Part shown: piece after piece, positions 1 to 64,000 of the stretch
Position numbering within the stretch: position 1 is the stretch's first letter
Layout: the number at the start of each line of letters is the position of its first letter
DNA from: a virus
Length of the DNA: 64,000 nt
IMG/VR virus record: IMGVR_UViG_3300045988_172457
Span: 13,245 to 77,244 of that record
Direction: 5' to 3' (one strand)
Notes under the pieces: model-generated
What the model was told of the DNA's origin: nothing
The model's database searches: none
The model's input: the letters and a program-made list of their open reading frames with translations, nothing else
Translations under genes and position numbers: made by a program

Positions 1-177
1 GCGACAATAGCGACAGCATTTTTCCTAATCTCCTATACGAACGCGGGCTGATTCAGACGGTCTCGCAGACTCAATTCCAACGCCGGTTTGTCAAGGGTTC
101 ACCCGACTCTAGGGCGGGTGGTGAATTGACATAATCCTATACTATACTGGTATTCAGTCGTACTCATCAGGAACGAG

Positions 178-600
178 GTGATTGCTGTGAAACTTGAATC
201 GAATCATCATTCGGTGTTCCTCATGCATTATCATCTCGTGCTCGTCGTGAAATACCGTCGCAAAGTGTTTGATGACACGATTTCCAATCGCGCACGGGAG
301 ATTTTCGAGTACATCGCGCCCAAGTACGGCATCACGTTGGAGGAATGGAATCATGACGTGGACCACGTGCATGTCCTGTTCCGCGCCCAGCCGAAAAGCG
401 AACTGTCGAAGTTCATCAACGCGTACAAGAGCGCCAGCAGCCGACTGCTGAAACAGGAGTTCCCCGGAATCAGACGCAAGCTTTGGAAGGAGTATTTCTG
501 GAGCCGTAGCTTCTGCCTGCTTACCACGGGCGGCGCACCCGTCGAGGTGATACGCAAATACATCGAGAACCAAGGCGAGAAGAGCCGAACCCAAGCATGA
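178..600 (+). CDS. tnpA: IS200-like TnpA, HUH/Y1 single-strand transposase
   Basis: 140 aa with the HVHVL (HUH) motif and the KYRRKVF motif typical of IS200 TnpA. Overlaps tnpB by 4 nt. Confidence 0.85.
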   Translation: MIAVKLESNHHSVFLMHYHLVLVVKYRRKVFDDTISNRAREIFEYIAPKYGITLEEWNHDVDHVHVLFRAQPKSELSKFINAYKSASSRLLKQEFPGIRRKLWKEYFWSRSFCLLTTGGAPVEVIRKYIENQGEKSRTQA

Positions 601-1766
601 AGACACATATCGCCGTGAGGTTCCGCGCATATCCCACCGAAGAACAGGCGCGGCTGATAGACCGCACCATCGGCTGCGCACGCTTCGTATACAACCTCAT
701 GCTCGAAACCCGCATCGCCCACTATCAGACCACATGGGAATCATGCCGTCCCACGCCCGCCCTGTACAAGGACACGTATCCGTTCCTGCGCGAAGTGGAT
801 AGCTTCGCTCTTTGCAACGCGCAACTCGCATTGGAGAAGGCGTACAAGAGGTTCTTCGAGGACAGGAAAACAGGTTTTCCGAAGTACAAGTCGAAACGTC
901 GGGGCAGGAAGACATACACGACGAATCTGTCCCACGGCAACATCGAATTGGATGACAAGGCAAGGAGGTTGAAACTACCCAAGCTCGGATGGTTGGCGGT
1001 CCGCCAACACAAGCGTATCCCCGACGATTGGAAACTGAAATCCGTCACCGTGGAGCATTGCCCTTCCGGAAGATACACCGCGACAATCCTTTTCGAGTAC
1101 GAGACCCAAATACCCGAAAAAGTGAAGCCGGTGAAGACTGTCGGATTGGACTACGCGTCTCACGGCCTGTATGTTTCCAGTGACGGGGAGCACGCCGAAT
1201 ATCCGGGATACTATCGGAAAATGCAGGACAAGCTCGCCAGAGAGCAATGCAAGCTTTCCCATATGGTCAAAGGTTCCGCCAACTGGCGTAAACAGTGCAA
1301 GCGGGTCGCCCGACTGTATGAGAAGACCGCCAATCAAAGACGCGACTACCAGCATAAGAAAGCCAACAGGATTGTCGCATCATACGATATGGTTGGCGTG
1401 GAGGCTCTGAGCATGAAAAGCATGATGAAGAAACCCGAGCCGAAACCAGACCCCGAACGTCAGGGACATTATCTTCCCAATGGCCGCAAAGCCAGAAAAG
1501 GTTTGGCTAAAAGCACGTTGGACAACGCCTACGGCATGTTCTGCACCATGTTGGAATACAAGCTCGCCCGTCAAGGCAAACGGCTGGTACGGGTGGACAA
1601 ATGGTATCCGTCCAGCCAACTATGCCACGACTGCGGTTGCAAGAATCCTCTGGTCAAGGATTTAAGCGTCCGCGAATGGGCGTGCCCATCATGTGGAGTG
1701 TTGCATGACCGTGACGTGAACGCCGCCCGGAATATTCGGGATGAGGCAATGAGAATCATCGAGTAG
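597..1766 (+). CDS. tnpB: IS605-family TnpB (RuvC-like, OMEGA RNA-guided nuclease family)
   Basis: 389 aa. C-terminal zinc finger CHDCGC...CPSCG and the RuvC-III-like DRDVNAARNI motif. Lies directly downstream of tnpA. Confidence 0.85.
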   Translation: MKTHIAVRFRAYPTEEQARLIDRTIGCARFVYNLMLETRIAHYQTTWESCRPTPALYKDTYPFLREVDSFALCNAQLALEKAYKRFFEDRKTGFPKYKSKRRGRKTYTTNLSHGNIELDDKARRLKLPKLGWLAVRQHKRIPDDWKLKSVTVEHCPSGRYTATILFEYETQIPEKVKPVKTVGLDYASHGLYVSSDGEHAEYPGYYRKMQDKLAREQCKLSHMVKGSANWRKQCKRVARLYEKTANQRRDYQHKKANRIVASYDMVGVEALSMKSMMKKPEPKPDPERQGHYLPNGRKARKGLAKSTLDNAYGMFCTMLEYKLARQGKRLVRVDKWYPSSQLCHDCGCKNPLVKDLSVREWACPSCGVLHDRDVNAARNIRDEAMRIIE

Positions 1767-1880
1767 CACGACTCATAAATCGTGCGAACCACAGGGCATG
1801 TGGGGATAGCCTGTCAATACTGAACCCACTGGGGTTCTTGAGCAGGAAGCCCCCGCCTCTCATAAGGCGGGGGAGAATGT
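1640..1880 (+). ncRNA. Putative omegaRNA (TnpB guide-RNA scaffold) overlapping the tnpB 3' end and the IS right end
   Basis: Inference from IS605 biology. Hairpins are visible at 1770-1787 (CACGA..TCGTG) and at 1850-1873. Confidence 0.3.
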
Positions 1881-2300
1881 CACTAGTTCCCGTCCCGCAG
1901 GGAGCAGCGTCAGAGCGCCCGTTGCGATGTCGAGGCGAACCAGCTTGTCGTTCAGCAGTTCGACGGCGGCGTTTTCGAAACCGGCCTTGTATGCGTTGGC
2001 CGTTCCCTGTCCGGCTTGGCGGAGCAGTGTTTCGCTGTTGCGCTCGTATAGTCGGATTGGACGGTCTGCCTCGCCTTGGGCGAGCGTGGATACGAGGCGC
2101 ATGCCATCCTTGGTGAGGGATGGGGCTGATTGTCCGTTACGTCGGATGAGTCCGGCATCCAGCAGTCGTCTGCCGATGTTGCTTTTGAGGATGTCGGCGG
2201 TCAACCGTCCTTTTTCGATGTTGTAGAGGATTCTGGTCTCACCTTCGCTGATACCGGCCAAGAGGACGCGGAAACGTTGGGTGGAGGATTGTTCGTCCAA
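1860..2300 (-). CDS. Hypothetical protein (146 aa). Its C-terminus overlaps the IS right end.
   Basis: ORF-track ORF. Its 3' end runs into the IS right-end hairpin, which suggests the IS inserted at or near the gene's 3' end. Confidence 0.45.
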   Translation of the reverse strand: MDEQSSTQRFRVLLAGISEGETRILYNIEKGRLTADILKSNIGRRLLDAGLIRRNGQSAPSLTKDGMRLVSTLAQGEADRPIRLYERNSETLLRQAGQGTANAYKAGFENAAVELLNDKLVRLDIATGALTLLPAGRELVTFSPAL

Positions 2301-2339
2301 TGCTGTTCCTTTCGGAGGTTTAATGTTTTTTTCTAAGTC

Positions 2340-2657
2340 TCAGAGGATGTTGACGGGAGTGTCGTTCAGACAGTCCCAGTATTCGAGTCGTGCCACCGGC
2401 GACATTTCCTTGAACGTTCTGACCACGCCGTCATGCATGGTTTTGGCTTGCCAGTATTCCTCACTGGACGATTCGGGATTGTCCATAACCTTGGCGGAGT
2501 ATTCTTCCATTTCCAACAGGTCGAGCCTACGGAGTCGGACGGAACCGTTCTCGTCCAGTCCGATGTTCTCCGCTAACCACTCGCGGAGCATCCAACAATC
2601 GTTGACGAACAGGAGGATTCGTCCGCTTCTGCCATCCCGTAGCATCTGATAGTTCAC
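2340..2657 (-). CDS. Hypothetical protein (105 aa)
   Basis: ORF with a protein-like composition. Translationally coupled to the upstream ORF on the minus strand. Confidence 0.5.
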   Translation of the reverse strand: MNYQMLRDGRSGRILLFVNDCWMLREWLAENIGLDENGSVRLRRLDLLEMEEYSAKVMDNPESSSEEYWQAKTMHDGVVRTFKEMSPVARLEYWDCLNDTPVNIL

Positions 2658-3493
2658 AGGACTCCGCCATCCTCGTAGCCGACGGTGTATTCGCCTACGG
2701 TTCCGTGCAGTCCGCAGTTAATCTGCAATCCATCCAAGATGACCATGCGGTGTGGGGAGAGCTGCACGTCTTCGCGTAGGTTTTCCAAACGCATGCCTGA
2801 CGTCAGTTTTATCAACGTTTGCCAGTAGGCTCCGTCCAGTTGGCTCCAATATTTGAGATGTGAGTCTTTCAACTGTCGGAATAGAAGGAGCGCATGAACG
2901 TATTGGCCTGTCCAATCCACGTCATGCATGAGCCGTTCCAACCGGTTCAGTTGGACGGTCACGTCTTCCGGATTGTTCGCTTGGAACAGTGGCCCGTACT
3001 CATCCAATGCCTCACGTAGTTCCTGCTGTCGCATATCCCGGATTGGTGTTCCTCCGAATTGTGGACTGTTGGCGAGCCATACGGCCAAATCCCATGTTTC
3101 AGCCGCGTTCGCGTCGATGTTCGGATACGCGCAGTCACGGACTGTAGTCCAGCTGGCGCTTACCTTGACGAGTCCCCGGATTCCCGCCACGAAATTCAGG
3201 ATGGACAGGAACAGGAAGATGATTTTCCATCCTCCCGTCAGGGAGTTCGAATATGCGAGGAGACATACCGCCACCAGTAGTCCGAGCGCGTACACCACGG
3301 CTTGCGGCAGGACTCCCCTACGGAAGATGGTCTGCAAGACTGCTTCCCGGTCTCCGTTGGAACGTAAAGGGGTTTTGTTCACGGTGTAGTCTTGATTATC
3401 CAAAAGTTCAGGCTTTCGACGCTTTGATGTATTTCTTTTTCTTGAATCGTTCATCGACCCGGATGACCCAGCCGGTGTCGCTGGTTCCGGCAA
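2654..3493 (-). CDS. Hypothetical membrane protein (279 aa, two predicted TM helices)
   Basis: Hydrophobic segments VVYALGLLVAVCLLAY and WKIIFLFLSILNFVAGI. The start is uncertain; it overlaps the ORF at 3408-3797. Confidence 0.5.
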   Translation of the reverse strand: MPEPATPAGSSGSMNDSRKRNTSKRRKPELLDNQDYTVNKTPLRSNGDREAVLQTIFRRGVLPQAVVYALGLLVAVCLLAYSNSLTGGWKIIFLFLSILNFVAGIRGLVKVSASWTTVRDCAYPNIDANAAETWDLAVWLANSPQFGGTPIRDMRQQELREALDEYGPLFQANNPEDVTVQLNRLERLMHDVDWTGQYVHALLLFRQLKDSHLKYWSQLDGAYWQTLIKLTSGMRLENLREDVQLSPHRMVILDGLQINCGLHGTVGEYTVGYEDGGVL

Positions 3494-3797
3494 TCTGGTA
3501 GCGGACTCTTCGTTGGATTTTCAGTGGCCGCAGATATTTGTTGAGTCGGAGTTGTCCGACGGTGGGCGGGTCTCCTAGGATGTGGGGGATTCTTTGTATT
3601 CCGTCGTTTGTGTTGAAGTAAAGCAGGATTGGCGTCTCGTCCTTGCAGGAGTCAAGGAACCCTCCTACGGTGTCAAGGTCTTTGCGTGGACGGGAACGTT
3701 CTTGGGTTTGACTGTCCGTGATGTCCGTTTCGGTGTTCAAAAAGGAACCTTCCTTGTTTGTGACTGGTTCCACTATAACGTAGTTTTTCGCAAACAA
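3408..3797 (-). CDS. Hypothetical protein (129 aa)
   Basis: ORF with a plausible composition. Overlaps the downstream gene by 46-85 nt, so one of the two starts may be wrong. Confidence 0.4.
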   Translation of the reverse strand: MFAKNYVIVEPVTNKEGSFLNTETDITDSQTQERSRPRKDLDTVGGFLDSCKDETPILLYFNTNDGIQRIPHILGDPPTVGQLRLNKYLRPLKIQRRVRYQIAGTSDTGWVIRVDERFKKKKYIKASKA

Positions 3798-3822
3798 GGA
3801 AGGTTTCAGGAAAAATTCTTTC

Positions 3823-4194
3823 TCAGGCGAGCTTCGAATCGTAATCGTCGATGGGCTGGGTGAGCGGCTTGCCTTCCCTGACCATTTTTTCTATGTCCTC
3901 GTAGTCGTCACAAGCCGCCCACAGTCCGAGGTCAGGGTTGAGATGATACATGGTTCCAGATTTCACACCTTCGTCAACATAGAGTCCGTGACTGCAAGTG
4001 TTGTTGATGTTGGTGGGCTGTGGGTCTTGCTCGTAGTCATCGATGTTCCACGGGTCGCCTTCGGGCAACAGCACGTAGTCTCCGATGCCGTCGTGAATAT
4101 CCCGTAGGCGCTGTTCCTGTTCGTCTTGGAGGTCTTGTTCCCTGTCGAGCATGAGGTTGATTTGGTGTTCGATGCTGTTGAAGTAGTTGCTCAT
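3823..4194 (-). CDS. Highly acidic small protein (123 aa, D/E-rich). Candidate DNA-mimic / anti-restriction-like protein.
   Basis: Sequence is dominated by D/E/Q (DREQDLQDEQEQ..., DDYEQDPQP, DDYEDIE). The functional call is inference only. Confidence 0.5.
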   Translation of the reverse strand: MSNYFNSIEHQINLMLDREQDLQDEQEQRLRDIHDGIGDYVLLPEGDPWNIDDYEQDPQPTNINNTCSHGLYVDEGVKSGTMYHLNPDLGLWAACDDYEDIEKMVREGKPLTQPIDDYDSKLA

Positions 4195-4514
4195 GTTTTT
4201 CTCCTTGGCTGGCTTTTTCTATTATTGTGTGAACACTTCTAGTATAACATCATTTTCTTCTCGAATCGCCACAATGCCGATTAGGAAAGAAAATGGTTCC
4301 GCCACCCAAAAAAGAATCCACACACGGGTGGCGGAACCCGAAACACACTCCCCGAGAGGAGCTTTCCACAGAGACCGGGGAAGAAACCAGATGGTGGAAG
4401 ATATACCACGAAAACCCGGTCTCAACTGTTACAGTAAACGACTTCGAACATTCATCTGGTGCAAAACCGGAAAAACAGGAAAAGTTTTTCTAACAAGGGG
4501 CTGGGTCAACAAAA

Positions 4515-5540
4515 TCAGTTGCCGTCGGCCACGCATTGCGTGAGGAACGACTTCGTTTCGGCTTTTTCCCAACTGCTCATGGACAGCTTGTACTTGTCTT
4601 TGATGTACACGCGTTTAGCCATATACGAGCATTGGTACGTCTTGTTGGACGGGAGCCAAATGCTGGGCGTTGCGTCCTTCCACTTGGTCGAGGAACCGTT
4701 CAACGCCTCGTCCTTCACGAGGTTCACGCCCTGCTGTTTGATGTTGTTCGCTTCTCCTTCGGACGCGACGAGCACTTCCGGGTCGTTCGCGTAGGTGATG
4801 CGGTCGCCCTTGCGCGAGTCCTTCCACAGTCCGCTGGCCCAAGCGTCGTTGACCGCCACCACATGGTCGATTTGGACGGCCATGCTGTCCCCGCCTGTTT
4901 TCTTCTGTTTGCCGTTGACGGTCTCGTAGGTGTCGCGTTGGAATTTGATGGTCTTGCCGGTGTATGGGTCTTGGAGGGTTCCGGTGAGCACCTTGCAGTT
5001 CTTGTCCATGGTCACGTCGGTCATGTCGCGTTTGAGGATGTAGTCGCGGGTGGTGCCGTAACCGCAGAGCTGGTTGCTGTTCTGCCATGTGCCGAAGTCG
5101 GTTTTGCGGTTGTATCCTTTGGTGTGCGGGGTTGCGGTTTCGATGTCAGCGAGTTTGTCAAGCGCCTGTTTCGTGGTGATGGGGCTTAAAGCACCTTCAG
5201 GAACGCTTGTAGAGGCTTTTTGTGCTTGACTTGAGGAATTGTCCCCGTTTTGTGTCTGCGTCGTTTCTGAGGGCGTTTCTGTGGCTTCTGGAGTATTGGT
5301 TTGCGAATTGGAGCCGGACGGCTTCAAGGGAGGCTCCTTCAACCCCAATTTCACATCCGGCTTCACCTTGGAATCCTCACCCGGCATCAACTGGGACAGA
5401 CTGTTGATTTCCGGCAATCCGAAAATCTTCGACATGGGAGTCCACAATCCAAGATTCACGATGAGCACCATGGCCGTCAACACGACCAGAATGCCGCCAA
5501 GCAGGGAACCGGCGGACATGCCGCCTTTCTTCTTAGCCAT
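4515..5540 (-). CDS. Membrane-anchored extracellular DUF1524/HNH-like (His-Me finger) nuclease
   Basis: N-terminal TM (LLGGILVVLTAMVLIV), a Ser/Thr/Pro-rich linker, and a C-terminal domain with the GYNRKTDFGTW...CGYGTTRDYILKRDM...IDHVVAV motifs typical of secreted GmrSD-C/DUF1524 nucleases. Confidence 0.65.
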   Translation of the reverse strand: MAKKKGGMSAGSLLGGILVVLTAMVLIVNLGLWTPMSKIFGLPEINSLSQLMPGEDSKVKPDVKLGLKEPPLKPSGSNSQTNTPEATETPSETTQTQNGDNSSSQAQKASTSVPEGALSPITTKQALDKLADIETATPHTKGYNRKTDFGTWQNSNQLCGYGTTRDYILKRDMTDVTMDKNCKVLTGTLQDPYTGKTIKFQRDTYETVNGKQKKTGGDSMAVQIDHVVAVNDAWASGLWKDSRKGDRITYANDPEVLVASEGEANNIKQQGVNLVKDEALNGSSTKWKDATPSIWLPSNKTYQCSYMAKRVYIKDKYKLSMSSWEKAETKSFLTQCVADGN

Positions 5541-5562
5541 AGGAAACCTCCAAAAAATCTCA

Positions 5563-5697
5563 TCACAGGTTCAAGATGATGCTGATGACGAGACACACGA
5601 TGAACGCGATGGCGATAATCGCACCGGTCAACGGGCCATTGCTGTTGATGAACTCAGCGAACTTGTCACCCTCACTAGGCTTGTTATGTCCTGTCAT
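5563..5697 (-). CDS. Small membrane protein (44 aa). Not in the ORF track.
   Basis: Hand translation of the reverse complement gives MTGHNKPSEGDKFAEFINSNGPLTGAIIAIAFIVCLVISIILNL. An RBS (AAGGAAAA) lies upstream on the minus strand. Confidence 0.4.
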   Translation of the reverse strand: MTGHNKPSEGDKFAEFINSNGPLTGAIIAIAFIVCLVISIILNL

Positions 5698-5715
5698 TTT
5701 AGTTTTCCTTTCGGA

Positions 5716-6996
5716 TTAGTCGTTCGGACCCTCATTGGGGTCGCCGGTTACGGAACCGTCATCGGAATTCTGGGATGAACTACTGCCGTTGTTGTCGGAC
5801 GAATCCGAATCGGAGGAGTCGGAATCGTCATTGTCGGAACCGTCATCACCGGAACCGCTATCGGAATCCGATGAACTGGAATCGGAAGAATCATCATCGT
5901 CATCACTGCTGGAAGAGCCAATCAGCGAACGGTCAATGGCATTGCTGAACGCCTTCAACGTGGTCAGACTGCCTTCGGCACCCCAGTCAACGATTTTCGC
6001 GCTACCACGGGTCGGATTATGGATGAGGACGGTGACGCTCGTCTCCACGTTGCTTACCGACTTGGTGTCGGCGTTCGGGTCGTTGGCCGTACTCGCGTCA
6101 ACCTTCTTCTCGTAGGGTTTGAACGAGATGCTGACGCTCGCCGCCGCCCATTCGGGATTGTCGGACTTGTTCTGCTTGTCAACGGTCTTGCCGTCCTTGG
6201 TGCATTGCACAAGCCAGTCTAGGGACGAGTTCAGATACGAACCCAAGCTTGCGGGTTGATACATGTGGTCGCTGTTCGGGTCTCCGACAAGTACCGTCAA
6301 AGCGTTGGAGTCTTTGCCGATGTATGCTTTAGACCAAGCGCTGACCACGTTCGTCAGGCTCGTGTTCTGGTCAAGCTGAATGTAACCGTCGGGACGATAC
6401 GTGTCCGTATTGCTGTTCGAAGTGACGGTCTTGGGAAGCACGGTCGGCGTTCCCACCGCAGTAGCCACACCATCGGTGACGGCGACAAGCTGGGTGATAT
6501 CCCTCGTGCTTCCATCCGACTTGTCGGTGAGGGACATCTGATGACTCCAATACTGGGTGGTGGAACCGCTGGAATCGTCCGACGTGGATGTGCTGACTTC
6601 AGTGGCGCCATTCCACCACAGGTTCGCATACCCGTATTGGAAAGCGCCCTTGTCATCATCCAGCCAACTGTACACGGCTTGCAACGCGACCTGCTTGCCG
6701 GGCTTGTCGCCGCTGATTTCCTTGTACTTCTCCGTCAGGTAGGAACCCATTTCGTTCAACGTGTTGATTGCACGGACGGAAACCATCGGGGCGACCAGAC
6801 CGGTGCAGATGAACAGGATGATGAGAACCTTCCACTTCTGGGTGTTCTTCAACGCCTTCTTCCACGCGGTGAGTTCTATCTCGTCCTTGCGTTCTTTTTC
6901 GTCAGCGAACAGGTCGGTCTCATTGTTCGGGTTCTGCTTCGCCTTCTGCTGGCCCATCGGCTGTTTGCCGTTCTTGTCTTTCTTGCTTCCGAACAC
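5716..6996 (-). CDS. Membrane protein with a large extracytoplasmic domain and an acidic Ser/Asp-rich C-terminal tail (426 aa)
   Basis: Basic N-terminus, one TM (VLIILFICTGLVAPMV), and a C-terminal ~70 aa made of S/D repeats (SSSDDDDDSSDSSSSDSDSGSGDDGSDNDDSDSSDSDSSD). Confidence 0.65.
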   Translation of the reverse strand: MFGSKKDKNGKQPMGQQKAKQNPNNETDLFADEKERKDEIELTAWKKALKNTQKWKVLIILFICTGLVAPMVSVRAINTLNEMGSYLTEKYKEISGDKPGKQVALQAVYSWLDDDKGAFQYGYANLWWNGATEVSTSTSDDSSGSTTQYWSHQMSLTDKSDGSTRDITQLVAVTDGVATAVGTPTVLPKTVTSNSNTDTYRPDGYIQLDQNTSLTNVVSAWSKAYIGKDSNALTVLVGDPNSDHMYQPASLGSYLNSSLDWLVQCTKDGKTVDKQNKSDNPEWAAASVSISFKPYEKKVDASTANDPNADTKSVSNVETSVTVLIHNPTRGSAKIVDWGAEGSLTTLKAFSNAIDRSLIGSSSSDDDDDSSDSSSSDSDSGSGDDGSDNDDSDSSDSDSSDNNGSSSSQNSDDGSVTGDPNEGPND

Positions 6997-7229
6997 AGTT
7001 CCGCTCCGAATTCATTTCCGTTTGTCATGCACTGTCTTCAAGTCTACCTTCCGTCCGAGGTTTCCTATATCGGCTTCGGGGTTTTCAGCATGCATCCACC
7101 GGTGGTACTGGCTTCTCTGTTTTTCTTTTTCCGGAACTTTTCTTTTTTCTCTCTTCCACAAAAGGATTAGACCTGTTCAAACGTTCGAATCAGGGAAGCG
7201 AAAAAAGCATTGAGGATGACCTTTAAGCA

Positions 7230-7400
7230 GGGTTCAATCTCTTCAAAACATGAAATCTAAAAAATGGGTTTATTCTGTTTTTGATTTTTTGCTTCTTTTT
7301 AAAAAAACTTGTTTTTTGAAAAAAGAAGGGAATACAAGGGTTATTAATATTTTGTAATCTTTTGTATACCTTTTGCAGGTGTCGAAATCCCTTATGGGAG
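7230..7400. promoter_or_regulatory. AT-rich region adjacent to the iterons. Candidate DNA-unwinding element of the plasmid origin (oriV).
   Basis: A>80% AT tract (tttttgatttttttgcttctttttaaaaaaacttgttttttgaaaaaagaagg...) immediately upstream of the iteron array and rep. Confidence 0.4.
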
Positions 7401-7412
7401 TAGGCGTTTCAG

Positions 7413-7552
7413 GTCGAAAGCGTGTCAGAAGTTCCAACTTTCCGTGTCAGAAGTTCCAACTTTCCGTGTCGAAAGTTCCAACTTCCGTGTCAGAAGTGCC
7501 CACTTAGCGTGTCAGAAGTTCCAACTTTCCGTGTCGAAAGTTCCAACTTTTT
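7413..7552 (+). repeat. Iteron array: six tandem 21-22-bp direct repeats (consensus CGTGTCAGAAGTTCCAACTTTC) upstream of rep
   Basis: Units at approximately 7421, 7443, 7465, 7486 (degenerate), 7508 and 7530. A further degenerate copy lies near 7633-7650. Confidence 0.7.
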
Positions 7553-7729
7553 ATGCAGGGCGTGCCAGAATAACCCACCTATAGCGGCACCTTCTCACGC
7601 GTGCCCGAAGAGGTTGACTGCAACAGTGGAGAGGTCGAAAGTTCTAACTAGAATCAGAGAAAAGAAAACCCCGCGCTGCGGAACCAGCCGGGGTAACGGC
7701 AACCATCAACCTTAAGGAACTGTGGTCAC

Positions 7730-8599
7730 ATGACCTATGATAGCAAAGACCTCGACAAGTCAAACGCATACCGCTACGCCCCGTCCGTGATGTCAAAGCT
7801 GAGCTTCCTGCCACAGTCGAAACCGGACTCGCCATCCGTTAGGAAGACGAACGGGAACTCGTCAATCACCGTCTCAGCCTCCAACGGGGAATGGGCTTAT
7901 GGTGCGGCCCCCAGAATGTTCCTCCTCCACATTCGCTCTCTTATCAAGAACGGGAGCGACTGCGTGGACGTGGAGCATCATACCGTCTACTTGGACGACA
8001 CGTATAACTCGTTCTGCAATAGCGTCGGAATCAAATATTCCGGGTCGAACAAGAATAATGTGATGAAAATGGTTAAGAACCTAGCCACCACTTCCATCAT
8101 CCTCCAAAACTGGTCAGCAGACGGATTCATAGCCCACTCGTTCTTTGTCGCCAACACCGTGGCGCTCAACTACGGGACCGACGAAAACAAGAAGTCGTTC
8201 ATAGAATTCTCTCCCCAGATGTGGGCGCTGCTGACCGAGAACTGCGTGCCACTCAACCCGTACATCGTCCGTCGGCTTCGCAGTGACGCCCTCGCCTTGG
8301 ACATCTACCAGTGGCTCGCGTTCCGCGCGAACGGTGCCCGACGTGAAACCCGCGTAACATGGGAAGCTCTGTTGATGCAGTTCAAGTATGACGGGTATCC
8401 GATGCGTGAATTCAGACGCAAGTTCAGAAGAGCGTTGGAGAAGATTCAGCTCGCATGGCCGGAATTGAAAGTCGAAATCACGGAAACCGGCGTCATAGTC
8501 CGCCCCAGTCTCCCTTCCATCCAGTCGGGTAACGATGATGCCGACACGGACGCGGGTGGGGCAGATGATGAAGAGCCGATGAACCCGTTCGTATCCTGA
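7730..8599 (+). CDS. rep: Plasmid replication initiator protein (iteron-binding Rep, RepA-like)
   Basis: 289 aa. Position directly downstream of the iterons. The ...LDIYQWLAFRA...FRRKFRRALEKI helix-rich C-terminal half is typical of RepA-family initiators. Confidence 0.65.
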   Translation: MTYDSKDLDKSNAYRYAPSVMSKLSFLPQSKPDSPSVRKTNGNSSITVSASNGEWAYGAAPRMFLLHIRSLIKNGSDCVDVEHHTVYLDDTYNSFCNSVGIKYSGSNKNNVMKMVKNLATTSIILQNWSADGFIAHSFFVANTVALNYGTDENKKSFIEFSPQMWALLTENCVPLNPYIVRRLRSDALALDIYQWLAFRANGARRETRVTWEALLMQFKYDGYPMREFRRKFRRALEKIQLAWPELKVEITETGVIVRPSLPSIQSGNDDADTDAGGADDEEPMNPFVS

Positions 8600-8656
8600 A
8601 TGTGTTTTAGAAAAACCAATGGGACGTACGCTCTGTTGTGAGTGCCGCCCCATCTG

Positions 8657-8680
8657 GAAGACTTCGATGAAGTCTTTTTG
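8657..8680 (+). terminator. Rho-independent-type hairpin plus T-run after rep
   Basis: GAAGACTTC-gat-GAAGTCTTT followed by TTTTT. Confidence 0.4.
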
Positions 8681-8707
8681 TTCATCCGAAAATTAGTATA
8701 CCGGAGC

Positions 8708-9163
8708 CTAATCCTTCTGCTCATACTTGTCGATGAGCGACTGGTCGAAGTGCCCCTGCTGGAAGCAGTAATCCATCGCGGCATTCAACAATACAGCCTG
8801 CTTCGTCCCGTATTCGATGCTTCTCATCTTCCACGCACGCCAGTTTTCGACGGTGACGTTGCTGCCGATTCTTTTCTCTTTCGGCGGCTGATGCGTTTCG
8901 GATGGTGCCGGTGTTTCAGGATGGGTTATGTCGGTGATGAGCCGTGCCCGACGGTCGGCTTCTTCCTCCGTGAGCGTTTGGGCATGCATGTCGGCGGACG
9001 TTTGGACTGACTGGTCTGACGGTTCCCGCGTTTCAGGAACGGCCTGTGTCGGTTCCTGCTCCGTGTTCGGTTCGCTAATGTTTTCCGGTGATTCCAATGG
9101 GCGCATGTCACGCTTGTCCTGCATTCCGGTTGCGAAAGCGTTGCGTTTGATGTTCTTGACCAT
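8708..9163 (-). CDS. Putative partition adaptor/centromere-binding protein downstream of parA (151 aa)
   Basis: Operon position directly after parA. A disordered acidic N-terminus and a structured C-terminal ~60 aa. Function is inferred from context only. Confidence 0.4.
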   Translation of the reverse strand: MVKNIKRNAFATGMQDKRDMRPLESPENISEPNTEQEPTQAVPETREPSDQSVQTSADMHAQTLTEEEADRRARLITDITHPETPAPSETHQPPKEKRIGSNVTVENWRAWKMRSIEYGTKQAVLLNAAMDYCFQQGHFDQSLIDKYEQKD

Positions 9164-9193
9164 GATTGCCTACTTACTCCCCTGCTCCTGTTT

Positions 9194-9931
9194 TTATTCT
9201 TCCACCAGATTGATTTCAGACAGATAGTCGATGAGTTCCTGCACGACGCTGGAATACTCCTTGTTGTCGATTTCCGTCGTGCCGTACATGTTCTTGACGG
9301 CTTCACGTTCCGTGATGACGGTTTCGAACCGTGCGATGCCTTCCTCATCCAGTTCGCTGATGCTGTTCCGGGCGAGTTTCGTTCTCGGCTTCACGCGTGT
9401 CAACAGGACGATGCCGTTGCGTGCCGCCGCGTATGTGCGTCCCGCGTGGGTCAAATCGGATACGGATGGCTGGCATGGGATTATCACCACGTCGCCCGCG
9501 TTTATCGCCGCCTGCACCACTCCGGCGTCGGACGGTGGGGTGTCGATGATGACCCAGCCTGAATATTTTTCGCGGATGAGTTCCGGATTGTTCAATACGG
9601 CTTCGTTGGTTTGCACGACGGGGAAGCCGAGCGTGTATGGTTTCGCGTCCGGATTGTCCTGTCTGCGTCTGCGGTTTTCCTGTTCGACGTACATTTCCCA
9701 CATGGTCGCGCCGCCCGTGTTGTCGGAGTCCAAGACTGTGACTTGTTCCCCGCGTTTGTGCAATAGTTCGGCCAATGCCATTGATGTGGTTGTTTTTCCT
9801 GAACCGCCTTTGATGATTGCGACGGTGATGATGACCGTATGGTTTTTGACTCTCATGTTCTGGTTTCCTTTTTCTGCTTCCGGTGTGGACGGAATCATGG
9901 TGGGGGTATGTTTTTGTTTCGATGATAACAA
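9194..9931 (-). CDS. parA: ParA/Soj-family partition ATPase
   Basis: Deviant Walker A KGGSGKTTT. The true start may be the internal Met (MRVKNHTVII) at ~9856. Confidence 0.8.
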   Translation of the reverse strand: MLSSKQKHTPTMIPSTPEAEKGNQNMRVKNHTVIITVAIIKGGSGKTTTSMALAELLHKRGEQVTVLDSDNTGGATMWEMYVEQENRRRRQDNPDAKPYTLGFPVVQTNEAVLNNPELIREKYSGWVIIDTPPSDAGVVQAAINAGDVVIIPCQPSVSDLTHAGRTYAAARNGIVLLTRVKPRTKLARNSISELDEEGIARFETVITEREAVKNMYGTTEIDNKEYSSVVQELIDYLSEINLVEE

Positions 9932-10091
9932 CGGCGAAAAGTCGGCACGCCGAACCAGAAAACCGTTCGGAGAAACATTCCAGTAAAACAGTGGAACGGC
10001 GTACAGGTTTACAGGCGGAACAGAAAAACAGAAAGCCGCGTCCGCGATGAAACGGATACGGCCTTCTTTCGTTTTTATAGCCGAACAAAAA

Positions 10092-10445
10092 TCATTCGGT
10101 GGCTGTGAACACCAGTTTGCGAAGGAACTCCATGAACAGTGAACCGATATCAGGCATCTGGGCCGCGATATCCTTCATCCATTCACGCACGGGCAAACCC
10201 ATGACCTCCAAGACACCGGTGATAATCCACACGAACAACAGGAACGCGCAGATGGTCAACGCGGTCATCAACGCGCGGGTGCTTTTCTGCAAGATTGCGA
10301 ACACGACACTACCGGCGCAAATAATAATCATCAACAAAGTGAGGATTGCGCCCGTCGGCGTGAACACCCAAGAGAAGAACACGGTGAGCACGTCACCCAA
10401 CGTTCGTCCCGCAGTGTCAGCGGCTTGGTTTCCTACCTCTTCCAT
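10092..10445 (-). CDS. Small polytopic membrane protein (117 aa, 3 TM)
   Basis: Hydrophobic helices AILTLLMIIICAGSVVFAIL and LMTALTICAFLLFVWIITGVL. First gene upstream of the membrane-complex operon. Confidence 0.55.
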   Translation of the reverse strand: MEEVGNQAADTAGRTLGDVLTVFFSWVFTPTGAILTLLMIIICAGSVVFAILQKSTRALMTALTICAFLLFVWIITGVLEVMGLPVREWMKDIAAQMPDIGSLFMEFLRKLVFTATE

Positions 10446-10548
10446 TTTTCTAATCTCCTTGACGTTGGAAGTTTTTTCGAAAGGGGAACCGGCGTCGAAT
10501 GCTGTGGAAGATGCTCAAAACATTCGACGCCGGATGGTTAAACCGACG

Positions 10549-13500
10549 TCACTTCATGAACGGCGGTTTGGGTGTCGGCTGTCCTCCGGTCGGCGGTTTC
10601 TTCATGTGAAGATTGCCTACGGAGGGGAAACCTGTCAGGTTTGACGGGTTGGCGTCCACTGGCTGTTTGACGGTCGGTGACGGTGTGGTTGGCGGTTGCA
10701 TTCGAACCGACGGCTGTTGTCTTACCTGAGCTTGTGGCTGCGGTTGAGACTGCTGTCGCGGAGCTTGCGCCTGTACCGAACCCTTCTGTTGCGTCTGACC
10801 GGAATCAACCGTGAATTCTCTACTCGGCTGAATTCCATTCGGGTTCATGGCACGTTCCGCACTCGCAGGCATCATATCGCCCGGAAGACCCGTCGTTCTA
10901 GTCCACTCCTCCTGTGCCATACGCAAATGCTCCTCCGGAGACTGTTGCACCGGATTCTCGCGCATGTACGCCTGTTGCAGTGAATTGTTCACCGATTCAG
11001 GCATCGGAGTCGCATTGTCGGTTGCCTTCTGCCAAGTGGAGGCGGCGGACACGGCGGCGTCCATCGTTCCGGAGGGTAGGGTCTCACCGACAATCTCACC
11101 TGTCTCAGTGTTGTACACCGGCTGATTGGCATTCATCTCAGGTTGAGCCGTCACATTCTCGATAGGAGATTGATTGTTTTGGCTCATATACGCTTGGACA
11201 GAATCATCGACTTCACCGGAGGCCACGGCTTCTTGGAAAGCTTGTTCCGCATCCTCTTGAGACATGTGCTGGTTATTCGTGAAGTCTGCCATCATTCCCT
11301 CACGAACCTGATTGAACGCGGACTGTTCAGTCAACACCGGAGCCTGTCCTTGAGCGTCGGCTGGAACCGATTCAGTTGGAGTGTCCACCGGAATCGTTTC
11401 CGTCTGACCGTCAGTCGGAATCGTCTCGGTCTGACCGTCAGTCGGAATAGGCGACGCGCCACCGGCACCACCGGTTTGGGTCGGGGCATTCGGAGTCGGA
11501 GCCGTCGGGGAAGGCATAGGACTGTCACCATCGGCGGAACCACCGTTACCGGTGCCGGAGAACGGAGACGACAACGGAGCGTCACCATTAGCCATGCCCA
11601 ACACGTTGCGACGCCACTGGTCGCGTTTCCTCATACTGCCGGGAGCAGCGTTCCTGATGTCGCGGATTTTGTCCATCGCGGCTCCCGCACCCACCGCTAG
11701 GCCATGATGGAGGTTACGGTCGGTAGCTAGCTTTCCTGCGGCAATCAATCCCAACGGTGCGGTAATCGGATTGGAGAACAAAGCTCCTGCGACAGCGGCT
11801 TTCGCGGCGACCTTCGCTCCGCGTGCGGCTACGTTACGCAAAGGAGCGCTCTTCGCGGCTCGTGCGGCGAAAGCGAGACCGGCACCGGCCATTGCGGCTC
11901 CGGCTCCGGCGACTCTTGCCGCGCCTTGAAGTTTGCGTCCGGCATTGTTCAGATGGTTCATCCTTTGTGCTTTGCGTTGCACATCGTTGAGGGACATGCC
12001 CGGGTGACGTTGAGCGATACTATGGGCGAACGCCTCCGTATTGTCCTCTCCATGGAACTTGGAAACGGCTTCGTTCAACCGTCCCTTGAACTTGCCCGTG
12101 GAATCCTCAAAATGGAGTTTCGTACCGGCAAGACTTCCTCTCACCGTGCTCTTGTCCATTCGTGCCCAGTTCTTGCTTCCGCGTCCACGCGTCTGAATCG
12201 CCTCGAACTCCTTGGCGTTACGATTCATCAGATTCCTATCGCCCTGACTCAACGAATCCTGTTGCGCGCGGCTCATCTTGCTCAGGATGGTCGCGCTTTG
12301 ACGTGCTCCGTTATGGGCCATGCCAGCGCCGGTACCGTTCGTGGACAAACGTCCGACACCATTGCCGCCACGACGGAATCCGCCACGCATGGCGCGAATC
12401 ATACGGTACTGTCCAATCATGTGCATTCCCTTGCGAAGACCGGACGCCATTGCGGTTCCACCCGCCATTCCCATGAGAGCGTTGACGCTGAACGGATTAC
12501 CACACTTCAACACTTTCGAACAGAACATGCCGATTGCGGCGAGAGCCAACACCGGACTCAATCCCGCAATCAACTGGTAGGTGAACGAACCACTGCTGGC
12601 AGAGGTGAACTTCAACGTCAGGCCACAAATGAATGTTGCGAGAGCGCCGAGCGCACCGTACAACGCTCCTACCATACTCAACTGGCAGGTGTACGTCGCC
12701 CAGTTCTTCAACGCCGTCTTCGGCTTCTCGCCAATCGGGAACGCTTGGACAAGGAACGTGACCACGAGGAACAACGCCATCATTATCAGCATGAGCTTCG
12801 TCAGTATTAGAACAAGGCTCAACAATCCCCAGACCACGAGATTGACGATGCCTCCGATAAGTGTTCCGCAAGCACCCAACGTATCGACGTTGTTGTTGCC
12901 ATACATGTAGTCGATGGTTTTCTTCGCACCGCCCGTGACCGTGGAATCATCCTGAGCGTCACGAAGATTCGCCTCACTCCAAGTTCCGGAAACGTTCGGC
13001 ACGTCGAAACGCCATCCGACCGTGGCGGAGTCGCCCCAGTTGGTGTCGTTCTGCTGGTCTTTATATGTTCCGTCATCCTCCTTGTTGATATCGGTGGAAC
13101 GGGAGAAGATTACGGAACCCTGTTTGAGAATCGTCTGGCAGACCGAAGTGGTCTGTTGGATGGTTTCGTCTTCGCTGCCGTTCTGTTTCGCGTCCATCAC
13201 GCCTTTGCCACCGTTGGTCGGTTTCACATTGTCCAAGTCGTCAATTTTGACGCGTACTTTCGTACTGCCGTTCTTGATGTTCTTGGTTCCTGTGTCACCG
13301 AGATTGTTGATGAGTGTCGCCCATCCGGCTCGCGCGTAGATTTCCTGATTGCGTTTCGTGCCACAGGTTTCCCAGAACACGCCCGCACGGCTGAGATATG
13401 TCGCGTTCTCCCTTTCCAACGGCTTGTCGGTGAAGTAAGGATTACGCGGGTCTACCCAACCGTCCACGGAGAACAACCATTTGGCTCGCTGGTCGCTGAT

Positions 13501-14580
13501 GTGCAACGCCATGGCCTTGTTGGTCAAATCCTTCTGGATGGTCGTGTTCGTGTTGGCTTTCATCTCCAACACGTGGCAGTAACCTTGCCGGGCGTTTTCC
13601 GCGATACGGAACGAGGATGTTCCGGTGGTCTGCGGGTTTCCGTACTGCATGGTCACGAACGAGCGAAGGGAGGTCTCCTCCCAAATACGGTTGATGGCCT
13701 TGGTGACGTTGCTTGTATCCTGATTGCCGTTGGACTTCGCCTGTTCGTCATATGCCTGATGCATGAAGTACAGGTAATCCTGACAATTGGTTTTCGCACC
13801 GTTCGCCGCATGATGGTAGGACATCATGTTTTTATCACTGTCGGCCATACCGTCAAGGTCGAGGTTGACCGAAAGCTTGTTGATGGTGTTGTTGATTGTC
13901 TGCACGACCCACCATGGGCTTCCGGTCGCCGGTTCTGTGGCGTTCTTCCCGGTCTTGGCCGCTCCAGCTCCAAGCATCGTGATTGAAGCGAAGCAGAGAA
14001 CCATGATGACGATTCGTTTGCTCGCCTCTTTGACGGTGCCGATTTGGAATCCAGCCGCGCCAACCCAAGCCACGATGCCGAGCACTGCGATGGTGGCGGG
14101 GATGCCGCCGTCCATCAGACTTGTCACCATGGTGGACACTGCGGAGTCGATGTTCGCACCAGCCTGTTTCATTGGCTCGAACGAAGCGGCGAACTGGCTG
14201 ATGGACAATGCGGAAGACCAGCAGACCTGAGTCAACTGCATCAGAATGTTGGGAAGGACGATATGGGTCTGCGAGCTGATGGTCTGCTTGACGTTCGAGA
14301 ACCAACCGGCGACATCGCTGCCACTGTACGGTTCCGTACGCGAAGTGATTTCCCCAACGTAGTTTCCCCAACGTCCGGAAGGAAGACAACTAGAGATGTC
14401 TGATGTAGCACTGTCAGTTCCACCGTTGGCGCATGTTATCGTCGTGGTCGAATCGTTGACCTGTGCGGCGAACACGCTGGACGGCAAGACGAACAATGTC
14501 ATGACCACGCACAACATCAGAATGACGAGCAGGTTCCTTCTACCCGCCCGTTTCACTGGGTCTCGATATTTTGTATTCAA
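10549..14580 (-). CDS. Giant membrane protein (1343 aa). Candidate VirB6/TcpH-like conjugative channel component. The layout is a signal peptide, a ~550-aa extracytoplasmic domain, ~6-7 TM helices and a ~600-aa low-complexity cytoplasmic tail.
   Basis: N-terminal signal (LLVILMLCVVMTLFVLPSSVFAA). A TM cluster in residues ~560-700. A C-terminal P/Q/A/T-rich tail with the tandem peptide repeat PTDGQTETI. Confidence 0.7.
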   Translation of the reverse strand: MNTKYRDPVKRAGRRNLLVILMLCVVMTLFVLPSSVFAAQVNDSTTTITCANGGTDSATSDISSCLPSGRWGNYVGEITSRTEPYSGSDVAGWFSNVKQTISSQTHIVLPNILMQLTQVCWSSALSISQFAASFEPMKQAGANIDSAVSTMVTSLMDGGIPATIAVLGIVAWVGAAGFQIGTVKEASKRIVIMVLCFASITMLGAGAAKTGKNATEPATGSPWWVVQTINNTINKLSVNLDLDGMADSDKNMMSYHHAANGAKTNCQDYLYFMHQAYDEQAKSNGNQDTSNVTKAINRIWEETSLRSFVTMQYGNPQTTGTSSFRIAENARQGYCHVLEMKANTNTTIQKDLTNKAMALHISDQRAKWLFSVDGWVDPRNPYFTDKPLERENATYLSRAGVFWETCGTKRNQEIYARAGWATLINNLGDTGTKNIKNGSTKVRVKIDDLDNVKPTNGGKGVMDAKQNGSEDETIQQTTSVCQTILKQGSVIFSRSTDINKEDDGTYKDQQNDTNWGDSATVGWRFDVPNVSGTWSEANLRDAQDDSTVTGGAKKTIDYMYGNNNVDTLGACGTLIGGIVNLVVWGLLSLVLILTKLMLIMMALFLVVTFLVQAFPIGEKPKTALKNWATYTCQLSMVGALYGALGALATFICGLTLKFTSASSGSFTYQLIAGLSPVLALAAIGMFCSKVLKCGNPFSVNALMGMAGGTAMASGLRKGMHMIGQYRMIRAMRGGFRRGGNGVGRLSTNGTGAGMAHNGARQSATILSKMSRAQQDSLSQGDRNLMNRNAKEFEAIQTRGRGSKNWARMDKSTVRGSLAGTKLHFEDSTGKFKGRLNEAVSKFHGEDNTEAFAHSIAQRHPGMSLNDVQRKAQRMNHLNNAGRKLQGAARVAGAGAAMAGAGLAFAARAAKSAPLRNVAARGAKVAAKAAVAGALFSNPITAPLGLIAAGKLATDRNLHHGLAVGAGAAMDKIRDIRNAAPGSMRKRDQWRRNVLGMANGDAPLSSPFSGTGNGGSADGDSPMPSPTAPTPNAPTQTGGAGGASPIPTDGQTETIPTDGQTETIPVDTPTESVPADAQGQAPVLTEQSAFNQVREGMMADFTNNQHMSQEDAEQAFQEAVASGEVDDSVQAYMSQNNQSPIENVTAQPEMNANQPVYNTETGEIVGETLPSGTMDAAVSAASTWQKATDNATPMPESVNNSLQQAYMRENPVQQSPEEHLRMAQEEWTRTTGLPGDMMPASAERAMNPNGIQPSREFTVDSGQTQQKGSVQAQAPRQQSQPQPQAQVRQQPSVRMQPPTTPSPTVKQPVDANPSNLTGFPSVGNLHMKKPPTGGQPTPKPPFMK

Positions 14581-14999
14581 CGGATTTCCATTTCTTGAAG
14601 GTCGATAATGTTTTCCGGCTGAGTGGAATTCGGGTAGAAGACCTGCCCTTCAATCTTGCGGCTCTTCATATCCTGCAAGGTTCTCTTCCACCGTGTCTGT
14701 TGGGTGCGGTCTCTAATGGTGCCGACTGCGAAGAACGGAGCCAGTATTCCGCCCAACAGTACGAAGAACGAGCTGAACATGTATCCGAGCAACGGGGCGA
14801 ATATGAGGCAAAGAGCCAAGCCCGCCAATGCGCCGACGATAACGGAGAACACGGTTTTGGAACGGGCCTCAGTGTTCTTGGTTATCTGGAACGTGTTCTT
14901 CCGTTCGATTTCCTCCGGGCCGGACACTTCCGTGATGTCGTCCATCGTCAACCTCGGATGCAAGGGACCTTTGTATCCTTCGTCTTCCTCATCGCTCAT
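14577..14999 (-). CDS. Small membrane protein (140 aa, 2 TM), translationally coupled in the operon
   Basis: TM helices VFSVIVGALAGLALCLIFAPLLGYMF and FFVLLGGILAPFFAV. Overlaps the neighbouring gene by 4 nt. Confidence 0.55.
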   Translation of the reverse strand: MSDEEDEGYKGPLHPRLTMDDITEVSGPEEIERKNTFQITKNTEARSKTVFSVIVGALAGLALCLIFAPLLGYMFSSFFVLLGGILAPFFAVGTIRDRTQQTRWKRTLQDMKSRKIEGQVFYPNSTQPENIIDLQEMEIR

Positions 15000-15104
15000 G
15001 ATTCAACTCTTTTCGTACGTAAGGTTCTTAAAAGAAAACCGGAGTGGGAACAGAACCGGAAAGGTCCTCTTCGCATATCCACTCCGGTTTTCCTTCTGCG
15101 GATG

Positions 15105-15449
15105 TCAGATTCCCAGATAGGTCTTTCCACTGCTGCCAAGCGCGTCAACGAACCAGTCAATCAACTTAAGAATTGCCGGAATGGTGATGGTCGGGCCAGC
15201 GAGAATGAATCCGACTGCGAGGACGACGAGAACACGACCGATGGTCGGGCAGAACATCTGCACGACTTTGTTCTGACGTCCCAACGCCTTGCAAATGCCA
15301 CCGGCGATAAGGCCGAGTGCGAGAAGCACTGCGGCGGCAAGACCGATGTTGGTCAACACGGTTCCCGCGCTACTGCTCAAAATGGTGTCGAACATCTTAT
15401 GATAGGTGCTCTCAAGGCTGCTTCCAGCCAAGGTAATGGTTCCACCCAT
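15105..15449 (-). CDS. Small double-TM protein (114 aa). Candidate VirB2/VirB3-like T4SS pilin or membrane subunit.
   Basis: Two long hydrophobic stretches (IGLAAAVLLALGLIAGGI and VLVVLAVGFILAGPTITIPAIL). Its size and position are typical of VirB2-like proteins. Confidence 0.5.
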   Translation of the reverse strand: MGGTITLAGSSLESTYHKMFDTILSSSAGTVLTNIGLAAAVLLALGLIAGGICKALGRQNKVVQMFCPTIGRVLVVLAVGFILAGPTITIPAILKLIDWFVDALGSSGKTYLGI

Positions 15450-15615
15450 TTTTTGAGTTCCCTTTCGTTTTCCAAACGGAACTCTCCTGCATTTTTCATC
15501 CTATCAACCTACGCGGTTGTTTCCAGTCATAGCGAGGTTTTTAGGTTAAAAAAATCCGTCCGGAAGTTGAAAGTTCCGAACGGATTCTGAAAAGCGATAT
15601 GATGAACGCTAAAAA

Positions 15616-18276
15616 CTAGTCATCATCATCCATGTCACCATTGCGATAACCGTTATCGAAATCGTTCACATGAACAAGGAACGTCGGTTGCAACTGTTCT
15701 TGGGTTCGAGTGCGAACAGCCGCCGCATAACGTGGAAGATTCATCACCGCGCCCGAACGCCAACCATCCTCACCATCATTGTTCGTCAAACGTTTCGCCG
15801 TCATATCGGCAATACGCGGAATCGTCGTATTGTATGTGATGAACGTCGAATAGCCGATGAACGAATCCAACATCGCGTCGGACAACTGGGTCGGATACTG
15901 GGTGGCGAACACGAGAAGAAGACCGAACGAACGACCCTGCTCACGCAACGCGGGCATGATACCGTCATTGCCGTTAGCCAACAGGCTCAACTCGTCGCAT
16001 ACGAGCATCGTCCACTTGCCAGCCTTGTCCCAATCCTTGCAATGCGCGAACACCGTATTCCAGAAACGGTACATGAGCCAGCCGCCGAGAATCTTATCCA
16101 TACGTTCCGGCAACGAATAACCATTATGCGGTGCGAGCACAATGTGATAATCGCCAGCATGGTCGAGAATGTTCGTCCAAGTCACCTTGCCGCGACGTGC
16201 CGTGAACATGTGTTCGATGGGAAGGAACTGGTTCACCTTGTTCAACGAGGCGTTCGTCTTGGCGAGAATGTCACGGTCGGAACGAACCGTATGACCAGCC
16301 GCGTCCGGACGGCCATATAATTGCTCGGCGGCACGGGCGGCATACGTCATCTCCTCGAACATGTAGCCACTCTTCAATTCCATGCTCAACGCGCGGCACA
16401 CATGACCCAACGCTTTCGCGGAACCGGCCTGACCGTCGGAACCGCATAATGCGACGACGGCCCATCCGATTGGACTCAACTGCATTCGCAACTGTTCCGC
16501 ACCCGGATACGATTGTTCGAGCTGATGGCAACGTTTCACAATCTCGCTTTCCCAATCCTTGTTCGCGGATTCGGGATTATGCTTACGCTCCTCCTGCACG
16601 TAACGGTCAACCGCCACGCCGATGGTCAACGCTTGGGTGATGATGTTCTGCGAGTCGTTCAGAATATCACCGTCATCGAACGAGTAACGCATGGTCTTCG
16701 CCACGCTCGCCGCAGTCTCCATCGCATTGTTCCCGTCCTTCATGCCAAGCATGTCCAAGCACACACTGTTCGGGTCTGCCAAATAGACGACGCGTTGCGG
16801 ACTGGTGAAACCGTGACGTTTGCGATAACGTTCCAACACGTTAACACCGGTATCATCCTTCATCCAAAAATGGATGATACGGGAGTCGCGTCCCCAGATT
16901 TTCGGACTGGTGGTCTCGCGTGCGCTGATGGCCCACTGGCTGATGCCATGGGTGAGCACGGTCTTACCGGAACCGGCCTCGCCGTTGATGGCGATACCGC
17001 CGAACAATTGCGACGGGTCGAGATAACAGTTACGTCCCGTATCATCCTTCCCAAGGAAGATGCCATCATGCGACAATACTTCCGGAACCGGATGCAACTC
17101 CTGTTTCATCGCCACTCCCTGAGTGACCGGAGTGAACACGGAACTTACGATAATCGGGGAAAGAATCAACGTGGTACGTTGCGCACCATAAGCCGACACG
17201 CGCTCCTTATGAGTGCGCACGCCAAGACGGGTCTGATTATCGGACTCGTTCGCGCCACGGTCGTTCGCAATCGCATAATATCTGCGTGGCGTTTGGAAAA
17301 TATCATCCCACAACGTCCAATTCTTCCAACGGATGAACGCGAAGACAAGAAGCGGAACGAAAAGAATCGGAATGAACGTCGGAAGCGGAAGCAACCCCAA
17401 CAGCAGGTAAAGCATGAGCGCCACCGCTCCACCAGCAATCTGAGGTCGCGGAATGTAAACGAACGGAATGCACGACAACAGCATGAGGAACAGGAACACG
17501 ACCAACGTCACCGCAAGCAGTGGAAGCGCGATTCCGAAACCCCAAGCGGAATGGAACAATGGGAACACGCCATCCATCACGTATCCTCTTGCAAGACCGC
17601 ACACACTCCAAATCACGGACAACACTTCCAACAGCATGCTGACGAACAGCAAACCGAATTTCGGACGGCTCGCATGACTGGACATGTTGGATATGAGCGG
17701 GCAGATGATTTGACCAATCTTCTGCGCAAGCTGTCGGTTACGCGAAACCTGACGGCAACCGAAACTCACACGGGCGCACATCGTGTTGGTCGAAGCAAGT
17801 TCGCTTGAATCCTCGACCGCATTGTATTCGTCGCTAATCCAATTACGAATACGAATCTGCTCGAAGTATCCCTGATTGCGAAGCGTGACGCTCACATAAC
17901 TGTCCGGCGGCATGACCTTCTCGATGCTTGTACGAACGCCGGAATAGTTCGTCCGCATTTTCTCCATGTTGCTTTTCGAGTTCAACCGGGCACGGAACGG
18001 GATGAGAGGATGCGCCGCACTGTTCACGCCATCCGGCAACACCGGTTCCTCATCACCTTCGACCAGTCTCGCGTCAAAACCAGCCAACTGTCCGGCGTTG
18101 ACGATTCCCTCGCCGTCGCCGTAAATATATTCCTTGACCGGCTCCTCGCCCTTCTTGATGAGGAGAAGGGTGCAACCATCCAGTTCGGCGGGAATGCTCT
18201 CCACTTTCGAACGTTGCTCGTCCGGGTCTAACTGTTGCAACGTTCTGGTTATCTGATACCAGTTCGGATTACCCAT
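15616..18276 (-). CDS. Membrane-anchored P-loop ATPase of the FtsK / VirD4 / VirB4 superfamily (886 aa). Probable conjugative DNA translocase or coupling ATPase.
   Basis: ~4 TM helices in residues ~190-330. Walker A GEAGSGKT, Walker B MLVCDELSLL, then ...VFATQ. Confidence 0.75.
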   Translation of the reverse strand: MGNPNWYQITRTLQQLDPDEQRSKVESIPAELDGCTLLLIKKGEEPVKEYIYGDGEGIVNAGQLAGFDARLVEGDEEPVLPDGVNSAAHPLIPFRARLNSKSNMEKMRTNYSGVRTSIEKVMPPDSYVSVTLRNQGYFEQIRIRNWISDEYNAVEDSSELASTNTMCARVSFGCRQVSRNRQLAQKIGQIICPLISNMSSHASRPKFGLLFVSMLLEVLSVIWSVCGLARGYVMDGVFPLFHSAWGFGIALPLLAVTLVVFLFLMLLSCIPFVYIPRPQIAGGAVALMLYLLLGLLPLPTFIPILFVPLLVFAFIRWKNWTLWDDIFQTPRRYYAIANDRGANESDNQTRLGVRTHKERVSAYGAQRTTLILSPIIVSSVFTPVTQGVAMKQELHPVPEVLSHDGIFLGKDDTGRNCYLDPSQLFGGIAINGEAGSGKTVLTHGISQWAISARETTSPKIWGRDSRIIHFWMKDDTGVNVLERYRKRHGFTSPQRVVYLADPNSVCLDMLGMKDGNNAMETAASVAKTMRYSFDDGDILNDSQNIITQALTIGVAVDRYVQEERKHNPESANKDWESEIVKRCHQLEQSYPGAEQLRMQLSPIGWAVVALCGSDGQAGSAKALGHVCRALSMELKSGYMFEEMTYAARAAEQLYGRPDAAGHTVRSDRDILAKTNASLNKVNQFLPIEHMFTARRGKVTWTNILDHAGDYHIVLAPHNGYSLPERMDKILGGWLMYRFWNTVFAHCKDWDKAGKWTMLVCDELSLLANGNDGIMPALREQGRSFGLLLVFATQYPTQLSDAMLDSFIGYSTFITYNTTIPRIADMTAKRLTNNDGEDGWRSGAVMNLPRYAAAVRTRTQEQLQPTFLVHVNDFDNGYRNGDMDDDD

Positions 18277-18301
18277 GTTTTACCTTCCTTTCCTTTTTTG
18301 T

Positions 18302-18778
18302 TTAATCATCCGTGCTCTGCTGATACAACTGCGCGTATGGGAAACCTTCCGGCTTCTGGAAAGTGGAAAGCCTCTCACGTAACGACAATTGGAGAAGCCA
18401 CGTCGTCATCCGGACGGTTTTCTCCTTCGACTCCAACGCCCAACCCAATGTCACGTAACCATCGTTCACACTCGAATCATCGTTGATGGTTTCACGCATG
18501 ACGCGGATTGTTTTGTTCGCAATCCGCCGGGAAGTGTTGAACATTATCGAATCCAACTGCCAGAGTCGTATCTTCCGTAATGCGGGAACACGTTGCATGT
18601 TCGCCATCAGAAACGGAATGACCAAATGTCTACGTCCCGTCTCACATAATGTCTGAACCTGTTGCAAAGCCCGCGCACGTTCCAATCTTGCTACATCCAA
18701 CGCGTCCTGTGTCTGTTGGAATGATTCCTCAGTGGAGACCATCGCAATCCTTTCCAATGAAACCGTAGAAACCGCCAC
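18302..18778 (-). CDS. Hypothetical protein (158 aa)
   Basis: ORF in the operon. Overlaps the upstream gene by 50 nt, so the start may be the internal Met. Confidence 0.4.
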   Translation of the reverse strand: MAVSTVSLERIAMVSTEESFQQTQDALDVARLERARALQQVQTLCETGRRHLVIPFLMANMQRVPALRKIRLWQLDSIMFNTSRRIANKTIRVMRETINDDSSVNDGYVTLGWALESKEKTVRMTTWLLQLSLRERLSTFQKPEGFPYAQLYQQSTDD

Positions 18779-19925
18779 GGTACGCTTCCGGCATCGTCCA
18801 ACCGGAAACGTCCCAACCCCAATCCTTTTTGATGATGTCCCACGTCACGTCCCAACCCCATTCGCTGACTTTGCGAACGTCACGAACTTGCGGAGTGTAT
18901 TGCACCCACTCGTCGGAGAAAATGTTGCGCCGTGTTCCACTCATGTCCGTATATTCACCGAACCTGTCGGTTGGAATTCCATGCTCGAACCATTCATCCC
19001 AAACCGCGACTCCCATTCGTTGCGACACGGTCGGATTGCCCACGACCATTTCCGTCATGCCTTGCGTGCGTTGTATCACCGCATTGAACGATTCGTAACC
19101 TTCGTTCGCCTTCGGTATCTGCAACCATACGCAGATGAGTCCGCGACGTTTCATCGGAGAGTAGGCGAGCATCTTCGCCCAGTTCTGCATCTTCTTATCC
19201 AATTCGCTGTTCGACGTTTGGATTTCGATACCCGCCAACACATTGTTCCGGCACAACGTCACCACATCGGTAGCGCAAGCCTTGCCGACTTTCGATTCGG
19301 CAACAGCCTGTGGGTCAACGCTACGGAATTTCCCCCAACCATCACCGGATGAAAATTTCACACGTGAATCGCGTGCCAACATCAATCCCGCGTGCGCCGC
19401 ATAAGTGTTATGCCGAACATGGAAACGATTCCCCGCGTAATAGGAAACCGCCATCGTCTCACGCATCCACTTTTCCATCCCGTACAATTTCATCGCACGG
19501 TTGATAAGACGTGGACTGTTCGACGGTGAAAGCCAAACATGATTCACGGTCTGACCGTACAATCGTTCCGCCTGACTGAAACCGACGTTGATGATTCCTA
19601 AACGGTTCATCGCACCATACAGGTTCGGTTCGTCACGCTCGAAAGCGGGAGCGCCTTTGATGGAAAGTCCCGCACGCAGTTGGTCAACCGTGCATGTCTT
19701 CCAAGTGAACAATGCTCCGAGGATACTCGAAACGAGTTCGCTGTTCGCTTTCACCATTGTCTCCGCGAACAGTTTGTTCGCAACGAACCACGGGTGGGTC
19801 TGCGCGAACAATCCGGGATGCTCCATCTCGAACATGTCGTTGCCTTTATACCAGTCGGCAATGCTTCCGGTCTTCCAAAGATTCTCATCGTTCGGGTCGA
19901 AAAGAAAACGGTCATCGAATGTCAC
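18729..19925 (-). CDS. Hypothetical protein (398 aa), Trp-rich C-terminus
   Basis: Long ORF with protein-like composition. The C-terminus carries the WGWDVTWDIIKKDWGWDVSGW repeats. Coupled to the ATPase upstream. Confidence 0.6.
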   Translation of the reverse strand: MTFDDRFLFDPNDENLWKTGSIADWYKGNDMFEMEHPGLFAQTHPWFVANKLFAETMVKANSELVSSILGALFTWKTCTVDQLRAGLSIKGAPAFERDEPNLYGAMNRLGIINVGFSQAERLYGQTVNHVWLSPSNSPRLINRAMKLYGMEKWMRETMAVSYYAGNRFHVRHNTYAAHAGLMLARDSRVKFSSGDGWGKFRSVDPQAVAESKVGKACATDVVTLCRNNVLAGIEIQTSNSELDKKMQNWAKMLAYSPMKRRGLICVWLQIPKANEGYESFNAVIQRTQGMTEMVVGNPTVSQRMGVAVWDEWFEHGIPTDRFGEYTDMSGTRRNIFSDEWVQYTPQVRDVRKVSEWGWDVTWDIIKKDWGWDVSGWTMPEAYRGGFYGFIGKDCDGLH

Positions 19926-21136
19926 TTACGCCCACGACCTTTCTTTCCTTCACTGTTCTTAGCGTTCGGATTGAATCTTTCCGGATTGAAACCACGGTCG
20001 GGCAAAGCCCAGTTAAGAATGTTCTCCCTAGCAAAAGCAAGACCGGGGTCATCCCATCTGACATCACCGTTGGCGATATGGTTGCTTGCCTCGACCGTCT
20101 GATATTCGGTTCCGAGAAACGTCCCATATCTCGTATAGTCGAGCCGTCTGTAACCTTGCAGTCCGACCGGAACAGTGTCCTTGATGCCGATGAGTTCCTT
20201 CGGAAGATGATGCTCAGCCAAGGCCGTCAGCAGATTCAACGCGTCTATCTGCGTCTGCCTTCCAGCCTTGACGATAACCAGACAAGGGTCTCCCGATTGA
20301 ATGTATGGAAGCAGTAAACCGTTGGCGATATTCTCCCTATCATCCAAATCGTCCGCGCTGATTCGGTCAAGGTCGAGCACGACGAAATCCCACAGTCGGC
20401 GTGCCGCTTGGATGTACTGACGGTATATCTGCCAGTCCACTCCGACGCCTGCTGGAGGTGCGAAACAGATGTCGTATGGAACCCCAAGGTCACGTCCTCG
20501 ATTGGCTCCGACCTGCACCTGCATGCCCGGTCGCCAGTCGGCTATCGTATGCAATGGCTTGTCCTGTCTCGGGTCGAAAAAACTACGTTGGCTGGACTGT
20601 CTGATGTTCCCGTCGATGAGTAGAACACGCAATCCGGCTTGCGACGCACGGTCTGCCAACTGTCGGCTGGACGTGGTCTTCCCCACTCCTCCGGTGTTGG
20701 ATGTGATGGGTAGGAGAACCGCAGTCTCCTTCACTTTGTTTTGGAGGATATCGACTACGAGACGCTTGTCCGCAAGCTGGATTCCCCAATAAGTCCGTGC
20801 GAAATCAGCCACGCTCATGCGTAACATCTGTTCGCTCATGCCCATGGCTCCGACCGGTATCTGACCGGTGTTGCACCAGTAGACCATGTATCCGGCGTTG
20901 GCTATCGGAAGCCAGTTTCCAGCCCTGTCGGTGAAGATGATTCCTTTGAACCCGGAGGGCACCGGATGTCTTATCAGATAGTCGGCCTGTGCTTGAATAT
21001 TGTCTGCGGCGGGCACCTGCCAACGCATGTTTCCGGCTCTCGTAAGGGCCTTTTTGATGGTTGTGAGAAGCCCTCCGGAGCCGATTATCAGGGAAATCGT
21101 TCGTTTTTCCAATAAGACCGCCTCCTGATGGGTCAT
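19922..21136 (-). CDS. ParA/MinD-family P-loop ATPase with an N-terminal ~150-aa extension (CpaE/TadZ-like architecture)
   Basis: Deviant Walker A TGGVGKTTSS. First gene of the ~11 kb minus-strand operon. Confidence 0.7.
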   Translation of the reverse strand: MTHQEAVLLEKRTISLIIGSGGLLTTIKKALTRAGNMRWQVPAADNIQAQADYLIRHPVPSGFKGIIFTDRAGNWLPIANAGYMVYWCNTGQIPVGAMGMSEQMLRMSVADFARTYWGIQLADKRLVVDILQNKVKETAVLLPITSNTGGVGKTTSSRQLADRASQAGLRVLLIDGNIRQSSQRSFFDPRQDKPLHTIADWRPGMQVQVGANRGRDLGVPYDICFAPPAGVGVDWQIYRQYIQAARRLWDFVVLDLDRISADDLDDRENIANGLLLPYIQSGDPCLVIVKAGRQTQIDALNLLTALAEHHLPKELIGIKDTVPVGLQGYRRLDYTRYGTFLGTEYQTVEASNHIANGDVRWDDPGLAFARENILNWALPDRGFNPERFNPNAKNSEGKKGRGRK

Positions 21137-21875
21137 GTTCCGTTGTTTTCATCGGAACGTTTACGGTTTTGTCCGAGTTCTGGCATTTATAGTTTTTTGA
21201 TATTTAGTTTTTTTGTTGGTTCTGCTGTTGCTTTTTTTCATTGCATTGGCTGTTCCTGTATTGATGTTACCTTGTTTTGATTGTCGTTGACCTTGTTAGT
21301 GAGACTATTGACCTTTCGCTGTTGTCGTTTTGTGCTGTGGTTGTTGTGTGCCGTCGTGTTGATACTGATGTTCGGTTTGTCTTGTGATGGTGTGGCTTGT
21401 TGCTTTTCTTGTTTCTTGGGGTGTTTGGTGATGTCGTTCTTCTGTTCTGTATGTCATATGGGTTGATGTGCTGTTCTTTTGTGGATGGTTGCGTTGCCTC
21501 TGTTGTTTTCATACGTTGTATTCCCGATTTAGGGGTAGGCGTTTCTTCTTCTGTTGTCCTTTTCTCTGTTGTTCTTTTCCTGATTATGTTGCTGGGTGTT
21601 GTCCTGTTCTTCTGTTGCTTCTATTTGCTTAGGATGTCTTCTCTTATTTCTCTTATGTTCTTCTTTTTCTTTTTTCTTTCTGGTTTTCTTGGTTCTTCTT
21701 TTTGATGTGATGGTGTTTGTTTTCTGATTTTTGGTGGTGAGTGTTTTCTATCTTTTTGTCTTTTTGGTTTTGGTCATCTTTTCTTTTTTTGAATCCGCTA
21801 TTCATGTTGGCCTACCGGCGCGGGCGGCGCGGGGAATTGTTTTTTCCCGTTTTCCTCGTTTAGGGATGCCGTCGG

Positions 21876-21900
21876 GCGTTACACTCGTGAATTGAAAATA
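21876..21900 (+). promoter_or_regulatory. Candidate promoter related to the repeated GTTATACTGG family, upstream of 21956
   Basis: The gcGTTACACTcgtGAATTGaaaataca region shares the GTTAyACT..GAATTG core with the motif family listed below. Confidence 0.3.
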
Positions 21901-21955
21901 CAGAACACCTCGTTCCGACTGTTAACAGCCTGTACGACCGGAGTGTTCTCTGGAT

Positions 21956-22678
21956 ATGACGAAAGAAGGTATGATGCCAGACTTCACCAATTGGGGATTC
22001 AACAACAACCAGCAGTCGGAGCAGGACAATGGTTACGGTTCCGACAATTATGCTGAACCGGAGCAGTCTTCTGTCGAGGAGTCGCAGACGGAATCCGATT
22101 CTCTTAATCAGGAGAGTTCGGAGCCTGTCGCTGACGCGTCCGCACCGGCTGATGGTGAGGACATGAACGTGGACGCTGAGTCCACTGAAACCGAAGACAA
22201 GCCGAAGGGGAAAGGTAAGGGCCGTTCCAACCGCAAACCGCGTGAGAAGACCATGCCGCACATCGAGGAACAGTTCGGCAAGAAGCTGATTCCTCTTGTC
22301 AAATCGTTGGATGACGAGCGTGTGGTTTCTCTCGCCAAGGCGTTGACCGATACGAAGAAGAGCACTCCGGAAGCAGTGCTGGACGCATTGACCGAGCCGA
22401 AGAACCAACGTCGAATCTCCGAGTTCGCGTCCGCGTTGGAAGGGTTGGCTACAGCCGAGCCGGGCATGATTGCCGCAGAGGTGACGTTGGTGTTCGCGCA
22501 GGGCAAGGATATGACCAACCTGCTGTTCTCCGTGCTGAACGCGGTCGCGCCGGAGAAGAATTTCGGCCGTCCGGTTGACGACCAGTCTCCTGCCGGAATG
22601 CGTAAGAACCTGAGCAAGATTGTCGATAATTGGGGTGACGGTGTTGACCTTTCCGTTATCGATGAGCTGAAAATCTGA
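21956..22678 (+). CDS. Hypothetical protein (240 aa) with an acidic disordered N-terminus
   Basis: ORF. The N-terminus is rich in E/S/D/Q; the C-terminal ~130 aa looks structured. Confidence 0.55.
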   Translation: MTKEGMMPDFTNWGFNNNQQSEQDNGYGSDNYAEPEQSSVEESQTESDSLNQESSEPVADASAPADGEDMNVDAESTETEDKPKGKGKGRSNRKPREKTMPHIEEQFGKKLIPLVKSLDDERVVSLAKALTDTKKSTPEAVLDALTEPKNQRRISEFASALEGLATAEPGMIAAEVTLVFAQGKDMTNLLFSVLNAVAPEKNFGRPVDDQSPAGMRKNLSKIVDNWGDGVDLSVIDELKI

Positions 22679-22744
22679 GTTCCCATTCCGACATCATTGA
22701 GGGGAGTCGTCCTTACGGTCGGCTCCCCTCTGTTCATACTCGAA

Positions 22745-23509
22745 CTATTGTCTGCGACGTAATCTCAAAGCGTCTTCGGACGAGTACACTCCGAACGGGC
22801 TGATGGTCACGCTGTATTTCGTTATACGATACGTCCACTCGTTCTGCCTGTCGTTTAACTCCTTGAATCTATTTAGAAGATTCTGCTTGGAGAGGCTTTG
22901 CCTGCTTGCTGGAAGCAGTGATGGAAGGTCTGCCCGTTCGATGATGAGCCTATGGTCGTTCGGACAATACAATGCCGCCAATACGAGCAGGTCTATCGCT
23001 ATGGCGCTACCCGCGTTGGGGTACAGACACTTCAACGGCATCTGCCGGACGTTCCTTGTCATCATTTTTACGAACGGTTCCGTGAACGTGATTTTCCGAT
23101 GCTCGATAGTGAGACTGTCGGCGGTGATTTCGGTGTGTTCGACCGGCGTGACTTTGACTCCGTCTGCTCCGGTGAACTGGATTGACGAGAGCATGAGAAG
23201 CTGGTTCCGGACGGTAGTGCGTCCGTCTCCTCCACTGTTCAACCCGCATTTGTTGGCGAGGAAGAAGAAGTCGTCACCGATGGTGAGCGTGCGGGTTTCC
23301 GCATCCCATTCGCGGCTTGGCGTGTTGATGAGAGTGGTGATGATTATGCTTAACAGTCTCGGTACTCTACCGGAGAAACTGTTCTTGGTTTTCGCACGAT
23401 AGGGTGCGAACAGCGGATAGGATTCCGCGGTGAGATAGCCGATATCGTAGCCGAGTATCGTATGATAGTCGGCTTTCAGGGTCTCCAGCCCATAGGTTCC
23501 TTCGTTCAT
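22745..23509 (-). CDS. Rep-like protein (254 aa). Possible second replication initiator paralog.
   Basis: Segment-by-segment architectural resemblance to the Rep at 7730-8599 (hydrophobic RLLSIIITTLINT block, ...AIDLLVLAALYCPN..., C-terminal basic helix NLLNRFKELNDRQNEW). No iterons were seen nearby. Confidence 0.35.
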   Translation of the reverse strand: MNEGTYGLETLKADYHTILGYDIGYLTAESYPLFAPYRAKTKNSFSGRVPRLLSIIITTLINTPSREWDAETRTLTIGDDFFFLANKCGLNSGGDGRTTVRNQLLMLSSIQFTGADGVKVTPVEHTEITADSLTIEHRKITFTEPFVKMMTRNVRQMPLKCLYPNAGSAIAIDLLVLAALYCPNDHRLIIERADLPSLLPASRQSLSKQNLLNRFKELNDRQNEWTYRITKYSVTISPFGVYSSEDALRLRRRQ

Positions 23510-23633
23510 TGTGTCTCCTTATAAAAATGACGGGCGTGTGGTTCCGTCGATAACACAATGATACCCCCAGTATTGTGAGGTCGGATACCAAAAGGTGCCG
23601 GTTGACAGCATCGTCAACCGGCACCCTTATAGG

Positions 23634-23942
23634 TTATAAGTCTTTCCTATCCGGCTTTGAACCGTTCCCATCCGTATCGGGTTTTTTATCCCTACCCACA
23701 GGTCTACGAAGTCCAGAGCCGGATTGTCCGGCCACACGACGTTCCAATCGAAGCTGGTATCGAATCTTCTCCAAGGTCTTCGACGTGTCAGTGATGTTCC
23801 CTTTACGGGCTTCACGAATCCACAGTTGACAACCCCGGTCGAGCATGACGACGTCGGATAGTTTCGGTTGCCTTCCGGAACGTTTCAGTGACTTCGCCGG
23901 TGTCTGGTTTTGGTGTTGCTCATCGTCGTACATTCCGCCCAC
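23634..23942 (-). CDS. Small basic protein (102 aa) with a C..WIREA motif (paralog family)
   Basis: GCQLWIREARKG motif, shared with 25437-25778 and 25775-26116. Confidence 0.4.
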   Translation of the reverse strand: MGGMYDDEQHQNQTPAKSLKRSGRQPKLSDVVMLDRGCQLWIREARKGNITDTSKTLEKIRYQLRLERRVAGQSGSGLRRPVGRDKKPDTDGNGSKPDRKDL

Positions 23943-24151
23943 CTTTCCTTTTCACTGGGGTGGGCGAGCTGGTGTTGCGCCCACTTTCTCGCTTGTTTCA
24001 TAGCGGCTTTCTTGCCGCCGTTGAGAGTGTGGGCAGTACCGTTCGCAATGGGAGTGAAGAATCCTTCATCTTCCACTTCGGCGCTCCACAGATATGACAT
24101 GAAACCGTTTCTGCGGACATTGATATCGAACTTGTATCCGTCACGGTTCAC
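23885..24151 (-). CDS. Hypothetical protein (88 aa)
   Basis: ORF coupled to the AAA ATPase gene. Confidence 0.4.
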   Translation of the reverse strand: MNRDGYKFDINVRRNGFMSYLWSAEVEDEGFFTPIANGTAHTLNGGKKAAMKQARKWAQHQLAHPSEKERWAECTTMSNTKTRHRRSH

Positions 24152-25104
24152 TGGTTGGGAACCTCCATCTTCAGAGAGTTGAAAGCATTGACGAACAGGT
24201 CGGTCGGAATGGTTTCCGAACCGAAAATCAAAGTCTTGCGGGCCAGATTGTCCACGGTTTGGACAAGCAGGGCCGGACTAACATCTTCTATGTCGATGTC
24301 GAGCGGTTGACCGTCGGCTTGGATGTTCAACTCCTTGAGTCGGTGCATGATGATAAGTCTTGAAGTCGCCTTGTCCGGTAGTGTCATATGAACCCGGACG
24401 TCGAACCTACGCCATGCGGCACGGTCTATAAGACTGCTCATGTTGGTGGCGCAGACGAGAATGCAATCATCTGGTAGCGTGTCGATTTTCTGGAGTACGA
24501 GATTGGTGGCTCGACGCATTTCGGCAACGTCATGGGAGTTGTCGCGTCGGGCAAGAAGCATGTCGCATTCGTCTATGAACAGGAGCTTTCGTTCCATGTG
24601 GAGCCGGTCGAACACCAAGGCGATATTGGTTAACGTCTTGCCGAGCTGACTGCTGATAACACGGTCTGCACGAAGAATAACACCGTCCAGTCCAAGCCTC
24701 TTCGACAGGATGGAAGCAAAGGTGGTCTTACCCGTGCCGGGCGCTCCAGTGAGTATGATTCGATTACGGGGAGCGAGATTATGCGCTGTCAGAACATCCA
24801 GTTTCTTATACTCGGCAACCAGTCCGTCCAACAGTTCCCGCACGGTCTTATCCCACACAGGCTTATGAGTACCGTCCGGTGGGAGCAACGGTTCGGTCAA
24901 CCCGTCAACCGGTGCCAGACTCGCATTGACAGCCAGTCCCTTCTCTCGTTCCGACTCCGCCAGCCGACGTAGATTCGTGGTGTAAGCGGTCGGCTTGGCT
25001 TTCTCCACCGAGTCGGCCAGCAAGTCGATTTGCTGGGACAGTTTCAAATGGTCTCCGTTGCATGCGGCTCTGACCAGTCGAAGCATTTCCGTGCTGTTTA
25101 ACAT
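24148..25104 (-). CDS. AAA+ ATPase (318 aa)
   Basis: Walker A GAPGTGKTT, Walker B LLFIDECD, and sensor-like ATN. Confidence 0.75.
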   Translation of the reverse strand: MLNSTEMLRLVRAACNGDHLKLSQQIDLLADSVEKAKPTAYTTNLRRLAESEREKGLAVNASLAPVDGLTEPLLPPDGTHKPVWDKTVRELLDGLVAEYKKLDVLTAHNLAPRNRIILTGAPGTGKTTFASILSKRLGLDGVILRADRVISSQLGKTLTNIALVFDRLHMERKLLFIDECDMLLARRDNSHDVAEMRRATNLVLQKIDTLPDDCILVCATNMSSLIDRAAWRRFDVRVHMTLPDKATSRLIIMHRLKELNIQADGQPLDIDIEDVSPALLVQTVDNLARKTLIFGSETIPTDLFVNAFNSLKMEVPNQ

Positions 25105-25206
25105 ACTGACCTTCCTGCTTTCTGAAAATGATTCTTGTCAATAAACGTTATGGTCAATGTTTGAGAAGTAGAAGGAAGTATAAATACGGCAGTCTTCCAA
25201 TCCAAT

Positions 25207-25437
25207 CTATTTGAGAGAGGAACCGTAGACGATGATGGAACCCACCGAAACCGACAACACCAGCAGTGACACGACGGTCATCAGCCGATAGTTGAACAGG
25301 TCTGAACGGGATTTCTCGTCAGGCATCCGACTCATTCTTCCTATCGACAGTCGAGCGTAATGCACCAGCGCGGTCAAGCTCAACGCCGACAATATTATGA
25401 GAGAAACCATGCAACATATCTGCTCTTTGGAATACAT
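25207..25437 (-). CDS. Small membrane protein (76 aa, 2 TM)
   Basis: Helices MVSLIILSALSLTALV and LMTVVSLLVLSVSVGSIIV. Confidence 0.4.
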   Translation of the reverse strand: MYSKEQICCMVSLIILSALSLTALVHYARLSIGRMSRMPDEKSRSDLFNYRLMTVVSLLVLSVSVGSIIVYGSSLK

Positions 25438-25778
25438 CAGGCGCCTTTACGAAGCCACAAATCTGGATGGTCGAGATACGGGTACAGTTCGGGAATCTTT
25501 CGCACAGCTTCCCGAATCCAACCGTTCTCGCAGATACGTTCTAAATAATCTAATGGCTTGCGTTGCAGGGACTTCGACTTGGTGTTCCGTGCCTTGTGGA
25601 TTGCTTCCACAGCCTTCTTGTTCGCCTGTTGGAATGTGATTTTCCCTTTGGCCTTATCGTCCGAAATGGTTTGCAACCTTGCTATCAGACGGTTGATGGT
25701 AGCCATATCCTTGGCGTATGGGCGTGCCGGAATGGCTGTTCTGCTTATGTCTTCCTTGCCGAATCCGTTGCCGCTCAA
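25437..25778 (-). CDS. Small protein, C..NGWIREA paralog (113 aa)
   Basis: Motif LERICENGWIREAVRKIPELYPYLDHPDLW. Paralogous to the adjacent gene. Confidence 0.55.
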   Translation of the reverse strand: MSGNGFGKEDISRTAIPARPYAKDMATINRLIARLQTISDDKAKGKITFQQANKKAVEAIHKARNTKSKSLQRKPLDYLERICENGWIREAVRKIPELYPYLDHPDLWLRKGA

Positions 25779-26116
25779 ACCGTTGCCTTCCTTTCCTTTT
25801 TACGGCTATGGTCTCGATGTTTGCCCCACCGTTCCGGGCTGTCCAAGTCCGGGTAAACCAAGCCCATCTCGTTTGCCGCTTCACGAATCCAACCGTTGGT
25901 GCAAAGCTTGCAGAGTCTTACCATGGGGCCGCTCGTGGCGCGTGGCATTCCTCCGTTGGCGGTCGCCACCGCGTCCACGGCGAGATGGTTCGCCTCCTCA
26001 TATGAGATTGTTCCGTCGCTTTTACCGTCGGCTATCTCCCACAATCTTTTACGCAGATTGAAGAGCTTCTTGGCCTTCTCGAACGTTGGATGGTATGTCT
26101 GTATGGTTTCCGGCAT
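25775..26116 (-). CDS. Small protein, C..NGWIREA paralog (113 aa)
   Basis: Motif LCKLCTNGWIREAANEMGLVYPDLDSPERW. A tandem paralog of 25437-25778. Confidence 0.55.
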   Translation of the reverse strand: MPETIQTYHPTFEKAKKLFNLRKRLWEIADGKSDGTISYEEANHLAVDAVATANGGMPRATSGPMVRLCKLCTNGWIREAANEMGLVYPDLDSPERWGKHRDHSRKKERKATV

Positions 26117-26175
26117 TGTCCTGTCCGAATACTCCTTTCAGTGTTGTCCACTGTGCTCGGATTGCGTTTTTCGGG

Positions 26176-26556
26176 TCAGAGTCCAGCCTGTTGGAAACGG
26201 CCAATCCAATATTTGTAGTCGGCGTCCGCATACGCTTTGTTGCATGTGGTGAGAATTTCCTGATATCGGACTTGAAGGTCGGGTTGGTATCGTTCAGTGG
26301 ACTTCGGGAGCACTGTGGTCATGGCCCCATGGTTGAACAGCAACACCTCACGGTCAGCGGCCTCGTGTTCGAGTTTGCGGTCGATTCCCTCAAACCATTG
26401 GTGTACCTCGTCGTCGTTTGGCAGTCGGCCTTCGCCAATCATTCTGCTCATGGTGTCCTTGAGGTCGAGCAGCGCGTCCTGCATGCGTTCGTTCTTGAAC
26501 AGGAGTCGTTCCACTTCGGTTCTCGGCTCTCGTTCGGTGTTGTTTTTATCGTCCAT
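26176..26556 (-). CDS. Hypothetical protein (126 aa)
   Basis: ORF with a plausible composition, followed by a hairpin (GGCATGCCTATGCCCCAGTCCGTTCGGGCTGGGGCAT). Confidence 0.5.
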   Translation of the reverse strand: MDDKNNTEREPRTEVERLLFKNERMQDALLDLKDTMSRMIGEGRLPNDDEVHQWFEGIDRKLEHEAADREVLLFNHGAMTTVLPKSTERYQPDLQVRYQEILTTCNKAYADADYKYWIGRFQQAGL

Positions 26557-26626
26557 TGGTTTCCTTCGTTCTTGCGAACATGCCTATGCCCCAGTCCGTT
26601 CGGGCTGGGGCATTCCTTTTTTGTTT

Positions 26627-26803
26627 TTAGGCGTCGAGTTTCTTGATGAAGTGAGCGAACAGTGCGGTGGAGCTGAGTAGGAATGTGATGCTGGTGATTG
26701 CCATTACCACGTGGCCGTAATCCTGTCTCCACATGAGGAATGCGCTGACGATTGTGATGAGTGTCAGTGTCAGGTTGATGTTGTTTTCCGTCTGTTTGCT
26801 CAT
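26627..26803 (-). CDS. Small membrane protein (58 aa)
   Basis: MSKQTENNINLTLTLITIVSAFLMW...ITSITFLLSSTALFAHF. Start chosen at the internal Met of ORF 26627-27043. Confidence 0.4.
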   Translation of the reverse strand: MSKQTENNINLTLTLITIVSAFLMWRQDYGHVVMAITSITFLLSSTALFAHFIKKLDA

Positions 26804-27003
26804 GGTTTCTTCTTTTTGTTCTGGCGTGTTGGGGAGGTGTGCGACTCCCTTTTTTGTGGACGATTCCAGTATAACAAAGGGTATGGTCGAACGCAAATCA
26901 TCCGACCGCGAATCCCCGAACGCTTGCATACCCCCACCTAGTGTGTTAAGCTGACCTCGCCCACACAAAACATTCCACAGGAACGGAAAAGACCACAGAA
27001 ACA

Positions 27004-27228
27004 ATGAGCGCAACCAAATACGACAACGGCAACACATCCGCACTCCAAATCGTCGGCAACGAGGGAACCAACAAGCTCACAATCCTCCAATCCCCCAGCT
27101 TCGGCAAGGAACTCATGTTCACCATCACCGACAGCGACACCGCGACCAGCGTCGTCGTCAACGATATAGAAACCCTCCGCAAAATCAGAGACTTCCTCAA
27201 CGAAAGCATCCACTGGATGGAAGCGTGA
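27004..27228 (+). CDS. Hypothetical protein (74 aa)
   Basis: ORF with an RBS-like upstream sequence. First gene of a plus-strand block. Confidence 0.5.
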   Translation: MSATKYDNGNTSALQIVGNEGTNKLTILQSPSFGKELMFTITDSDTATSVVVNDIETLRKIRDFLNESIHWMEA

Positions 27229-27231
27229 ACC

Positions 27232-27783
27232 ATGGTCGAAGACACCGTTTGCACCATCGGCGTATATGGTGGCCGACAACCGTCCATACTCGTCAACAAC
27301 CATCTCGTCTACGGTCGAATACCAGACTCCGAAACCCAGCCGGACATCATCGCGGACGTTCCGAAGAACAGGCTCGTTGCCAACCTCAACCCAGCCTCCG
27401 ACGGCATGACGGACAGTCCCAGACTTCCGTTGGAACTGTTCGCCGCATGGCTCGCCAACGGTGACGTGGGCCTCAGCTCGCTCGCCATCGTCCAACGGCT
27501 CACCGGAATCACAATGACCGTGAACGGCACGCGCGAACATGGTTGCGAGGACACTCCGAAAGACCCCGGAGACCTACGTCGGATACTCGGAATGTTCGAC
27601 ATGGTGCCAGTCGCACGTGCCTATCTGAGTCTCATGCGCGACGTGTCGGACGATTGGAAAACCATCATCGACCATTGGAGCGAACTCGAAAAACAGTATC
27701 GGAAAGAGGAACACAATCCATCCGGTTGCGCCCCCAAAACCTACCGGATGCTGAAACGATTGAAGGAAGGAAACCATGCCTAA
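27232..27783 (+). CDS. Hypothetical protein (183 aa)
   Basis: ORF coupled to the next gene. Confidence 0.55.
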   Translation: MVEDTVCTIGVYGGRQPSILVNNHLVYGRIPDSETQPDIIADVPKNRLVANLNPASDGMTDSPRLPLELFAAWLANGDVGLSSLAIVQRLTGITMTVNGTREHGCEDTPKDPGDLRRILGMFDMVPVARAYLSLMRDVSDDWKTIIDHWSELEKQYRKEEHNPSGCAPKTYRMLKRLKEGNHA

Positions 27784-29539
27784 CAAAGACATCAAAACCG
27801 AACCACGGTTCATGACCATGATTCAGAAAGACCTCCTCCCGACATGCAAGGCGTTGAATCTCGACGTTGACTCATTCGCCAACGCGCGGACAGTGTTCAT
27901 CGACCGTGACAGCGTGGGACGGATTCTCTCCTACATGAGCGACCATGAAATCAACCCCGAATGGTACGGCCTACTGCCTGATAATCTGTTCGTCGGAACC
28001 GGACTGCCAGTCCTCACCGGCGTCGAAGGAGAATACTTCGCCCGTATGACCGGACGGAACCTCACCAAGAAAGTCGCGGCGAAAACATTCATCGCGGATA
28101 TGGAAGCCTACTGGCTGAGCAAAGACAATCTGAAACGGACTGACGGTACGAAAAGCAGCGGAACCACGCTCGGTTTCGGACGTTGCTCCGGAATGCGTGA
28201 GGCCAGCCGATACAACGAACGCATCTTCAAAAACAACGAATACGAGTACACGAACCCCGTGGACGAGTACGGCATCGACACTGTTTCACGTTACCGTCAG
28301 GTTGGTGAAATCTACAATGAGGTCGGCCAATGCTTCAAGGGAATGGCACAGGCGCGTACTCCCCTCGCACCATTCGTCTTCCTCACCCATAAGGAATACG
28401 AGGGCGGACTGGACACGGTTGTGAACCACTGCCCATACATCACCCATTCGGACGCCACCCGCATCATCGACGGAATGAAACAGTTCCCTCCGAAACGAAG
28501 CGTGGACAGGTTCATGCTCGCGTTCACCATGACCGCGTTCGCGTTCGCCATGAATCAGGTCGAGGAATCCGAACAGTACGAGACGGTCGAAGTGAAACCA
28601 CCGAAAACCGAAATCAGACGGCATTCCGGCGCTCCGAAAACCACGTTGCTCATCCATTTGAAACCGGAAGAGCCAGCACCCAAGGCCACGCCATCCTACG
28701 CCAGTGAAACCGACGAATACGATTGGGACAGCATCACCGGACGGGTCGAAACCATCACACCGGACGTTGCCAAGGAAATGCTCGGCGTGAACACCAACAA
28801 CCGCAACGTGAGCCGCACACAGGTCGAACTGTTCGCCCGAACCATGGCGCAGAAGGCTTGGAAAATGAACGGCGAAGCCATCAAATTCAGCAACACGGGA
28901 CGCTTGTTGGACGGACAGCACAGGCTCCTCGCATGCGTCGAATCCGGTGTTCCGTTCCGCACTCTGGTCATTCGCGGACTGCCCGAAGACACGCAGGAGA
29001 CCATGGATGCGGGCAAGGTCCGCACCATGGCTAACGTGCTCGAACTGAAAGGCCGTAACAACGCCAAACAGCTTTCCACCGTGGCCCGTTCCATCTATCT
29101 GAGCGAACAGTTGGGTGTGGAAGCCGCATGCGTCAACAACATGTCACCGACCCGAAATGAACTGCTGACGTTCATCGAAAGCACTCCGCAATTGGAGGAT
29201 ACGCTACGACAGGCCAGCACGTTCTACACGAAAAGCAATCATCTCATGTCCACCAGCATGGCCGCGCTCCTCTACTGGACGTTCAACGAAATCGACGGTG
29301 AGGCGTGCGAACGGTTCTTCGACATGCTCGCCTCCGGCGCTAACCTTGACGAGGGAAGCCCCATTCTCGTACTCCGCAACACGCTGTTCGATATCAATAA
29401 GCGTGGAGCGCACAGCGACCGTCCAACCCGCCGACGCATCGTCGGAATCACCATCAAAGCGTGGAACAAATGGCGTGAGGGAGCGACTGTGAAACTCCTC
29501 AAATTCTCTCCGAACGAACAGTTCCCGGACGCAATCTGA
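27776..29539 (+). CDS. Large protein (587 aa) with a C-terminal DGQHR / ParB-like (DndB-like) domain
   Basis: Motif FSNTGRLLDGQHRLLACVESGVPFRTLVIRGLPED in the C-terminal half. The N-terminal ~330 aa are uncharacterised. Confidence 0.65.
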   Translation: MPNKDIKTEPRFMTMIQKDLLPTCKALNLDVDSFANARTVFIDRDSVGRILSYMSDHEINPEWYGLLPDNLFVGTGLPVLTGVEGEYFARMTGRNLTKKVAAKTFIADMEAYWLSKDNLKRTDGTKSSGTTLGFGRCSGMREASRYNERIFKNNEYEYTNPVDEYGIDTVSRYRQVGEIYNEVGQCFKGMAQARTPLAPFVFLTHKEYEGGLDTVVNHCPYITHSDATRIIDGMKQFPPKRSVDRFMLAFTMTAFAFAMNQVEESEQYETVEVKPPKTEIRRHSGAPKTTLLIHLKPEEPAPKATPSYASETDEYDWDSITGRVETITPDVAKEMLGVNTNNRNVSRTQVELFARTMAQKAWKMNGEAIKFSNTGRLLDGQHRLLACVESGVPFRTLVIRGLPEDTQETMDAGKVRTMANVLELKGRNNAKQLSTVARSIYLSEQLGVEAACVNNMSPTRNELLTFIESTPQLEDTLRQASTFYTKSNHLMSTSMAALLYWTFNEIDGEACERFFDMLASGANLDEGSPILVLRNTLFDINKRGAHSDRPTRRRIVGITIKAWNKWREGATVKLLKFSPNEQFPDAI

Positions 29540-29541
29540 CC

Positions 29542-29940
29542 TTGGAAAGGACGAACAAAAGCATGGTCGAAAAACCGAAAAAACCGAACACATCCCCGGC
29601 GAAGCTTCTGACCGCAGACGAGGCTTTGGCCTTGGGAAGACGGCCGGAAGTCGTCAACGTCTTGAAAAACAAGCACGGATGGTGGGTAATCTTCACCACC
29701 CAATTCCAAGACGAAGTGACCCTCCGATATCTGCAAGGGGAACGTCCCTCGGAGATATTCCGCAGTCACAATCTCGGACCGGAAGTCCTCGGATACAAGC
29801 GCATAGAACGTTGCGTATACCGGTGGGTCAACCATCCCAGCAAATCCCGTGTCAAACGTTGGCAAACGGAACACCGCCTGTATGAGACGTTGAACAAGAA
29901 TCAGACCAACACCGGCAAGAAGGAGAACAACGACAAGTGA
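29542..29940 (+). CDS. Hypothetical basic protein (132 aa), coupled to dnaB. Possible helicase-associated or DNA-binding protein.
   Basis: Its stop overlaps the dnaB GTG start (GTGA). Confidence 0.45.
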   Translation: MERTNKSMVEKPKKPNTSPAKLLTADEALALGRRPEVVNVLKNKHGWWVIFTTQFQDEVTLRYLQGERPSEIFRSHNLGPEVLGYKRIERCVYRWVNHPSKSRVKRWQTEHRLYETLNKNQTNTGKKENNDK

Positions 29941-31277
29941 GCGTCCCCACACCAATCCACAAGGACATGGCCGAGCAAGTATTGTTGGGGGCCATGCTTC
30001 AAGACGCGGAAACGTTGGACAAGGTCATCAGCCAACTTTCCGAAGAGGACTTCTACCAGCCGACCAACCAGACCATCCTCCATAATATAAAGGAACTGGC
30101 CGCAGACAATAACCGTGTGGACGCGCAAATGCTGTCCTCGCACATGATGGACAACGGACAGTTGGAACAGGTCGGCGGCATCGACTACATCGCCCAGCTT
30201 GTCGGCTCCGCGCCCACGTCGAACAACAGTGACTATTTCATCAAGCAGATTCGTGACGCGGCCATCCTCCGCCACATCAACATGGTCGGACAGCAGTTGC
30301 AACAGATGAGCAACGTATCCGACGCGTCAGCCGAAGATGTGCTCAGCAAATCGTTGGAGGCCGCGTTCTCGTTGGAGGATTCAAGCCGTTCCGAAGACGA
30401 CGAGTTGAAGACCGCATACCGCCTGTCCGACGAAATGCTCCAACAGTTGGATGAAATGTCACAGAATCCGAACGAGTTCGGAACACCCACCGGCTTCCGT
30501 GACATCGACGCGTTGACGCACGGATTGCAAGCCGGACAAATGGTCATAGTCGCGGGCCGTCCGGGCATGGGCAAGAGTACTCTCGGCATGGATTTCGCGC
30601 GTAACGCCGCACTGCACAAGGGTCTGCCGACTGTGATTTTCAGTCTGGAAATGGGCGGTCACGAACTCATGCAACGCATGTTCGCAGCCGAAACAGGCAT
30701 CCGTCTCGCATCGTTCCAACATCCCGAGAATCTGAACTCGAATGATTGGAACAAACTCAACGCGCTCTGCCATCAGGTCGAGAAGGCACCATTGTGGGTT
30801 GATGATTCCGCCATCATCAACATGAGCACCATCCGTGCGAAATGCCGTGCTCTCAGCCGCAAGGTCAACGGGTTGAAGCTTATCGTCATCGACTACCTGC
30901 AACTCATGTCCTCCGGTAAAACCGTCGAGAACCGTCAGCAGGAAGTGTCGAACTTCTCCCGCCAATGCAAAATGCTCGCCAAGGAACTGCAATGCCCCGT
31001 GGTCGTGCTCTCCCAGTTGAACCGTAATGCGGAACAGCGTGCCGACAAGAAGCCGGAACTGTCCGACCTGAGAGAGTCCGGTTCCATCGAACAGGACGCC
31101 GACATGGTGTTCCTCGTGCATCGTCCCGAATACTACGACCGTGAGGAACGTCCGGGCGAAGCCGACGTGATTCTCGCCAAGCACCGTAACGGGCCTACCG
31201 AAACGTTCAATCTCGCGTTCATGGGCGAATGCTCCAAATTCGCGGACATGGCCGCAGGTTTCGAAAACGAGTTCTGA
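29937..31277 (+). CDS. dnaB: Replicative DNA helicase DnaB
   Basis: N-terminal DnaB domain (LLGAMLQD...), Walker A GRPGMGKST, and a C-terminal RecA-like domain with the LSDLRESGSIEQDADMV motif. Confidence 0.85.
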   Translation: MSVPTPIHKDMAEQVLLGAMLQDAETLDKVISQLSEEDFYQPTNQTILHNIKELAADNNRVDAQMLSSHMMDNGQLEQVGGIDYIAQLVGSAPTSNNSDYFIKQIRDAAILRHINMVGQQLQQMSNVSDASAEDVLSKSLEAAFSLEDSSRSEDDELKTAYRLSDEMLQQLDEMSQNPNEFGTPTGFRDIDALTHGLQAGQMVIVAGRPGMGKSTLGMDFARNAALHKGLPTVIFSLEMGGHELMQRMFAAETGIRLASFQHPENLNSNDWNKLNALCHQVEKAPLWVDDSAIINMSTIRAKCRALSRKVNGLKLIVIDYLQLMSSGKTVENRQQEVSNFSRQCKMLAKELQCPVVVLSQLNRNAEQRADKKPELSDLRESGSIEQDADMVFLVHRPEYYDREERPGEADVILAKHRNGPTETFNLAFMGECSKFADMAAGFENEF

Positions 31278-31328
31278 AACAAGTTCTGTCATAGTGGGTA
31301 TGCCCACAAAAAAAGAAAGGAAAAGTCA

Positions 31329-32726
31329 ATGCCAACAACATTGATAATCGTCGCGGCAGTGGCGATACTCATCATCCTGCTCGCAACCGCAAGCTACAAG
31401 GTCTGCCCCGCCGACCGGGTAATGGTCATCACCGGGCCGGGTGGACGACGCTTCGTCTCCGGCGGAAGCGCGTTCATCATACCCTTCATCATGCGCGTGG
31501 ACTGGCTCTCCCTCGGAGCGGTGCAGTCGCTCCTGAGAACCGACACGCCGATTCCGACGAAGGACGCAATCCTCATCGACGTGAACGCCGTCGCGAACTT
31601 CCAGATAGCATCCGAGACCATGACCGTGGACGAGAACGGTAAACAGGTGAAGGCGTTGGAGAACGCCGCCAAGAACTATCTGAACCAGTCCAAGGAGCGA
31701 ATGGAGAAGGACGTGACGCAGGTGCTCTTGGGCAAGCTGCGCGAGGTCATCGGCAAGACCGAGTTGAAGGAGCTCATGGAGAACAGGGACACGTTCGCCG
31801 CGACCGTGGCCGAATCCGCCCGCGTGGATATGGAACGGCTTGGCCTTCAATTGACCACGTTCAACATTCAAGACTTCACCGACCGTCAGAACGTCATCGC
31901 CAACATGGGCGCTGAAATGGCCGCCGAAATCAGCCGGAATGCGAAGCTCGCGTCCATCAACGCGGAACAGGATGTGGCCGTCCGTCAGAACCAGCTCGAC
32001 CTGAAACGAGCCGAACTCCAATCCATCTCCGACAAGGCGCAGGCCGAGGCCGACGCGGTGAAGGGCATCACCGCCGCCGAACAGTCCAAAACTCTCAAAG
32101 TCAAGGAGCAAGAGGCTGAAATCGCCGCCGCCGAAAAGAAGGCAGTCCTCGAACAGAAGAACGCCGAAATCGAAGAGCAAAAACTGAACGCGACCATCCG
32201 CAAGAAGGCCGACGCCGACCGTTACGCCGCCGAACAGCAGGCCGACGCGCAAATGTACACAACCCAAAAACACGCCGACGCGGAACTGTACCTACGCCAG
32301 CAGGAGGCTCAGGCCATCCAATCCACAGCCGACGCGGACGCACACGCGACCGAAGTCAAAGGCAAGGCTGAAGGCTCCGCCGCACAGGCCAAGGGCGTGG
32401 GCGAGGCGGAGGCAATCCGCGCCCAAGGCCGAGCCTACAATGCGATGAACAACACGTACATCCTCGCCCAACAGTACATTCAGATTCTCCCCGACATGGT
32501 TCGAGCCGCCGCCGAACCGCTCACCAAGGTTGACCACATCACCATGTACGGCGACGGAAACAGCACGAAGCTCGTGGGCGACACGGTGAACAGTGTGAGC
32601 CAGTTGAGTGAGGGATTGTCGCAATCCTTGGGCATCGATTTGAAAGCCTTGCTGAACAGTATGGTGGCCGGTCATGCCGCCGGTTCCGCATTGAGTGAGA
32701 AAGGTTCCGAACAGTCCGGAAACTAG
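31329..32726 (+). CDS. Flotillin-like SPFH/Band-7 domain protein
   Basis: N-terminal TM, an SPFH core, and long A/E/Q/K-rich coiled-coil repeats typical of bacterial flotillins (FloT/YuaG-like). Confidence 0.8.
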   Translation: MPTTLIIVAAVAILIILLATASYKVCPADRVMVITGPGGRRFVSGGSAFIIPFIMRVDWLSLGAVQSLLRTDTPIPTKDAILIDVNAVANFQIASETMTVDENGKQVKALENAAKNYLNQSKERMEKDVTQVLLGKLREVIGKTELKELMENRDTFAATVAESARVDMERLGLQLTTFNIQDFTDRQNVIANMGAEMAAEISRNAKLASINAEQDVAVRQNQLDLKRAELQSISDKAQAEADAVKGITAAEQSKTLKVKEQEAEIAAAEKKAVLEQKNAEIEEQKLNATIRKKADADRYAAEQQADAQMYTTQKHADAELYLRQQEAQAIQSTADADAHATEVKGKAEGSAAQAKGVGEAEAIRAQGRAYNAMNNTYILAQQYIQILPDMVRAAAEPLTKVDHITMYGDGNSTKLVGDTVNSVSQLSEGLSQSLGIDLKALLNSMVAGHAAGSALSEKGSEQSGN

Positions 32727-32732
32727 CCTGTT

Positions 32733-32780
32733 CAGGGGCATGTTGGAGGGGTATGGGAAGCCATGCCCTCCTTATTTTTA
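32733..32780 (+). terminator. Rho-independent terminator after the flotillin gene
   Basis: GGAGGG-(gtatgggaagccatg)-CCCTCC followed by TTATTTTT. Confidence 0.5.
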
Positions 32781-32906
32781 AGGGCTGAAAGCATTCTTTC
32801 AAGGTTTTTAATGAGGGTGCGTGCGGTATATTAGGAATGCAATCCGATATTGACCCCGTTCGATGAATGAACGTGCGCCGGGTCTAGTAAGGAAAGGAAA
32901 ACAAAG

Positions 32907-34601
32907 GTGAAAACCAAAAACCCGTTGAAGGCAACGGTCGCCACGCTTGTGGCCGGTGCCATGGGTTTGGCTGGAGTCGGCTCCGCCATGGCGGCTGATA
33001 CTCGTGTTGACGCATCCAAGTTTGATGCGGCTGCTCGTCAGACGTTGACCGTCGCTGCTAATGGTGATATTAGCAATCGCACGTTGAAGGCTGTGCCGCT
33101 CGCCTACTATTCGTATGCGCAGACTGATGGTACTAATATTACCGGCTTTGACCTGATTGACGCGGGCAAGGCTTCTGCTATTGCTGACGCATTGACTAAA
33201 GCCAGTATTGACACTAAGTCCAAGAAAGACCAGACTGCCGGATACGACTATAATGCGTCCAATCCGATGGTGTGGGTCGTGCAGAATCTCCTTGATTCCG
33301 AGAACAGTCCGTGGGCTGGCAAGCTTCGTGACTTCATCGACCAGTTGAAGAACGAGGCCGCTGTCATCGGCGACAAGGGCACCGCGTTCGCCAAGGGCGC
33401 CGACGCCAAGCATATGACCGCTTCTGTCCGTCCGGGCGTGTACGCGGTCGTGGACACCACCAAGACCGGTCAGGCGTCCATCGTCATGTTCAACGGCACC
33501 GGCATCGATGGCAAGACCACGTTGAAGAACGGCGCCAAGACCTACACGCTGGGCACCGTGGACTATAAGGTACACGGCACCACCGTCACGAAGAAGATTA
33601 CCGCCGCCGAAAACGGCACCGTCGAAAACAGTGGCGCGACCGCCGAAACCGCTATCGGCAAGAAGGTCAGCTTCGAAATGACCAGCAAAGTGCCGAACTG
33701 GACTGGCTACGACAAGTACTATTACGCCATCAACGATACGTATTCCAAGGGCCTGACTTATGACGCGGCCAAGGACAACATGGTCGTGACCGTGGACGGT
33801 AAGACCCTCATCCGCGACACCGATTACAAGGTCACTACTGAGGATGGCAAGTTCCACATCATCTTCGCTCCGACCACCGGTGACTCCACCACCACATCCG
33901 ACATTGTGGCGATGAAAGCCAAGTTCCCGGTCGATGCCGCCGTTGACGTCAAGTACGGCATGTACGTGAACAAGAACGCCGTCTCCGGAACCGCCGACGC
34001 CAACACCAACGAGGTCGAATACTCGCATAATCCGAACACCGTCACCGACCATGAGACCACCCCGGGCCAGACCGACAAGGTGTACGTCGGCAAGTTCACC
34101 CTCACCAAGCACGACACGAACAACGCTCCGCTCGCCGGAGCCGAGTTCAAGGTGTACGAGGGCGACCAGACCACCACCCCGGTCAGGTTCGTCAAGTCCT
34201 CCGACGGCCTGACCTACCGCAAGGCCGACCTGACCGAGAGCACCGGCACCACCGACACCGTCACCAGCGTCGCTACTAGCAATGGCGTGCTCACGCTGAC
34301 CGGCCTCGACGGCAAGTACACGGTCAAGGAGACAAAGAGTCCGTTCAACGGCTCCATCCTGCCGCAGTTCACCCTGACCATCAAGGTGAACCAGTCGAAC
34401 GGCTCCTACATGCTCAGCCAGTTCGATAAGGACGCCAACAATCTGGCTTCCGAGAACGTTGACAAGATGGGTGTGACCGTCATCAACGCCCGCAACATCG
34501 CTGACATGCCGAAGACCGGTGCGGTCTGGCTGTCCATCTTCGGCGTGATGACCGTCCTGTTGGCTGGCGCTTCCGCCCTGCTGCTTCGTCGCAAGGCGTG
34601 A
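32907..34601 (+). CDS. Sortase-dependent major pilin (isopeptide-forming fimbrial subunit) with an MPKTG sorting signal
   Basis: Signal peptide, E-box-like GKYTVKETKSPFNG, and C-terminal ...DMPKTG + TM + RRKA. GTG start with a strong RBS. Confidence 0.8.
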   Translation: MKTKNPLKATVATLVAGAMGLAGVGSAMAADTRVDASKFDAAARQTLTVAANGDISNRTLKAVPLAYYSYAQTDGTNITGFDLIDAGKASAIADALTKASIDTKSKKDQTAGYDYNASNPMVWVVQNLLDSENSPWAGKLRDFIDQLKNEAAVIGDKGTAFAKGADAKHMTASVRPGVYAVVDTTKTGQASIVMFNGTGIDGKTTLKNGAKTYTLGTVDYKVHGTTVTKKITAAENGTVENSGATAETAIGKKVSFEMTSKVPNWTGYDKYYYAINDTYSKGLTYDAAKDNMVVTVDGKTLIRDTDYKVTTEDGKFHIIFAPTTGDSTTTSDIVAMKAKFPVDAAVDVKYGMYVNKNAVSGTADANTNEVEYSHNPNTVTDHETTPGQTDKVYVGKFTLTKHDTNNAPLAGAEFKVYEGDQTTTPVRFVKSSDGLTYRKADLTESTGTTDTVTSVATSNGVLTLTGLDGKYTVKETKSPFNGSILPQFTLTIKVNQSNGSYMLSQFDKDANNLASENVDKMGVTVINARNIADMPKTGAVWLSIFGVMTVLLAGASALLLRRKA

Positions 34602-34736
34602 GATTGGAAGATTGGAATACTGCCGTATGAGAAAACTTTTCTGACCGTTTGACGGTTGGAAAAGCATGAAATGTTCCGCTTGGCGTGTCGGGAACCCAAA
34701 TATCGACACGCCACCTTTTAGATTCTTTATAACCGC

Positions 34737-35642
34737 ATGGGAGGGGTTTTGGGAAAACATACGGCGAAACCGAAAGGCTTGGGAAATCGAGCCATAGCGG
34801 GACTTCTCTGCCTAATCCTATCCGCCCTGTCCGGAACCATCCCATTCATTCTCATGATTTCGAACAGCAGCCAATCCAACCGGTTGACCGACTCCCACGC
34901 GCAAGCCGTGGAAAACACTGACGTGAAACGAATCGCCCAAGAGTATGCGGACGCGCAAGCCTACAATCAACGCCTATACGAGGAAGGCCAGCCCATTCTT
35001 GGTGAGGCGGAAGACCCTTGGACAGGCGTCAACAAGTCCGAAACGGACAACACGTATCGGAAGCAACTATCCACCCCCAAGGATGGGGTCATGGCCACCA
35101 TCAAATATCCACGCTTGGGCATCAACCTGCCCATCCGGCATGGCACGTCGCAAAACGTGTTGGCCGCTGGAGCCGGACACTTATATGGTTCCAGTCTCCC
35201 CGTCGGCGGCAAGAACACGCATACTGTCATATCCGCGCACACGGGTTTGGCAGACCAGCTCATGTTCGACAAGCTACGAGGCTTCGGCAGTGAAGCCAAA
35301 AAAAGTGACGTCTTCTATCTGATAACCGCCGGACATACGCTCGCCTACAAGGTCACAAGCATTGATGTGGTAGACCCATCCGATTTCACCAAACTGAAAA
35401 TCGTCGCCGGAAAAGACCTCGCCACACTCCTAACCTGCACGCCATACGGCATCAACAACAAGCGACTCCTAGTGACCGGCACGCGCACCAGCATGCCGCA
35501 CCCCGCACCCAGACCCGAAAACGCGCCGAAAGACCACACGAACCAATGGCTCATACTGTACGTCGGCGGCTTCTGGCTTGCGGTAATCATCATCACCATT
35601 CTCATCATCCGTAGAAAAAACCACGCAAAGAAGGAACACTAA
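34737..35642 (+). CDS. srtC: Class C (pilus-specific) sortase
   Basis: TLLTCTPYG catalytic-Cys motif, N- and C-terminal TM segments, and position between the pilin and tip protein genes. Confidence 0.8.
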   Translation: MGGVLGKHTAKPKGLGNRAIAGLLCLILSALSGTIPFILMISNSSQSNRLTDSHAQAVENTDVKRIAQEYADAQAYNQRLYEEGQPILGEAEDPWTGVNKSETDNTYRKQLSTPKDGVMATIKYPRLGINLPIRHGTSQNVLAAGAGHLYGSSLPVGGKNTHTVISAHTGLADQLMFDKLRGFGSEAKKSDVFYLITAGHTLAYKVTSIDVVDPSDFTKLKIVAGKDLATLLTCTPYGINNKRLLVTGTRTSMPHPAPRPENAPKDHTNQWLILYVGGFWLAVIIITILIIRRKNHAKKEH

Positions 35643-38600
35643 TGGGTATTCTCAAAAAGCATGTGGCACATCCGGTAGCATTATTGGCCGCAATCGCCAC
35701 ACTGTCATCCGGCCTGATATGCATGACCAATCCGGTAGCCTCTCCGAAAGCGCATGCGGACGAGTTGAAACCCGCATATGCTACTGCGAAAATCGTTAAG
35801 AAAGCCGACGGTACGGGGCATGGCACGAGTTCGCAAACGTTCGTGAATTCGAAGAACGGGTTCGCCACGGGCGATGATTCCCCTACCGATGGCGTGGTCG
35901 CATCCGGTGATACGGTCGAATATTCTCTCACGTTGAACTTCAACGCGGCGGGCAAGCGTACCATCAACGTGAAGTTCGACTTGGATGACGCGCCGTATTT
36001 GCAGACTGCTGACGGTGGTGGCTTCTGCCAGCCGGGACAACTCGTCACCGCGAAGAAAAACAGTGACGGCTCCTGCTCCTACACGGTTCCAGCCGGTGGC
36101 GTGGAAACCATGACCCAAACCTTCTATCTGAAAGCAAAAGACACGGGAGGCTTGGTCAAGCCGGGTCAGATTCCGAAAATCGTCGTCGCCCGCGAAGGTG
36201 GAACGTCAACCACGTATCGTACGGATGAGCTGACTGTAGTATCCGCTCCGGCGGCTGACTTGGTCATTGACAATGGCGGCAATCCGGTGAAAGGCCAATA
36301 CTCGTATGAGCATCGTACTTATTGGAGTCAGAACACCGATGCGACCGGTGATTTCACTATTCGTACCGACGCGTTGACCTATCCGGGTTATTCGTCCACG
36401 AAGGGCGCGTCCACCAGCATCGATTGGACTACCAAAGTGGATATTTCCGACTTCCCGCAGGGCACCGTGTGGACTGTAGGCGGTCAGCGGATTACCCGTA
36501 ACAGTGATAAAGAACAGTATTTGACCGTATCCAGTGGCAAAAACGGTACGGCGGCGACAATCAGCTACAGGATTCCCGCCGGAACCGACGCGCTCAAAAA
36601 CATGAAAGAAGGAGACGTCAAATATTACGATGTCCACCTTGTTCCCGACGAAACCGTGTTCAGCGTCAAAGACGATAACGGCAACGCACTGTTGAACATG
36701 GGCAAGGGCGGCGAACCCGGCTGGAACATTGGACGGGACAAGAGCACCTACAACAAGGATACGGGTGCCCGCGTCGGCTACCCGTACGCGAACAATGACT
36801 GGTCACGAGCCATCATCCAACGGCTCAAGCCGACTCCAGCTGGCAAGATTCCACTGTTCGGCAAAGGACTGCAACGTCCTAACACTGCGTCCAAGACCAT
36901 GTTCGACAAGGAGAATCTGACGTTCGACGCCGCCGAAGGCAAAGCCGACATCTACCATTACTATTCCGACGGTTCCGGCGACACCGTGTCCCGTGGAACG
37001 CAAGTCAAAACCATTTTGGAAATGTATGCGGCGAACGTTACTGCGGACAAGCTTAAAAACACTACGCCGACCATGCAGGATGAGTGGGATAATACGCGCA
37101 TGCGGTGGGATGGAAGCTTGGAAGTCACCCAGAACGGTGCTCCGGTTTCCGACTACAAAGTTCAATGGGCTGATAGCAAAGACAATTGGCATGACGGGGA
37201 ACCATCCGACACGGACGCTCCGAACGTCAAGAAGATTCGGGTGACGTTCAACCCCGACACGTTGACTTTAGGAAAGGGTGCGCCGAACGTTCAGGTCACG
37301 TTCAACACGCTCGCCATAGCCGACGTGTCCAAAGGCAATGTGGAAGCTTTGGATACGCTGACCGCATGGCTTACCGAAGACGATAAGGCGAGCGTCACCA
37401 ATTGGGTGTGGATTGCCAAGCCGGTAGACCCGACCACCAGTATCGACATCAGTCTGAAAGCCTACGATGGTGAAGGCAATCAAGTGTATGCGAACAACAG
37501 TTCCAATCACCCGTCCGGAAGCGCAGTCGATTTGACTCCCGGCATGCGAGTGGATTATACGGTCACGGAACAGTTGCGCACCATTCTCCTGTCCAATACA
37601 AGCATGACGCCGACCATCACGGTGCCGAAACCGAAAGGCTTGTACAATCCGACCTGTGATGATTCGTTCTGGCAGATGAAAGTGGACGGGAATAATCTCG
37701 TGTTCACGCCACGTTCTGGCAAAGTCACGCCGGAAGTAGACCGTATGGGGTCGGCCACTTTGCCTGACCTGCATTTCAGTGGCATCGTATCCAATCTCGC
37801 CACCGGGACTGTGACCGCCAGTGCGAATATGAGCGTGGACGTTGACGAGAACGGCGCATTGCAAGCCCAAACCATCAAAAGCAATACGCCCAGCGTCCCA
37901 TTCCCCGTCTCCAATGCGGAAACCAACAGTGGCATCATGCGTGTGAAGACCACGAAGGCTGAAATCGGTGACCCGCTTACTTGGGAGTTCAACGTGTACG
38001 GCAAGGGCGGCGGTCACACCGGCACCATGGATAGCATGCTACTGCTTCCTGCGAATGGTGATGAGAAGTACGTGCAGGACAAGCTGGTCGAATATGAGCG
38101 TGGATACAGCAACTATCATGGCTCCTACGAACTGACCCAGCCCATCACGGTCAATATGGACAATTCGACCAGTACGACCGTCTACTATTCAACCACCACC
38201 GGAAAGAAGTCGGATAATCCGGCTGACTACGAGTGGAAGACATGGGACAAGTTGACGGATTCGGACAAGAAGAACATCACCGCCATCCGACTGACCAGCA
38301 CAGTCGTCGCATCCGACGAAAAACTATCCTATTCCGCAGTGAACGGCACCATCACGCTCAACCCGTCCGACAATGTGAAAGACGACAAGTACACGCTATG
38401 GTTGGGCCGCAACTATTATTCCGACACGGCAGGCAAGCCAGCAGGCAACCAGCCATGGCCTGACGTGGCGAACGTCGTCGTCGGTAGCATTTCCGGTACC
38501 GTCTGGTGGGATAAGGATGAGAACACGCTCATCGGAGATGGTGAGGAACGTATCGAAGGCGTGGAAGTCATCCTCAGCAAGCAGGATGCGAATGGTGCTT

Positions 38601-41245
38601 GGCAGTCCGTCAAGACAGTGAAAACCGACAAGGACGGGTATTACGAGTTCGACCTGCTCCACTCCGGCACGTACAAGACTTCGGTGAAACGCAATACGGG
38701 CACCAGTACGGGCGACGGCGTGCAAACCCAAGTCAAAACCTACTACGGCAAATTGGAAGACGTGACGAACACGCGCAGCTGGTCTAACAAAATCAAGTCC
38801 AACGCGACAGACACGTCCGACGACATCCACCTAGGTATCGGCATCAACCAGACCCACGTGGACTACGGTTACGCGAAACCAGACCTGAAAGCCACCGTAG
38901 ACAAAACCGTCACCGGCACCAATTGCACGGACACAAAATGCGTCATCAACTGGGATGTGAAGGTGCAGAATAAGGGCAAGAGCACCGAGAAGGCACCGAG
39001 TGTACCACCACTGAAGACATTTGCCGCAGGCGGCGCGCATTCACTCGCCTTGGATTCGGAAGGTCACCTATGGGCATGGGGATATAACCATGATGGCACG
39101 GGAACTGACCAGAGCACGCCGATTTTGGTTTCCGACGGTCATGTTTGGAAGTCTGGTGTTCAGGTTGTTCCTGATACTTCCACTGAGTCTTCCGGCACGT
39201 CTCGTTTTGATACTTCCAGTGTCGTGTCTGACCGTATGAGTGCTGATGTGCATGATGTGACGGCTACGGCGGGTACTGTGAGTATTGAATCCGGTGGTGC
39301 GAAGCAGGTTGCGACGAGTGGCGACCATAAGTTTGTGTTGACGAATGAGGGCTTGTTGTATGCGTGGGGTAATAACCAGTATGGTCAATTGGGTTTCAAG
39401 CCTGACTCCACGAACACGAGTACTCCGGTGAACGTGAACAAGCCGACCATCATCAACGGTAGTTGGCTGAAAGTCGCCGCCGGTGGCAAACATTCCGCCG
39501 CCATCAGCACGGACGGACACCTGTACACGACCGGTTGGAATAGTAGAGGCCAATTGGGTACGGGTGATACGGACAATCGTTTCGAATGGACGGAAGTCGC
39601 TTCGGATAAGACGTTCACGGACGTGGCATGCGGCAACCAGTTCACCGTCGCCATCGCCAGTGACGGAACCCTGTGGGCCACGGGAAACATTGGCAACAAG
39701 ACTTACACGAGTCTGACCCAGATTAGCTCCGTCACATCCACGCAAGTCAGCGCAAGCATGGACTCGTTCATCGCATTGACCAAGAACGGCGGAAGCCTGT
39801 ATGCGGGCGCTTCGACCGCATTAACCCCAAAAGGAAGCGGCTATATGCAGGTGGCCGCCGCATTCGGTCAAGTATACGCGTTGACCAATTCGGGCACCGT
39901 CCAACCGGTAGCCACCCTGAACCGCGACGGCTATTCGCCCAACGTGTCCAGTCTGAAGGACATCACACTCATCAGCGGCGGCTATCAGACCTTGTACGCC
40001 ATCGACAAGAACCAACACTTGTGGGCTTCAGGCTGGAATGGTGACGGACAATTGGCGAACGGCAAGACCGGCAACGGCATGTATTGGACGGACGACTCCA
40101 CCGGTAACAACACGGACATCATCGGCACGCCAGTCGATACGGGCATCATCGCCTCCGACGTGGCGGGCGGCGACCGTGACGTGCTCATTCTTGGCAAGCA
40201 GGTCATGATTGCGGGCTTCGACCCGTATGGTGACGGTAAGACGGGTGGCGCGCGTTCGATCGGTTTGAAGGGTATGGCGGTCTCGTCCGACCCGACCGCC
40301 GTACCTGTCGAACCATCGAGCGAAACCACTGAGAATGGGTTGACTACCCGCACGTACAATCTGCCGTATTCGATTGAGCCGGGCGGCTATGTCATCTACC
40401 ATTTCACCGGCACAGTTGACCGTGAGACCGCTGACATGACGGGCAAAGACCAGACGTACATTGACGAGTGGGTTAAGAAGAATACGAAGACCATTCTCAA
40501 CCAAGCATGGTTCGACTCCGAACACACGCCATATTCGGGCACGCCACACGCAAGCGGCAAAAACAAGCCGAACACTCCGGACGCTACGAAACTGGATGCC
40601 AACACGAATGATGTGACCGGCAATCCGACATGCCGCACCGACACGGACTATACGGAGGAAGGACGCCAACACTGGTTCAGCACGTCCGATGAGGACTCCT
40701 GCGACCAAGTCGGCACCATCATCACACCAACCACCACCGCGAAGAAACTCGGTTCCATCAGCGGCCTGTATTGGGAGGATACCAACAAGAACGGCATTCA
40801 AGATGAAGGTGAGAACACGCATTTCGCCGGTCAGACGGTCATTCTGACTGACGAGAACGGCAAACAGTTGGCAACCACCAAGACCGACAAGGATGGCAAG
40901 TACATTTTCAAACGTCTGGACGCGAACGGCAACAAATACCGTATCCAATTCACCAAAGTGAACCACCGGGACTTCACCACGCCGGATGTGGGAGACAAGA
41001 CTCCTGCGGCGGATGGAAGCTCCACTGATTCGGATGCTTACACGGATGAAGCCAACAAGCTGACCATCACCCTCACCCAAGATGCTCCAACCAAGGAGCA
41101 TGTGGATGCGGGTGTCCTGCCTGAAACATGGTTGGCGACCATGCCGCACACGGGCATGGGATTGCTGTTGCCGCTCCTCATGCTCGTCAGCATCAGCGGA
41201 CTCGTCGCGGCAATCATCCTCCTACGAAAGAAGGAAGAACAGTGA
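35642..41245 (+). CDS. Giant sortase-anchored surface protein / putative pilus tip adhesin (1867 aa) with a ~7-blade RCC1-repeat beta-propeller and CnaB/SdrD-B-like domains. Its sorting signal is MPHTG.
   Basis: Signal peptide. RCC1 repeats (HLWAWGYNHDGTGTDQ, LYAWGNNQYGQLG, LYTTGWNSRGQLGTG, LWASGWNGDGQLANG). SdrD-B-like ISGTVWWDKDENTLIGDGEERIEGVEV... and LYWEDTNKNGIQDEGEN... segments. C-terminal LPETWLATMPHTG + TM + RKKEEQ. Confidence 0.8.
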   Translation: MGILKKHVAHPVALLAAIATLSSGLICMTNPVASPKAHADELKPAYATAKIVKKADGTGHGTSSQTFVNSKNGFATGDDSPTDGVVASGDTVEYSLTLNFNAAGKRTINVKFDLDDAPYLQTADGGGFCQPGQLVTAKKNSDGSCSYTVPAGGVETMTQTFYLKAKDTGGLVKPGQIPKIVVAREGGTSTTYRTDELTVVSAPAADLVIDNGGNPVKGQYSYEHRTYWSQNTDATGDFTIRTDALTYPGYSSTKGASTSIDWTTKVDISDFPQGTVWTVGGQRITRNSDKEQYLTVSSGKNGTAATISYRIPAGTDALKNMKEGDVKYYDVHLVPDETVFSVKDDNGNALLNMGKGGEPGWNIGRDKSTYNKDTGARVGYPYANNDWSRAIIQRLKPTPAGKIPLFGKGLQRPNTASKTMFDKENLTFDAAEGKADIYHYYSDGSGDTVSRGTQVKTILEMYAANVTADKLKNTTPTMQDEWDNTRMRWDGSLEVTQNGAPVSDYKVQWADSKDNWHDGEPSDTDAPNVKKIRVTFNPDTLTLGKGAPNVQVTFNTLAIADVSKGNVEALDTLTAWLTEDDKASVTNWVWIAKPVDPTTSIDISLKAYDGEGNQVYANNSSNHPSGSAVDLTPGMRVDYTVTEQLRTILLSNTSMTPTITVPKPKGLYNPTCDDSFWQMKVDGNNLVFTPRSGKVTPEVDRMGSATLPDLHFSGIVSNLATGTVTASANMSVDVDENGALQAQTIKSNTPSVPFPVSNAETNSGIMRVKTTKAEIGDPLTWEFNVYGKGGGHTGTMDSMLLLPANGDEKYVQDKLVEYERGYSNYHGSYELTQPITVNMDNSTSTTVYYSTTTGKKSDNPADYEWKTWDKLTDSDKKNITAIRLTSTVVASDEKLSYSAVNGTITLNPSDNVKDDKYTLWLGRNYYSDTAGKPAGNQPWPDVANVVVGSISGTVWWDKDENTLIGDGEERIEGVEVILSKQDANGAWQSVKTVKTDKDGYYEFDLLHSGTYKTSVKRNTGTSTGDGVQTQVKTYYGKLEDVTNTRSWSNKIKSNATDTSDDIHLGIGINQTHVDYGYAKPDLKATVDKTVTGTNCTDTKCVINWDVKVQNKGKSTEKAPSVPPLKTFAAGGAHSLALDSEGHLWAWGYNHDGTGTDQSTPILVSDGHVWKSGVQVVPDTSTESSGTSRFDTSSVVSDRMSADVHDVTATAGTVSIESGGAKQVATSGDHKFVLTNEGLLYAWGNNQYGQLGFKPDSTNTSTPVNVNKPTIINGSWLKVAAGGKHSAAISTDGHLYTTGWNSRGQLGTGDTDNRFEWTEVASDKTFTDVACGNQFTVAIASDGTLWATGNIGNKTYTSLTQISSVTSTQVSASMDSFIALTKNGGSLYAGASTALTPKGSGYMQVAAAFGQVYALTNSGTVQPVATLNRDGYSPNVSSLKDITLISGGYQTLYAIDKNQHLWASGWNGDGQLANGKTGNGMYWTDDSTGNNTDIIGTPVDTGIIASDVAGGDRDVLILGKQVMIAGFDPYGDGKTGGARSIGLKGMAVSSDPTAVPVEPSSETTENGLTTRTYNLPYSIEPGGYVIYHFTGTVDRETADMTGKDQTYIDEWVKKNTKTILNQAWFDSEHTPYSGTPHASGKNKPNTPDATKLDANTNDVTGNPTCRTDTDYTEEGRQHWFSTSDEDSCDQVGTIITPTTTAKKLGSISGLYWEDTNKNGIQDEGENTHFAGQTVILTDENGKQLATTKTDKDGKYIFKRLDANGNKYRIQFTKVNHRDFTTPDVGDKTPAADGSSTDSDAYTDEANKLTITLTQDAPTKEHVDAGVLPETWLATMPHTGMGLLLPLLMLVSISGLVAAIILLRKKEEQ

Positions 41246-41256
41246 AAGGAACAAGA

Positions 41257-42189
41257 ATGGGCGAACACGCCACACAATCACACGGGAGCCGTCACATGGT
41301 TCGGCGGCTCCTCGCCACCCTCGCCATCATGAGCGCGGTCTGCGGCGGCTTCCTCACCGGTAGTGCAATAGCCGCCGAACCAGCCAAATGCAATACTGGC
41401 GTGGACAAGGTTTGCTACGCGGGCTATAACGCGGCGGGATTGAAACAGATTGCCGACGATTTAAGCGAGAAAGGCAAAGGAAGCACATACTATGCCGCAA
41501 TGGAAAAGAACCTGACCGACGGGGTCAAAGGCACGCTCACCCTATCAGACGGCTCGAACCTCCCATTCCGACTCATCGGCATCCTCCACGACGACAAAGC
41601 CGACGGAAGTGGACGAAAAGCAGGATTGACGTTCATGGCTTGGAACGCGTTACCGAAAGCGTATGCCATGAACAATAGTCACACCAATAATGGCGGCTGG
41701 CGTGACAGTCTTCTCCGCAATCAGATGAACAATGGTGAAATCTGGAACCAATTCCCAACCGACTTCCAAAACAACGTCACAACCGTGCTGAAACAAACCA
41801 ACAACATGGCCTACGGAAGCACAGTCGGTTCAAGCGCGTCAGCCACGGCAGACAAAGTATGGCTCGTCTCCTACCGTGAACTCGTACCAACCTTATACGA
41901 TGGTTGGAAGACCTCTGGTGGTTTCCAAGCGTTGAATCAGGAGGGAAGCCAATACGAGTATTTCCACGGTAAGGTGACAAATAACTGGTCGGGTAATAGC
42001 ATTCTCTCCGGCATCTACAAGACCGTTTCCGGTTCCACTCCTCTTGGTGCTAGCTACGGCAGTTGGTGGGAGCGTTCGCCCCACCTGGGCAACAACTACT
42101 TTTTCCTCCTAGTGCACTCGCACGGCGACCCCAGCTACAGCGGCGGTGCCTACGATCGCTGCTCCGTTGTCCCCGCTTTCTCCTTCTAA
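41257..42189 (+). CDS. DGR target gene: secreted protein (310 aa) with the variable region (VR) at its C-terminus
   Basis: Signal peptide (LLATLAIMSAVCGGFLTGSAIA). Its 3' 168 bp match a downstream template repeat with adenine-specific differences. Start chosen at ATG 41257, which has an RBS. Confidence 0.7.
   Translation: MGEHATQSHGSRHMVRRLLATLAIMSAVCGGFLTGSAIAAEPAKCNTGVDKVCYAGYNAAGLKQIADDLSEKGKGSTYYAAMEKNLTDGVKGTLTLSDGSNLPFRLIGILHDDKADGSGRKAGLTFMAWNALPKAYAMNNSHTNNGGWRDSLLRNQMNNGEIWNQFPTDFQNNVTTVLKQTNNMAYGSTVGSSASATADKVWLVSYRELVPTLYDGWKTSGGFQALNQEGSQYEYFHGKVTNNWSGNSILSGIYKTVSGSTPLGASYGSWWERSPHLGNNYFFLLVHSHGDPSYSGGAYDRCSVVPAFSF
42022..42189 (+). repeat. DGR variable region (VR)
   Basis: Aligns with TR 42820-42987 at a fixed offset of 798 bp. 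About 23-24 mismatches lie at TR adenines and only 1 non-A mismatch lies in the body. Three non-A mismatches in the last 10 nt look like IMH (homing-signal) end differences. Confidence 0.8.
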
Positions 42190-42201
42190 TCCCCAATCCT
42201 T

Positions 42202-42228
42202 GGGTGGTGGGGTTCATCCCCACCACCC
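42202..42228 (+). promoter_or_regulatory. Perfect 11-bp-stem hairpin immediately 3' of VR (DGR target-site hairpin/cruciform candidate)
   Basis: GGGTGGTGGGG-ttcat-CCCCACCACCC lies 12 nt after the target stop codon. Confidence 0.6.
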
Positions 42229-42261
42229 CTCCAAACTCAAATCTCACACAAAAGGAGTCCT

Positions 42262-42777
42262 ATGACGGTTCCCGCAAGCAAACGTACAAAAGCCAAAAGC
42301 GAATATGCGAATCAGGCCAGAATCGTGCTCTTGGCTACCAGAAATCTGTTCCGCAAATGGCCTAAAAGCCGTAACTGCATTGAAACCGTGCATGTCATGC
42401 ATATCGCCTACGAAATGTACTCCTCCGCCTACAGTGCCGACATCATTTATGCAAGCACTGTAGAAGAGCATGAGATGAAACTGCAACTGTTGTGCAAGGC
42501 CCAAGGCATGCTGAACTCACTCTCCGGTCTTGTGGACGATTGGATGGAGTTTCCTCCACGGGAAAAAGACTTGGAAGCCTACAGGAAATATCCGGAAGGC
42601 GACCCCAGATACAATCCCGTCGTCAAGGAGAAGAAATTCGTGAACTATGCGGGAATCCTCTACAAGGCGATGGGCGTGTTCACCGGAGCCGTCAAGTATG
42701 AGCGAGACCAGTTGAAGAAAGCTAAAAACGCCGAGTCGAAAACGAACACTATAATGGATACTCGGGCGCAAGCCTAA
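42262..42777 (+). CDS. avd: Putative DGR accessory variability determinant (Avd-like, 171 aa, basic)
   Basis: Position between VR and TR, as in the canonical DGR cassette order. Basic helical small protein with a good RBS. The assignment is by synteny. Confidence 0.5.
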   Translation: MTVPASKRTKAKSEYANQARIVLLATRNLFRKWPKSRNCIETVHVMHIAYEMYSSAYSADIIYASTVEEHEMKLQLLCKAQGMLNSLSGLVDDWMEFPPREKDLEAYRKYPEGDPRYNPVVKEKKFVNYAGILYKAMGVFTGAVKYERDQLKKAKNAESKTNTIMDTRAQA

Positions 42778-42819
42778 AATATAATTGAACAAAATCGGCC
42801 ATATCCAAACTATGGTGAC

Positions 42820-42987
42820 ACCGTTTCCGGTTCCACTCCTCTTGGTGCTAACAACAACAATTGGTGGGAGCGTTCGCCCAACCCGAACAACAACAACAAT
42901 TTCCTCCAAGTGAACTCGAACGGCGACCCCAGCTACAACAACAATGCCAACAATCGCTACTCCGTTGTCCCCGATTCCTCTTACCAA
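42820..42987 (+). repeat. DGR template repeat (TR), rich in AAC/AAT codons
   Basis: Near-identical to VR except at adenines. TR AAC AAC AAC AAT corresponds to VR AGC TAC GGC AGT, and similarly elsewhere. Confidence 0.8.
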
Positions 42988-43167
42988 AAACTAACATCAG
43001 ATAGGCCAGTAGCCCAATGGGTGAAAGCCTCCCGAAGGGGAAGGGGATATGGTCGAATGCGCGGCCCCTCGAAAAATGGGTTGCGTGTGAAATAGGTTGA
43101 GGGAGATATTAAGACTGTCGGAAACGACGGATACTCGCCCCTTAAGCTGGGCGTCCAACATCATTGC

Positions 43168-44397
43168 ATGTCTTGGGTTGTTGCCGACGACCTGCCCTCA
43201 ACCATTCTTTTCTCTTTCCCTAGTGAAGGAAGCATTAAAATCGTGAATGCGAGTCAAAGACGTAGAAGACGCCAACGCAGACTGCAACAACGCTCGGATG
43301 ATAAGTACAGGAAGCTCCACCGTTACATCGACTTCCAACAAACATTCGGATTCGACGCGCTCTACCAAGCCGCAAGAAAATGCAAACGCGGCGTCACATG
43401 GAAAAACACAGTGTTGAACTTCGACAATAGGCGTGCCGTCAACTGTTGGAAACTCGCCCAAGAATTAGAGGACGGCACATACAAGAAGAGAGCGCCAATC
43501 CGATTCGACATTTCCGAACGAGGCAAACTCCGCCACATCAGCGCGGTATCCTTCCGAGACCGGGTGGTGCAACGCGCCTTATGCGACAACAGTCTCGTCC
43601 CCATCGTGGAAAGCCAACTGATATACGATAATGCGGCAAGCCTACCGAAACGTGGAACATCGTTCGCCCGAAAACGGTTCGAACTACACTATAAGCGGGC
43701 TTTGGGCAAATGGGAGCATCCGTATGCTGTCATCTTCGACTGTGCCAACTATTTCGGAAGTATCAGCTCCCAACGAGCGTTCGATATGATTTCCACCCTG
43801 TACCGGAGCATCGCCCGCACCGGACGGGAGAAGCAGGATGTGGAACGGATTCTAACCGTATTGAGAATCTTCGTATTGGACGAACCTCACTTGGGTTTAG
43901 GCAATCAGACAAGCCAAACCATGGCTATCTGGTATTTGAACAAGGTTGACCACTGGTGCATGTCGCAAGGATTCTACGGACGGTATATGGATGATGCCTA
44001 CTGTTTCTGCAAGAATCGTGAACAGGCCGAACGTGTGCTGGCCGGTTACGAGCGGCATGTCAATCAATTGGGATTGCGGTTGAACAAGCGCAAGACCCGC
44101 ATAGTGGACTGTCGCACCGGTCAACTCACATTCCTGAAACGCGTATACAGCGTACAGGATGACGGCAGTATTCTTATCCGCATGCACCATAAGGCGTTGC
44201 GTGCAAGCCGACGGCATGCGCGTAACCTTATCCGCTCATATGATGGCGTGCATGTGGGATTGCGGACAGTTCAGGATTCTTGGACGAGCCATGAGAGCAC
44301 ACTGTCGGGTCTAACTCACCGTCGTGGACTGTGCGCTCGGGAGAAAGCGTGGTATCGGAGGCATTGTGAAATGCGGAAGCTGGCTTTTCACCCGTGA
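43168..44397 (+). CDS. DGR reverse transcriptase
   Basis: Conserved DGR-RT N-terminal block (AARKCKRGVTW...ELEDGTYKKRAPIRFDISERGKLRHISAVSFRDRVVQRAL). The motif-4 SQ variant (LGNQTSQTMAIWYL) is a DGR hallmark. YMDD catalytic motif. Confidence 0.85.
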   Translation: MSWVVADDLPSTILFSFPSEGSIKIVNASQRRRRRQRRLQQRSDDKYRKLHRYIDFQQTFGFDALYQAARKCKRGVTWKNTVLNFDNRRAVNCWKLAQELEDGTYKKRAPIRFDISERGKLRHISAVSFRDRVVQRALCDNSLVPIVESQLIYDNAASLPKRGTSFARKRFELHYKRALGKWEHPYAVIFDCANYFGSISSQRAFDMISTLYRSIARTGREKQDVERILTVLRIFVLDEPHLGLGNQTSQTMAIWYLNKVDHWCMSQGFYGRYMDDAYCFCKNREQAERVLAGYERHVNQLGLRLNKRKTRIVDCRTGQLTFLKRVYSVQDDGSILIRMHHKALRASRRHARNLIRSYDGVHVGLRTVQDSWTSHESTLSGLTHRRGLCAREKAWYRRHCEMRKLAFHP

Positions 44398-44554
44398 TTT
44401 CCGGACTTTCCAGATTGGTGGAGGGGTGTAATCTGCTGGAAGCGGTGGCGCAGAATCTTCCGCTTCCTCAATCGTTTGGATGAGATTTCGTGAGGCTTGG
44501 ATTGTATCGTATTTCACTCGGCATGCTTGTCGACTAGTTTTTCTTCCCAGCTTG

Positions 44555-44577
44555 GTGTTACACTGGGTTTACTTGCA
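44555..44577 (+). promoter_or_regulatory. Member of the repeated promoter/leader motif family (GTGTTACACTGGGTTTACTTGCA)
   Basis: Matches the family consensus TGTTAyACTGG..(10-12 nt)..CA. Lies ~90 nt upstream of the 44667 start. Confidence 0.4.
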
Positions 44578-44666
44578 TTTCCTTCCTCGGGACTTCGCCC
44601 ATGTGGGGCTTTAGAGGTTATCAGCGCATTGGTCAGAGTATGCCGTTTGAGTGAAAGGAAACTGTC

Positions 44667-45278
44667 ATGGCAGGTTTTGATGATATTACGGTCACTCGCA
44701 GTGATGTCCGTTTGAAGGTTAAGGCTCCGTATAATCCGTTGTTCGCACGTCGCTCCCGCGCGTTGGGTGGAACGTTTGATGACAAGTTGAAGACTTGGAC
44801 GTTCGATATGCGTGTGGAAAGGCTGGTGTTCGAAGCTTTAGACAAATATTTCTGGTGGCATAAGGGCGTGGACGCTGAAAAGCGTGTCACAGTCACCATC
44901 GACCCCTACGACTACTTGTACGCGTACTCCAAGCAGGATAGCGACATTATCTGGTTCGCTGGTCGAATCCTAGTCGAAAAATATCAGCCCGACCGTCCAC
45001 CGCGCATGATGCCGAATGTGGCTCTCGTGGATGGCATGTGGCCTAAAACCGGCTTGTATACGGGGTTGAATCTCAGTCCCGACAAACTCCGATTATTGGT
45101 ATGGGATGTTCCCACCAGTTTTCTGGAACGACTGTCGTCCGGCAAGTATGAGTTGTCTGAGCCGGATGGTGACACGTTGACTGCGGTTGACGTTCGTATT
45201 CAGGCTGTGGAGGAACGGTTAGGCCGGTTGAGGGAACTCCGAACCCGACTCGCCTCTAATAGTGAGGATGGTGAATGA
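44667..45278 (+). CDS. Hypothetical protein (203 aa)
   Basis: ORF with RBS GAAAGGAAAC before the ATG. Confidence 0.6.
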   Translation: MAGFDDITVTRSDVRLKVKAPYNPLFARRSRALGGTFDDKLKTWTFDMRVERLVFEALDKYFWWHKGVDAEKRVTVTIDPYDYLYAYSKQDSDIIWFAGRILVEKYQPDRPPRMMPNVALVDGMWPKTGLYTGLNLSPDKLRLLVWDVPTSFLERLSSGKYELSEPDGDTLTAVDVRIQAVEERLGRLRELRTRLASNSEDGE

Positions 45279-46282
45279 TGCTCTCCGTGCCGATTAATGG
45301 TCAAGTCCAGTCGCGTCTCATTCCGCCCACGTTCGTGGAAGACAACATCAGCGACATGTTCAAGGCTGTGGACGCCGGACACAATATCGTCGTGACGGCA
45401 GTGGACGAGTACGGTAATCGAACCAGTATTACCACGCCGGATAATGTGAATCATGACATGCTGGGGCGTCCTCTCGAATTCGCGTCCCATCCCGTACTGA
45501 TGCGGAATGTGCGCCGTTGGATGGTTTGGCTGTTGCAAGCGCAATACTGCAAGGATTACAAGTGGGATACGAACAGGCTTGGAGGTTGGATGGAAGTGTT
45601 GGGTTTACCAGCCGACCTTGATATTCCCGTAACGGAGGAACATTTACGCGTGTTGAAGCCTGTGTTTAACAAGGATGATGCCGACCCGTATCGGCTTGTC
45701 GCACGATACGACAAGCAACATTATGCTTCATGCACCCTCAGCACTCTCATACGGTTAGCCGAACAAACCACGCCGAACTATGCCCTGAACAATCCCGCCC
45801 GCTGGTGTCAAACCGACCGATACCGCAAACTCAGCATCCAACCCAATCCGAAAGAAAACTGGGACGGAATGGACAGGGTACGCGACTGTTGGAGCGGATG
45901 CGAATGGGCATACCCCGCATTGGAACGCTACTATAATCCGATTCGACTATTACGCGACGAATACCGGCGGGGAGGACTACCTGAAACCTTCCACTATCCA
46001 ATACACACGACAAGAGGAGAATACCGGTTGGCGAAAGGACAAATCAGCCCCCACGCAACAATCCTCCTCAACGGCAAGCCGGTAGGACTCATGTTCAGCG
46101 ACGATTGCGAGGAACCATTCACCGACCGGATACCACCCGAATGGTGCGCCACACCCTTACCGGAAAACTATAAGACCACGCCACTCAACCGAAACATTCC
46201 CGTAAACGGCGAATTCAAACCATCATTCCAGCAAGCCATGCTGGGATTCGTGGAATGGTATGAGAAAACGCACAAGGGATAG
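45275..46282 (+). CDS. Hypothetical protein (335 aa)
   Basis: ORF translationally coupled (ATGA) to the upstream gene. Confidence 0.6.
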   Translation: MMLSVPINGQVQSRLIPPTFVEDNISDMFKAVDAGHNIVVTAVDEYGNRTSITTPDNVNHDMLGRPLEFASHPVLMRNVRRWMVWLLQAQYCKDYKWDTNRLGGWMEVLGLPADLDIPVTEEHLRVLKPVFNKDDADPYRLVARYDKQHYASCTLSTLIRLAEQTTPNYALNNPARWCQTDRYRKLSIQPNPKENWDGMDRVRDCWSGCEWAYPALERYYNPIRLLRDEYRRGGLPETFHYPIHTTRGEYRLAKGQISPHATILLNGKPVGLMFSDDCEEPFTDRIPPEWCATPLPENYKTTPLNRNIPVNGEFKPSFQQAMLGFVEWYEKTHKG

Positions 46283-46292
46283 CAAAAAGAAA

Positions 46293-46317
46293 AGCCCCTC
46301 GACTGAGGGGCTTTTTC
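46293..46317. terminator. Bidirectional rho-independent terminator
   Basis: AAAAAG-AGCCCCTC-gact-GAGGGGCT-TTTTT, between convergent genes. Confidence 0.6.
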
Positions 46318-46389
46318 AGTAAATGTCACATGGTGTCGGGATTGAATTCTTCCAGCTTGTCCATGCTAAACCGCCCAGAACAACAAAAC

Positions 46390-47547
46390 CTAGTTCTCCG
46401 AGCGTTCGCTGATATTCTCCCGCATCTGCAAATAAGCCCCATGCTCACGCAAGTAATCCCGCAAATACGGCATTTTGAAAGCGACTTCACCGTAACCGAC
46501 CGGCTCAATCAAATCGTTCTCAATCAGCTTGGTTCTATACACGTTGGCGAACTGTGGCGAACGGTTCAACCGACGGGCGATTTCACCTGTATTCGACACC
46601 GTATCATCCACCGACATGGCAAGTAGATAGTTCACCGCATGGGATGGCAAGCCATGCAATGCTGGGGCGTGAACCATATCCCCTAGTTTGGCTTGGGCTT
46701 TTTCGATACCCTTGACCGCGTCCTCCTCGGTCACTTGATTCACATGACCGTTGGTTTCGGACATCCGCCAAGCCCAATAGCCCACCAGCTGAATCATGAA
46801 CGGATAACCGTGAGTGGCGTTGGTCAACCGTATCAGCGTTTCCATTCCGGCTTTCTTCTCGCCGCTGAAGGATTCCTCGAACGCCTTCAATACCTTTTCC
46901 GTGGGGACAGACCCCAAATGGTATCGTTCCGCCCGTTGCAGGAAAGTGATGGCATTGTCGGACAGCACGTCGTTCACTGCGGACGGCAGTCCGGCGAAAA
47001 CGAACGCGATGTTCCGTCCTTCCCGGATGAGATGCTGCACTGCGGTAGACAGTGCTCTGATTTCGTCCATGGAACCGGACTGCACCTCATCCAATGTGAT
47101 GAGGATTCCTTGTTTGGTCTCGTTCATTTTGTCCAATCGTTTTCCGACCGCTTGGCGGAGTGTCAGGGAACGTTCCTCATTATGTTCGAGTTCGATTCTC
47201 CCTAAGCTCAGTTCAAGATTCCCGACGTCCCCTTTCAATCCTACTTTGGGCATGTCGTATGCGGATATGCGGGTGGTGTCCTTGCCGGTGAGCGCGTCCA
47301 CGAGTCTTCGGGTGAAGCCTTTGTCGGCGCTTTCGTTGTAGATTTGCCAACCTTGTTTTTTGGCGTGCTCTCCCAGTGTGTCCAGCATGACTGTTTTGCC
47401 GACTCCTCTGGCTCCTGTGAGGAACATCAGCCGTCCGGGGCTTCCCACACCGTCTTTCAGCGCATAGTCGAAGTCTTCGATGATTTCTTCTCGTCCGACG
47501 AGTATCGGTGGGATACGTCCGGCGGTTGGTTTGAATGGGTTGGTCAT
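46390..47547 (-). CDS. AAA-type ATPase with a C-terminal winged-helix domain (ORC/Cdc6-like 'archaeal ATPase' family), 385 aa
   Basis: Walker A GARGVGKT, Walker B ILITLDEVQ. Start placed at the Met with RBS AAGGAAACAGAC. The ORF-track 5' extension reads through an AT-rich promoter. Confidence 0.7.
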   Translation of the reverse strand: MTNPFKPTAGRIPPILVGREEIIEDFDYALKDGVGSPGRLMFLTGARGVGKTVMLDTLGEHAKKQGWQIYNESADKGFTRRLVDALTGKDTTRISAYDMPKVGLKGDVGNLELSLGRIELEHNEERSLTLRQAVGKRLDKMNETKQGILITLDEVQSGSMDEIRALSTAVQHLIREGRNIAFVFAGLPSAVNDVLSDNAITFLQRAERYHLGSVPTEKVLKAFEESFSGEKKAGMETLIRLTNATHGYPFMIQLVGYWAWRMSETNGHVNQVTEEDAVKGIEKAQAKLGDMVHAPALHGLPSHAVNYLLAMSVDDTVSNTGEIARRLNRSPQFANVYRTKLIENDLIEPVGYGEVAFKMPYLRDYLREHGAYLQMRENISERSEN

Positions 47548-47784
47548 GTCTGTTTCCTTGATTTTATAATAATTATAATAAGTATAATACTTTAAAAAAG
47601 CATGTACCAAGAGGTTAAGTTCGATAATGGGCGAGCTTTGTCGAGAGTAGAGGTTGACGACCTAAACGGAAGTGGTTTAAAATAGATTCTTGTTTGAGAT
47701 AAGGTCACTTTTTCTAAAAGGCATTGAGGGACGGTTCCCGTTTCGGTTTCCGTTCCTCTTTTTTGTGTTGTTTTCATACTTGAG

Positions 47785-47806
47785 GTATACTGGAATTGTT
47801 CACACA
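47785..47806 (+). promoter_or_regulatory. Repeated promoter/leader motif copy 1 (GTATACTGGAATTGTTCACACA)
   Basis: Extended -10 (TG-n-TATACT) followed by the conserved GGAATTGTTCACACA. ~30 nt upstream of the ATG at 47836. Confidence 0.55.
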
Positions 47807-47835
47807 GGAAAAGTCGAAAAACCAAGGAGCAAAAA

Positions 47836-48660
47836 ATGAGCAACATCGACAGCATCATCGAACGCATCAACAACCTCATGGCAATAGCCGAAAACGAAGC
47901 ATCCAGCGACAATGAGGCGCAAATGGCGTTCGAGCGGGCACAGAAACTCATTAACGAATATCGTATCGAAGACTGGAAACGCGACCGCACCCGCACGAAC
48001 AAGCCAATCATCGAACGTGGCGTGAACGTAAGCAAAACCACCATCTACCATCAGCAAGGCTACCTTGCGACCATCATCGCCCAAGCTAACGAATGCCGCG
48101 CCTACCTTCACGAAAGCCGGTGTGGCGGAAGGATTGAGGAACGTGCCGTCATGTTCGTAGGCGAGGAGGACGATGTGAACGCCGCAGTCCTTCTCTTCCA
48201 AAGCATCGACCTATACTGCTCAGTCCACGCCCGTACTAGCTACGCGGACATGATTGACAAGCACGCCAAAGCGTACTATGAGGACAACAAGGAATACGTC
48301 GAAACGCATTACGGACGTGAATCCTATCCGACGCTGACGGAATGCAAACAGTACATGCGTCGTGATTATCCACGCGCCAAGTTCTACTATGGTTATCGCG
48401 GTGGATTCAACGAACGTTTGAGCGAACGTTTCGAGGAGCTTCGCAAGCAGAGTCTCGCCATTCCTTCCGGTCGTGAGCTGGTGTCATGTAAGAGTCAGCG
48501 TCTGAACGAGTATTTTGACAAGCTTGAGCTGGTGTCGGGTCATGCGGCCACTGCTCGTGGTAGCAAGGATGGTTTTGCCCGTGGTGTGAGTGACGCGAAC
48601 AATGTGGGTTTGGGTTTGTCTGAAATGGGTGTTTCGTCCCACGCTTTGCTGAATGCCTGA
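47836..48660 (+). CDS. DUF2786-like protein (274 aa)
   Basis: N-terminal IERINNLMAIAENEASSDNEAQMAFERAQKLINEY matches the DUF2786 signature. Confidence 0.6.
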   Translation: MSNIDSIIERINNLMAIAENEASSDNEAQMAFERAQKLINEYRIEDWKRDRTRTNKPIIERGVNVSKTTIYHQQGYLATIIAQANECRAYLHESRCGGRIEERAVMFVGEEDDVNAAVLLFQSIDLYCSVHARTSYADMIDKHAKAYYEDNKEYVETHYGRESYPTLTECKQYMRRDYPRAKFYYGYRGGFNERLSERFEELRKQSLAIPSGRELVSCKSQRLNEYFDKLELVSGHAATARGSKDGFARGVSDANNVGLGLSEMGVSSHALLNA

Positions 48661-48667
48661 CTATGAT

Positions 48668-48689
48668 GTATACTGGAATTGTTCACACA
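48668..48689 (+). promoter_or_regulatory. Repeated promoter/leader motif copy 2 (GTATACTGGAATTGTTCACACA)
   Basis: Identical 22-mer to copy 1. Confidence 0.55.
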
Positions 48690-48712
48690 AGATATGCCGA
48701 GAAGGAGAAACC

Positions 48713-49678
48713 ATGGACAACGACGCAATCAACAGTCTTACCAAAAAGTGGACTGCCAACCTCGTTTACTGCTTCGAGGACTTCGACAACGAAACCCACT
48801 CGCAACGACTGAGCGCATACATCGACCAGAAGTCCTTAGACAAATTCAAGGAAGCCAACCTAATCGAACTGACCAAGGAACGCGACCGTTGGAAGCTTAC
48901 CAACAAGGGAATCGACCTGCTGGAAAGCATTAAGAACATCTACCGGAGTGGAAGAATATTCCCTCTCCCCTTACCGTTCCGTCACTATTACATCAACTGC
49001 AAGTTGAAGTACAACATGAAAATCGAGGACGGAAAGATATACGACGGACTGCGTGAAACCGTGTTGAAAGACCGGAGTCGTGACGTTCGCCGCAAGGTGG
49101 CCGAATATTTGGAATACAAGGGAAAACTCAACTATAAGACCGCGACCAGCCTCGCCAAGGACAAAGACCCCGAACTACGCAAGCTCGCCGCAAAGCATAC
49201 CGTTGCAAGCCTGTGCTGGGAGGAAACGGATTACGACGTTATCCGCTACATGGTGGAAAACAAGCTGGCCGATAGGCTCTGCTTCGAGCATTGGGTGAAA
49301 AGCGAAGACGAAACCATCCGCGCCCTATCGGCACCGTTGGCGGAGGAAACGGACATAGACCCGTTGTTGGACTCCCTTTCCGACGAATCCGCCATCCAAG
49401 TCTTGTTCAATAATCCGGAATGGGTCAAAGGTAAGCGTGCCGTGCGCTTGTGGCGTCGCATGGGCGGGGAAAACCGCCGTTGGATTATGTCCTTTATGTG
49501 GGATGTTCCCGATTCTCTAATTGAGGAGTCGTTAGCGGAACCTCGTAATTGGCAAATCTCTTCTCGATTGGAGGAGTATAAGAAGGCGTTGCAGACCGTG
49601 GCCCGTATGGAGCGCTTGTTTGCCAAGGGTAGTGAGATTAAACGCAAGATGCGTGCCCGTGCCGGTTTGTCCGATTGA
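48713..49678 (+). CDS. Hypothetical protein (322 aa) with HEAT/PBS-like helical repeats
   Basis: Start chosen at the Met with RBS GAAGGAGAAACC. Repetitive ...DPELRKLAAKH.../...DETIRALSAPLAEE... units. Confidence 0.55.
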   Translation: MDNDAINSLTKKWTANLVYCFEDFDNETHSQRLSAYIDQKSLDKFKEANLIELTKERDRWKLTNKGIDLLESIKNIYRSGRIFPLPLPFRHYYINCKLKYNMKIEDGKIYDGLRETVLKDRSRDVRRKVAEYLEYKGKLNYKTATSLAKDKDPELRKLAAKHTVASLCWEETDYDVIRYMVENKLADRLCFEHWVKSEDETIRALSAPLAEETDIDPLLDSLSDESAIQVLFNNPEWVKGKRAVRLWRRMGGENRRWIMSFMWDVPDSLIEESLAEPRNWQISSRLEEYKKALQTVARMERLFAKGSEIKRKMRARAGLSD

Positions 49679-49760
49679 GGTTTGATGGGGGGGGGAAGGC
49701 GGGATGCTGTTTTGGTGTCCCGCTTTTGTTTTTTGGGGTTTTGCGGTTTTTCTCAAGTGT

Positions 49761-49783
49761 GCTATAGTGGAATTGTTCACACA
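49761..49783 (+). promoter_or_regulatory. Repeated promoter/leader motif copy 3 (GCTATAGTGGAATTGTTCACACA)
   Basis: TATAGT -10 variant; the downstream element is identical. Confidence 0.5.
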
Positions 49784-49812
49784 AAGAGCGATAGGCAAAA
49801 GGAGCACATAAC

Positions 49813-50073
49813 ATGTACGCAATCCACTACATCGGCGGCGCAATCAACGTCAAGAAAATGCCCAAAAAACAAGCAGTCGAATACGCCAAACAAATCAACG
49901 ACAACGCCCTCTCAAGCACCTTCCCCGAAAGCGTGAAACTCGTTCAAAGTCCCGAAGCCCGCACCATCATGCAAAACAGACTCTTCGCAAAAGACATCTA
50001 CGCCCGCCACAGCGACGTATACAGCATGAGCATGGCTGAACTCGTCAACGCAGTCAACGAATACTGTTGCTGA
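49813..50073 (+). CDS. Hypothetical small protein (86 aa)
   Basis: ORF with RBS AAAAGGAGCAC. Confidence 0.5.
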   Translation: MYAIHYIGGAINVKKMPKKQAVEYAKQINDNALSSTFPESVKLVQSPEARTIMQNRLFAKDIYARHSDVYSMSMAELVNAVNEYCC

Positions 50074-50119
50074 AAAACAATCACCACAAACCCCAATTAC
50101 ACGAAAAAGGACAATCAGA

Positions 50120-50482
50120 ATGTACTCGAAAATCAGCGAAGACACCTATCGGAAACTCATCGACAAACTCGTCAGAATCCCCTACGTGACCGGCGCTCAC
50201 GCAACCCGAGCCATCTTCGGAGACGGAATCGAAGTCGCATTCCAACACCGTTACATGGGCAAGCAGGTCGAGTACTATCTGGTGGCCGACTCGCAACGAG
50301 ACGGCAGACGTTCCTACCGTTGGCGTGGCGGAGTATACACGGTTCCGTCCGCACACTGGACTTTCGATGACGGGGAATACACGCCCGTCGAACTGGAAGA
50401 ACATAAGCTGGAATCGTTGGATGTTGACGGACTGTATGACGCGATTGTGTCCGATTTAGACAAGGCCATGAGAGAATTGTAG
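50120..50482 (+). CDS. Hypothetical protein (120 aa)
   Basis: ORF with RBS AAAAGGACAA. Confidence 0.5.
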   Translation: MYSKISEDTYRKLIDKLVRIPYVTGAHATRAIFGDGIEVAFQHRYMGKQVEYYLVADSQRDGRRSYRWRGGVYTVPSAHWTFDDGEYTPVELEEHKLESLDVDGLYDAIVSDLDKAMREL

Positions 50483-50492
50483 GAAAACGAAA

Positions 50493-50867
50493 ATGCGATT
50501 CACCGACGGCAAGGAAAAGCTGGAAATCGAAATCCACGAAGGCCAGCATTCTTGGGATACAACGGTAGAATTCTTCGACCATTTGACGACTCCCATTCTG
50601 AATGGGACTCGTCAGGTGGGAAACGTTCGCACTCTACTGACGAACGTGTACAACAGGATTCTAGGCATGTCCGACTATCCCGCACCGGAAGCCGACACTC
50701 GGGCAATCTACACCATCGCCGACTTGGCTGGAACCATTGTCAGGGAAGGTTCTTTCACTTCGTCCAACAATCCAGCCAACACGTATTGCAGTGGTTGCGG
50801 TTGCCTTCTCAGCGAGGAGAACGAGAACCTTTGCGGTGATACCAGCTGGTGCGATAACTGCTACTGA
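50493..50867 (+). CDS. Hypothetical protein (124 aa) with a C-terminal Cys-rich zinc-ribbon-like motif
   Basis: CSGCGCLLSEENENLCGDTSWCDNCY. Confidence 0.5.
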   Translation: MRFTDGKEKLEIEIHEGQHSWDTTVEFFDHLTTPILNGTRQVGNVRTLLTNVYNRILGMSDYPAPEADTRAIYTIADLAGTIVREGSFTSSNNPANTYCSGCGCLLSEENENLCGDTSWCDNCY

Positions 50868-50934
50868 GATTGGAAGACTGCCGTTTCTATGCTTCCTTAT
50901 TGTTCTATCGGATTGTGTTTTGCGCTAATATCAT

Positions 50935-50956
50935 ATATACTGGAATTGTTCACACA
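50935..50956 (+). promoter_or_regulatory. Repeated promoter/leader motif copy 4 (ATATACTGGAATTGTTCACACA)
   Basis: Same motif. Confidence 0.55.
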
Positions 50957-50985
50957 GCAAGAAGTTGCATCCTACAAGGAGAAAA

Positions 50986-51240
50986 ATGAGCAACACCACC
51001 ACAGAAATCAACTGGCACAACACCCTCCCCCAAAACTTGGAAGGCCACAAGTGCATCGCCGTCACCAAAACCGGCGAAACCATCGAAGGCATACTGGAAT
51101 ATCGCACGGCACAACCCGACATGTATGTGAGAATCGATAGCCTCCACTTCCCCGGCGTCAAACCATGGGTTATTGTCAACCAATGCGAATCCGGCAACGA
51201 AATGGGCGAAGAATTCCAGTCCGTGAAAGTGTTCGCCTGA
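50986..51240 (+). CDS. Hypothetical small protein (84 aa)
   Basis: Start at the Met with RBS AAGGAGAAAA. Confidence 0.5.
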   Translation: MSNTTTEINWHNTLPQNLEGHKCIAVTKTGETIEGILEYRTAQPDMYVRIDSLHFPGVKPWVIVNQCESGNEMGEEFQSVKVFA

Positions 51241-51251
51241 AAGGTTCACGA

Positions 51252-51416
51252 ATGAGTAACCACGACTGGGTAGCAACCGACAGTCCCAATAAAAACAACA
51301 CTCACAAGAACAACCGTTCCACTCATAACGGATGGGACGCCGGTAGCGCTTGGAACCCGCAATCCACGAAACGAAACGAATTCGGCATACGCAATACCGA
51401 CTGGAGCAATGACTAG
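51252..51416 (+). CDS. Hypothetical small protein (54 aa), N/W-rich
   Basis: Internal Met of ORF 51165-51416. Weak RBS. Confidence 0.3.
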   Translation: MSNHDWVATDSPNKNNTHKNNRSTHNGWDAGSAWNPQSTKRNEFGIRNTDWSND

Positions 51417-51455
51417 CTCCCACGTCAAAAAAACGTTAGACCAAAAGGATAAAAA

Positions 51456-51785
51456 ATGAACAGCGACTACTATGAGTATCTGACCACCTCAGCCAAAAAC
51501 GACCCTGAACTGAACGAGCACGACAAAGAGACCGTATTGGCTTTCCTGAAACGACTCGACGCCAACCCCGACAAGTATGCGGTAGCCCCAAGAACAATCG
51601 CATACTTGAATGAAGAATCTTTGGAATACGCTGACATTACAACCGAAACCCTTAAGAAGCTCGACATGAGCGCTACGCAACTGTTGGACGAATGGTGGGA
51701 AAACGTTTGGGGTAGCGCTACTATTGAGGACGATTGCCTTGAGGGACTAAACGAAGTTCTAGAACTTCACGGAGTCAGTAAATGA
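51456..51785 (+). CDS. Hypothetical acidic protein (109 aa)
   Basis: ORF with RBS AAAAGGATAAAAA. Confidence 0.5.
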   Translation: MNSDYYEYLTTSAKNDPELNEHDKETVLAFLKRLDANPDKYAVAPRTIAYLNEESLEYADITTETLKKLDMSATQLLDEWWENVWGSATIEDDCLEGLNEVLELHGVSK

Positions 51786-51851
51786 TACCAGAATGCCCGT
51801 GGAAAACGACTTCCACGGGTATTCTCGTCTCAATTTTTGGAAGGAGCGCGA

Positions 51852-52067
51852 ATGCCCCATTACTTGTTGGACGCGGCTAATGACGCGACTGAACTCCCAT
51901 CCGCAGACTTGGATAACATCCAGTCGGTTCTGCGTACCACGCCTACTCTTGATTCAGAAGCGACCGTGTTGGCTTGCGAGATTCTGAATGCTTGGGACGA
52001 GGATTGTAGGATTCTTCGCCGCCGTCCGAGGCTGGTGTTGTTGAATGTTGAGGAGCCGGAATTCTAA
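51852..52067 (+). CDS. Hypothetical small protein (71 aa)
   Basis: ATG with RBS AAGGAG at spacing 5. Confidence 0.45.
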   Translation: MPHYLLDAANDATELPSADLDNIQSVLRTTPTLDSEATVLACEILNAWDEDCRILRRRPRLVLLNVEEPEF

Positions 52068-52107
52068 GTGTGGGAAGGTGGTTTTTCGTTCTTTGCATTA
52101 CCCCTGT

Positions 52108-52132
52108 TGTGTTAGAGTGAGATAGCCCACAC
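52108..52132 (+). promoter_or_regulatory. Diverged member of the promoter/leader family (TTGTGTTAGAGTGAGATAGCCCACACC)
   Basis: Shares the GTGTTAnAnTG...CACAC framework. Upstream of 52149. Confidence 0.35.
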
Positions 52133-52148
52133 CAAAAAAGGAAAACCA

Positions 52149-52394
52149 ATGGCCTTAAAAGAACTTCCCTATCAAGACGGAATCAACTGGAAAGAATTCG
52201 AAGGCAAGTCCGCGATATTCAAATGGAACGGCAAACCCATGGCCGGAACCCTCTACTTGGACGGTTTCAGCAATCTCGCAGTTCGTGAACTGTCCGGTTA
52301 CATGCCGGTCTTATATATTTGGCCGGATGATACGAGTCATGTCAACGTCGAGCGTGTGACGGATTTTCATGTGTTCGAGTTCGTTGAGGATTAG
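52149..52394 (+). CDS. Hypothetical small protein (81 aa)
   Basis: ORF with RBS AAAAGGAAAACC. Confidence 0.5.
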   Translation: MALKELPYQDGINWKEFEGKSAIFKWNGKPMAGTLYLDGFSNLAVRELSGYMPVLYIWPDDTSHVNVERVTDFHVFEFVED

Positions 52395-52824
52395 TGTAGT
52401 TCGGGACGCTGGCACTGCGGCTTCTATTCCCATTCCGGGGACAATCCGAACGTATTATCCCGGCTTCGATATTTGGTTCAACCGCACGGTTCTCCCCTCA
52501 TTGGGGAAAGGCCGTGCGATTCTTTTAGCCCGCATAAACGGTGAGTTGGCGGGGTTTTGCGTTCTCAAGAGAAATCCGTCTGAACGGAAGATTTGCACTT
52601 TGTATGTCTACGAGGGTTTTCGGAGTCGAGGGGTTGGTTCCACGCTGGTCGAATATGCATTGAAATCGCTGGATGAACGGTTCCCTCTGGTGACAGTGCC
52701 GGAAGAGCTGTTGCCGATGTATGAGGGTTTCTTCCGTCGTTTTGATTTTCGTCTGTCCGGCTCTCGTGTGGGTTTGTATCGGGTTGGGAAGAGGGAGTTC
52801 TTTTTTAACGGGACGCTGGCTTAG
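52369..52824 (+). CDS. GNAT-family N-acetyltransferase (start uncertain)
   Basis: Acetyl-CoA-binding motif FRSRGVGSTLVEYAL and a GNAT-like C-terminal fold. The annotated start overlaps the upstream gene. Confidence 0.55.
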   Translation: MCSSSLRISVVRDAGTAASIPIPGTIRTYYPGFDIWFNRTVLPSLGKGRAILLARINGELAGFCVLKRNPSERKICTLYVYEGFRSRGVGSTLVEYALKSLDERFPLVTVPEELLPMYEGFFRRFDFRLSGSRVGLYRVGKREFFFNGTLA

Positions 52825-52855
52825 GTTTGCGTGTTGCGTTTTTCTACCCCCTTGT

Positions 52856-52877
52856 GTTATAGTGGGATTGTTCACAA
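52856..52877 (+). promoter_or_regulatory. Repeated promoter/leader motif copy (GTTATAGTGGGATTGTTCACAA)
   Basis: Same family. Confidence 0.5.
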
Positions 52878-52909
52878 CAAAAACAAAGACAACCAAAAAG
52901 GAGAACGCA

Positions 52910-53281
52910 TTGAATCAAGCAACTAAATTCGGCAAACGAATCCTCTTCGATGACCACCCAACTCGCGCAGTATTCGACACCAAGGAACTGCCAACAGACG
53001 ACTCCCATGCGCTCTACCGCGTATACCTGCGCTCTTGGCAACGGCATTCCTGCCGACCGGGAACCGAGAATACACCCATGTTCGACGTGATATGCCCGAC
53101 AAGATGGTGCCGTTGGATTACCCACATCAGCATTCTGAACTATTTGGACGGCATAAGCTGGCTGGCTTGGCCAGTGGAAGGTGGCGTCAGCTGGCGGCAT
53201 AGGACAATCGACCCCTATTCCGTCCACTATTCCACCGATACCCATATTCCGGTAATCGACCTGCGCAAAAGCGAAGAATAG
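52910..53281 (+). CDS. Hypothetical protein (123 aa) with a TTG start
   Basis: TTG preceded by RBS GGAGAACGCA. The protein is W/C/H-containing. Confidence 0.4.
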   Translation: MNQATKFGKRILFDDHPTRAVFDTKELPTDDSHALYRVYLRSWQRHSCRPGTENTPMFDVICPTRWCRWITHISILNYLDGISWLAWPVEGGVSWRHRTIDPYSVHYSTDTHIPVIDLRKSEE

Positions 53282-53289
53282 GAGAGAAC

Positions 53290-53685
53290 ATGTCCGACGC
53301 TCAGAACACGCCCCGATTCTCGACCATAGGCATCACCTACACGAAGCATCAGAACAATGCGGCGCTTAGCATGAGTCCCGCCGAAGATTCGACCATGCGC
53401 CGACTGGGATTCACCGACCACCGTGAGGGGTATTGGTACCTCTGCCGTTCAGTCTCCCCCGACCATGACATGACATTGAATGTCGAGATTGCCAAGGACG
53501 GTAGCGACTGGCAGATAGACGTGTTGGACGAGAACTTCTGCCAACCCTACGACTACCAGTATTTACTCAACTTGAACCCGACGTTGGATTATCCCAACAA
53601 GGTGGCTGACGAATGCGAGAAATGGTTCCGGAAACTATCCGAATGGGGTTTGCTACACGGCTGGCATGAGGGAATGTACGTCTGA
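53290..53685 (+). CDS. Hypothetical protein (131 aa)
   Basis: ORF with RBS GGAGAGAAC. Confidence 0.5.
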   Translation: MSDAQNTPRFSTIGITYTKHQNNAALSMSPAEDSTMRRLGFTDHREGYWYLCRSVSPDHDMTLNVEIAKDGSDWQIDVLDENFCQPYDYQYLLNLNPTLDYPNKVADECEKWFRKLSEWGLLHGWHEGMYV

Positions 53686-53711
53686 AAAAAACAGAAAGGA
53701 AAAACAAAAAA

Positions 53712-53981
53712 ATGAGCATTCTCAACGAAGAACTGGAAGAACGGTATCCCATCGAGGAAGGCGACTGCATCACGCTCACACGGGAACAGTTGGCGTTACA
53801 GTTGCGTCGCGCATACAAGGCGGGTGCGACCCGCGACTATAAGCGCACTCCGCACGGGCATACGGAACTGTTGAAGATTATCGGAATCCTTCAAGACTCC
53901 CGCCTATTGCCCGACAACACCGACTTCGAGGATGTCGTAAGAACGGTTCTGGACGGACGAGTCAAGGCTATTACCAGATAA
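53712..53981 (+). CDS. Hypothetical small protein (89 aa)
   Basis: ORF with an RBS-like AAAGGAAAAACAAAAAA upstream. Confidence 0.5.
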   Translation: MSILNEELEERYPIEEGDCITLTREQLALQLRRAYKAGATRDYKRTPHGHTELLKIIGILQDSRLLPDNTDFEDVVRTVLDGRVKAITR

Positions 53982-53984
53982 GGC

Positions 53985-54007
53985 GTTATACTAGAAACGT
54001 CCACACA
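53985..54007 (+). promoter_or_regulatory. Repeated promoter/leader motif copy (GTTATACTAGAAACGTCCACACA)
   Basis: Same family. 26 nt upstream of the exonuclease gene's ATG. Confidence 0.5.
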
Positions 54008-54032
54008 TTCACTTACCCGAGGAGACCACACC

Positions 54033-54617
54033 ATGAGCTGGGACAAATACCAAAGTCGAGACCCCAGAAGAATCGACCCAATGAAAACACCACTCTACGA
54101 TTACGTGGTCTTGGATACCGAAACCACCGGTTTCAAACCCGAAAACGGGGCCAAACTCATTGAAATCGGAGCCGTGAAAATCCATAACGGAAAACTCGTA
54201 GACCGATACGAGCAACTGATTGACCCACACCAGCCAATCCCCGAATACATCACCTCGCTCACCGGAATCAACGACAGCATGGTCATCGGACAACCCGACG
54301 TAAGTCAAGCCATCATCCGATTCGACAAGTGGCTTGGCCCACGAACCATCATCATGGCGCATAACGCGTCATTCGATTTAAGTTTCTTGGACGCGGCCAT
54401 GAAAACCGTGAACGGTGGAATGTTCTTCTTCCCCCACCGGTTCGTGGACACGTTGGAAATGAGCCGGAAAATCCATCCCGAAAAGCCAAGCCATAAGGTT
54501 GCCGTGCTTATCCGCGACTATGGTATCGGTGACGTGGAAGAGCATCGCGCCTTGTCCGACGCGACTCAGGAAAACATGCTGTATGAAGCCATGCGCAGAG
54601 AGGAATTTGGCCGCTAA
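54033..54617 (+). CDS. DEDDh 3'-5' exonuclease (DnaQ / DNA Pol III epsilon-like)
   Basis: Exo I YVVLDTETTG, Exo II ...AHNASFDLSFL, and Exo III H..LSDA motifs. Confidence 0.8.
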   Translation: MSWDKYQSRDPRRIDPMKTPLYDYVVLDTETTGFKPENGAKLIEIGAVKIHNGKLVDRYEQLIDPHQPIPEYITSLTGINDSMVIGQPDVSQAIIRFDKWLGPRTIIMAHNASFDLSFLDAAMKTVNGGMFFFPHRFVDTLEMSRKIHPEKPSHKVAVLIRDYGIGDVEEHRALSDATQENMLYEAMRREEFGR

Positions 54618-54875
54618 ATGGGATACGAGGACATGTTCAGTCCCGAATGCAGGGACTATCTGAAATCACGCAAACCGTCGCAACGGGAGCGGGAGATAGC
54701 GAAGCTTGAGATACAGGCCGACAACAAGCACGACATGTATGGCAACAAAAGCCTCTATGAGGTTTCCGGTGAGACTACGGCCATCTACGAAAGCCAGAAG
54801 GCGTTGCGCTTGAGGTTGGAAAGCATCGAGAAAAAACTGGACGAACTCTTAAGGACTCAGAAAGGACTGGGGTGA
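54618..54875 (+). CDS. Hypothetical small protein (85 aa)
   Basis: ORF directly abutting the exonuclease stop. Confidence 0.45.
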   Translation: MGYEDMFSPECRDYLKSRKPSQREREIAKLEIQADNKHDMYGNKSLYEVSGETTAIYESQKALRLRLESIEKKLDELLRTQKGLG

Positions 54876-55441
54876 GAAACCTTCTTACATGCCCATGCTG
54901 TAACAGCATTCCCGAATTTAAGTATCGGGCTAAATCTGAACTCCACTGCACTTGGGACGACGAGCAATATTTTCTGCCGAAAGGTTGGGAATACTCCCAC
55001 TTTTGTCCAGTGGATAATGGTTTGCGAACATCTGGCGGAGTCGGCTTCCAAACCTTGCACGACGCACAGCGCGACTGGAACTGTAAGGTTGGAAGTTTTC
55101 TCCGTAACCCGCTGAACAGTTTCCACTCGTCCATCGAAACCGGTGCGGAACTGCTGGTCGAATTAGATGATTGTTTCGTTGGACAGCGAATTCAGCTTGG
55201 CGACCGGATATTATTGAGTCGGCGTTCTCTAACCGTTCGAGGTATCGTGCAGTTCATCCAACGGGACAGCGTTGGCGAAATCAGCATCATCCTGCGGGAT
55301 ACGGACACCATCAAGTATGTGATTTATTCGCCGGTCCGGGAGCGCCGAAAGTACATGTTTTCCTATCATGTCGAAAGGCGGTTTCATTGGATAAAAAAGC
55401 CGAAAGGCTCCTCTGCGACGCATACCATCGTGGACGACTAG
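54872..55441 (+). CDS. Hypothetical protein (189 aa) with an N-terminal CxxC...C motif
   Basis: GTG start coupled to the upstream gene. CPCCNSIPEF...HCTW. Confidence 0.45.
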   Translation: MRNLLTCPCCNSIPEFKYRAKSELHCTWDDEQYFLPKGWEYSHFCPVDNGLRTSGGVGFQTLHDAQRDWNCKVGSFLRNPLNSFHSSIETGAELLVELDDCFVGQRIQLGDRILLSRRSLTVRGIVQFIQRDSVGEISIILRDTDTIKYVIYSPVRERRKYMFSYHVERRFHWIKKPKGSSATHTIVDD

Positions 55442-55473
55442 CGGAGGTTAACGAACATAATCAGGACGCGGCT

Positions 55474-55590
55474 ATGTCCCTTATCGATAACGGGTATGCC
55501 GACTATTGGCGTACTCTGTTGGGACACGAGGCCATCAGGCTTACCGACCATGGGCTTGGTGTCGCGCGGAAACTGGAGTTGGATTACTGA
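55474..55590 (+). CDS. Possible very small ORF (38 aa)
   Basis: The only ORF with an ATG after the upstream stop. Weak RBS. Confidence 0.25.
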   Translation: MSLIDNGYADYWRTLLGHEAIRLTDHGLGVARKLELDY

Positions 55591-55616
55591 TTTTCCAGCG
55601 TTTTAAAGACTGGATT

Positions 55617-55640
55617 GTTATAGTGAAACAGTGGGCACAA
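55617..55640 (+). promoter_or_regulatory. Repeated promoter/leader motif copy (GTTATAGTGAAACAGTGGGCACAA)
   Basis: Same family, diverged downstream half. Confidence 0.4.
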
Positions 55641-55681
55641 TACTGTGCTCGCTGTTTTTCTTATTCTCAGGAGGAACCGGA

Positions 55682-55942
55682 ATGTCCCAGCATAGCAACA
55701 AAAGTCACAAGAACAAGAAGGCCGTGGTCATCGAGAAGGTGCGGGACAAGTATGGTTCCGTCATTGCCTTGAAGGTCGTATTGTATCGTCGGCATGATAC
55801 TGAGAATGGGAAGGTTTGGAATATGAAGCGTTCTCATACGTTCAGTGCGGCTTTCAGTCGTCGTGCTTGTAGGGAACAGGCGAAGACGTTGGCTCGTCAG
55901 TGGGCTGATAAGTATGGTGCGAAGGTTGTGAAGAGGGGTTAG
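55682..55942 (+). CDS. Small basic protein (86 aa)
   Basis: RBS GGAGGAACCGGA before the ATG. K/R-rich. Confidence 0.5.
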   Translation: MSQHSNKSHKNKKAVVIEKVRDKYGSVIALKVVLYRRHDTENGKVWNMKRSHTFSAAFSRRACREQAKTLARQWADKYGAKVVKRG

Positions 55943-55961
55943 TTACCCTCTTTGGTTTTAT

Positions 55962-55984
55962 GTTATACTGGGGGCGTTCACATA
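55962..55984 (+). promoter_or_regulatory. Repeated promoter/leader motif copy (GTTATACTGGGGGCGTTCACATA)
   Basis: Same family. Confidence 0.5.
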
Positions 55985-56010
55985 AAACCATTCCAAAAAA
56001 GGAGAACACC

Positions 56011-56310
56011 ATGCAGAACATCAACCTCTACAAACTGACGTCAAAACTGTACGCCCGACCCGAAGTCGAGGACGCTGACATCGTGAGCTGTATGTACACG
56101 GACGACACCATCAAAACGGTCATGCGCAACGGCACGGTCGTCGCCATCGGCGTGCAGGACGAATATCCAGCGGTCGCACTGTACACCATATACGCCAACG
56201 ACGAGGGCTACCGAAACAAGGAGCCTCTGATTGAAGGCTTGCACTACGACTTCGAAGACGACCACGACTACAAGGACGGCGTGGAAGCCATCATCAAGGA
56301 GGCGTGCTAA
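56011..56310 (+). CDS. Hypothetical small protein (99 aa)
   Basis: RBS AAGGAGAACACC before the ATG. Confidence 0.5.
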   Translation: MQNINLYKLTSKLYARPEVEDADIVSCMYTDDTIKTVMRNGTVVAIGVQDEYPAVALYTIYANDEGYRNKEPLIEGLHYDFEDDHDYKDGVEAIIKEAC

Positions 56311-56313
56311 CCC

Positions 56314-56694
56314 ATGGACACCATCATCTTCGTCAAAGACCGCGACTGGCCGGGCACCGACAGTCGTGTCTACGAAATTCAGGTGTCCAACTTGGTTGCG
56401 ATATGCGTATCCTGCTGGGTGCTGCTGGAGGACGGACGGTTCTCTGGCGACGTGCTTCCCGACAAGGGGCTGCGCGAACGGTATTTCGCATTGTACGAAC
56501 ATGGCGGCGAACAGGCCAACTGGGATGCGTTCATCGACGACCTTTGGCAGACCGCCGATGACATGGGCTTGGAGGAGCTGTCCGACTGGTTCGCTGAAAT
56601 GAACGACCCCACCACCATCAATGCCCGCTACTGGATTCACGACGGCGTCGAATACTTGGACGCCGCGCACACCATGCCAAGGAGCGAAATGTGA
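56314..56694 (+). CDS. Hypothetical protein (126 aa)
   Basis: RBS AAGGAGG. Coupled to the upstream gene. Confidence 0.5.
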   Translation: MDTIIFVKDRDWPGTDSRVYEIQVSNLVAICVSCWVLLEDGRFSGDVLPDKGLRERYFALYEHGGEQANWDAFIDDLWQTADDMGLEELSDWFAEMNDPTTINARYWIHDGVEYLDAAHTMPRSEM

Positions 56695-56769
56695 CCTGTC
56701 TTATCACGAAAACCCCAAAGCCAAGCAGAAACAACCTCAACCTTCCCCTATGAAAAAAGGAGTGGAGAA

Positions 56770-57180
56770 ATGACCGGTTTCATCGCCGTCGATATGCTGT
56801 CCGAAATCAGCAAGGCCCTCGAATACGAAAACGATTGGACTCAACTGAAGGACGGCGTGCTGGAATGCCGACTGCGAGACCAGTATGACGGCGAGCACAC
56901 CGGCCTCGCCCGCGTCACTATAAACAAGGCGGGTAAGGTGTCCGTTATGGCATGGTCGGACAATCCGTACGAATACAAGACCATGCCCGAGCCGGATTGG
57001 ACGCATGAATACGATTCGACCGACCCGGAAGCCATCGCGGAGGACATTTGGAACCGTTGCCCATACTGCGGGCGGGAATCCGACAAGTGCGTGTGCGAAC
57101 GTTGCGCGGGCTGCGGTGTTCTTTTGGACTGGGACAACAGGGCGGACGGCGATTATGGCTACTGCGAATACTGCCATTAG
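56770..57180 (+). CDS. Hypothetical protein (136 aa) with a C-terminal multi-Cys zinc-ribbon motif
   Basis: CPYCGRESDKCVCERCAGCGVLLDW...YCEYCH. Confidence 0.5.
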   Translation: MTGFIAVDMLSEISKALEYENDWTQLKDGVLECRLRDQYDGEHTGLARVTINKAGKVSVMAWSDNPYEYKTMPEPDWTHEYDSTDPEAIAEDIWNRCPYCGRESDKCVCERCAGCGVLLDWDNRADGDYGYCEYCH

Positions 57181-57198
57181 AAAAAAGGAGAAACGGAA

Positions 57199-57849
57199 AT
57201 GTTGAGAATCGAGAAGACGCTGAAAGAACTGCGTGACCTTCAAAACACCTTGCATGGACTCGGAATCGAAATGTCCATCAATGATGCGGATGTCGAAACG
57301 AAAAGCGATTACGAGGATGCGGCGATGACCATTGACATATACGAGCCGTGTCGTTGTTTCGCGTGGGTCGGCATGGACGGCGTGGTTCACATGAGATGGA
57401 ATTCGTATCCCGATGCCTTCACGTGGTTTCGGATGAACCTGCTTTTGGACCTCGCTCGCGGCTACATGCTGAAAGCGGACAATATCACGAAATCGTGGAC
57501 GCACCTTCGCAGGAATCTCGACGGACAAGCCGACGAAATGCCCCTCCCCGACAAACTGGCCGGAAGGAAAGCGGAATACGAGGATGCAGCCAACCGGCTA
57601 CGCGACCTTATCAAAGCTGACCCGATTGCAATGGATTTATCCCCTTACGAATGCGAACGCCTTGAAAGGTTCCTCCGCGACCCGCAGAAGGAGCGTCTTC
57701 TGGAGTACGACCCGGACGACCCGTTTTATCGGAATATGTTCAACAGGGGATTGATTGACCGCGAGGGACTGACTGAACTGGGACGAAAGGCTATGGAACA
57801 TTACATTTCCGTGCGTCAACCTCGGATACGGGTTGGTTTGTCTTCTTAA
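57199..57849 (+). CDS. Hypothetical protein (216 aa)
   Basis: RBS AAAAAGGAGAAACGGAA before the ATG. Confidence 0.55.
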   Translation: MLRIEKTLKELRDLQNTLHGLGIEMSINDADVETKSDYEDAAMTIDIYEPCRCFAWVGMDGVVHMRWNSYPDAFTWFRMNLLLDLARGYMLKADNITKSWTHLRRNLDGQADEMPLPDKLAGRKAEYEDAANRLRDLIKADPIAMDLSPYECERLERFLRDPQKERLLEYDPDDPFYRNMFNRGLIDREGLTELGRKAMEHYISVRQPRIRVGLSS

Positions 57850-57857
57850 CCAACTGT

Positions 57858-57880
57858 GTTATACTGGGGGTGTTCACATA
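57858..57880 (+). promoter_or_regulatory. Repeated promoter/leader motif copy (GTTATACTGGGGGTGTTCACATA)
   Basis: Near-identical to the 55962 copy. Confidence 0.5.
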
Positions 57881-57925
57881 AAAAAACAGTCGAAAAGACC
57901 ACCATCCCGATTCGGAGTAACAACA

Positions 57926-58552
57926 ATGCATAGCCTATACAAGACCGCAGGTAAATGCACTCTCAACCGAAACAAAGTGCGTTACCCCAACCAAAAGGAA
58001 GCCCAACTCGCCTTGGCCGTCATCAAAGGACGAGGCAATCCGAAACACACTGAGAAACGCGCATACCATTGCCCCGTCTGCCACGGATGGCATCTGACTA
58101 GCGCCGAAACCGTTAATGATACAGTCCTGTCCGGGAGTGTGCTCCAACACACCAATCCAGACGCGTTCGACACAGGAATGAAAGCGTTCCTCTCTGGTTC
58201 CAAACGCGGCAAATATTCCGCAAGCAAAGCCAGCCTGACCCGACGTGTCCGACATTTGCTCCACTTGTTCGCGGCTAACGATATTCCGAAGGACTCTTGG
58301 GACAATCCATGGTTGTGGGCAACTCTTAGATTCCAAGTCATGTGGAGGGGCGGAGACCAGAAGGCCGAACAGCTTCTATCCACTTCGAAGAAAACGGTCA
58401 AAATGGCGGGCGACATGCTCACCGAAGACAAGGAGCCGTTCCTTCGCGTGGCTGAAACCCGGAAGGAAGCACAGAAATTACAGAATACACCACTACCGGC
58501 ATGGTTGGCCGTCGCACTGATGTCCGACAAGGGAAAGGAGCAGAAAGTTTGA
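57926..58552 (+). CDS. Hypothetical protein (208 aa) with a CPVCHGWH zinc-finger-like motif
   Basis: Start at the Met downstream of the promoter copy. HCPVCHGWH. Confidence 0.5.
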   Translation: MHSLYKTAGKCTLNRNKVRYPNQKEAQLALAVIKGRGNPKHTEKRAYHCPVCHGWHLTSAETVNDTVLSGSVLQHTNPDAFDTGMKAFLSGSKRGKYSASKASLTRRVRHLLHLFAANDIPKDSWDNPWLWATLRFQVMWRGGDQKAEQLLSTSKKTVKMAGDMLTEDKEPFLRVAETRKEAQKLQNTPLPAWLAVALMSDKGKEQKV

Positions 58553-58728
58553 ACGAAAACGAACTGAAAGAAAGGGCCGTCCACTCATTGCTCCAATCGA
58601 AGCTTGGTAAAGTCGCCCCGGCGGAAGCGTTCGTCATCGGATGGCGGAAAGGCTGGGACGAGGCTATCGACATGGCTTTGGAAATCCTTCGCAATGAACT
58701 CGATAAAGATGGCGAGGACGAATCGTGA
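58549..58728 (+). CDS. Possible small ORF (59 aa, TTG start)
   Basis: TTG preceded by AAGGAGCAGAAAG. Coupled to flanking genes. Confidence 0.3.
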   Translation: MNENELKERAVHSLLQSKLGKVAPAEAFVIGWRKGWDEAIDMALEILRNELDKDGEDES

Positions 58729-58997
58729 TTTGTTCCAAATACACATGCATGTTGTGCGGAAGAGTCACCGACTTGGACACCGGCTACAAGTACATCATCT
58801 CCGTCGTCCAAACAGGCGGTCACGGTCGATGCTCATACGCTCGAACATTGGTCATCTGCCAGCATTGCATGCGCACGCATAAAACCGTCATGACCTTGCA
58901 ACGCAAATCCTTGAATGAGGAAAACGTTCTTGAATTCCACAGGCCACCGAAAACCCGAAAAACGTCCACCAAGAAAACCAGCGGGAAGAAAGGCTGA
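58725..58997 (+). CDS. Small zinc-ribbon protein (90 aa)
   Basis: GTG start overlapping the upstream stop. CMLCGRV...CQHCMRTH. Confidence 0.45.
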   Translation: MICSKYTCMLCGRVTDLDTGYKYIISVVQTGGHGRCSYARTLVICQHCMRTHKTVMTLQRKSLNEENVLEFHRPPKTRKTSTKKTSGKKG

Positions 58998-59005
58998 ACC
59001 GTTTT

Positions 59006-59893
59006 ATGGACACTAGTGAAAAGCAGATTATCGGAGAGAACGCCAAATACGTTTCCGACACCATCCCGCAGGAAACCAAGGATGGGCTTCGCGCCCATTT
59101 GAAGCCCGGATACGCCATGCCGGACGGCACCCATTATGCGACAGGCATGGATTACACGGAACTTATGCGCAATCTGCGCAACATCCAATACTGTGGCTGT
59201 CCGCTCTGCCACGACACGCAGTCCGGATTGGAAACCATTCTCGCGACCAGCGGCATGACCGTCCGTGAGCTTGCCGAGGAAATCGCATGCGACGAATACG
59301 ATTCGTATTCTGTCTCTGAAATCCGCGACCTTGACCCGGAACAGTTGAAGCCAGTGGACGAGATTATCGAGGATATCAACCGTTGGAGCCACGACCAGCA
59401 TGCGCTCGAACACGCTTCCTTCGGCACTGTCAGGCTTCTGTCCGTCTACTTGAACGTCAGCCTCGACCAGATGTACGACGAATTGGATTATCAGACGCTC
59501 ATCTACACGCCATGGGAGGAGGACTCCCACATTCACGGCTATGTGACGGTCATCCGTTACAAGGACGGAAAGTATGAGGTGGATGTTCCGGAATGCCGAT
59601 ACCAGTGCGACGAAATGTATTGGAACGCGCGTCGCAAGATGGAAGAATCCAACACTCCCATCACGTTGGATGTTCTGCGTAGCGAACCGTGGAGCAAGGA
59701 GCATCGCACTCCCGTGGCATTGCCGGAACAGTATCGTGGCAAACAGTATCATCTGGGAGACCCTTACAGCCTGTCAACTTTGCTGGACAAGCTGGCCTCA
59801 CATGATGTTCCGGTGGACGAGAGAGTTCTTATCGCCCTCGAACTGGAGGAACAGTTCCCGTTGCGGTTGACTCCACTGTCCGAAAAGGACTGA
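59006..59893 (+). CDS. Hypothetical protein (295 aa)
   Basis: Long ORF containing a CGCPLCHD motif. Confidence 0.55.
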   Translation: MDTSEKQIIGENAKYVSDTIPQETKDGLRAHLKPGYAMPDGTHYATGMDYTELMRNLRNIQYCGCPLCHDTQSGLETILATSGMTVRELAEEIACDEYDSYSVSEIRDLDPEQLKPVDEIIEDINRWSHDQHALEHASFGTVRLLSVYLNVSLDQMYDELDYQTLIYTPWEEDSHIHGYVTVIRYKDGKYEVDVPECRYQCDEMYWNARRKMEESNTPITLDVLRSEPWSKEHRTPVALPEQYRGKQYHLGDPYSLSTLLDKLASHDVPVDERVLIALELEEQFPLRLTPLSEKD

Positions 59894-59953
59894 CATTTTC
59901 TAGGGAGAAGCCGATAGCAGCCTCTCCCTCTCTTAGTCAAGAAAGGAAACCCG

Positions 59954-61009
59954 ATGGTTAGAAAAATGGTGAGCGTTCAAAAGATTGAGGGAGTGTATCC
60001 CATTGAGAACGCAGACCGTATCGAGAAGATTCGCATTGGCGGTTGGATTGTCGTAGTAGGCAAGGACATGGGATTAAAGCCCGGCGACCATGTGGCCTAT
60101 TACGAAATCGACTCCATGCTGCCCGCCGACGACCCACGCTATACGGACTTGCAGAAGCGTGGTCAGCGTACCGTTCCCGTGTCCAACACGATTACCGGCG
60201 AAGAGAAGGAAATCACCGGACACGTGCTACGTACCGCGCGACTGCGCGGAGTGTACAGTCAAGGACTAGTCATGCCGCTTTCAACGATTGGCGTACCGGA
60301 GGACACTCCCATCGGCACTGATATCACCTTACAGGCGGACGTATGGAAGTATGAGGAACTGCCACCATTGAAAGGCGGTGACATGGTTGGTGCTTTCAAC
60401 GCGCCATGCTCCAAGTCCGACGCCACGCGAGTGCAGAATCTCACCGCGTATTGGGATGAAATCAGGCGGATTGCGTGGACTCCGACCGTGAAGGTGGACG
60501 GTACCAGCACCACAATCTACCGTGATATGGATGATACGGTTCACGTCTACTCTCGCAATTGGGAGTTGAAGCCGGAATGCACGAACATGCAGGTGGCGGT
60601 GAAAACCGGATTGGTTGACGCGTTGGAGAAAGGCATGGTCTGCCAGTTCGAGCTGTGCGGCCCAAGTGTCAACGGCAACAGGTTGAAGCTGGCGTCCTAT
60701 CGTCCATTCGTGTTCGCCGTATGGCGTGACAATATGAAACTCGACCGTAGGGATTGGCCGAAAGCCATGCTTGACAACGCCGTCCCACTGTTAGACGAGA
60801 CCGAGTGGAAGCCGACCGGCGATGTGATGGACATGATTGCCAAAGTGGACGGTCTGCGCGGCAACGTGACCCGCGACTTGTTGGACGAAGGAATCGTCTG
60901 GCATGCGAAAGCGGGCGAACGGTTGAGCGACGACCTGTACAACGAGCTTGGCAGCAACCGTTGCTTTAAAATCATCAACAACAAGTATCTGACTAAGCAT
61001 GGTCTTTGA
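59954..61009 (+). CDS. ATP-dependent RNA ligase family protein (351 aa)
   Basis: N-terminal OB-like domain (KIEGVYPIENADRIEKIRIGGWIVVVGKD...GDHVAYYEIDSMLP). Nucleotidyltransferase motif I KVDGTS (the adenylated lysine). Resembles the DraRnl/NgrRnl-type Rnl family. Confidence 0.6.
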   Translation: MVRKMVSVQKIEGVYPIENADRIEKIRIGGWIVVVGKDMGLKPGDHVAYYEIDSMLPADDPRYTDLQKRGQRTVPVSNTITGEEKEITGHVLRTARLRGVYSQGLVMPLSTIGVPEDTPIGTDITLQADVWKYEELPPLKGGDMVGAFNAPCSKSDATRVQNLTAYWDEIRRIAWTPTVKVDGTSTTIYRDMDDTVHVYSRNWELKPECTNMQVAVKTGLVDALEKGMVCQFELCGPSVNGNRLKLASYRPFVFAVWRDNMKLDRRDWPKAMLDNAVPLLDETEWKPTGDVMDMIAKVDGLRGNVTRDLLDEGIVWHAKAGERLSDDLYNELGSNRCFKIINNKYLTKHGL

Positions 61010-61079
61010 TGTCGAATAGGGGGCTGGGCTTACTTTTGTGTTCAGACCCCTGTTTCGTCTTTCATATCATTCCTGTCTT

Positions 61080-61102
61080 GTTATACTGGGGATGTTTACA
61101 AA
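61080..61102 (+). promoter_or_regulatory. Repeated promoter/leader motif copy (GTTATACTGGGGATGTTTACAAA)
   Basis: Same family. Located inside the 3' end of the RNA ligase gene region. Confidence 0.4.
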
Positions 61103-61108
61103 CGCCGG

Positions 61109-61306
61109 ATGAAACAAAGAAGTGGCGAATTGAATATCTCCAACATGTCGGAAGAGACGATAGAAGAAAACCTACCCGACCTGTCCCCGCATTTAGAGGA
61201 TGGGTTCAGTCTGAAACAGCTTGAAACACTCCACGATTATGCCGTGGAAGCTTTCAAGGCCGGAATCGAATACGCCAACAACAATCGAAAAGGAGCCGTA
61301 AATTGA
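61109..61306 (+). CDS. Hypothetical small protein (65 aa)
   Basis: ORF with a weak RBS. Sits just downstream of the promoter copy. Confidence 0.35.
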   Translation: MKQRSGELNISNMSEETIEENLPDLSPHLEDGFSLKQLETLHDYAVEAFKAGIEYANNNRKGAVN

Positions 61307-62301
61307 CCGATAGGAAAACGTGGGTCATCTCCATTCCACCAGTCAAATGTCCCGATGACATGACCGGCATCCCTAACTATTACATTCAAATATGGGAAAA
61401 GTACGTCGGCAAGGTCAAGCCGGAAGGTGGAGACCGTGAGGATTGGATTGAAACCTGTTCCCGACTTTACTGGGGTGTCCGCAATCTAGGTGAGGACGCC
61501 ATAGTCCGAGTGCATGGGAAAACCGACATCGACCCGAAACAGCTAATCGGATTACCGCACTTCGGACAAGTGTTGGACATGCCGCCAATCGACCAGTATG
61601 CAGACCCATCTCATGCCGACCGTTACGCCATCAATTCCAACGTGCGTATGCTCATGCATCGGAAGGCGAAACTCAGTTCCATCTACGAGGATGACATCAA
61701 ACATGCGTTCGCTTCTCTTATTAGGGACGGTGTTTCGTCGTTCTTCATCAAATTCATGAACCAAGCCAAATGGCTACCGAATTTGAAAATCTCCGGAACT
61801 AATCTTGACGAGCTTGAACAGCAGGTGCAGGAGTGGGGAGGTTGGGCGTTTGTTCATGCGGATGATGACCCGAATGCTCTGCTTATTCAGGAGAATGTCG
61901 ATGTCCAATACGAGTATCGCATGTTCATGGTCGGCAACCAGCCTGTCTGCGGCGCTGGCAATATCGGATTGAAAACACCAATCGACAACATGCATACGAG
62001 ATTTGACCCTCAAATGCAGAAGATTCGTGACGACACCACCGTTAAGAACGTTGAACTCAGACCGGATTTGGCGGAACGATACCGTGAGTTCGCCACGCGA
62101 GCCGGACGAATGTTCTCACACTGCGGTTACGGCGCGTACACGCTCGACCTGTGTCTTATCAAGGGTGAAGTGTCAATCGTGGAATTGAACGGCATGATGA
62201 ACGCCGGACTGTTCGCATTGAACATGAACGATTTGACGAGCGCGTTGCGAGTCAATTGGAAACAGTGTCTTCCCCCGGTTCTACTCGAAACGGCTATCTA
62301 A
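61303..62301 (+). CDS. ATP-grasp fold enzyme (332 aa)
   Basis: C-terminal ...YTLDLCLIKGEVSIVELNGMMNAG fits the ATP-grasp Mg/ATP-binding E-x-N motif. TTG start with RBS AAAGGAG. Confidence 0.5.
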   Translation: MTDRKTWVISIPPVKCPDDMTGIPNYYIQIWEKYVGKVKPEGGDREDWIETCSRLYWGVRNLGEDAIVRVHGKTDIDPKQLIGLPHFGQVLDMPPIDQYADPSHADRYAINSNVRMLMHRKAKLSSIYEDDIKHAFASLIRDGVSSFFIKFMNQAKWLPNLKISGTNLDELEQQVQEWGGWAFVHADDDPNALLIQENVDVQYEYRMFMVGNQPVCGAGNIGLKTPIDNMHTRFDPQMQKIRDDTTVKNVELRPDLAERYREFATRAGRMFSHCGYGAYTLDLCLIKGEVSIVELNGMMNAGLFALNMNDLTSALRVNWKQCLPPVLLETAI

Positions 62302-62317
62302 AAAGAGAGGAATAATA

Positions 62318-62818
62318 TTGGAAAACGGAGAAAAAGAATGCCCCTCATGTGCCAGACGTGAGGTGTCGTTATCGGATTATCCAGATTGGAGTCAATGCAA
62401 CAGTTCAGCACTCCGCGATTGCGTCAATCGGCTCAACAATTACGATGCTGGAATCGTATTCGGAATGCATTTCGGAAACCCGGACTTCGTACTGGAAGGC
62501 GACCCTAATCCAGCAAAAAAGAACATTCTGTTCTTCAAAGCGGATAAAAAGTACGTTTATCTGGAAGTTGTCACTATGGAAGATGGGAACGTGCCGAAAG
62601 AGCATATTCCAATAGTCCGAATGTGCAAACCTTGCATGGCTCTTATGGGGGAATATTTTTGGAGCGAATATCTTCCGAAAGAGTTTTGGGAAGGATACGA
62701 GCAAAATGTGTTGCACACTCTGAAAAGACTGGTGGGCGACCCCAGTGTCGAATCAAACGCCGACCTGATTAAGTATGCGAGAGAAATCGTCCACGGCGAC
62801 ATGCTCATCGACTGGTAG
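62318..62818 (+). CDS. Hypothetical protein (166 aa) with CPSC...C motifs
   Basis: TTG start after RBS AAAAGAGAGG. Internal Cys pairs CPSCARREV and MCKPCMALM. Confidence 0.45.
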   Translation: MENGEKECPSCARREVSLSDYPDWSQCNSSALRDCVNRLNNYDAGIVFGMHFGNPDFVLEGDPNPAKKNILFFKADKKYVYLEVVTMEDGNVPKEHIPIVRMCKPCMALMGEYFWSEYLPKEFWEGYEQNVLHTLKRLVGDPSVESNADLIKYAREIVHGDMLIDW

Positions 62819-63246
62819 TGTCTGTTGGCTTGTTTTTAAATAGAGAGGGAGTATTTTTGCGACCACAATCAGAAGACACCGTGGAACTCACCACCGTCAT
62901 CGACCCCGCGTCCATCACACGCATGGCGTCCAGCCGTCCGGACAATAGGGAAACCACCATGTATGGCAGACACGGCAAGCATGACAGCAAGCCGCCAAAA
63001 ATCAAAAAGTCACGGGCTAAAACGGATAAAACCAAACATCCCATAGAACAGGTCATGCCATTCGTCATGCTCGCCGTAAGCATTGTTTTCTTGGCGGGGA
63101 TGGTTCCGATTCTCTGGCTTATGCCGGTTTCGGAACCAGAGGATATGATTGTCCGTCCTATTCTGACCGGCCTGATTGGTGTGGTGGCGGTTTCCGCCAA
63201 CATTCCGGCTTGGGTGTATTTCTCCCGTTGGCGTCGAGATTCATAG
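62818..63246 (+). CDS. Membrane protein (142 aa, 2 TM), start uncertain
   Basis: Helices VMPFVMLAVSIVFLAGMVPILWLM and ILTGLIGVVAVSANIPAWVYF. Confidence 0.45.
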   Translation: MSVGLFLNREGVFLRPQSEDTVELTTVIDPASITRMASSRPDNRETTMYGRHGKHDSKPPKIKKSRAKTDKTKHPIEQVMPFVMLAVSIVFLAGMVPILWLMPVSEPEDMIVRPILTGLIGVVAVSANIPAWVYFSRWRRDS

Positions 63247-63272
63247 AAAAGCTAAATCCGAAACATTTCCTT

Positions 63273-63295
63273 GTTATACTGGAAACAACCACATT
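63273..63295 (+). promoter_or_regulatory. Repeated promoter/leader motif copy (GTTATACTGGAAACAACCACATT)
   Basis: Same family. Confidence 0.45.
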
Positions 63296-63317
63296 CAAGC
63301 AAAAGCAAGGAAAACAC

Positions 63318-63587
63318 ATGCCTAGAACCACACTAGCCGATGTCGCATCCGACTACGTGCGCAAACACCAGCACGAACGGCAATGCCGTCAACTCGACTC
63401 CGATAGTCGCGTCACGCTCACGGTAATCCAAAACCAGTGGGCGAAACTCGCCGGACAGGAACCCATGACCATTTTCGACGCGCCGGAGGTCGTAATTAGA
63501 AGCATCGAAAACACGCAACGCGGACACGAACTGTTCGACCGCACAAAAGAAACAAACGGGGTCGTCTACTACGGCCTGAAAAATTGA
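63318..63587 (+). CDS. Hypothetical small protein (90 aa)
   Basis: RBS AAGCAAGGAAAACAC before the ATG. Confidence 0.5.
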   Translation: MPRTTLADVASDYVRKHQHERQCRQLDSDSRVTLTVIQNQWAKLAGQEPMTIFDAPEVVIRSIENTQRGHELFDRTKETNGVVYYGLKN

Positions 63588-63604
63588 AAGGAAACAAAAA
63601 CATA

Positions 63605-63991
63605 ATGTCGGAACTCGCAGAGGACACCAGAAGGGTAACGCTTCTACTGGGAGACAATCCGGAAGGAAATCAATGGCATACATGCTTGGACTTGTCCCAC
63701 AACGAGTATGCCATCCAAAAACTGCGTGAGACCGGAAGACTGGAAGCAGGGAAGGCCACTTCGCTGACCGTCGAACAGTTGCAGAACCTTCTCACCAAGG
63801 CGCAGAAGGACGCCCACGGGTTCCAAGACACTCCCACCGGCAAATGCTTGCGAGGCAGTGAGCCTGAACGGAGACTACAGGCATACAAGTTCGCTGAAAA
63901 CCTCAACCGTGCCCTCTGTGAAGGCTCTCCCGTGTATTGTTCGGAGTCTGAGCCGAGGCTGGACTTATCTTTCCCGAGTTTCAAGGACTGA
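63605..63991 (+). CDS. Hypothetical protein (128 aa)
   Basis: ATG with RBS GAAAGGAAAC. Confidence 0.5.
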   Translation: MSELAEDTRRVTLLLGDNPEGNQWHTCLDLSHNEYAIQKLRETGRLEAGKATSLTVEQLQNLLTKAQKDAHGFQDTPTGKCLRGSEPERRLQAYKFAENLNRALCEGSPVYCSESEPRLDLSFPSFKD

Positions 63992-64000
63992 CCATAATTG

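Follow-up and report, generated by a model that had tools for sequence, protein, structure and literature searches.

Background

Diversity-generating retroelements (DGRs) are densest in the human gut, yet few of their cellular targets in Gram-positive commensals have, to our knowledge, been characterised. Sortase-dependent pili of the SpaA type are represented in the Actinomycetota by Corynebacterium SpaABC, Actinomyces FimPQ and the pil clusters of Bifidobacterium, and the prototype DGRs are those of Bordetella phage BPP-1 (Mtd), Treponema (TvpA) and Legionella (LdtA); see also PDB 2y3c. The locus considered here carries genes of both kinds and lies in a window of 64,000 nucleotides, by which we mean the whole stretch of DNA that was analysed (positions 13,245 to 77,244 of the IMG/VR record IMGVR_UViG_3300045988_172457).

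With the prototype DGRs, this locus shares the order target, Avd (here putative), TR and RT, mutagenesis at adenines, a TR rich in AAY, a C-type-lectin fold that holds the VR at its C-terminal end, and a GC hairpin that follows the VR. It differs in that the targets of the cellular prototypes are anchored lipoproteins whereas the present one is led by a cleavable Sec signal and lacks an anchor, and in that no sequence similarity to known Avd was detected for its putative accessory protein. What it has in common with the SpaA-type pili is a sortase of class C, isopeptide domains and an E-box in the backbone pilin, and a second, large protein with a sorting signal; by contrast, its pilin lacks the canonical YPKN motif, its sorting motif is MPxTG and not LPxTG, its large subunit bears an RCC1 propeller, and a fourth gene is added that encodes an unsorted lectin.

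A close functional parallel is found in Bacteroides, where type V pili carry DGR-diversified adhesins (Macadangdang et al., bioRxiv 10.1101/2024.11.15.621889). Those pili are Gram-negative, are assembled by strand exchange and hold the variable domain within a pilus subunit, whereas here the genes are of the Gram-positive sortase type, the host is a Bifidobacterium and the variability resides in a polypeptide of its own, which is secreted and lacks a sorting signal; the present system works like the type V pilus adhesins but is not a member of that group. The same preprint does not mention sortase, and flags an uncharacterised Actinomycetota DGR clade that is enriched in infants.

The DUF6273 targets of phage DGRs are tentaclins and Mtd-like proteins (PMC10743442; bioRxiv 10.1101/2024.10.15.618418), which have in common with the present target the Pfam domain, the C-type-lectin-like fold and a VR at the C-terminus of the domain, and which are also sometimes kept after loss of the DGR. 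They are, however, tail or head-decoration proteins of gut phages, with 34% identity or less to our target, which is a stand-alone secreted protein in a bacterial pilus operon. A DUF6273 domain is also found at the N-terminus of the Thomasclavelia ramosa IgA peptidase (PDB 9qa6; PMC12402451), where it is joined to an M64 protease and not diversified by a DGR; the text consulted gives this domain no function. In the literature searched we found neither a DGR combined with sortase pili, so that the suggestion of a preliminary description of this DNA that the locus fits no described class still stands, nor a link between RCC1 and bifidobacterial sortase-dependent pili.

Results and Discussion

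Source plasmid and boundaries of the module

The window derives from a gut Bifidobacterium megaplasmid of about 200 kb that is a distant relative of pMP7017. Its products include one RepA_C and one ParA-like protein, and the genes of nine backbone proteins are collinear with positions 42-60 kb of pMP7017, with protein identities of 37-59%; since there is no match to pMP7017 at the nucleotide level, these identities place the two plasmids in sister lineages. The plasmid setting proposed beforehand is therefore borne out. The block in synteny includes DnaB, the ParA-like protein and a large ATPase, and related contigs (185-232 kb) fall in a similar size class, but pMP7017 is without the pilus, DUF6273 or DGR module and the genes 3' of its dnaB are different ones, among them type I-E cas genes (PMC10832533, PMC8313286).

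The genes for pilin, class C sortase, giant surface protein, DUF6273 target, Avd-like protein, TR and RT follow one another on the + strand at window positions 32907-44397 and form a single mobile module (Table 1); positions and strand of every gene named in the preliminary description hold. Only three terminator-like sites were found on this strand, at 32748-32769 (after a Band_7 gene), at 44518-44533 (after the RT gene) and within the coding end of the giant gene. Rfam and tRNA scans across the window returned nothing. A nucleotide search of positions 32000-45000 against the PLSDB plasmids and INPHARED phages gave no match, nor did a tblastn search of plasmids with the target protein, and the module is thus missing from those annotated collections, pMP7017 included.

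Table 1. Features of the pilus-DGR module, in window coordinates
Feature	Position	Strand	Size or detail	Basis
Backbone pilin	32907..34601	+	564 aa	PF16569, PF17802, TIGR04226, sorting signal
Two strong RNA hairpins, pilin-sortase spacer	34636..34713 (34636-34664; 34681-34713)	+		RNA folding
Class C (pilus-polymerising) sortase	34737..35642	+	301 aa	NF033745, PF04203
Giant wall-sorted surface protein, presumed pilus tip adhesin	35642..41245	+	1867 aa	Pfam, PDB sequence matches, AF2, Foldseek
DGR target, Sec-secreted single-domain DUF6273 / C-type-lectin-fold protein	41257..42189	+	310 aa	
VR, last 56 codons of target including stop	42022..42189	+	83% identity to TR	
GC-rich 11-bp hairpin, 13 nt past target stop	42202..42228	+	-14.7 kcal/mol, z -5.1	DNA folding
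Putative Avd-like accessory gene, between target and TR	42262..42777	+	171 aa, pI 9.4	Position, size and charge only
TR	42820..42987	+	17 AAY codons; 25 codons able to vary	
DGR reverse transcriptase	43168..44397	+	409 aa	PF00078, phrog_1423, motifs

The pilin and its sortase

The pilin has an N-terminal signal peptide, GramPos_pilinBB and SpaA domains, a TIGR04226 isopeptide domain (50.9 bits for a cut-off of 30), an E-box-like motif (YTVKETKSPFNG) and a C-terminal sorting signal made of MPKTG, a transmembrane segment and RRKA; its NF033902 score (83.9 bits) falls under the cut-off of 95. The pilin has no YPK of the kind that ends the canonical pilin motif WxxxVxVYPK and supplies the linking lysine; a candidate for this lysine is Lys221, which is invariant within a conserved LGxV[DE][YW]K directly before the middle domain. 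The sortase exceeds the NF033745 cut-off of 160 with 222.6 bits and has a DPW lid and a C-terminal transmembrane anchor.

Between these two genes, two hairpins (MFE -40.1 kcal/mol, z -3.3, equal stability in 0 of 200 shuffles), the second followed by a U-rich tract, may tune the pilin:sortase:tip ratio through partial termination or attenuation. They may also uncouple transcription of the downstream genes from that of the pilin, which would count against the joint expression proposed below.

The giant RCC1-propeller protein

The stop codon of the sortase gene overlaps the ATG of the giant gene by 1 nt. The giant protein carries a signal peptide, two SdrD_B domains, an RCC1 propeller of the seven-blade type at residues 1125-1476 (PF25390, 216 bits) and a C-terminal MPHTG followed by a transmembrane segment and KKEEQ, which, together with the class C sortase and the pilin domains, upholds the earlier reading of a pilus gene set with an 1867-aa RCC1 protein. 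Against PDB sequences, the propeller matched UVR8, HERC2 and RCC1 (1e-32 to 1e-21), and SdrD was matched too.

Residues 35-1133 gave an all-beta AF2 model (pLDDT 70), in which the N-terminal stalk appears as a chain of beta-sandwich (Ig-like) domains, and for which the best Foldseek matches are SdrD, antigen I/II and the Ig-like domains of PrgB. We rejected the PrgB match as a sign of a role in conjugation because, with TM values of 0.12-0.19, it is a generic multi-Ig similarity. By analogy with other gene clusters, the giant is presumed to be the tip protein of the pilus. MPxTG occurs in both pilin and giant wherever the lectin is present, and LPxTG in both in B. scardovii, in which the lectin is absent; a motif common to the two proteins that co-varies between lineages fits a single dedicated sortase for both substrates.

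The DUF6273 target

The target begins at ATG 41257, preceded by AAGGA, 12 nt past the last base of the stop of the giant gene (41245) and 3' of pilin and sortase, as previously described; an alternative in-frame GTG start at 41242 overlaps that stop (GTGA). It has a signal peptide, and its sequence contains no LPXTG/TM tail, lipobox or transmembrane segment, in agreement with the earlier view of a secreted protein without a sorting motif of its own. Lipoprotein anchoring was considered and rejected, since the cysteine of the signal peptide is not conserved and there is no lipobox.

The match to the DUF6273 profile (PF19789, a C-type-lectin-like domain) exceeds the curated cut-off and the fold agrees; the VR forms the C-terminal end (...VVPAFSF*), at the 3' end of the ORF, and residues 1-37 are disordered in the AF2 model. 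The mature lectin consists of one domain, with no obvious docking module. Without a sorting signal, it cannot act as a sortase donor substrate, and any attachment would then be non-covalent or by unknown chemistry.

The retroelement and its activity

The TR and VR, each of 168 nt, differ at 28 positions, 24 of them at TR adenines, and three of the four other mismatches are grouped at the 3' (IMH-like) end. The 25 variable TR codons correspond to a theoretical repertoire of about 1e25, and no further VR was found elsewhere in the window. Having no T-run, the hairpin after the VR matches the hairpin/cruciform that flanks the VR in DGRs and not a terminator; its role is presumably that of its counterpart in the BPP-1 DGR.

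The gene that follows, in the canonical position, is putatively Avd-like; its basic product matched nothing in Pfam, NCBIfam or PDB sequences, and its close homologues number only six, too few for a profile. In the RT, LGNQTSQ stands at residue 244 and YMDD at 273; the protein matches PF00078, phrog_1423 (5e-56) and, by tblastn, the RTs of gut-phage DGRs and Bordetella phage records.

Three database clusters at 90% identity hold 753, 1229 and 274 sequences; in the 15 members of each on which our figures of VR variation rest, scaffolds are identical or near-identical and variation falls almost solely at VR codons. In the first cluster, 27 of the 28 variable positions lie in the VR, 25 of these at TR codons that contain A; the values for the third are 25 of 35 and 24. 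By their sizes, the clusters would represent from hundreds to over a thousand different VR alleles on a single scaffold. Such a pattern makes it almost certain, as far as sequences can tell, that the DGR is active in nature.

Conservation of the giant-lectin pair and decay of the DGR

The adjacency of giant and DUF6273 genes was found in more than 25 loci, with target identities of 34-95%, at plasmid and chromosomal sites and in two actinobacterial classes; the genome-contig scan contributed at least 7 loci and the metagenome scan was the source of the census. Linkage is seen on plasmids (L001, L002, L005, L022), on chromosomes beside aroA, plsC, gpsA and ddl (L004, L019, L020), in Senegalimassilia (L008) and in three other loci (L006, L007, L021). 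The giant gene lies immediately 5' of the lectin gene, with a gap of 11-14 nt or an overlap, start and stop overlapping in most lineages, and this holds for all 16 metagenome loci in which target identity is at least 57% and the sequence extends 400 nt or more upstream. Because all orthologous loci examined, from Bifidobacterium plasmids and chromosomes, from Senegalimassilia and from metagenomes, have a DUF6273 gene directly 3' of the giant gene, the adjacency is not due to chance.

Among the most distant loci, L051 (34%) keeps the order pilin-sortase-giant-lectin, its giant being without a recognisable sorting signal, and a fragment resembling the giant lies upstream of the lectin in L052 (33%) and L046 (43%, GC 42%). 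Homologous DGR targets free of any pilus linkage, a possibility raised in the preliminary description, do exist as remote DUF6273 relatives (phage receptor-binding proteins, below about 35% identity), but none was found among orthologues.

An intact DGR is restricted to the plasmid lineage and to a fused type. In L001 the DGR is gone through a 4-kb deletion and the pair is kept; the same holds for L006, L007, L019, L021, L038, L040-42 and L044, where only Avd or RT remnants persist, those of Avd lying 3' of the target in DGR-less cassettes. This strengthens the claim that a plasmid sortase-pilus locus ends in the gene of a secreted ligand-binding protein diversified by a DGR, the arrangement having outlived the retroelement. 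In the fused type, genes for a sortase and an RT lie beside a single ORF of L049 for a SpaA/SdrD_B protein of 2713 aa, at whose end DUF6273 domains stand in tandem. A related locus, L018, with three VRs for one TR, had suggested two genes (a giant and a 480-aa protein), which we reject in favour of one broken ORF because L049 has the same architecture in one piece.

L022 has giant and lectin with no adjacent pilin or sortase. In L015-L017, next to a TrwC relaxase gene, an internal deletion destroyed sortase and giant while pilin and an intact lectin were kept; since a lectin protein identical to theirs occurs on many contigs, it may function without the giant. The three-gene pilus cluster of B. 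scardovii lacks DUF6273, from which it follows that the pilus does not need the lectin and that the lectin, probably with the DGR, is an add-on. Across 10 plasmid loci, allelic divergence of the giant and of the lectin scaffold correlated weakly (Spearman 0.32, 0.42 and 0.07 for propeller, stalk and C-terminus of the giant), values confounded by linkage and by one frameshifted locus.

Proposed mechanism and alternatives

Our overall explanation, to which we give a probability of roughly 60%, is that the lectin of this pilus cassette is diversified by the DGR and works with the giant as a ligand-binding subunit that can be exchanged. The lectin, whose binding module is of the kind seen in phage receptor-binding proteins, would have joined an older pilus cluster of three genes, probably along with the DGR; the DGR has been lost repeatedly, with the lectin retained. 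Where the DGR is intact, the RT would copy the TR RNA with misincorporation at adenines and the cDNA would replace the VR (mutagenic retrohoming), rewriting up to 25 codons of the C-terminal binding face and leaving the scaffold unchanged. As the lectin gene is packed against the giant gene, with which it would be co-transcribed and is probably translationally coupled, the two proteins would be made together; the lectin would act in concert with the giant, to which it would most likely be bound non-covalently, whether at the pilus tip or on the cell surface, and plasmid-bearing bifidobacteria could thereby retune their adhesion to gut ligands. A functional partnership of the lectin with the giant or the pilus cassette is probable from the genomic record, physical docking on either is possible but doubtful, and we are more tentative still about the most specific version, a two-component sortase-pilus tip, programmable by the retroelement, in which a separately secreted hypervariable lectin docks non-covalently on an RCC1-propeller tip protein.

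The lectin could instead be independent of the pilus, as part of a phage-derived target-Avd-TR-RT unit that was inserted 3' of the operon, its adjacency owed to a promoter and then to descent, and its product secreted or wall-associated (for example for binding of glycan, IgA or phage). The target does come with an RBS and a signal peptide of its own, it resembles phage receptor-binding proteins without a pilus link in fold and has its nearest remote relatives among them, its closest solved structure is a domain of the secreted IgA peptidase, the pilus cluster of B. scardovii occurs without the lectin, and in L015-L017 the lectin persists although the giant was deleted. We nevertheless consider this unlikely, as adjacency is kept down to 34% identity over different sites, two classes and one low-GC organism, the lectin start overlaps the giant stop in most lineages, giant and lectin stay together where pilin and sortase are absent, a giant-DUF6273 fusion exists beside a sortase, and the lectin remains in place after decay of the DGR. 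Still less probable is that the giant is no pilus component at all but a separately wall-anchored, MSCRAMM-like adhesin, with homopolymeric pili formed by the pilin and the lectin as partner of the giant only, on the cell surface. L022, a giant homologue that stands alone in B. rousetti, and SdrD_B and Ig-like domains typical of wall-anchored adhesins would agree with this; against it are the 1-nt overlap of the giant gene with the class C sortase gene, the rare MPxTG that pilin and giant have in common and that co-varies between lineages, and a three-gene layout like that of two-component sortase pili.

The preliminary description had also proposed a role in mating-pair formation, and in its strongest form the pilus and variable lectin would serve mainly this purpose for the megaplasmid, in the manner of the pCF10 aggregation substance PrgB, with the DGR widening the range of recipient surfaces. 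The module does sit on a pMP7017-like conjugative backbone, a TrwC relaxase adjoins it in L015-L017, the Ig-like stalk is structurally nearest to the Ig-like domains of PrgB, and only the plasmid lineage and the fused type have an intact DGR. However, pMP7017, which is described as conjugative, is without the cassette, which also occurs at a housekeeping chromosomal site, and the resemblance to PrgB is the generic one noted above; any such role is unlikely to be essential, and we regard conjugation as the main function as highly improbable.

Conclusions

Through this locus, a DGR that is in all likelihood active is tied to surface organelle genes of Bifidobacterium, a key early-life coloniser, on a transmissible megaplasmid. 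The recurrent gene pairing suggests a programmable pilus-associated adhesin, and points to a pilus-associated subunit without a sorting signal and to a family of RCC1-propeller pilus proteins with MPxTG, none of which we found described in the literature searched; the module may be the infant-enriched Actinomycetota DGR clade of Macadangdang et al. (bioRxiv 10.1101/2024.11.15.621889). The split and the fused forms, together with the repeated cases in which the DGR decayed and the lectin was kept, offer a natural series for the study of how a bacterial adhesin takes up a binding module of phage type. Should the lectin indeed form an exchangeable part of the tip, it would be the first DGR-diversified adhesin of a sortase pilus and the first pilus tip accessory to bypass sortase, and a conjugative megaplasmid would supply bifidobacteria, those of the infant gut among them, with an adhesin that can be rewritten in situ to another specificity. 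This yields a testable model in which bifidobacteria could vary their adhesion to mucus and host glycans or to other microbes, or could do so under pressure from IgA or phages.

Conserved linkage of the giant and DUF6273 genes

We inspected the neighbourhoods of target homologues at falling levels of identity, drawing on a set of at least 251 homologues and recovering roughly 30 cassettes, and the key new result is that the DUF6273 protein diversified by the retroelement (DGR), hereafter the lectin, keeps a conserved linkage to the giant, the 1867-aa wall-sorted protein presumed to form the pilus tip. The order pilin-sortase-giant-DUF6273, in which the giant and DUF6273 genes either overlap or lie 11-14 nt apart, is common to other plasmid contigs (L001, L002, L005), to the chromosomes of B. 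moukalabense and MCC02031 (L004, L019, L020), at a housekeeping site adjoining aroA, plsC, gpsA and ddl, to further contigs (L006, L007, L021) and to a genome of Senegalimassilia (Coriobacteriia; L008). Of the metagenome loci scanned, 16 combine a target identity of 57% or more with 400 nt or more of sequence before the target, and in all 16 the giant lies directly upstream. At 34% target identity (L051), pilin, sortase, giant and lectin follow in order, the pilin ending in LAHTG and the giant having no recognisable sorting signal, and on a contig of 42% GC (L046) a FPLTG-sorted giant-like gene precedes the lectin. A 190-kb contig (L022) carries the giant and DUF6273 with no pilin or sortase adjoining, and in three loci next to a TrwC relaxase (L015-L017) the pilin and an intact DUF6273 gene flank an internal sortase/giant deletion.

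B. scardovii possesses a homologous pilin-sortase-giant cluster (L023; giant 42% identical) without DUF6273, and in B. rousetti the giant stands alone. Taking the B. scardovii cluster together with the linkage survey, the lectin was added to a pilus cluster that predates it and, once acquired, has stayed at the 3' end of the giant gene.

Genes of the pilus module

The module genes are closely packed in series on the + strand (window 32907-44397), the giant ATG and the sortase stop having one base in common.

Features of the pilus and DGR module, in window coordinates
Feature	Position	Strand	Characteristics
Pilin	32907-34601	+	564 aa; signal peptide, GramPos_pilinBB and SpaA domains, TIGR04226 isopeptide domain
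Pilin motifs	32907-34601	+	E-box-like YTVKETKSPFNG; C-terminal MPKTG, hydrophobic stretch, RRKA
Class C sortase	34737-35642	+	NF033745 222.6 bits (cut-off 160); DPW lid; C-terminal anchor
Giant	35642-41245	+	1867 aa; signal peptide; RCC1 propeller (residues 1125-1476); two SdrD_B domains; MPHTG, TM, KKEEQ
VR (variable region)	42022-42189	+	83% identical to TR
GC hairpin	13 nt past target stop	+	11 bp, no T-run, z -5.1
Candidate Avd (accessory variability determinant)	between target and TR	+	basic 171-aa ORF in Avd position; assigned by place
TR (template region)	42820-42987	+	17 AAY codons; 25 codons able to vary; about 1e25 possible sequences
RT (reverse transcriptase)	43168-44397	+	LGNQTSQ and YMDD motifs; matches phage DGR RTs

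The propeller of the giant is recognised by PF25390 at 216 bits and matches UVR8, HERC2 and RCC1 in the PDB (1e-32 to 1e-21). Residues 35-1133 are modelled by AF2 as a string of beta-sandwich domains (pLDDT 70), for which the top Foldseek matches are Gram-positive adhesin stalks (PrgB Ig-like domains, SdrD and antigen I/II). In both sortase substrates MPxTG replaces LPxTG, as MPKTG in the pilin (window 34520-34601) and MP[HMT]TG in the giant (window 41140-41245), and this holds for every DUF6273-bearing cassette compared (window; L001, L004-L008, L015, L022, L028-L042). In the B. scardovii cluster the motifs are LPKTG and LPHTG, so that the variant co-varies between pilin and giant; this supports the view that a single sortase would handle both substrates and hence that the giant has a pilus role.

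Among otherwise near-identical plasmids, in which sortase and RT are 96-100% identical, the giant stalk (residues 1-890) is 98-100% identical and the RCC1 propeller region (window 38900-40100, residues about 1085-1480) only 42-67%, with a 71-aa indel at window 38972-39189. The lectin scaffold, too, has short alleles of 310 aa and long ones of 321-327 aa. This pattern suggests that the exposed parts are under diversifying selection or recombination.

On the + strand, terminator-like sites were found only at 32748-32769 and 44518-44533, which flank the module, and within the coding end of the giant. The module genes are thus probably co-transcribed, a reading tempered by two strong hairpins in the pilin-sortase spacer (window 34636-34664 and 34681-34713; z -3.3), the second followed by a U-rich tract. 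These may act as an attenuator that lowers sortase, giant and lectin relative to pilin.

The diversified protein and its retroelement

The preliminary description placed the target 12 nt after the giant stop, downstream of the pilin and class C sortase genes, and these coordinates were borne out: the ATG, preceded by AAGGA, is at 41257, and an alternative in-frame GTG at 41242 overlaps the giant stop (GTGA). The product, 310 aa (mature form, residues 39-310) with the VR at its end, was also rightly described as secreted without a sorting motif, as it has a cleavable signal peptide and inspection of its sequence revealed no LPXTG, TM segment or lipobox. Residues 43-310 form one globular domain (AF2 with 48 homologues; pLDDT 85.7, pTM 0.83), with BFVD matches to phage tail-fibre and DUF6273 proteins, and DUF6273 has already been described in gut phages as a C-type-lectin-like DGR target (PMC10743442; bioRxiv 10.1101/2024.10.15.618418). 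The target is therefore a binding module of the type that phages use for receptors, and it has no further domain dedicated to docking.

The DGR is genuine and active. TR adenines account for 24 of the 28 differences between TR and VR, and of the remaining four, three are grouped at the 3' end, where non-A mismatches are expected for IMH/IMH*. The candidate Avd has no detectable homology to any named family or protein in Pfam, NCBIfam or PDB. When sequences are clustered at 90% identity, the exact window target falls in a cluster with 753 distinct members, with sister clusters of 1229 and 274, and VR diversity was read from 14-15 members per cluster. Among these members the scaffold (the first 254 or so residues) is identical or nearly so, and the VR holds 27 of the 28 variable positions in cluster 1 (25 of these 27 at A-containing TR codons) and 25 of 35 in cluster 3 (24 at such codons). 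Read from sequence, this variation is population-scale evidence of mutagenic homing. Some database members (P0122, P0136) carry unmutated TR-encoded sequence (NNNN...) followed by the translated TR 3' flank; proteins of this type are VR/TR assembly collapses, a caveat for counts of VR alleles. Two overlapping ORFs, window 44667-45278 (203 aa) and 45275-46282 (335 aa), lie 3' of the RT and follow it in L005 as well; neither belongs to a Pfam or NCBIfam family, and the first matches weakly phrog_18108, a family of no known function.

Among the loci surveyed, an intact RT was found only in plasmid-type loci of 52-54% GC and in a fused type (L049/L018). A B. pseudocatenulatum plasmid contig (L001, GCA_020526265.1) has undergone a single clean deletion of about 4 kb (window 42420-46438; L001 10888-11235) that took most of Avd (its 3' part), TR, RT and the two downstream ORFs; having lost TR and RT, its lectin would be frozen. 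Avd or RT fragments occur in chromosomal and other high-GC cassettes (L006, L007, L019, L021, L038, L040-42, L044). From these remnants and the L001 deletion, the DGR appears to have been present early in the history of the cassette and to have decayed repeatedly, while the lectin gene was kept with a 'fossil' VR.

The fused type was found in gut contigs of 58-61% GC (L049 4586-12727, L018 3927-11443). In L049 a single 2713-aa SpaA/SdrD_B protein terminates in tandem DUF6273 domains, with a sortase gene upstream and an RT downstream, and L018, a close relative of L049, has three VRs and one TR. Upstream of this type lie the sortase and a pair of small proteins, of which one carries an FSKTG and TM tail, and downstream an Avd-like gene, a TR and an RT 40% identical to that of the window. 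By a Rosetta-stone-type argument, DUF6273 modules might operate on fibrillar, sortase-linked surface proteins; this is only suggestive, as the fused giant has no detectable homology to the window giant and appears to have no C-terminal sorting signal.

Host and replicon

The target has relatives of named origin in Bifidobacterium pseudocatenulatum, B. moukalabense and a Bifidobacteriaceae isolate. RepA_C and ParA-like genes occur in the window, together with nine backbone proteins collinear with pMP7017, the conjugative megaplasmid of B. breve (37-59% identity), and related contigs group at 185-232 kb. The claim that a DGR-diversified protein is linked to a Gram-positive sortase pilus operon on a plasmid thus agrees with the DGR hallmarks, the conserved linkage and this backbone. 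pMP7017 itself lacks the pilus, DUF6273 and DGR genes, so that the module is accessory cargo of a sister lineage.

Between dnaB and the pilus operon lies an SPFH/Band_7 (flotillin-like) gene (window 31329-32726), followed by the terminator-like hairpin at 32748-32769. Plasmid loci L001, L002 and L005 keep the gene in this place, but the chromosomal cassettes lack it. The closest relative of the module (L005, contig k141_14853; 97% nucleotide identity) has this DnaB-Band_7 backbone in a contig of 614,956 bp, far above the 185-232 kb of the plasmid contigs, which could reflect chromosomal integration, a co-integrate or misassembly. Other cargo comprises an IS605-family TnpB (OrfB; 597-1766), a GmrSD-like restriction endonuclease domain protein (4515-5540) and an RNA ligase with a PHA02142 OB-fold (59954-61009). 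No tRNA genes or Rfam families were detected across the whole 64 kb.

Possible role and relation to known systems

We infer that the giant and lectin would be made together by translational coupling and that the lectin would dock non-covalently on the giant at the pilus tip. In the main alternative the lectin is secreted and acts on its own, its gene simply riding along with the pilus operon. Docking is made less likely by the lack of an extra domain in the lectin, by its persistence without the giant in L015-L017 and by the absence of a sorting signal, which bars it from being a sortase donor. A partnership of the lectin with the giant remains our preferred reading, docking at the tip being a possible form of it, and the earlier interpretation is supported in its essentials, except that mating-pair formation, which it had offered as a role for pilus and lectin, is unlikely to be the main one: the cassette also occupies a chromosomal housekeeping site, and pMP7017 is described as conjugative yet is without the cassette.

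Bifidobacteria are well known to carry sortase pili. The literature searched contained no paper that brings a DGR together with sortase and pili, in agreement with the preliminary view that the system fits no described class, and none linking RCC1 with bifidobacterial sortase-dependent pili; a global survey of DGRs is silent on both pili and sortase. The pMP7017 papers (PMC10832533, PMC8313286) describe no such module. The adhesins of Bacteroides type V pili are diversified by DGRs, in a preprint that leaves sortase unmentioned and only notes an Actinomycetota DGR clade, enriched in infants and so far uncharacterised (bioRxiv 10.1101/2024.11.15.621889). Given these precedents and negatives, the module is a new combination of known kinds: it shares its domain with the DUF6273 targets of gut phages, but the gene lies here in a sortase-pilus cassette, and it shares the DGR-pilus theme with Bacteroides, but in a new Gram-positive, split-subunit version carried on a megaplasmid.

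Follow-up and report, generated by a model that had tools for sequence, protein, structure and literature searches.

INTRODUCTION

The closest known relatives of the pilus locus analyzed here are the type 2 fimbria of Actinomyces oris, with FimA as shaft, FimB/CafA as tip and SrtC2 as sortase, and the SpaA-type pili of Corynebacterium diphtheriae, which represent a common actinobacterial two-protein layout. [quoted passage not shown] Pili of the genus Bifidobacterium have been described for B. bifidum PRL2010 (pil2/pil3), B. dentium and B. adolescentis (BAD_1463), and all major pilins tabulated by Foroni et al. in 2011 are of the LPxTG type (PMC3231923). B. adolescentis is a common commensal of the human gut, and sortase-dependent pili mediate gut adhesion.

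A first motif residue other than Leu is already known for class C substrates. The sorting motifs of Streptococcus pneumoniae are IPQTG in RrgB, YPRTG in RrgA and VPDTG in RrgC (PMC5640630), and for streptococcal pili, including pilus 2a of group B Streptococcus, the variation of this residue is thought to route the substrates among several sortases (PMC5640630, PMC3186789). Our literature search for MPxTG in connection with sortases yielded solely CnbB, a collagen-binding protein of Lactobacillus paracasei listed with an ‘MPQTG anchor’ (PMC3716772); it returned neither MPKTG nor MPHTG in a sortase context and no report of Met at the first motif position of pilins.

A two-protein pilus operon with MPxTG on both substrates

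We analyzed a DNA stretch of 64 000 nt (in the following: the window) and focused on an operon at positions 32907–41245 (+ strand), which encodes a major pilin, a class C sortase and a tip protein. On sequence evidence this locus is a sortase-assembled two-protein pilus operon of the SpaA/Fim type from B. adolescentis, and its products are predicted to polymerize covalently into surface-displayed fibres. It shares all the elements of the A. oris and C. diphtheriae pili named above, and with the described Bifidobacterium pili it has in common the genus, the operon logic, the consensus of pilin motif and E box, and the class C sortase (PMC3231923). However, both substrates carry MPxTG instead of LPLTG, and the lineage of its MPKTG pilin is not among the major pilins tabulated for the genus. 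The locus also differs from the streptococcal loci, which combine three pilins, three first residues and several sortases, whereas here one sortase is found together with Met in both substrates. CnbB, in turn, is a lone wall-anchored adhesin in a table, without a pilus or an analyzed cognate sortase. A basal pilin is absent from the operon, and no other sortase or LPxTG protein was found in the window. We regard the MPxTG pilus as a modest variation on a familiar system, with no new mechanism involved.

The major (shaft) pilin (32907–34601, +) begins with a GTG codon and has a length of 564 aa. It shows Pfam GramPos_pilinBB and SpaA domains as well as the isopeptide domain TIGR04226, while NF033902 for SpaH/EbpB major pilins scores 83.9 bits, which is less than its cut-off of 95. 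Its signal peptide ends with ...GSAMA/AD. The pilin motif TLGTVDYK (33546–33569, +) fits the bifidobacterial consensus xxxxxTVxxK and is not of the WxxxVxVYPK type (PMC3231923). The last residue of this motif, Lys221 (33567–33569, +), is the predicted acceptor lysine for polymerization; it is invariant in 37 of 37 pilins of the clade described below and present in 77 of 79 relatives outside it. The E box YTVKETKSPFNG (34317–34352, +) fits the consensus YxxxETxAPxGY (PMC3231923), and its E475 is invariant throughout the clade. The C-terminus of the translation (...NARNIADMPKTGAVWLSIFGVMTVLLAGASALLLRRKA) contains the sorting motif MPKTG (ATG CCG AAG ACC GGT, 34506–34520, +), followed by the hydrophobic membrane-spanning stretch AVWLSIFGVMTVLLAGASALLL and the basic tail RRKA (34521–34598, +).

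The third gene encodes a tip or ancillary pilin/adhesin of 1867 aa (35642–41245, +), as judged from operon position, size and sorting signal, and its start codon overlaps the stop codon of the sortase gene (TAATG). Because of this translational coupling, the size of the protein, its adhesin-like domains and its matching sorting signal, we predict that it sits at the tip of the fibre, with the Thr of its sorting signal joined to a lysine of the shaft pilin. Its translation ends with ...LPETWLATMPHTGMGLLLPLLMLVSISGLVAAIILLRKKEEQ; the motif MPHTG (ATG CCG CAC ACG GGC, 41141–41155, +) precedes a hydrophobic stretch and RKKEEQ, which extend to 41242. A first reading of the sequence alone (here the sequence-only reading) had described both proteins as ending in MPxTG, a hydrophobic stretch and a basic tail next to a class C sortase, and the translations and profile matches agree with it on each point.

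In both proteins Leu is absent from the first motif position and replaced by Met, while Pro, Thr and Gly are canonical. When the isolated tails were scored with TIGR01167 (LPXTG_anchor), the pilin reached 22.9 bits and the tip protein 16.8 bits, both above the curated cut-off of 15.9, whereas the 9.5 bits obtained with Pfam Gram_pos_anchor do not reach the cut-off of 20. Changing M to L in silico raised the score of the anchor HMM by merely 3–4 bits. Motif screens for LPxTG would overlook such substrates; the Pfam anchor model fails to reach its threshold, and the name that PGAP gives to the pilin is isopeptide-forming fimbrial protein and nothing more.

Conservation and pairing of the Met motif

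Comparison with homologous clusters revealed that the Met is strictly kept: MPKTG is present in 120 of 120 close pilin homologs (at least 73% identity) and MPHTG in 120 of 120 tip orthologs. The sequence-only reading had named an isolated substitution or a sequencing error at these codons as what would overturn it, and the conservation shows the Met to be neither. For a broader view we calculated a pilin tree from clusters at 50% identity, leaving out the last 40 residues. A monophyletic clade of 37 clusters contains 32 MPKTG, 3 LPKTG, 1 IPLTG (L087, whose partner genes lie beyond the contig end) and 1 MATTG pilin, while the pilins outside the clade are LPxTG, save some FPxTG and one MPATG. 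Met is thus found at the first motif position in 1 of about 79 pilin relatives outside the clade, yet both proteins of the locus have it, which is above chance. Pilins sampled from the M-type loci are 38–60% identical to the window pilin, and over such distances one would expect a neutral ATG to have changed into CTG or TTG more frequently. Met in this position appears to be kept by selection. From the topology of the neighbor-joining (NJ) tree and the identity values we count at least two independent changes from Met to Leu.

Within the clade, the pilin and the second substrate of a locus always share the first motif residue (7 loci M/M, 3 loci L/L, 0 mixed), while two loci outside the clade have one L and one M substrate (L045 and L067). 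The second substrates of the M-type loci are otherwise very different: that of the window is of the RCC1/SdrD_B type, that of L005 DUF285/FctA and that of L007 multi-SpaA/Cna_B, while L002, L003 and L081 each encode a long protein whose single SpaA domain lies at the C-terminus, and the protein of L004 has 283 aa. Their motifs (MPHTG, MPVTG, MPHSG, MPFTG, MPVSG, MPMTG and MPTTG) all begin with Met. Homologs of the RCC1-type tip carry LPYTG, LPITG or LPHAG precisely where the pilin is LPKTG, and all three loci with an LPKTG pilin and a complete tip gene combine an LPxTG tip with a sortase that has Thr at position 217. Taken together, MPxTG in place of LPxTG on both proteins of the operon is a genuine, conserved signature of a pilin and sortase lineage.

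The class C sortase and its residue 217

The enzyme encoded between the two substrates (301 aa, 34737–35642, +) matches Pfam Sortase and is a class C (pilus-specific) sortase by NF033745 (222.6 bits; cut-off 160), with a membrane helix at the N- and at the C-terminal end. Its closest solved relative is 2xwg_A (E = 4.9e-47), titled just ‘sortase’ in the PDB, which we take to be SrtC2 of A. oris. A lid with the motif DPW is characteristic of class C sortases and is found at D93–W95 (35013–35021, +), D93 and P94 being invariant in our sortase alignment. Equally invariant are the catalytic residues His168 (VISAHTG; 35238–35240, +), which matches the sortase His of 2xwg and 3o0p, Cys234 (TLLTCTPYG; 35436–35438, +) and Arg243 (35463–35465, +). 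The sequence of this sortase is present on hundreds of metagenomic contigs, and the assignment of the locus to B. adolescentis is based on cluster names. In a scan of contigs with a profile of the sortase alignment the best among the matches listed was 57% identical. In the NJ tree the sortases located beside MPKTG pilins form a single clade, which matches the clade of the pilins.

Seven residues of the sortase are specific to the clade, and position 217 alone tracks the sorting motif. Phe is combined with Met substrates in 12 loci and Thr with Leu substrates in 4 loci (L086, L080, L088 and L089), compared to one locus with Phe and Leu and none with Thr and Met. In addition, the sortase of L010 has Ser at this position, and its partner genes lie beyond the contig end. 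F217 (35385–35387, +) is part of the β6/β7 loop PSDFTKLKIVAGKD (aa 214–227, 35376–35417, +), which in an AF2 model (pLDDT 71.5, used for secondary structure) lies between the strands 200–212 and 227–233. P214 and C234 are as many residues apart as P188 and C208 of the sequence that we took to be Streptococcus pyogenes SrtA, which aligns F217 with V191 of the Leu pocket. This mapping is an ungapped sequence alignment, for which the SrtA sequence was checked only against the residue numbers in PMC9520033. In S. pyogenes SrtA the pocket for the Leu at P4, the first motif position, is formed by the β6/β7 loop with V186, V191 and V193 (PMC9520033), and in Staphylococcus aureus SrtA the specificity for the first position has been altered by re-engineering the β6/β7 loop (PMC8248031); up to 2017, no structure of a class C sortase with bound substrate had been published (PMC5640630).

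The covariation at residue 217 is statistically weak and confounded by phylogeny, because the loci with T217 and LPxTG possibly reflect just one or two evolutionary events in the NJ tree. When further sortases were examined, a rule by which F217 implies Met correctly predicted P0204 (T217, LPKTG/LPITG) as well as P0211, P0139 and P0171 (F217, MPKTG). It failed for P0147, which has F217 together with LPKTG, and in its strict form we rejected it. The one locus with an F217 sortase next to an LPKTG pilin is L093, where the pilin is 54% identical to that of the window, and in the outgroup the sortases of L038 and L045, located beside LPxTG pilins, carry Phe at this site. Of the solved structures, the class C sortase 3o0p_A of S. 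agalactiae also has Phe at this position, while 2xwg has Thr where the window enzyme has F217. The sequence-only reading had suggested that the sortase has co-evolved an altered substrate specificity. The conservation of Met, the matching sortase clade, the M/M and L/L pairing and the covariation of F217, which aligns with one of the Leu-pocket residues, speak for this proposal, whereas a strict switch is contradicted by L093, L038, L045 and L067, and first residues other than Leu in class C substrates, known from elsewhere, also speak against it. Sortase–substrate co-evolution is thus partly supported by these comparisons. An enzyme that accepts or prefers Met and tolerates Leu would fit the data better than a strict switch, because of L093, of L038 and L045, and of the mixed loci L045 and L067. 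A preference for Met of the F217-type sortase is best regarded as a candidate trait suggested by comparative evidence.

Possible origins of the MPxTG signature

The explanation we favor, to which as a whole we assign a probability of about 0.55, is that Met is an ancestral match between enzyme and substrates within otherwise ordinary pilus assembly of the SpaA/Fim type. The class C sortase would cleave MPHTG of the tip protein between Thr and Gly and join the Thr to K221 of a pilin; the shaft would then grow by repeated cleavage and joining at MPKTG of successive pilins, and either a housekeeping sortase or the same class C enzyme would transfer the completed fibre to the cell wall. Met at P4 would be the ancestral state of one lineage of pilin and sortase in Bifidobacteriaceae, which also occurs in Coriobacteriia bins. 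The P4 pocket of the cognate sortases, including Phe217, would take Met, probably prefer it, and still tolerate Leu, so that Met may represent a lineage-specific match of the enzyme to both its substrates.

It is also conceivable, if somewhat unlikely, that Met is a neutral, inherited quirk. Any hydrophobic residue of medium size might be accepted at P4, the ancestral pilin having fixed Met by chance and later tip proteins having recruited the same C-terminal signal by recombination; the specificity would be unaltered and F217 a mere lineage marker. Met and Leu are a conservative pair one nucleotide apart, P4 is I, Y or V in class C substrates elsewhere (PMC5640630), six further sortase residues are just as specific to the clade but do not follow the motif, and the Phe–Leu combinations of L093, L038 and L045 and the mixed loci outside the clade fit in as well. 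However, a neutral Met should hardly persist in M-type pilins of 38–60% identity and in very different tip architectures while the P2 residue varies freely, and the neutral reading leaves unexplained that no clade locus mixes M and L and that the tip changed to LPxTG, with T217 in the sortase, in each of the three complete loci with an LPKTG pilin. It is extremely improbable that the Met codons stem from errors in sequencing or assembly, or that LPETW (41117–41131), four residues upstream of MPHTG, is the true tip motif. One of the 120 orthologs does have LPETG there, but LPETW lacks the Gly and does not occur in the tip homologs of L086, L089 and L080, in which an xPxTG motif always abuts the hydrophobic stretch, and the same Met codons recur in hundreds of independent assemblies; error and isolated substitution were rejected on the 120 of 120 conservation of both motifs.

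A further reading, compatible with the ancestral enzyme–substrate match and an extension of it, is that Met shields the substrates from housekeeping class E sortases and from LPxTG class C sortases and so avoids premature anchoring or mixed fibres, which could especially suit a mobile pilus module. Among the matches listed, four genomes have both M-type and LPxTG pilus loci: B. pongonis (L002, L049), B. erythrocebi (L003, L053), Senegalimassilia sp. (L007, L024/L025) and bin G02646 (L006, L043). The module is often found in conjugative or integrative contexts, with a T4SS coupling protein, TrbL and a relaxase around L093, an integrase at L081, ParA and WhiB at L084 and Prim-Pol at L089 and L091. 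There are precedents for such sorting, as in pilus 2a of group B Streptococcus the LPKTG of the basal pilin is the only one of the three pilin signals on which SrtA acts (PMC3186789), and tip placement in A. oris is decided by the sorting signal alone (PMC11389406). On the other hand, a housekeeping sortase blind to MPKTG would require another route of wall anchoring, as a basal pilin is absent, and the window offers no second sortase or LPxTG protein. We consider this extension rather unlikely.

If the sortase does read Met, the F217 and T217 sister enzymes would be a natural handle on the first-position specificity of class C sortases and possibly an orthogonal pair for sortase ligation; if Met is neutral, a small annotation point is left. 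Going beyond this, MPxTG and the F217-type sortase might form a naturally orthogonal sorting channel, in which an aromatic residue of the β6/β7 loop reads the Met at P4 and keeps the mobile pilus module from cross-talk with LPxTG pili and the housekeeping sortase of the host. This is speculative and in our view unlikely; if true, F217/MPxTG versus T217/LPxTG would be a natural one-residue specificity switch that could be used in orthogonal sortase ligation.

Architecture of the RCC1-type tip protein

The N-terminal ∼950 aa of the tip protein match no Pfam family, and aa 1–960 have no PDB relative by sequence. A first stalk domain resembling CarboxypepD_reg, SpaA and SdrD_B (about aa 965–1023, 38534–38710, +) is followed by an RCC1-like β-propeller (aa 1125–1476, 39014–40069, +), identified by PF25390 with 216 bits and matched by RCC1 and RCC1_2 repeats too, and by a C-terminal SdrD_B stalk (aa 1707–1825, 40760–41116, +; PF17210, 90.1 bits). 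SdrD_B is found in two stretches, with SpaA/CarboxypepD_reg domains besides, and the combination of an RCC1 propeller with SdrD-B/CnaB stalks in one tip, to which the initial reading had drawn attention, is thus present. This propeller sets the protein apart from the tips of the A. oris and C. diphtheriae systems. The 120 tip orthologs (80–88% identity) have an identical set of Pfam domains. The architecture of RCC1 and SdrD_B/SpaA is also kept in B. saguini (L084–L086) and in the L089 record, and a faint RCC1 match makes it likely for the tip of L080.

Pilus operon and sorting signals

The pilus operon consists of three genes on the + strand within window positions 32907–41245. They encode a 564-aa pilin (32907–34601; GramPos_pilinBB and SpaA domains, TIGR04226 isopeptide domain), a 301-aa class C sortase (34737–35642; NF033745, 222.6 bits, cut-off 160) and a large protein of 1867 aa, the putative tip (35642–41245), whose start overlaps the sortase stop in TAATG. 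In the tip, the domain search found an RCC1-like propeller (aa 1125–1476; PF25390, 216 bits), SdrD_B in two stretches and one SpaA/CarboxypepD_reg domain, which bears out the combination of an RCC1 propeller with an SdrD_B stalk described in the sequence-only reading. The pilin ends in ...NIADMPKTG and the tip in ...LATMPHTG, each followed by a hydrophobic stretch and a basic tail (RRKA and RKKEEQ, respectively). Since both C-termini can be read there, with ATG as the Met codon at 34506 and 41141, the MPxTG signals noticed from the sequence are correctly placed. Scored as isolated tails with TIGR01167, pilin (22.9 bits) and tip (16.8 bits) are both above the curated cut-off of 15.9, and an in-silico Met-to-Leu change raises the scores by just 3–4 bits; with Pfam Gram_pos_anchor the tails are under the cut-off. 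Four residues upstream of the tip MPHTG lies an LPETW pseudo-motif (41117–41131), which reads LPETG in one of the best 120 tip orthologs and is missing from the homologous tips of three loci in other genomes (L086, L089 and L080).

Met aside, the locus has the usual make-up of a sortase-dependent actinobacterial pilus operon with two structural proteins. The pilin carries the motif TLGTVDYK (bifidobacterial consensus xxxxxTVxxK; Foroni et al. 2011, PMC3231923) and the E box YTVKETKSPFNG, and its residues K221 and E475 are invariant throughout its clade. The DPW lid, His168, Cys234 (TLLTC) and Arg243 of the sortase are all invariant in our sortase alignment. Its closest solved relative is 2xwg_A, deposited under the title 'sortase', which we take to be the SrtC2 of Actinomyces oris. 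A cluster named Bifidobacterium adolescentis contains the window's DnaB gene (29937–31277), and public assemblies contain identical pilin, sortase and tip sequences, with the sortase on 134 contigs. The 135-nt gap between pilin and sortase genes contains an inverted repeat of 9 bp (GGCGTGTCG ... CGACACGCC) with ACCTTTT after it (34682–34712), which could be a partial terminator setting the pilin:sortase expression ratio; a consensus terminator scan did not flag this repeat (13-nt loop, short T run).

Conservation of Met in the sorting motif

MPKTG is present in all of the 120 best pilin homologs (73–98% identity) and MPHTG in all of the 120 best tip homologs (80–88% identity), which rules out both a sequencing error and isolated substitutions among homologs with ordinary LPxTG. 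For the wider pilin family we used one representative per 50%-identity cluster (150 relatives) and calculated a neighbour-joining (NJ) tree after removing the last 40 residues. The MPKTG pilins form a single clade of 37 clusters, 32 with MPKTG, 3 with LPKTG, 1 with IPLTG and 1 with MATTG, so that MPxTG is conserved across homologous pilin clusters; pilins outside the clade carry LPxTG, save some Firmicutes-like FPxTG and one MPATG. The wider context, (A/V)RN(L/I)x(E/D)MPKTGAxW, is also kept, and the window pilin shares only 38–60% identity with the sampled pilins of loci with MPxTG substrates (M-type loci).

To a specialist Met will be no great surprise, as a first motif residue (P4) other than Leu is well documented for class C substrates. 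Examples are the IPQTG, YPRTG and VPDTG of S. pneumoniae pili (PMC5640630). In a published survey of bifidobacterial pili, LPxTG is the sole form tabulated (PMC3231923). In a full-text literature search, no paper mentioned MPxTG, MPKTG or MPHTG in connection with sortases, and the sole related item was a table entry, 'MPQTG anchor', for a Lactobacillus paracasei adhesin.

Agreement between substrates of the same locus

Next, we compared the sortase alignment with one genome per species, which covered at least 79 loci. Among the matches listed, the seven loci with the nearest sortases (49–57% identity; B. rousetti, B. pongonis, B. erythrocebi, B. canis, an Aeriscardovia bin, a Senegalimassilia bin and one further bin) all have an MPKTG pilin directly upstream, and five of them encode a second protein with a Met-initial sorting signal (MPFTG, MPVSG, MPTTG, MPVTG and MPHSG). 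Substrates in most other scanned loci are LPxTG, and a tree of 93 sortase domains groups those adjoining M-type pilins in one clade. Met does not just travel with a single tip family, because the second substrates of M-type loci differ widely in architecture: RCC1/SdrD_B in the window, DUF285 and FctA in L005, multiple SpaA/Cna_B in L007, long proteins with one SpaA domain in L002, L003 and L081, and a 283-aa protein in L004. RCC1-type tips with homologous C-termini (...HVDAGV...) carry LPYTG, LPITG or LPHAG precisely where the pilin has LPKTG (L086 of B. saguini, L080 and L089). Altogether, P4 agrees in 10 of 10 in-clade loci with two substrates (seven M/M and three L/L).

Two loci showed irregular genes. 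The large gene after the sortase of B. biavatii L045 (10132–17673) seems to be broken up into three successive ORFs, of which the third ends in MPKTG, and the pilin there has LPNTG; in B. rousetti L001 (10588–17730) the sortase is followed by a 2380-aa ORF in which no sorting signal could be recognised. These ORFs may be pseudogenes or assembly errors.

Sortase residue 217 as a candidate specificity determinant

By comparing the clade sortases with 73 others we found seven clade-specific residues (Y124, L127, R134, S166, A172, A203 and F217, numbered as in the window sortase). The B. saguini sortase, which has LPxTG substrates, keeps six of the seven and has Thr at 217. The only other Thr217 among 120 sortase homologs is in P0204, for which we predicted an LPxTG pilin from this residue and found LPKTG and LPITG. 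T217 also occurs in two more LPKTG loci (L088 and L089/L090), and the MATTG locus L091 has Phe. In an AF2 model residue 217 lies between strands 200–212 and 227–233, in the beta6/beta7 loop. This loop provides V186, V191 and V193 of the P4 Leu pocket in S. pyogenes SrtA (PMC9520033), and its randomisation in S. aureus SrtA altered first-position specificity (PMC8248031). The conserved loop Pro is 20 residues from the catalytic Cys in both the window sortase and S. pyogenes SrtA, which places F217 opposite V191. The S. pyogenes sequence in this alignment is presumed correct, being consistent with every residue number given in PMC9520033.

Three more F217 sortases adjoin an MPKTG pilin in L092 and L094 and an LPKTG pilin in L093 (sortase P0147), the latter with 54% identity to the window pilin. 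Thus, the in-clade tally is 12 loci with F217 and Met, four with T217 and Leu, one with F217 and Leu and none with T217 and Met, which speaks in part for the earlier proposal that the adjacent sortase co-evolved an altered specificity, but not for a strict switch. In the NJ tree the four T217 loci sit in one group or in two adjacent ones and may therefore be only one or two events, and neutral inheritance of Met has to be kept in view as an alternative. Outside the clade, two sortases (L038 and L045) have the equivalent Phe beside LPxTG pilins, two loci (L045 and L067) combine a pilin that has LPxTG and a large protein that has MPxTG, and Phe is also found at the same position in 3o0p_A, a class C sortase of S. 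agalactiae. A rule in which F217 dictates Met is unsupported in view of L093, L038 and L045; together with the mixed loci, these cases favour a cognate pocket that would accept Met, probably prefer it, and tolerate Leu. The F217 and T217 sister enzymes are a testable handle on P4 recognition and, with the clade-wide conservation and the within-locus agreement of substrates, make up the value of the finding. The MATTG pilin (L091, 549–2234) has Ala for Pro at the second motif position, and the beta6/beta7 loop of its adjoining F217 sortase is longer by an insertion of 9 residues.

Mobile-element context

Both M-type and LPxTG (L-type) pilus loci occur in four genomes (B. pongonis, B. erythrocebi, Senegalimassilia sp. 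and bin G02646), and the pilin and sortase modules of the clade are often surrounded by mobile-element genes (L081–L083, L084, L089, L091, L092 and L093). Neighbours include a T4SS coupling protein, TrbL and a relaxase in L093, an integrase and an AAA_10 ATPase in L081, ParA, WhiB and an AgI/II adhesin in L084, and Prim-Pol in L089 and L091. This setting makes it plausible that Met would insulate pilus substrates from other sortases. There are precedents for routing by sorting signals: in group B Streptococcus, the basal pilin's LPKTG is the sole signal on which SrtA acts (PMC3186789), and in A. oris tip placement is set by the sorting signal alone (PMC11389406). HTH_36 is also among the conjugative or integrative context genes, and L093 consists of pilin and sortase only, without a tip gene. 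MPKTG loci whose sortases share about 50% identity with that of the window were seen in Senegalimassilia (Coriobacteriia) and 'bacterium' bins (L007 and L006), which also hold LPLTG pilus loci (L024, L025 and L043); the explanation is a binning error or, alternatively, horizontal transfer from one actinobacterial class to another.

Surroundings of the operon

The G+C content of the window is 49–57% (2-kb windows), that of B. adolescentis about 59%, and the window as a whole resembles a variable island. A diversity-generating retroelement (41128–44397, + strand) follows the tip gene directly. It comprises a DUF6273 target gene (41128–42189) with the variable repeat at its 3' end (42022–42189), a 171-aa ORF (42262–42777), the template repeat (42820–42987) and an RVT_1 reverse transcriptase (43168–44397), and 24 of the 28 mismatches between the repeats fall at template adenines. 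The likely true start of the target gene is at MVRRLLATLAIMSAVCGG, from which the product resembles a lipoprotein or a secreted protein. The window further encodes an IS605 OrfB/TnpB (597–1766), a GmrSD-like nuclease (4515–5540), large proteins without family match (10549–14580 and 15616–18276), a ParA-like ATPase (19922–21136), a flotillin/SPFH protein (31329–32726), a DUF2786/DUF7168 protein (47836–48660), an RNase T-like exonuclease (54033–54617), an RNA ligase (59954–61009) and AAA ATPases.

Follow-up and report, generated by a model that had tools for sequence, protein, structure and literature searches.

Positions 41257-44397 of the window (the whole 64,000-nucleotide stretch of DNA analysed here) very probably form a complete, canonical and currently active diversity-generating retroelement (DGR), with the order target-VR / avd / TR / spacer / reverse transcriptase (RT). 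This conclusion draws on the anatomy of the locus, the adenine bias of its repeats, the identities of the RT and Avd, the fold of the target, and variation in nature that is restricted to VR. The ORF list gave the order target-VR, small basic ORF, TR, 180-nt spacer and RT, as had been proposed from the letters alone (hereafter, the sequence-only reading), and each component named there was present and consistent with an independent test, supporting its assignment as a DGR. DGRs are familiar from the literature, those with DUF6273 targets among them, and the present one is not exceptional of its kind. Its only unusual traits are the location on a Bifidobacterium-type megaplasmid beside a pilus/adhesin operon and a helper protein that is missed by sequence searches. 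The coordinates of all features are listed in Table 1.

Table 1. Features of the DGR, in window coordinates.
Feature	Position	Strand	Remarks
DGR target gene	41257..42189	+	310 aa; putative Sec-type signal peptide, DUF6273 / C-type-lectin-like domain, C-terminal VR
VR	42022..42189	+	168 nt; C-terminus of target; mutagenised positions ~42052-42161
IMH-like 3' end of VR	42162..42189	+	putative function, by analogy with BPP-1
GC-rich hairpin/cruciform-type inverted repeat	42202..42228	+	starts 12 nt past the target stop codon
Avd, sequence-divergent subfamily	42262..42777	+	171 aa, pI 9.38
TR	42820..42987	+	47 adenines, 17 AAY codons; IMH*-like end 42960-42987
Spacer TR-to-RT	42988..43167	+	presumed 3' part of the DGR RNA; putative role
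DGR reverse transcriptase	43168..44397	+	409 aa from ATG 43168; RVT_1, phrog_1423, 8ub7_A

VR and TR, whose coordinates in the sequence-only reading were exact, are 168 nt each, lie 798 nt apart and could be aligned without gaps at 83% identity. Mismatches were found at 28 of the 168 positions, and 24 of the 28 were located at TR adenines, of which there are 47 in the 168 nt (one-sided Fisher/hypergeometric p = 2.3e-12), in line with the approximately 23-24 adenine-site differences counted earlier. The mismatches at other bases were also those previously described, one in the body (42086; T in VR and C in TR) and three at the end (42179, 42183 and 42187). All mutated adenines were at codon position 1 or 2, and 38 of the 47 TR adenines were variable among VRs. 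AAC or AAT made up 17 of the 56 TR codons, bearing out the claimed richness of TR in these codons. Since each of the 17 AAY codons can give 15 different amino acids but no stop codon, approximately 1e20 variants of the ligand-binding face are possible. Adenine-restricted differences between TR and VR were also observed in 15 related loci and three distant ones, and no further VR-like copy was found within the 64-kb window.

At the 3' end of VR, a GC-rich segment of 14 nt, CTCCGTTGTCCCCG (42162-42175), was invariant, and the following 14 nt differed from TR at five fixed positions. These five differences, GCTTTCTCCTTCTAA in VR versus GATTCCTCTTACCAA in TR, were the same in every locus examined, and together with the invariant segment they are consistent with an IMH/IMH* pair. 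The sequence-only reading was correct in seeing an end difference of this kind, which is fixed among the loci, but two of the adenine mismatches (42176 and 42185) belong to this fixed difference and not to mutagenesis. The perfect 11-bp hairpin noted after VR is real; its arms (42202-42212 and 42218-42228) flank a 5-nt loop, TTCAT, and its free energy was -14.7 kcal/mol (z = -4.85 versus shuffled sequences). The published consensus is a 7-10 bp stem with a 4-nt GRNA loop located 4-34 bp from VR (PMC3240598), and both the stem length and the loop found here depart from it. The same study reported that the structure of the stem matters and not its sequence (PMC3240598), a rule that is matched by compensatory stem changes between lineages (L003 and L008). 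Different GC hairpins were found at the same place in three further loci (L010, L028 and L030). The hairpin is without a T tract and was not called as a terminator in the promoter/terminator scan, which gave no signal above chance.

The RT matched RVT_1 (E 7e-13) and phrog_1423 (E 5e-56), and its best solved relative was a Bordetella DGR RT (PDB 8ub7_A, E 7.9e-13; residues 4-261 of 8ub7 over residues 50-323 of the RT), so that the profile comparison agreed with the earlier assignment. The SQ variant of motif 4 and the YMDD motif recognised in the sequence-only reading were located at residues 244-250 (L244GNQTSQ250) and 273-276, respectively. The former fits the DGR RT motif [I/V/L]GxxxSQ, as opposed to QGxxxSP of intron and retroviral RTs (PMC7826257). 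Furthermore, R122 aligned with R74 of bRT, and L244 was the counterpart of I181, two bRT residues that have been experimentally tied to adenine mutagenesis (PMC7826257). Note that an alternative start, GTG at 43243, is preceded by GAAGGA. A scan of genome contigs with the RT only gave no match.

In the spacer, a block GGGGAAGGGGATATGGTCG (43037-43055) was common to the window and a relative from Ruthenibacterium (L010). A spacer alignment of six lineages showed only AAGGGG to be invariant and was otherwise too divergent for covariation analysis. The stability of the TR-plus-spacer RNA was like that of shuffled sequences (z -0.32), and neither Rfam at gathering thresholds nor a tRNA scan gave a match in the window. 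Near-identity of the spacer across lineages was considered as a sign of RNA-level constraint, and this was rejected; L020 and L021 are recombination mosaics with a breakpoint inside TR, and they are 98-100% identical everywhere to the right of it.

The small ORF between the target gene and TR encodes a basic protein that folds as a four-helix bundle with an inserted beta-hairpin (residues ~100-119) and ends in a long helix, and this fold agrees with the up-down four-helix bundle of ~110 residues of Avd. Its pI of 9.38 can be compared with the published Avd value of 9.5 +/- 0.7 (PMC5758913), and a protein of this kind is encoded at the same position in L010, L028, L030 and L031. The Avd-like ORF of the sequence-only reading was thus upheld in charge, place and fold, but it was recognised by no sequence profile; the protein had no match in Pfam and NCBIfam, including PF05635, nor in PDB by sequence or profile, and Pfam Avd matched none of the 23 members of the family. 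Because four-helix bundles are common folds, the assignment as Avd by fold and position is strong but is not proof of function. Of 1.84 billion protein clusters, only 29 represent this subfamily. The coding sequence of the beta-hairpin insertion shares an in-frame 17-nt string with TR and VR. Since neither Pfam nor NCBIfam profiles detect the protein, profile-based pipelines would record the cassette as one without Avd. A new profile could be seeded from the 23-sequence alignment, of which a 9-sequence subset was used to find the related loci.

Comparison of these related loci indicated that the DGR is active. When the window was aligned with L002, a contig from a different sample, 21 positions of the 168-nt VR differed and the remaining 13,720 aligned bases were identical, indicating that VR has changed at a rate orders of magnitude above background after the two copies diverged. 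L015 likewise differed from the window at 21 positions in VR and at two positions outside it over 3,215 nt. In total, 19 of 21 VR copies were distinct, while there were 7 distinct TRs among 18; TR was identical in 7 loci with differing VRs and varied by lineage only. The claim of an active or recently active element, and the expected heterogeneity of VR against a constant TR, therefore hold in related contigs. VR bodies had 15-27 mismatches to the cognate TR per locus, with 0-2 of them at bases other than adenine, and lineage-specific non-adenine states of TR were mirrored in the cognate VR in 67 of 67 cases (concerted evolution), which lends indirect support to a putative RNA-templated, RT-dependent transfer from TR to VR (mutagenic retrohoming). 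At the protein level, all 17 TR-Asn positions showed 2.2-3.1 bits of entropy among 64 close target homologues, whereas the scaffold residues were invariant, and the target homologues formed dozens of 90% clusters versus essentially one cluster for the RT (930 sequences). Window ~42420-46438 (the 3' part of avd, TR and RT) is missing from two B. pseudocatenulatum isolates through a ~4-kb deletion. They have an identical VR and encode an identical target protein, and are a natural control for VR diversification, although they may be clonally related.

The target matched the DUF6273 profile (PF19789) above the gathering score, and the C-type-lectin (CLec) fold, one of two suggested earlier for its C-terminus, was found, with VR at the C-terminal end. 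Its N-terminus is signal-peptide-like, which suggests secretion. It is not itself a sortase substrate, since it is without any sorting signal, and a lipoprotein anchor is unlikely, as the Cys at residue 29 is not conserved in the alignment and the preceding residues are unlike a lipobox. The target gene starts 11 nt downstream of a pilin-sortase-adhesin operon, in which the adhesin is 1,867 aa, and is probably co-transcribed with this sortase-dependent operon. Given this probable co-transcription, the diversified target most likely serves in surface binding or adhesion and not in phage tropism. Gene order is what points to a link with the pilus and to a ligand for the target.

Judged by its sequence, the replicon is a Bifidobacterium megaplasmid of the pMP7017 family, whose closest named host is B. 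pseudocatenulatum. Of the 31 window ORFs, 15 matched the B. breve megaplasmid pMP7017 (first 100 kb compared) at 24-59% identity, with a conserved backbone order (RepA region, DnaB, AAA ATPases and ParA/CobQ) and further homologues (DUF1524, DUF2786 and an exonuclease). The closest named target homologues were on B. pseudocatenulatum contigs of ~185 kb, and the lengths of two IMG/VR contigs (216.8 and 217.1 kb) suggest the size of the complete replicon. A near search of plasmids gave no DNA match. In the literature searched, bifidobacterial DGRs were in prophages only and had tail-protein targets (PMC8705816; bioRxiv 10.64898/2026.02.18.706556), and a comparative study of pMP7017-type megaplasmids mentioned no retroelement (PMC10832533). 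The Hodor megaplasmids (PMC12934698) do not belong to this group; they have Bacillota hosts, sizes >300 kb and DGRs located inside prophages.

It is very unlikely that the replicon is instead a large (~217 kb) phage whose DGR diversifies a receptor-binding or tail protein for tropism switching, as is the case for the majority of gut DGRs that target DUF6273 proteins. The IMG/VR contigs with this element (110-217 kb) are filed as viral, at odds with the plasmid reading; moreover, published DUF6273 DGR targets are phage proteins, the closest annotated phage relative of the RT is from Roseburia phage Shimadzu (33% identity), and the window contains DUF2786 as well as some PHROG families whose function is unknown. 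Against this, the RepA region, DnaB and ParA/CobQ are ordered as on the conjugative pMP7017 (35-59% identity), the 15 window ORFs scanned against PHROGs (within 64 kb of ~217 kb) gave no match to a capsid, terminase, portal or tail family, and a distant search of 50,697 phage records gave no DNA match. The signal-peptide-like N-terminus of the target and its position just past the pilin-sortase-adhesin cluster also argue for the megaplasmid.

A relic DGR, with VR diversity from the past and mutagenesis no longer occurring in the sampled populations, would fit the real loss of the DGR in this lineage, seen in the ~4-kb deletion of two isolates, as well as L011, apparently a decayed copy without the TR repeat and RT. 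Such a relic is nevertheless highly improbable given the VR-confined changes between L002 and the window, the unchanged TR across 7 loci with different VRs, the intactness of all ORFs and the conservation of the catalytic and signature motifs of the RT. Finally, it is scarcely conceivable that the repeats are a simple duplication, or a cassette for recombination or gene conversion (antigenic variation from silent copies), next to an unrelated group II intron or defence RT. Recombination is real in the region, as the L020 and L021 mosaics show, and the RT had a sub-threshold match to the NCBIfam group II intron maturase (87 bits versus a cutoff of 300) and weak matches to Drt/retron models. However, conversion cannot explain adenine-restricted differences (p = 2e-12) that arise independently in at least 15 loci. 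The RT has the SQ and not the SP form of its motif, the solved structure that it matches best is that of a DGR RT, and all curated non-DGR RT models were far under their cutoffs. In addition, the order of a target with 3' VR, an avd-like gene, TR and RT is repeated in the Ruthenibacterium locus, and parts of it are found in three other distant loci. The locus is thus best read as an active DGR on a megaplasmid.

The prototype of such elements is the DGR of Bordetella phage BPP-1, with the order mtd-VR / avd / TR / brt. Its RT is distantly homologous to the present one (E 7.9e-13), whereas its Avd has no detectable sequence similarity; the present Avd is ~50 aa longer and has the beta-hairpin insertion and an extended C-terminal helix. 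The BPP-1 hairpin has an 8-bp stem and GAAA in place of an 11-bp stem and TTCAT, and the BPP-1 target is a trimeric phage tail-fibre tip, unlike the secreted, plasmid-borne 310-aa protein here. By homology with the BPP-1 system, the RT and the basic Avd helper would jointly bind a transcript across TR and the spacer, and the RT would copy TR into cDNA faithfully save opposite adenines, where misincorporation would occur. The cDNA would then replace VR in a step whose 3' boundary and efficiency are presumably set by the GC-rich IMH and by the DNA hairpin that flanks VR, and TR would be protected because its IMH* end differs from IMH at five fixed positions. The outcome would be a varied ligand-binding face of the secreted C-type-lectin-like protein.

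A homologous DGR, in Ruthenibacterium lactatiformans (L010; MAG contig CAVECB010000045.1), has an RT 51% identical, an accessory protein 42% identical and a target C-terminal domain 33% identical to those of the window. It has the same order VR/avd/TR/RT, and 16 of its 16 body mismatches are at TR adenines. Scaffold codons for WWER, an IMH of the form CCCCG(C/A)TT and the spacer block GGGGAAGGGGAYATGGTCG are common to the two loci, which differ in host phylum (Bacillota for L010), in the target (1,587 aa and repeat-rich) and in the hairpin (other sequence, 13-bp stem). Gut phages also have C-type-lectin-like DUF6273 targets with VR mostly at the domain C-terminus (PMC10743442, PMC11792537, bioRxiv 10.1101/2024.10.15.618418). 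As here, DUF6273 targets are found in phages nd4/nd12 ('tentaclins'), the Faecalibacterium prophages Lelie, Roos and Pioen, and Toutatisvirus, and the present RT is 25-30% identical to its relatives in nd4/nd12 and in the Faecalibacterium phages. However, those DGRs are phage- or prophage-borne with virion targets (receptor-binding or head decoration), unlike the plasmid-like replicon, signal-peptide-like target N-terminus and pilus/adhesin operon found here.

In biological setting, the element resembles DGRs on Bacteroides ICEs that vary the tip adhesins of type V pili (Macadangdang et al., bioRxiv 10.1101/2024.11.15.621889). Both are cellular, on a conjugative-type element of a human gut commensal beside pilus/adhesin genes, with VR varying between hosts and TR constant. 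They differ in that Bacteroides has type V pili and an ICE carrier, whereas the present element lies beside genes for sortase-dependent Gram-positive pili on a megaplasmid of Actinomycetota; the Bacteroides targets are themselves pilus tip adhesins, while the 11-nt intergenic gap is what suggests the pilus association here. It is tentatively proposed, as a rather unlikely but specific idea, that the secreted lectin is a partner of the plasmid pilus and the large adhesin, so that the system would be the Gram-positive equivalent of the DGRs of type V pili in Bacteroides, and that its helper belongs to an unrecognised Avd subfamily. If so, such a subfamily could explain some DGRs now scored 'Avd-less', and a conjugative Bifidobacterium megaplasmid would retune the binding of host glycans or recipient cells within a single host, which could serve adhesion or mating-pair formation. 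In any case, the locus shows DGR activity in nature cleanly and with internal controls, with near-identical plasmids differing in VR only and deletion variants with a frozen VR. A DGR carried on a plasmid and linked with a sortase-pilus/adhesin operon would broaden the concept of adhesion tuning from Bacteroidota to gut commensals of the Actinomycetota, in a host genus, Bifidobacterium, that matters for infant gut colonisation.

We aligned the variable region (VR, 42022-42189) with the template region (TR, 42820-42987) of the diversity-generating retroelement (DGR) base by base. The two regions formed an ungapped direct repeat of 168 nt, 83% identical and 798 nt apart, and a repeat search returned this pair as the single outstanding direct repeat in 40000-46000. 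Among the 28 mismatches, 24 were located where TR has A (47 A in the 168-nt TR; one-sided Fisher/hypergeometric, p = 2.3e-12). VR had G, T or C at the mutated adenines, every one of which was at codon position 1 or 2 in the target ORF frame. Of the four non-adenine mismatches, 42086 lay in the body and 42179, 42183 and 42187 at the end, and AAC/AAT codons accounted for 17/56 of the TR codons. The repeat, its adenine bias, the positions of the non-adenine differences and the AAC/AAT-rich TR, all of which the sequence-only reading had described by hand alignment, were thus borne out. It follows from the genetic code that 17 AAY codons allow 15^17 (~1e20) protein variants while a stop codon is never produced. 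A third VR/TR-like copy was not found on either strand of the window when the non-adenine TR positions were used as query, indicating one target in these 64 kb.

Features of the DGR locus and its surroundings
Feature	Coordinates	Strand	Remarks
IS605-family TnpB	597-1766	+	HTH_OrfB_IS605, OrfB_IS605, Cas12f1-like_TNB
GmrSD_C/DUF1524-type nuclease	4515-5540	-	mobile-element/defence-type gene
SpaA/GramPos_pilinBB pilin	32907-34601	+	sortase-dependent pilus-like cluster (32907-41245)
Sortase	34737-35642	+	pilus-like cluster
RCC1-repeat/SdrD_B surface protein	35642-41245	+	1,867 aa, C-terminal membrane anchor
Target	41257-42189	+	310 aa; ATG 41257, AAAGGA 8 nt upstream
Hairpin	42202-42212, 42218-42228 (arms)		3' of VR; 11 bp, loop TTCAT
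Accessory ORF (avd)	42262-42777	+	171 aa, pI 9.38
Reverse transcriptase (RT)	43168-44397	+	RVT_1; phrog_1423 'reverse transcriptase', E 5e-56
ORF	44667-45278	+	203 aa; overlaps next ORF
ORF	45275-46282	+	335 aa; overlaps previous ORF
AAA_16 STAND-like ATPase	46390-47610	-	~2 kb downstream of RT, opposite strand

To compare VR and TR among relatives, 21 related loci were collected by exact-sequence look-up of the accessory protein and its relatives and by an IMG/VR scan with a 9-sequence alignment. L002, a locus from a different ENA sample, aligned with the window over 13,888 nt without gaps, and all of its 21 differences were confined to the 168-nt VR. Another locus, L015, differed at 21 VR positions and at 2 of the other 3,047 nt. 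There were 19 distinct VRs among 21 copies and 7 distinct TRs among 18; TR variants followed lineage, and the window's exact TR was common to seven loci with differing VRs. When each VR was compared with its own TR, 15-27 body mismatches were found per locus, 0-2 of them at non-adenines. These related contigs support the earlier proposal that the element is active or recently active, and we consider it very probable that the element is an active DGR. Furthermore, the cognate VR matched lineage-specific non-adenine TR states in 67/67 cases (a count of sequences, not of independent events, involving ~15 columns), indicating concerted evolution of TR and VR, which would be expected from repeated overwriting of VR by TR.

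The last 14 nt read GCTTTCTCCTTCTAA in VR and GATTCCTCTTACCAA in TR, and their five differences were the same in every locus, with the invariant CTCCGTTGTCCCCG standing directly before them. Such fixed differences are what an IMH/IMH* pair, the 3' end markers of VR and TR, should look like. Because of this constancy, 42176 and 42185, although included in the earlier count of mismatches at adenines, are to be regarded as fixed end markers and not as products of mutagenesis.

We then characterized the RT. Profile searches agreed with its earlier identification, and its best solved relative was 8ub7_A (E 7.9e-13), the RT in a DGR ribonucleoprotein that has Avd (accessory variability determinant) as chain B. 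The SQ variant of motif 4 and the YMDD motif noted previously were confirmed, since LGNQTSQ begins at L244 and fits the signature [I/V/L]GxxxSQ, and YMDD occupies RT residues 273-276. [quoted passage not shown] Against curated models of other RTs (group II intron, retron, Drt and Abi), the protein scored far below all cutoffs. Its start codon is uncertain: ATG 43168 lacks a ribosome-binding site, and GTG 43243, with GAAGGA upstream, is another candidate. The RT is called at 409 aa (ATG 43168) in some assemblies and at 328 aa (GTG 43411) in others, and the latter start would remove the N-terminal block aligned with bRT residues 4-35. The RT formed essentially one cluster of 930 sequences; close sequences came from metagenome assemblies throughout, and no named isolate had the RT at high identity.

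The ORF between VR and TR had been described as a small basic Avd-like protein. Its position and basic pI stood, but an Avd sequence match was not obtained, as Pfam, NCBIfam and PDB searches all gave no match. With HMMER, 29 relatives in all were found among 1.84 billion cluster representatives; 0/23 aligned family members matched the Avd family in Pfam, and a profile of these 23 members had no match in PDB. Adenine-biased VR/TR pairs were found around the accessory gene in L010 (a Ruthenibacterium lactatiformans MAG), L028 (a chimpanzee-gut contig) and L030, and an RT was located downstream of the gene in L031, indicating that this divergent Avd subfamily is consistently DGR-linked. A rare Avd subfamily that is missed by sequence profiles is new in the literature searched. 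Note that a 17-mer, GGCGACCCCAGNTACAA, occurs three times in the 64 kb (0 expected), in avd (42598-42614), VR (42124-42140) and TR (42922-42938). Both genes read it in frame, as E-G-D-P-R-Y-N in Avd, where it sits within a beta-hairpin insertion, and N-G-D-P-S-Y-N in TR. It is kept in Bifidobacterium-type lineages and missing from distant Avd-family members, and may have been acquired by avd from TR or VR long ago, or may be a coincidence.

The target matched Pfam DUF6273 (E 1.9e-15, residues 129-309). At its N-terminus, basic residues precede a hydrophobic helix and a conserved A-x-A site, together a putative Sec signal peptide, and the protein has no C-terminal sorting signal because VR extends to the stop codon. 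Among 64 close homologues, entropy at all 17 AAY-templated positions ranged from 2.2 to 3.1 bits, with 7-13 residue types at each, and the scaffold residues WWERSP and VVPAFSF were invariant. The target family comprised dozens of 90% clusters, and the closest named homologue was from Bifidobacterium pseudocatenulatum (86%).

The perfect hairpin reported after VR was also recovered (dG -14.7 kcal/mol, z = -4.85 vs shuffles). Its stem carried compensatory changes, with arms of GGGTGGTGGGG/CCCCACCACCC in the window, GGTGGGTGGGG/CCCCACCCACC in L003 and GGGGGTGGGG/CCCCACCCCC in L008, two related loci sharing the window's loop, and distant relatives had unrelated GC-rich hairpins at the same place. 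This conservation of structure across lineages agrees with experiments on BPP-1, which requires the structure of the stem and not its sequence. However, the stem length and the 5-nt non-GRNA loop do not fit the published values, a stem of 7-10 bp and a GRNA loop of 4 nt (PMC3240598). A T tract is missing from the hairpin, and the terminator scan did not call it. In the spacer between TR and RT, a block, GGGGAAGGGGAYATGGTCG, was common to the window and the Ruthenibacterium relative, and AAGGGG was invariant across six lineages; neither thermodynamic nor Rfam analysis supported a spacer structure. Perfect identity in the IMG/VR contigs L020 and L021 could have been taken as constraint on the spacer, but recombination accounts for it. 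Compared with window 40000-46282, their adhesin 3' end, target and avd were 76-81% identical and their spacer, RT and both downstream ORFs 98-100% identical, indicating that these contigs are recombination mosaics with a breakpoint inside TR.

Loss of the DGR was also seen. In two B. pseudocatenulatum records, GCA_020526265.1 and GCA_001686045.1 (contigs ~185 kb), the pilin-sortase-adhesin-DUF6273 order was as in the window, homology to the window ended at 42419 and restarted at 46439, RT was not detectable, and the sole TR-like sequence was VR. These results point to a ~4-kb deletion (window ~42420-46438) that removed the avd 3' part, TR, RT and both downstream ORFs, and left the DUF6273 target and a 52-aa avd remnant. 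The target protein was identical in both records, whose strains may be related. Such natural deletion variants of a DGR are new in the literature searched. The VR hairpin in the remnant has a C-to-T change in the 3' arm. The two downstream ORFs directly follow RT in all intact loci and are lost with the DGR in the isolates; they matched no Pfam family and gave one weak match, phrog_18108. In an uncultured Eubacteriales contig (L011, CAVJWZ010000014.1), positions 3-872 encode a DUF6273-type target 3' end (44% identity across 90 aa) and, after it, a truncated Avd-like ORF (~80 aa matched), and the TR repeat and RT were absent within 5.9 kb. The DGR lineage thus apparently has a further decayed copy here.

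We also examined the replicon, which is filed as viral. IMG/VR likewise files as viral other contigs with this locus (L012, L014, L016-L021 and L023; 111-217 kb, two of them 216.8 and 217.1 kb). The window had a G+C content of 53% and no tRNA genes, and no virion structural families were found by PHROGs among the 15 ORFs scanned. Moreover, comparison with the first 100 kb of pMP7017, a conjugative megaplasmid of B. breve, gave matches for 15/31 window ORFs (24-59% identity), and the backbone order was kept: DUF1524/GmrSD, RepA region, 1,343-aa protein, AAA ATPase, ParA/CobQ, DnaB, DUF2786 and 3'-5' exonuclease. Judged from the 64-kb window, the record is probably a misclassified megaplasmid; unrelated 'Hodor' megaplasmids were likewise reported as misfiled as huge phage (PMC12934698). 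Just upstream of the target are genes for a Band_7 protein, the SpaA-type pilin, the sortase and the surface protein, the last of which has its stop codon 11 nt before the target start. The surface protein ends in ...LPETWLATMPHTG, then a hydrophobic helix and RKKEEQ, so that its sorting motif is not plain LPXTG. In an analogous cluster on pMP7017 (pilin / InlB-repeat adhesin / class C sortase), a CAP-domain protein comes next, whereas the window cluster is followed by the DGR target; the three DGR genes had no counterpart in the first 100 kb of pMP7017.

A homologous cassette in the Ruthenibacterium MAG encodes an RT 51% and an accessory protein 42% identical to those here. Its VR/TR pair is 173 nt with 16/16 body mismatches at adenines, and its VR forms the end of a repeat protein of 1,587 aa, the C-terminal domain of which shares 33% identity with the present target. 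The DGR lineage thus spans Bacillota and Actinomycetota. A standard DGR is the best-supported reading of the anatomy, adenine bias, component identities and VR-restricted variation observed here. An RT-Avd complex would reverse-transcribe an RNA containing TR, making errors specifically at adenines, and the resulting cDNA would take the place of VR; IMH and the hairpin would direct this replacement at the target, and IMH* would guard the template. We infer the RNA intermediate, the complex and these cis-element roles by analogy with the Bordetella system.

The element qualified as a DGR in all respects that were tested, and DUF6273 targets have been described before. An uncharacterised Actinomycetota DGR group enriched in infants was mentioned previously (bioRxiv 10.1101/2024.11.15.621889). 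Published bifidobacterial DGRs are prophage elements targeting the tail, whereas this one is probably plasmid-borne and lies beside a pilus/adhesin operon, an arrangement that is new in the literature searched. It parallels the ICE-borne DGRs of Bacteroides (bioRxiv 10.1101/2024.11.15.621889), in which the diversified proteins are adhesins of type V pili. Since the target is lectin-like, presumably secreted and placed in the pilus/adhesin operon, our results suggest that it may take part in binding at the surface, in connection with the pilus/adhesin that the plasmid encodes.
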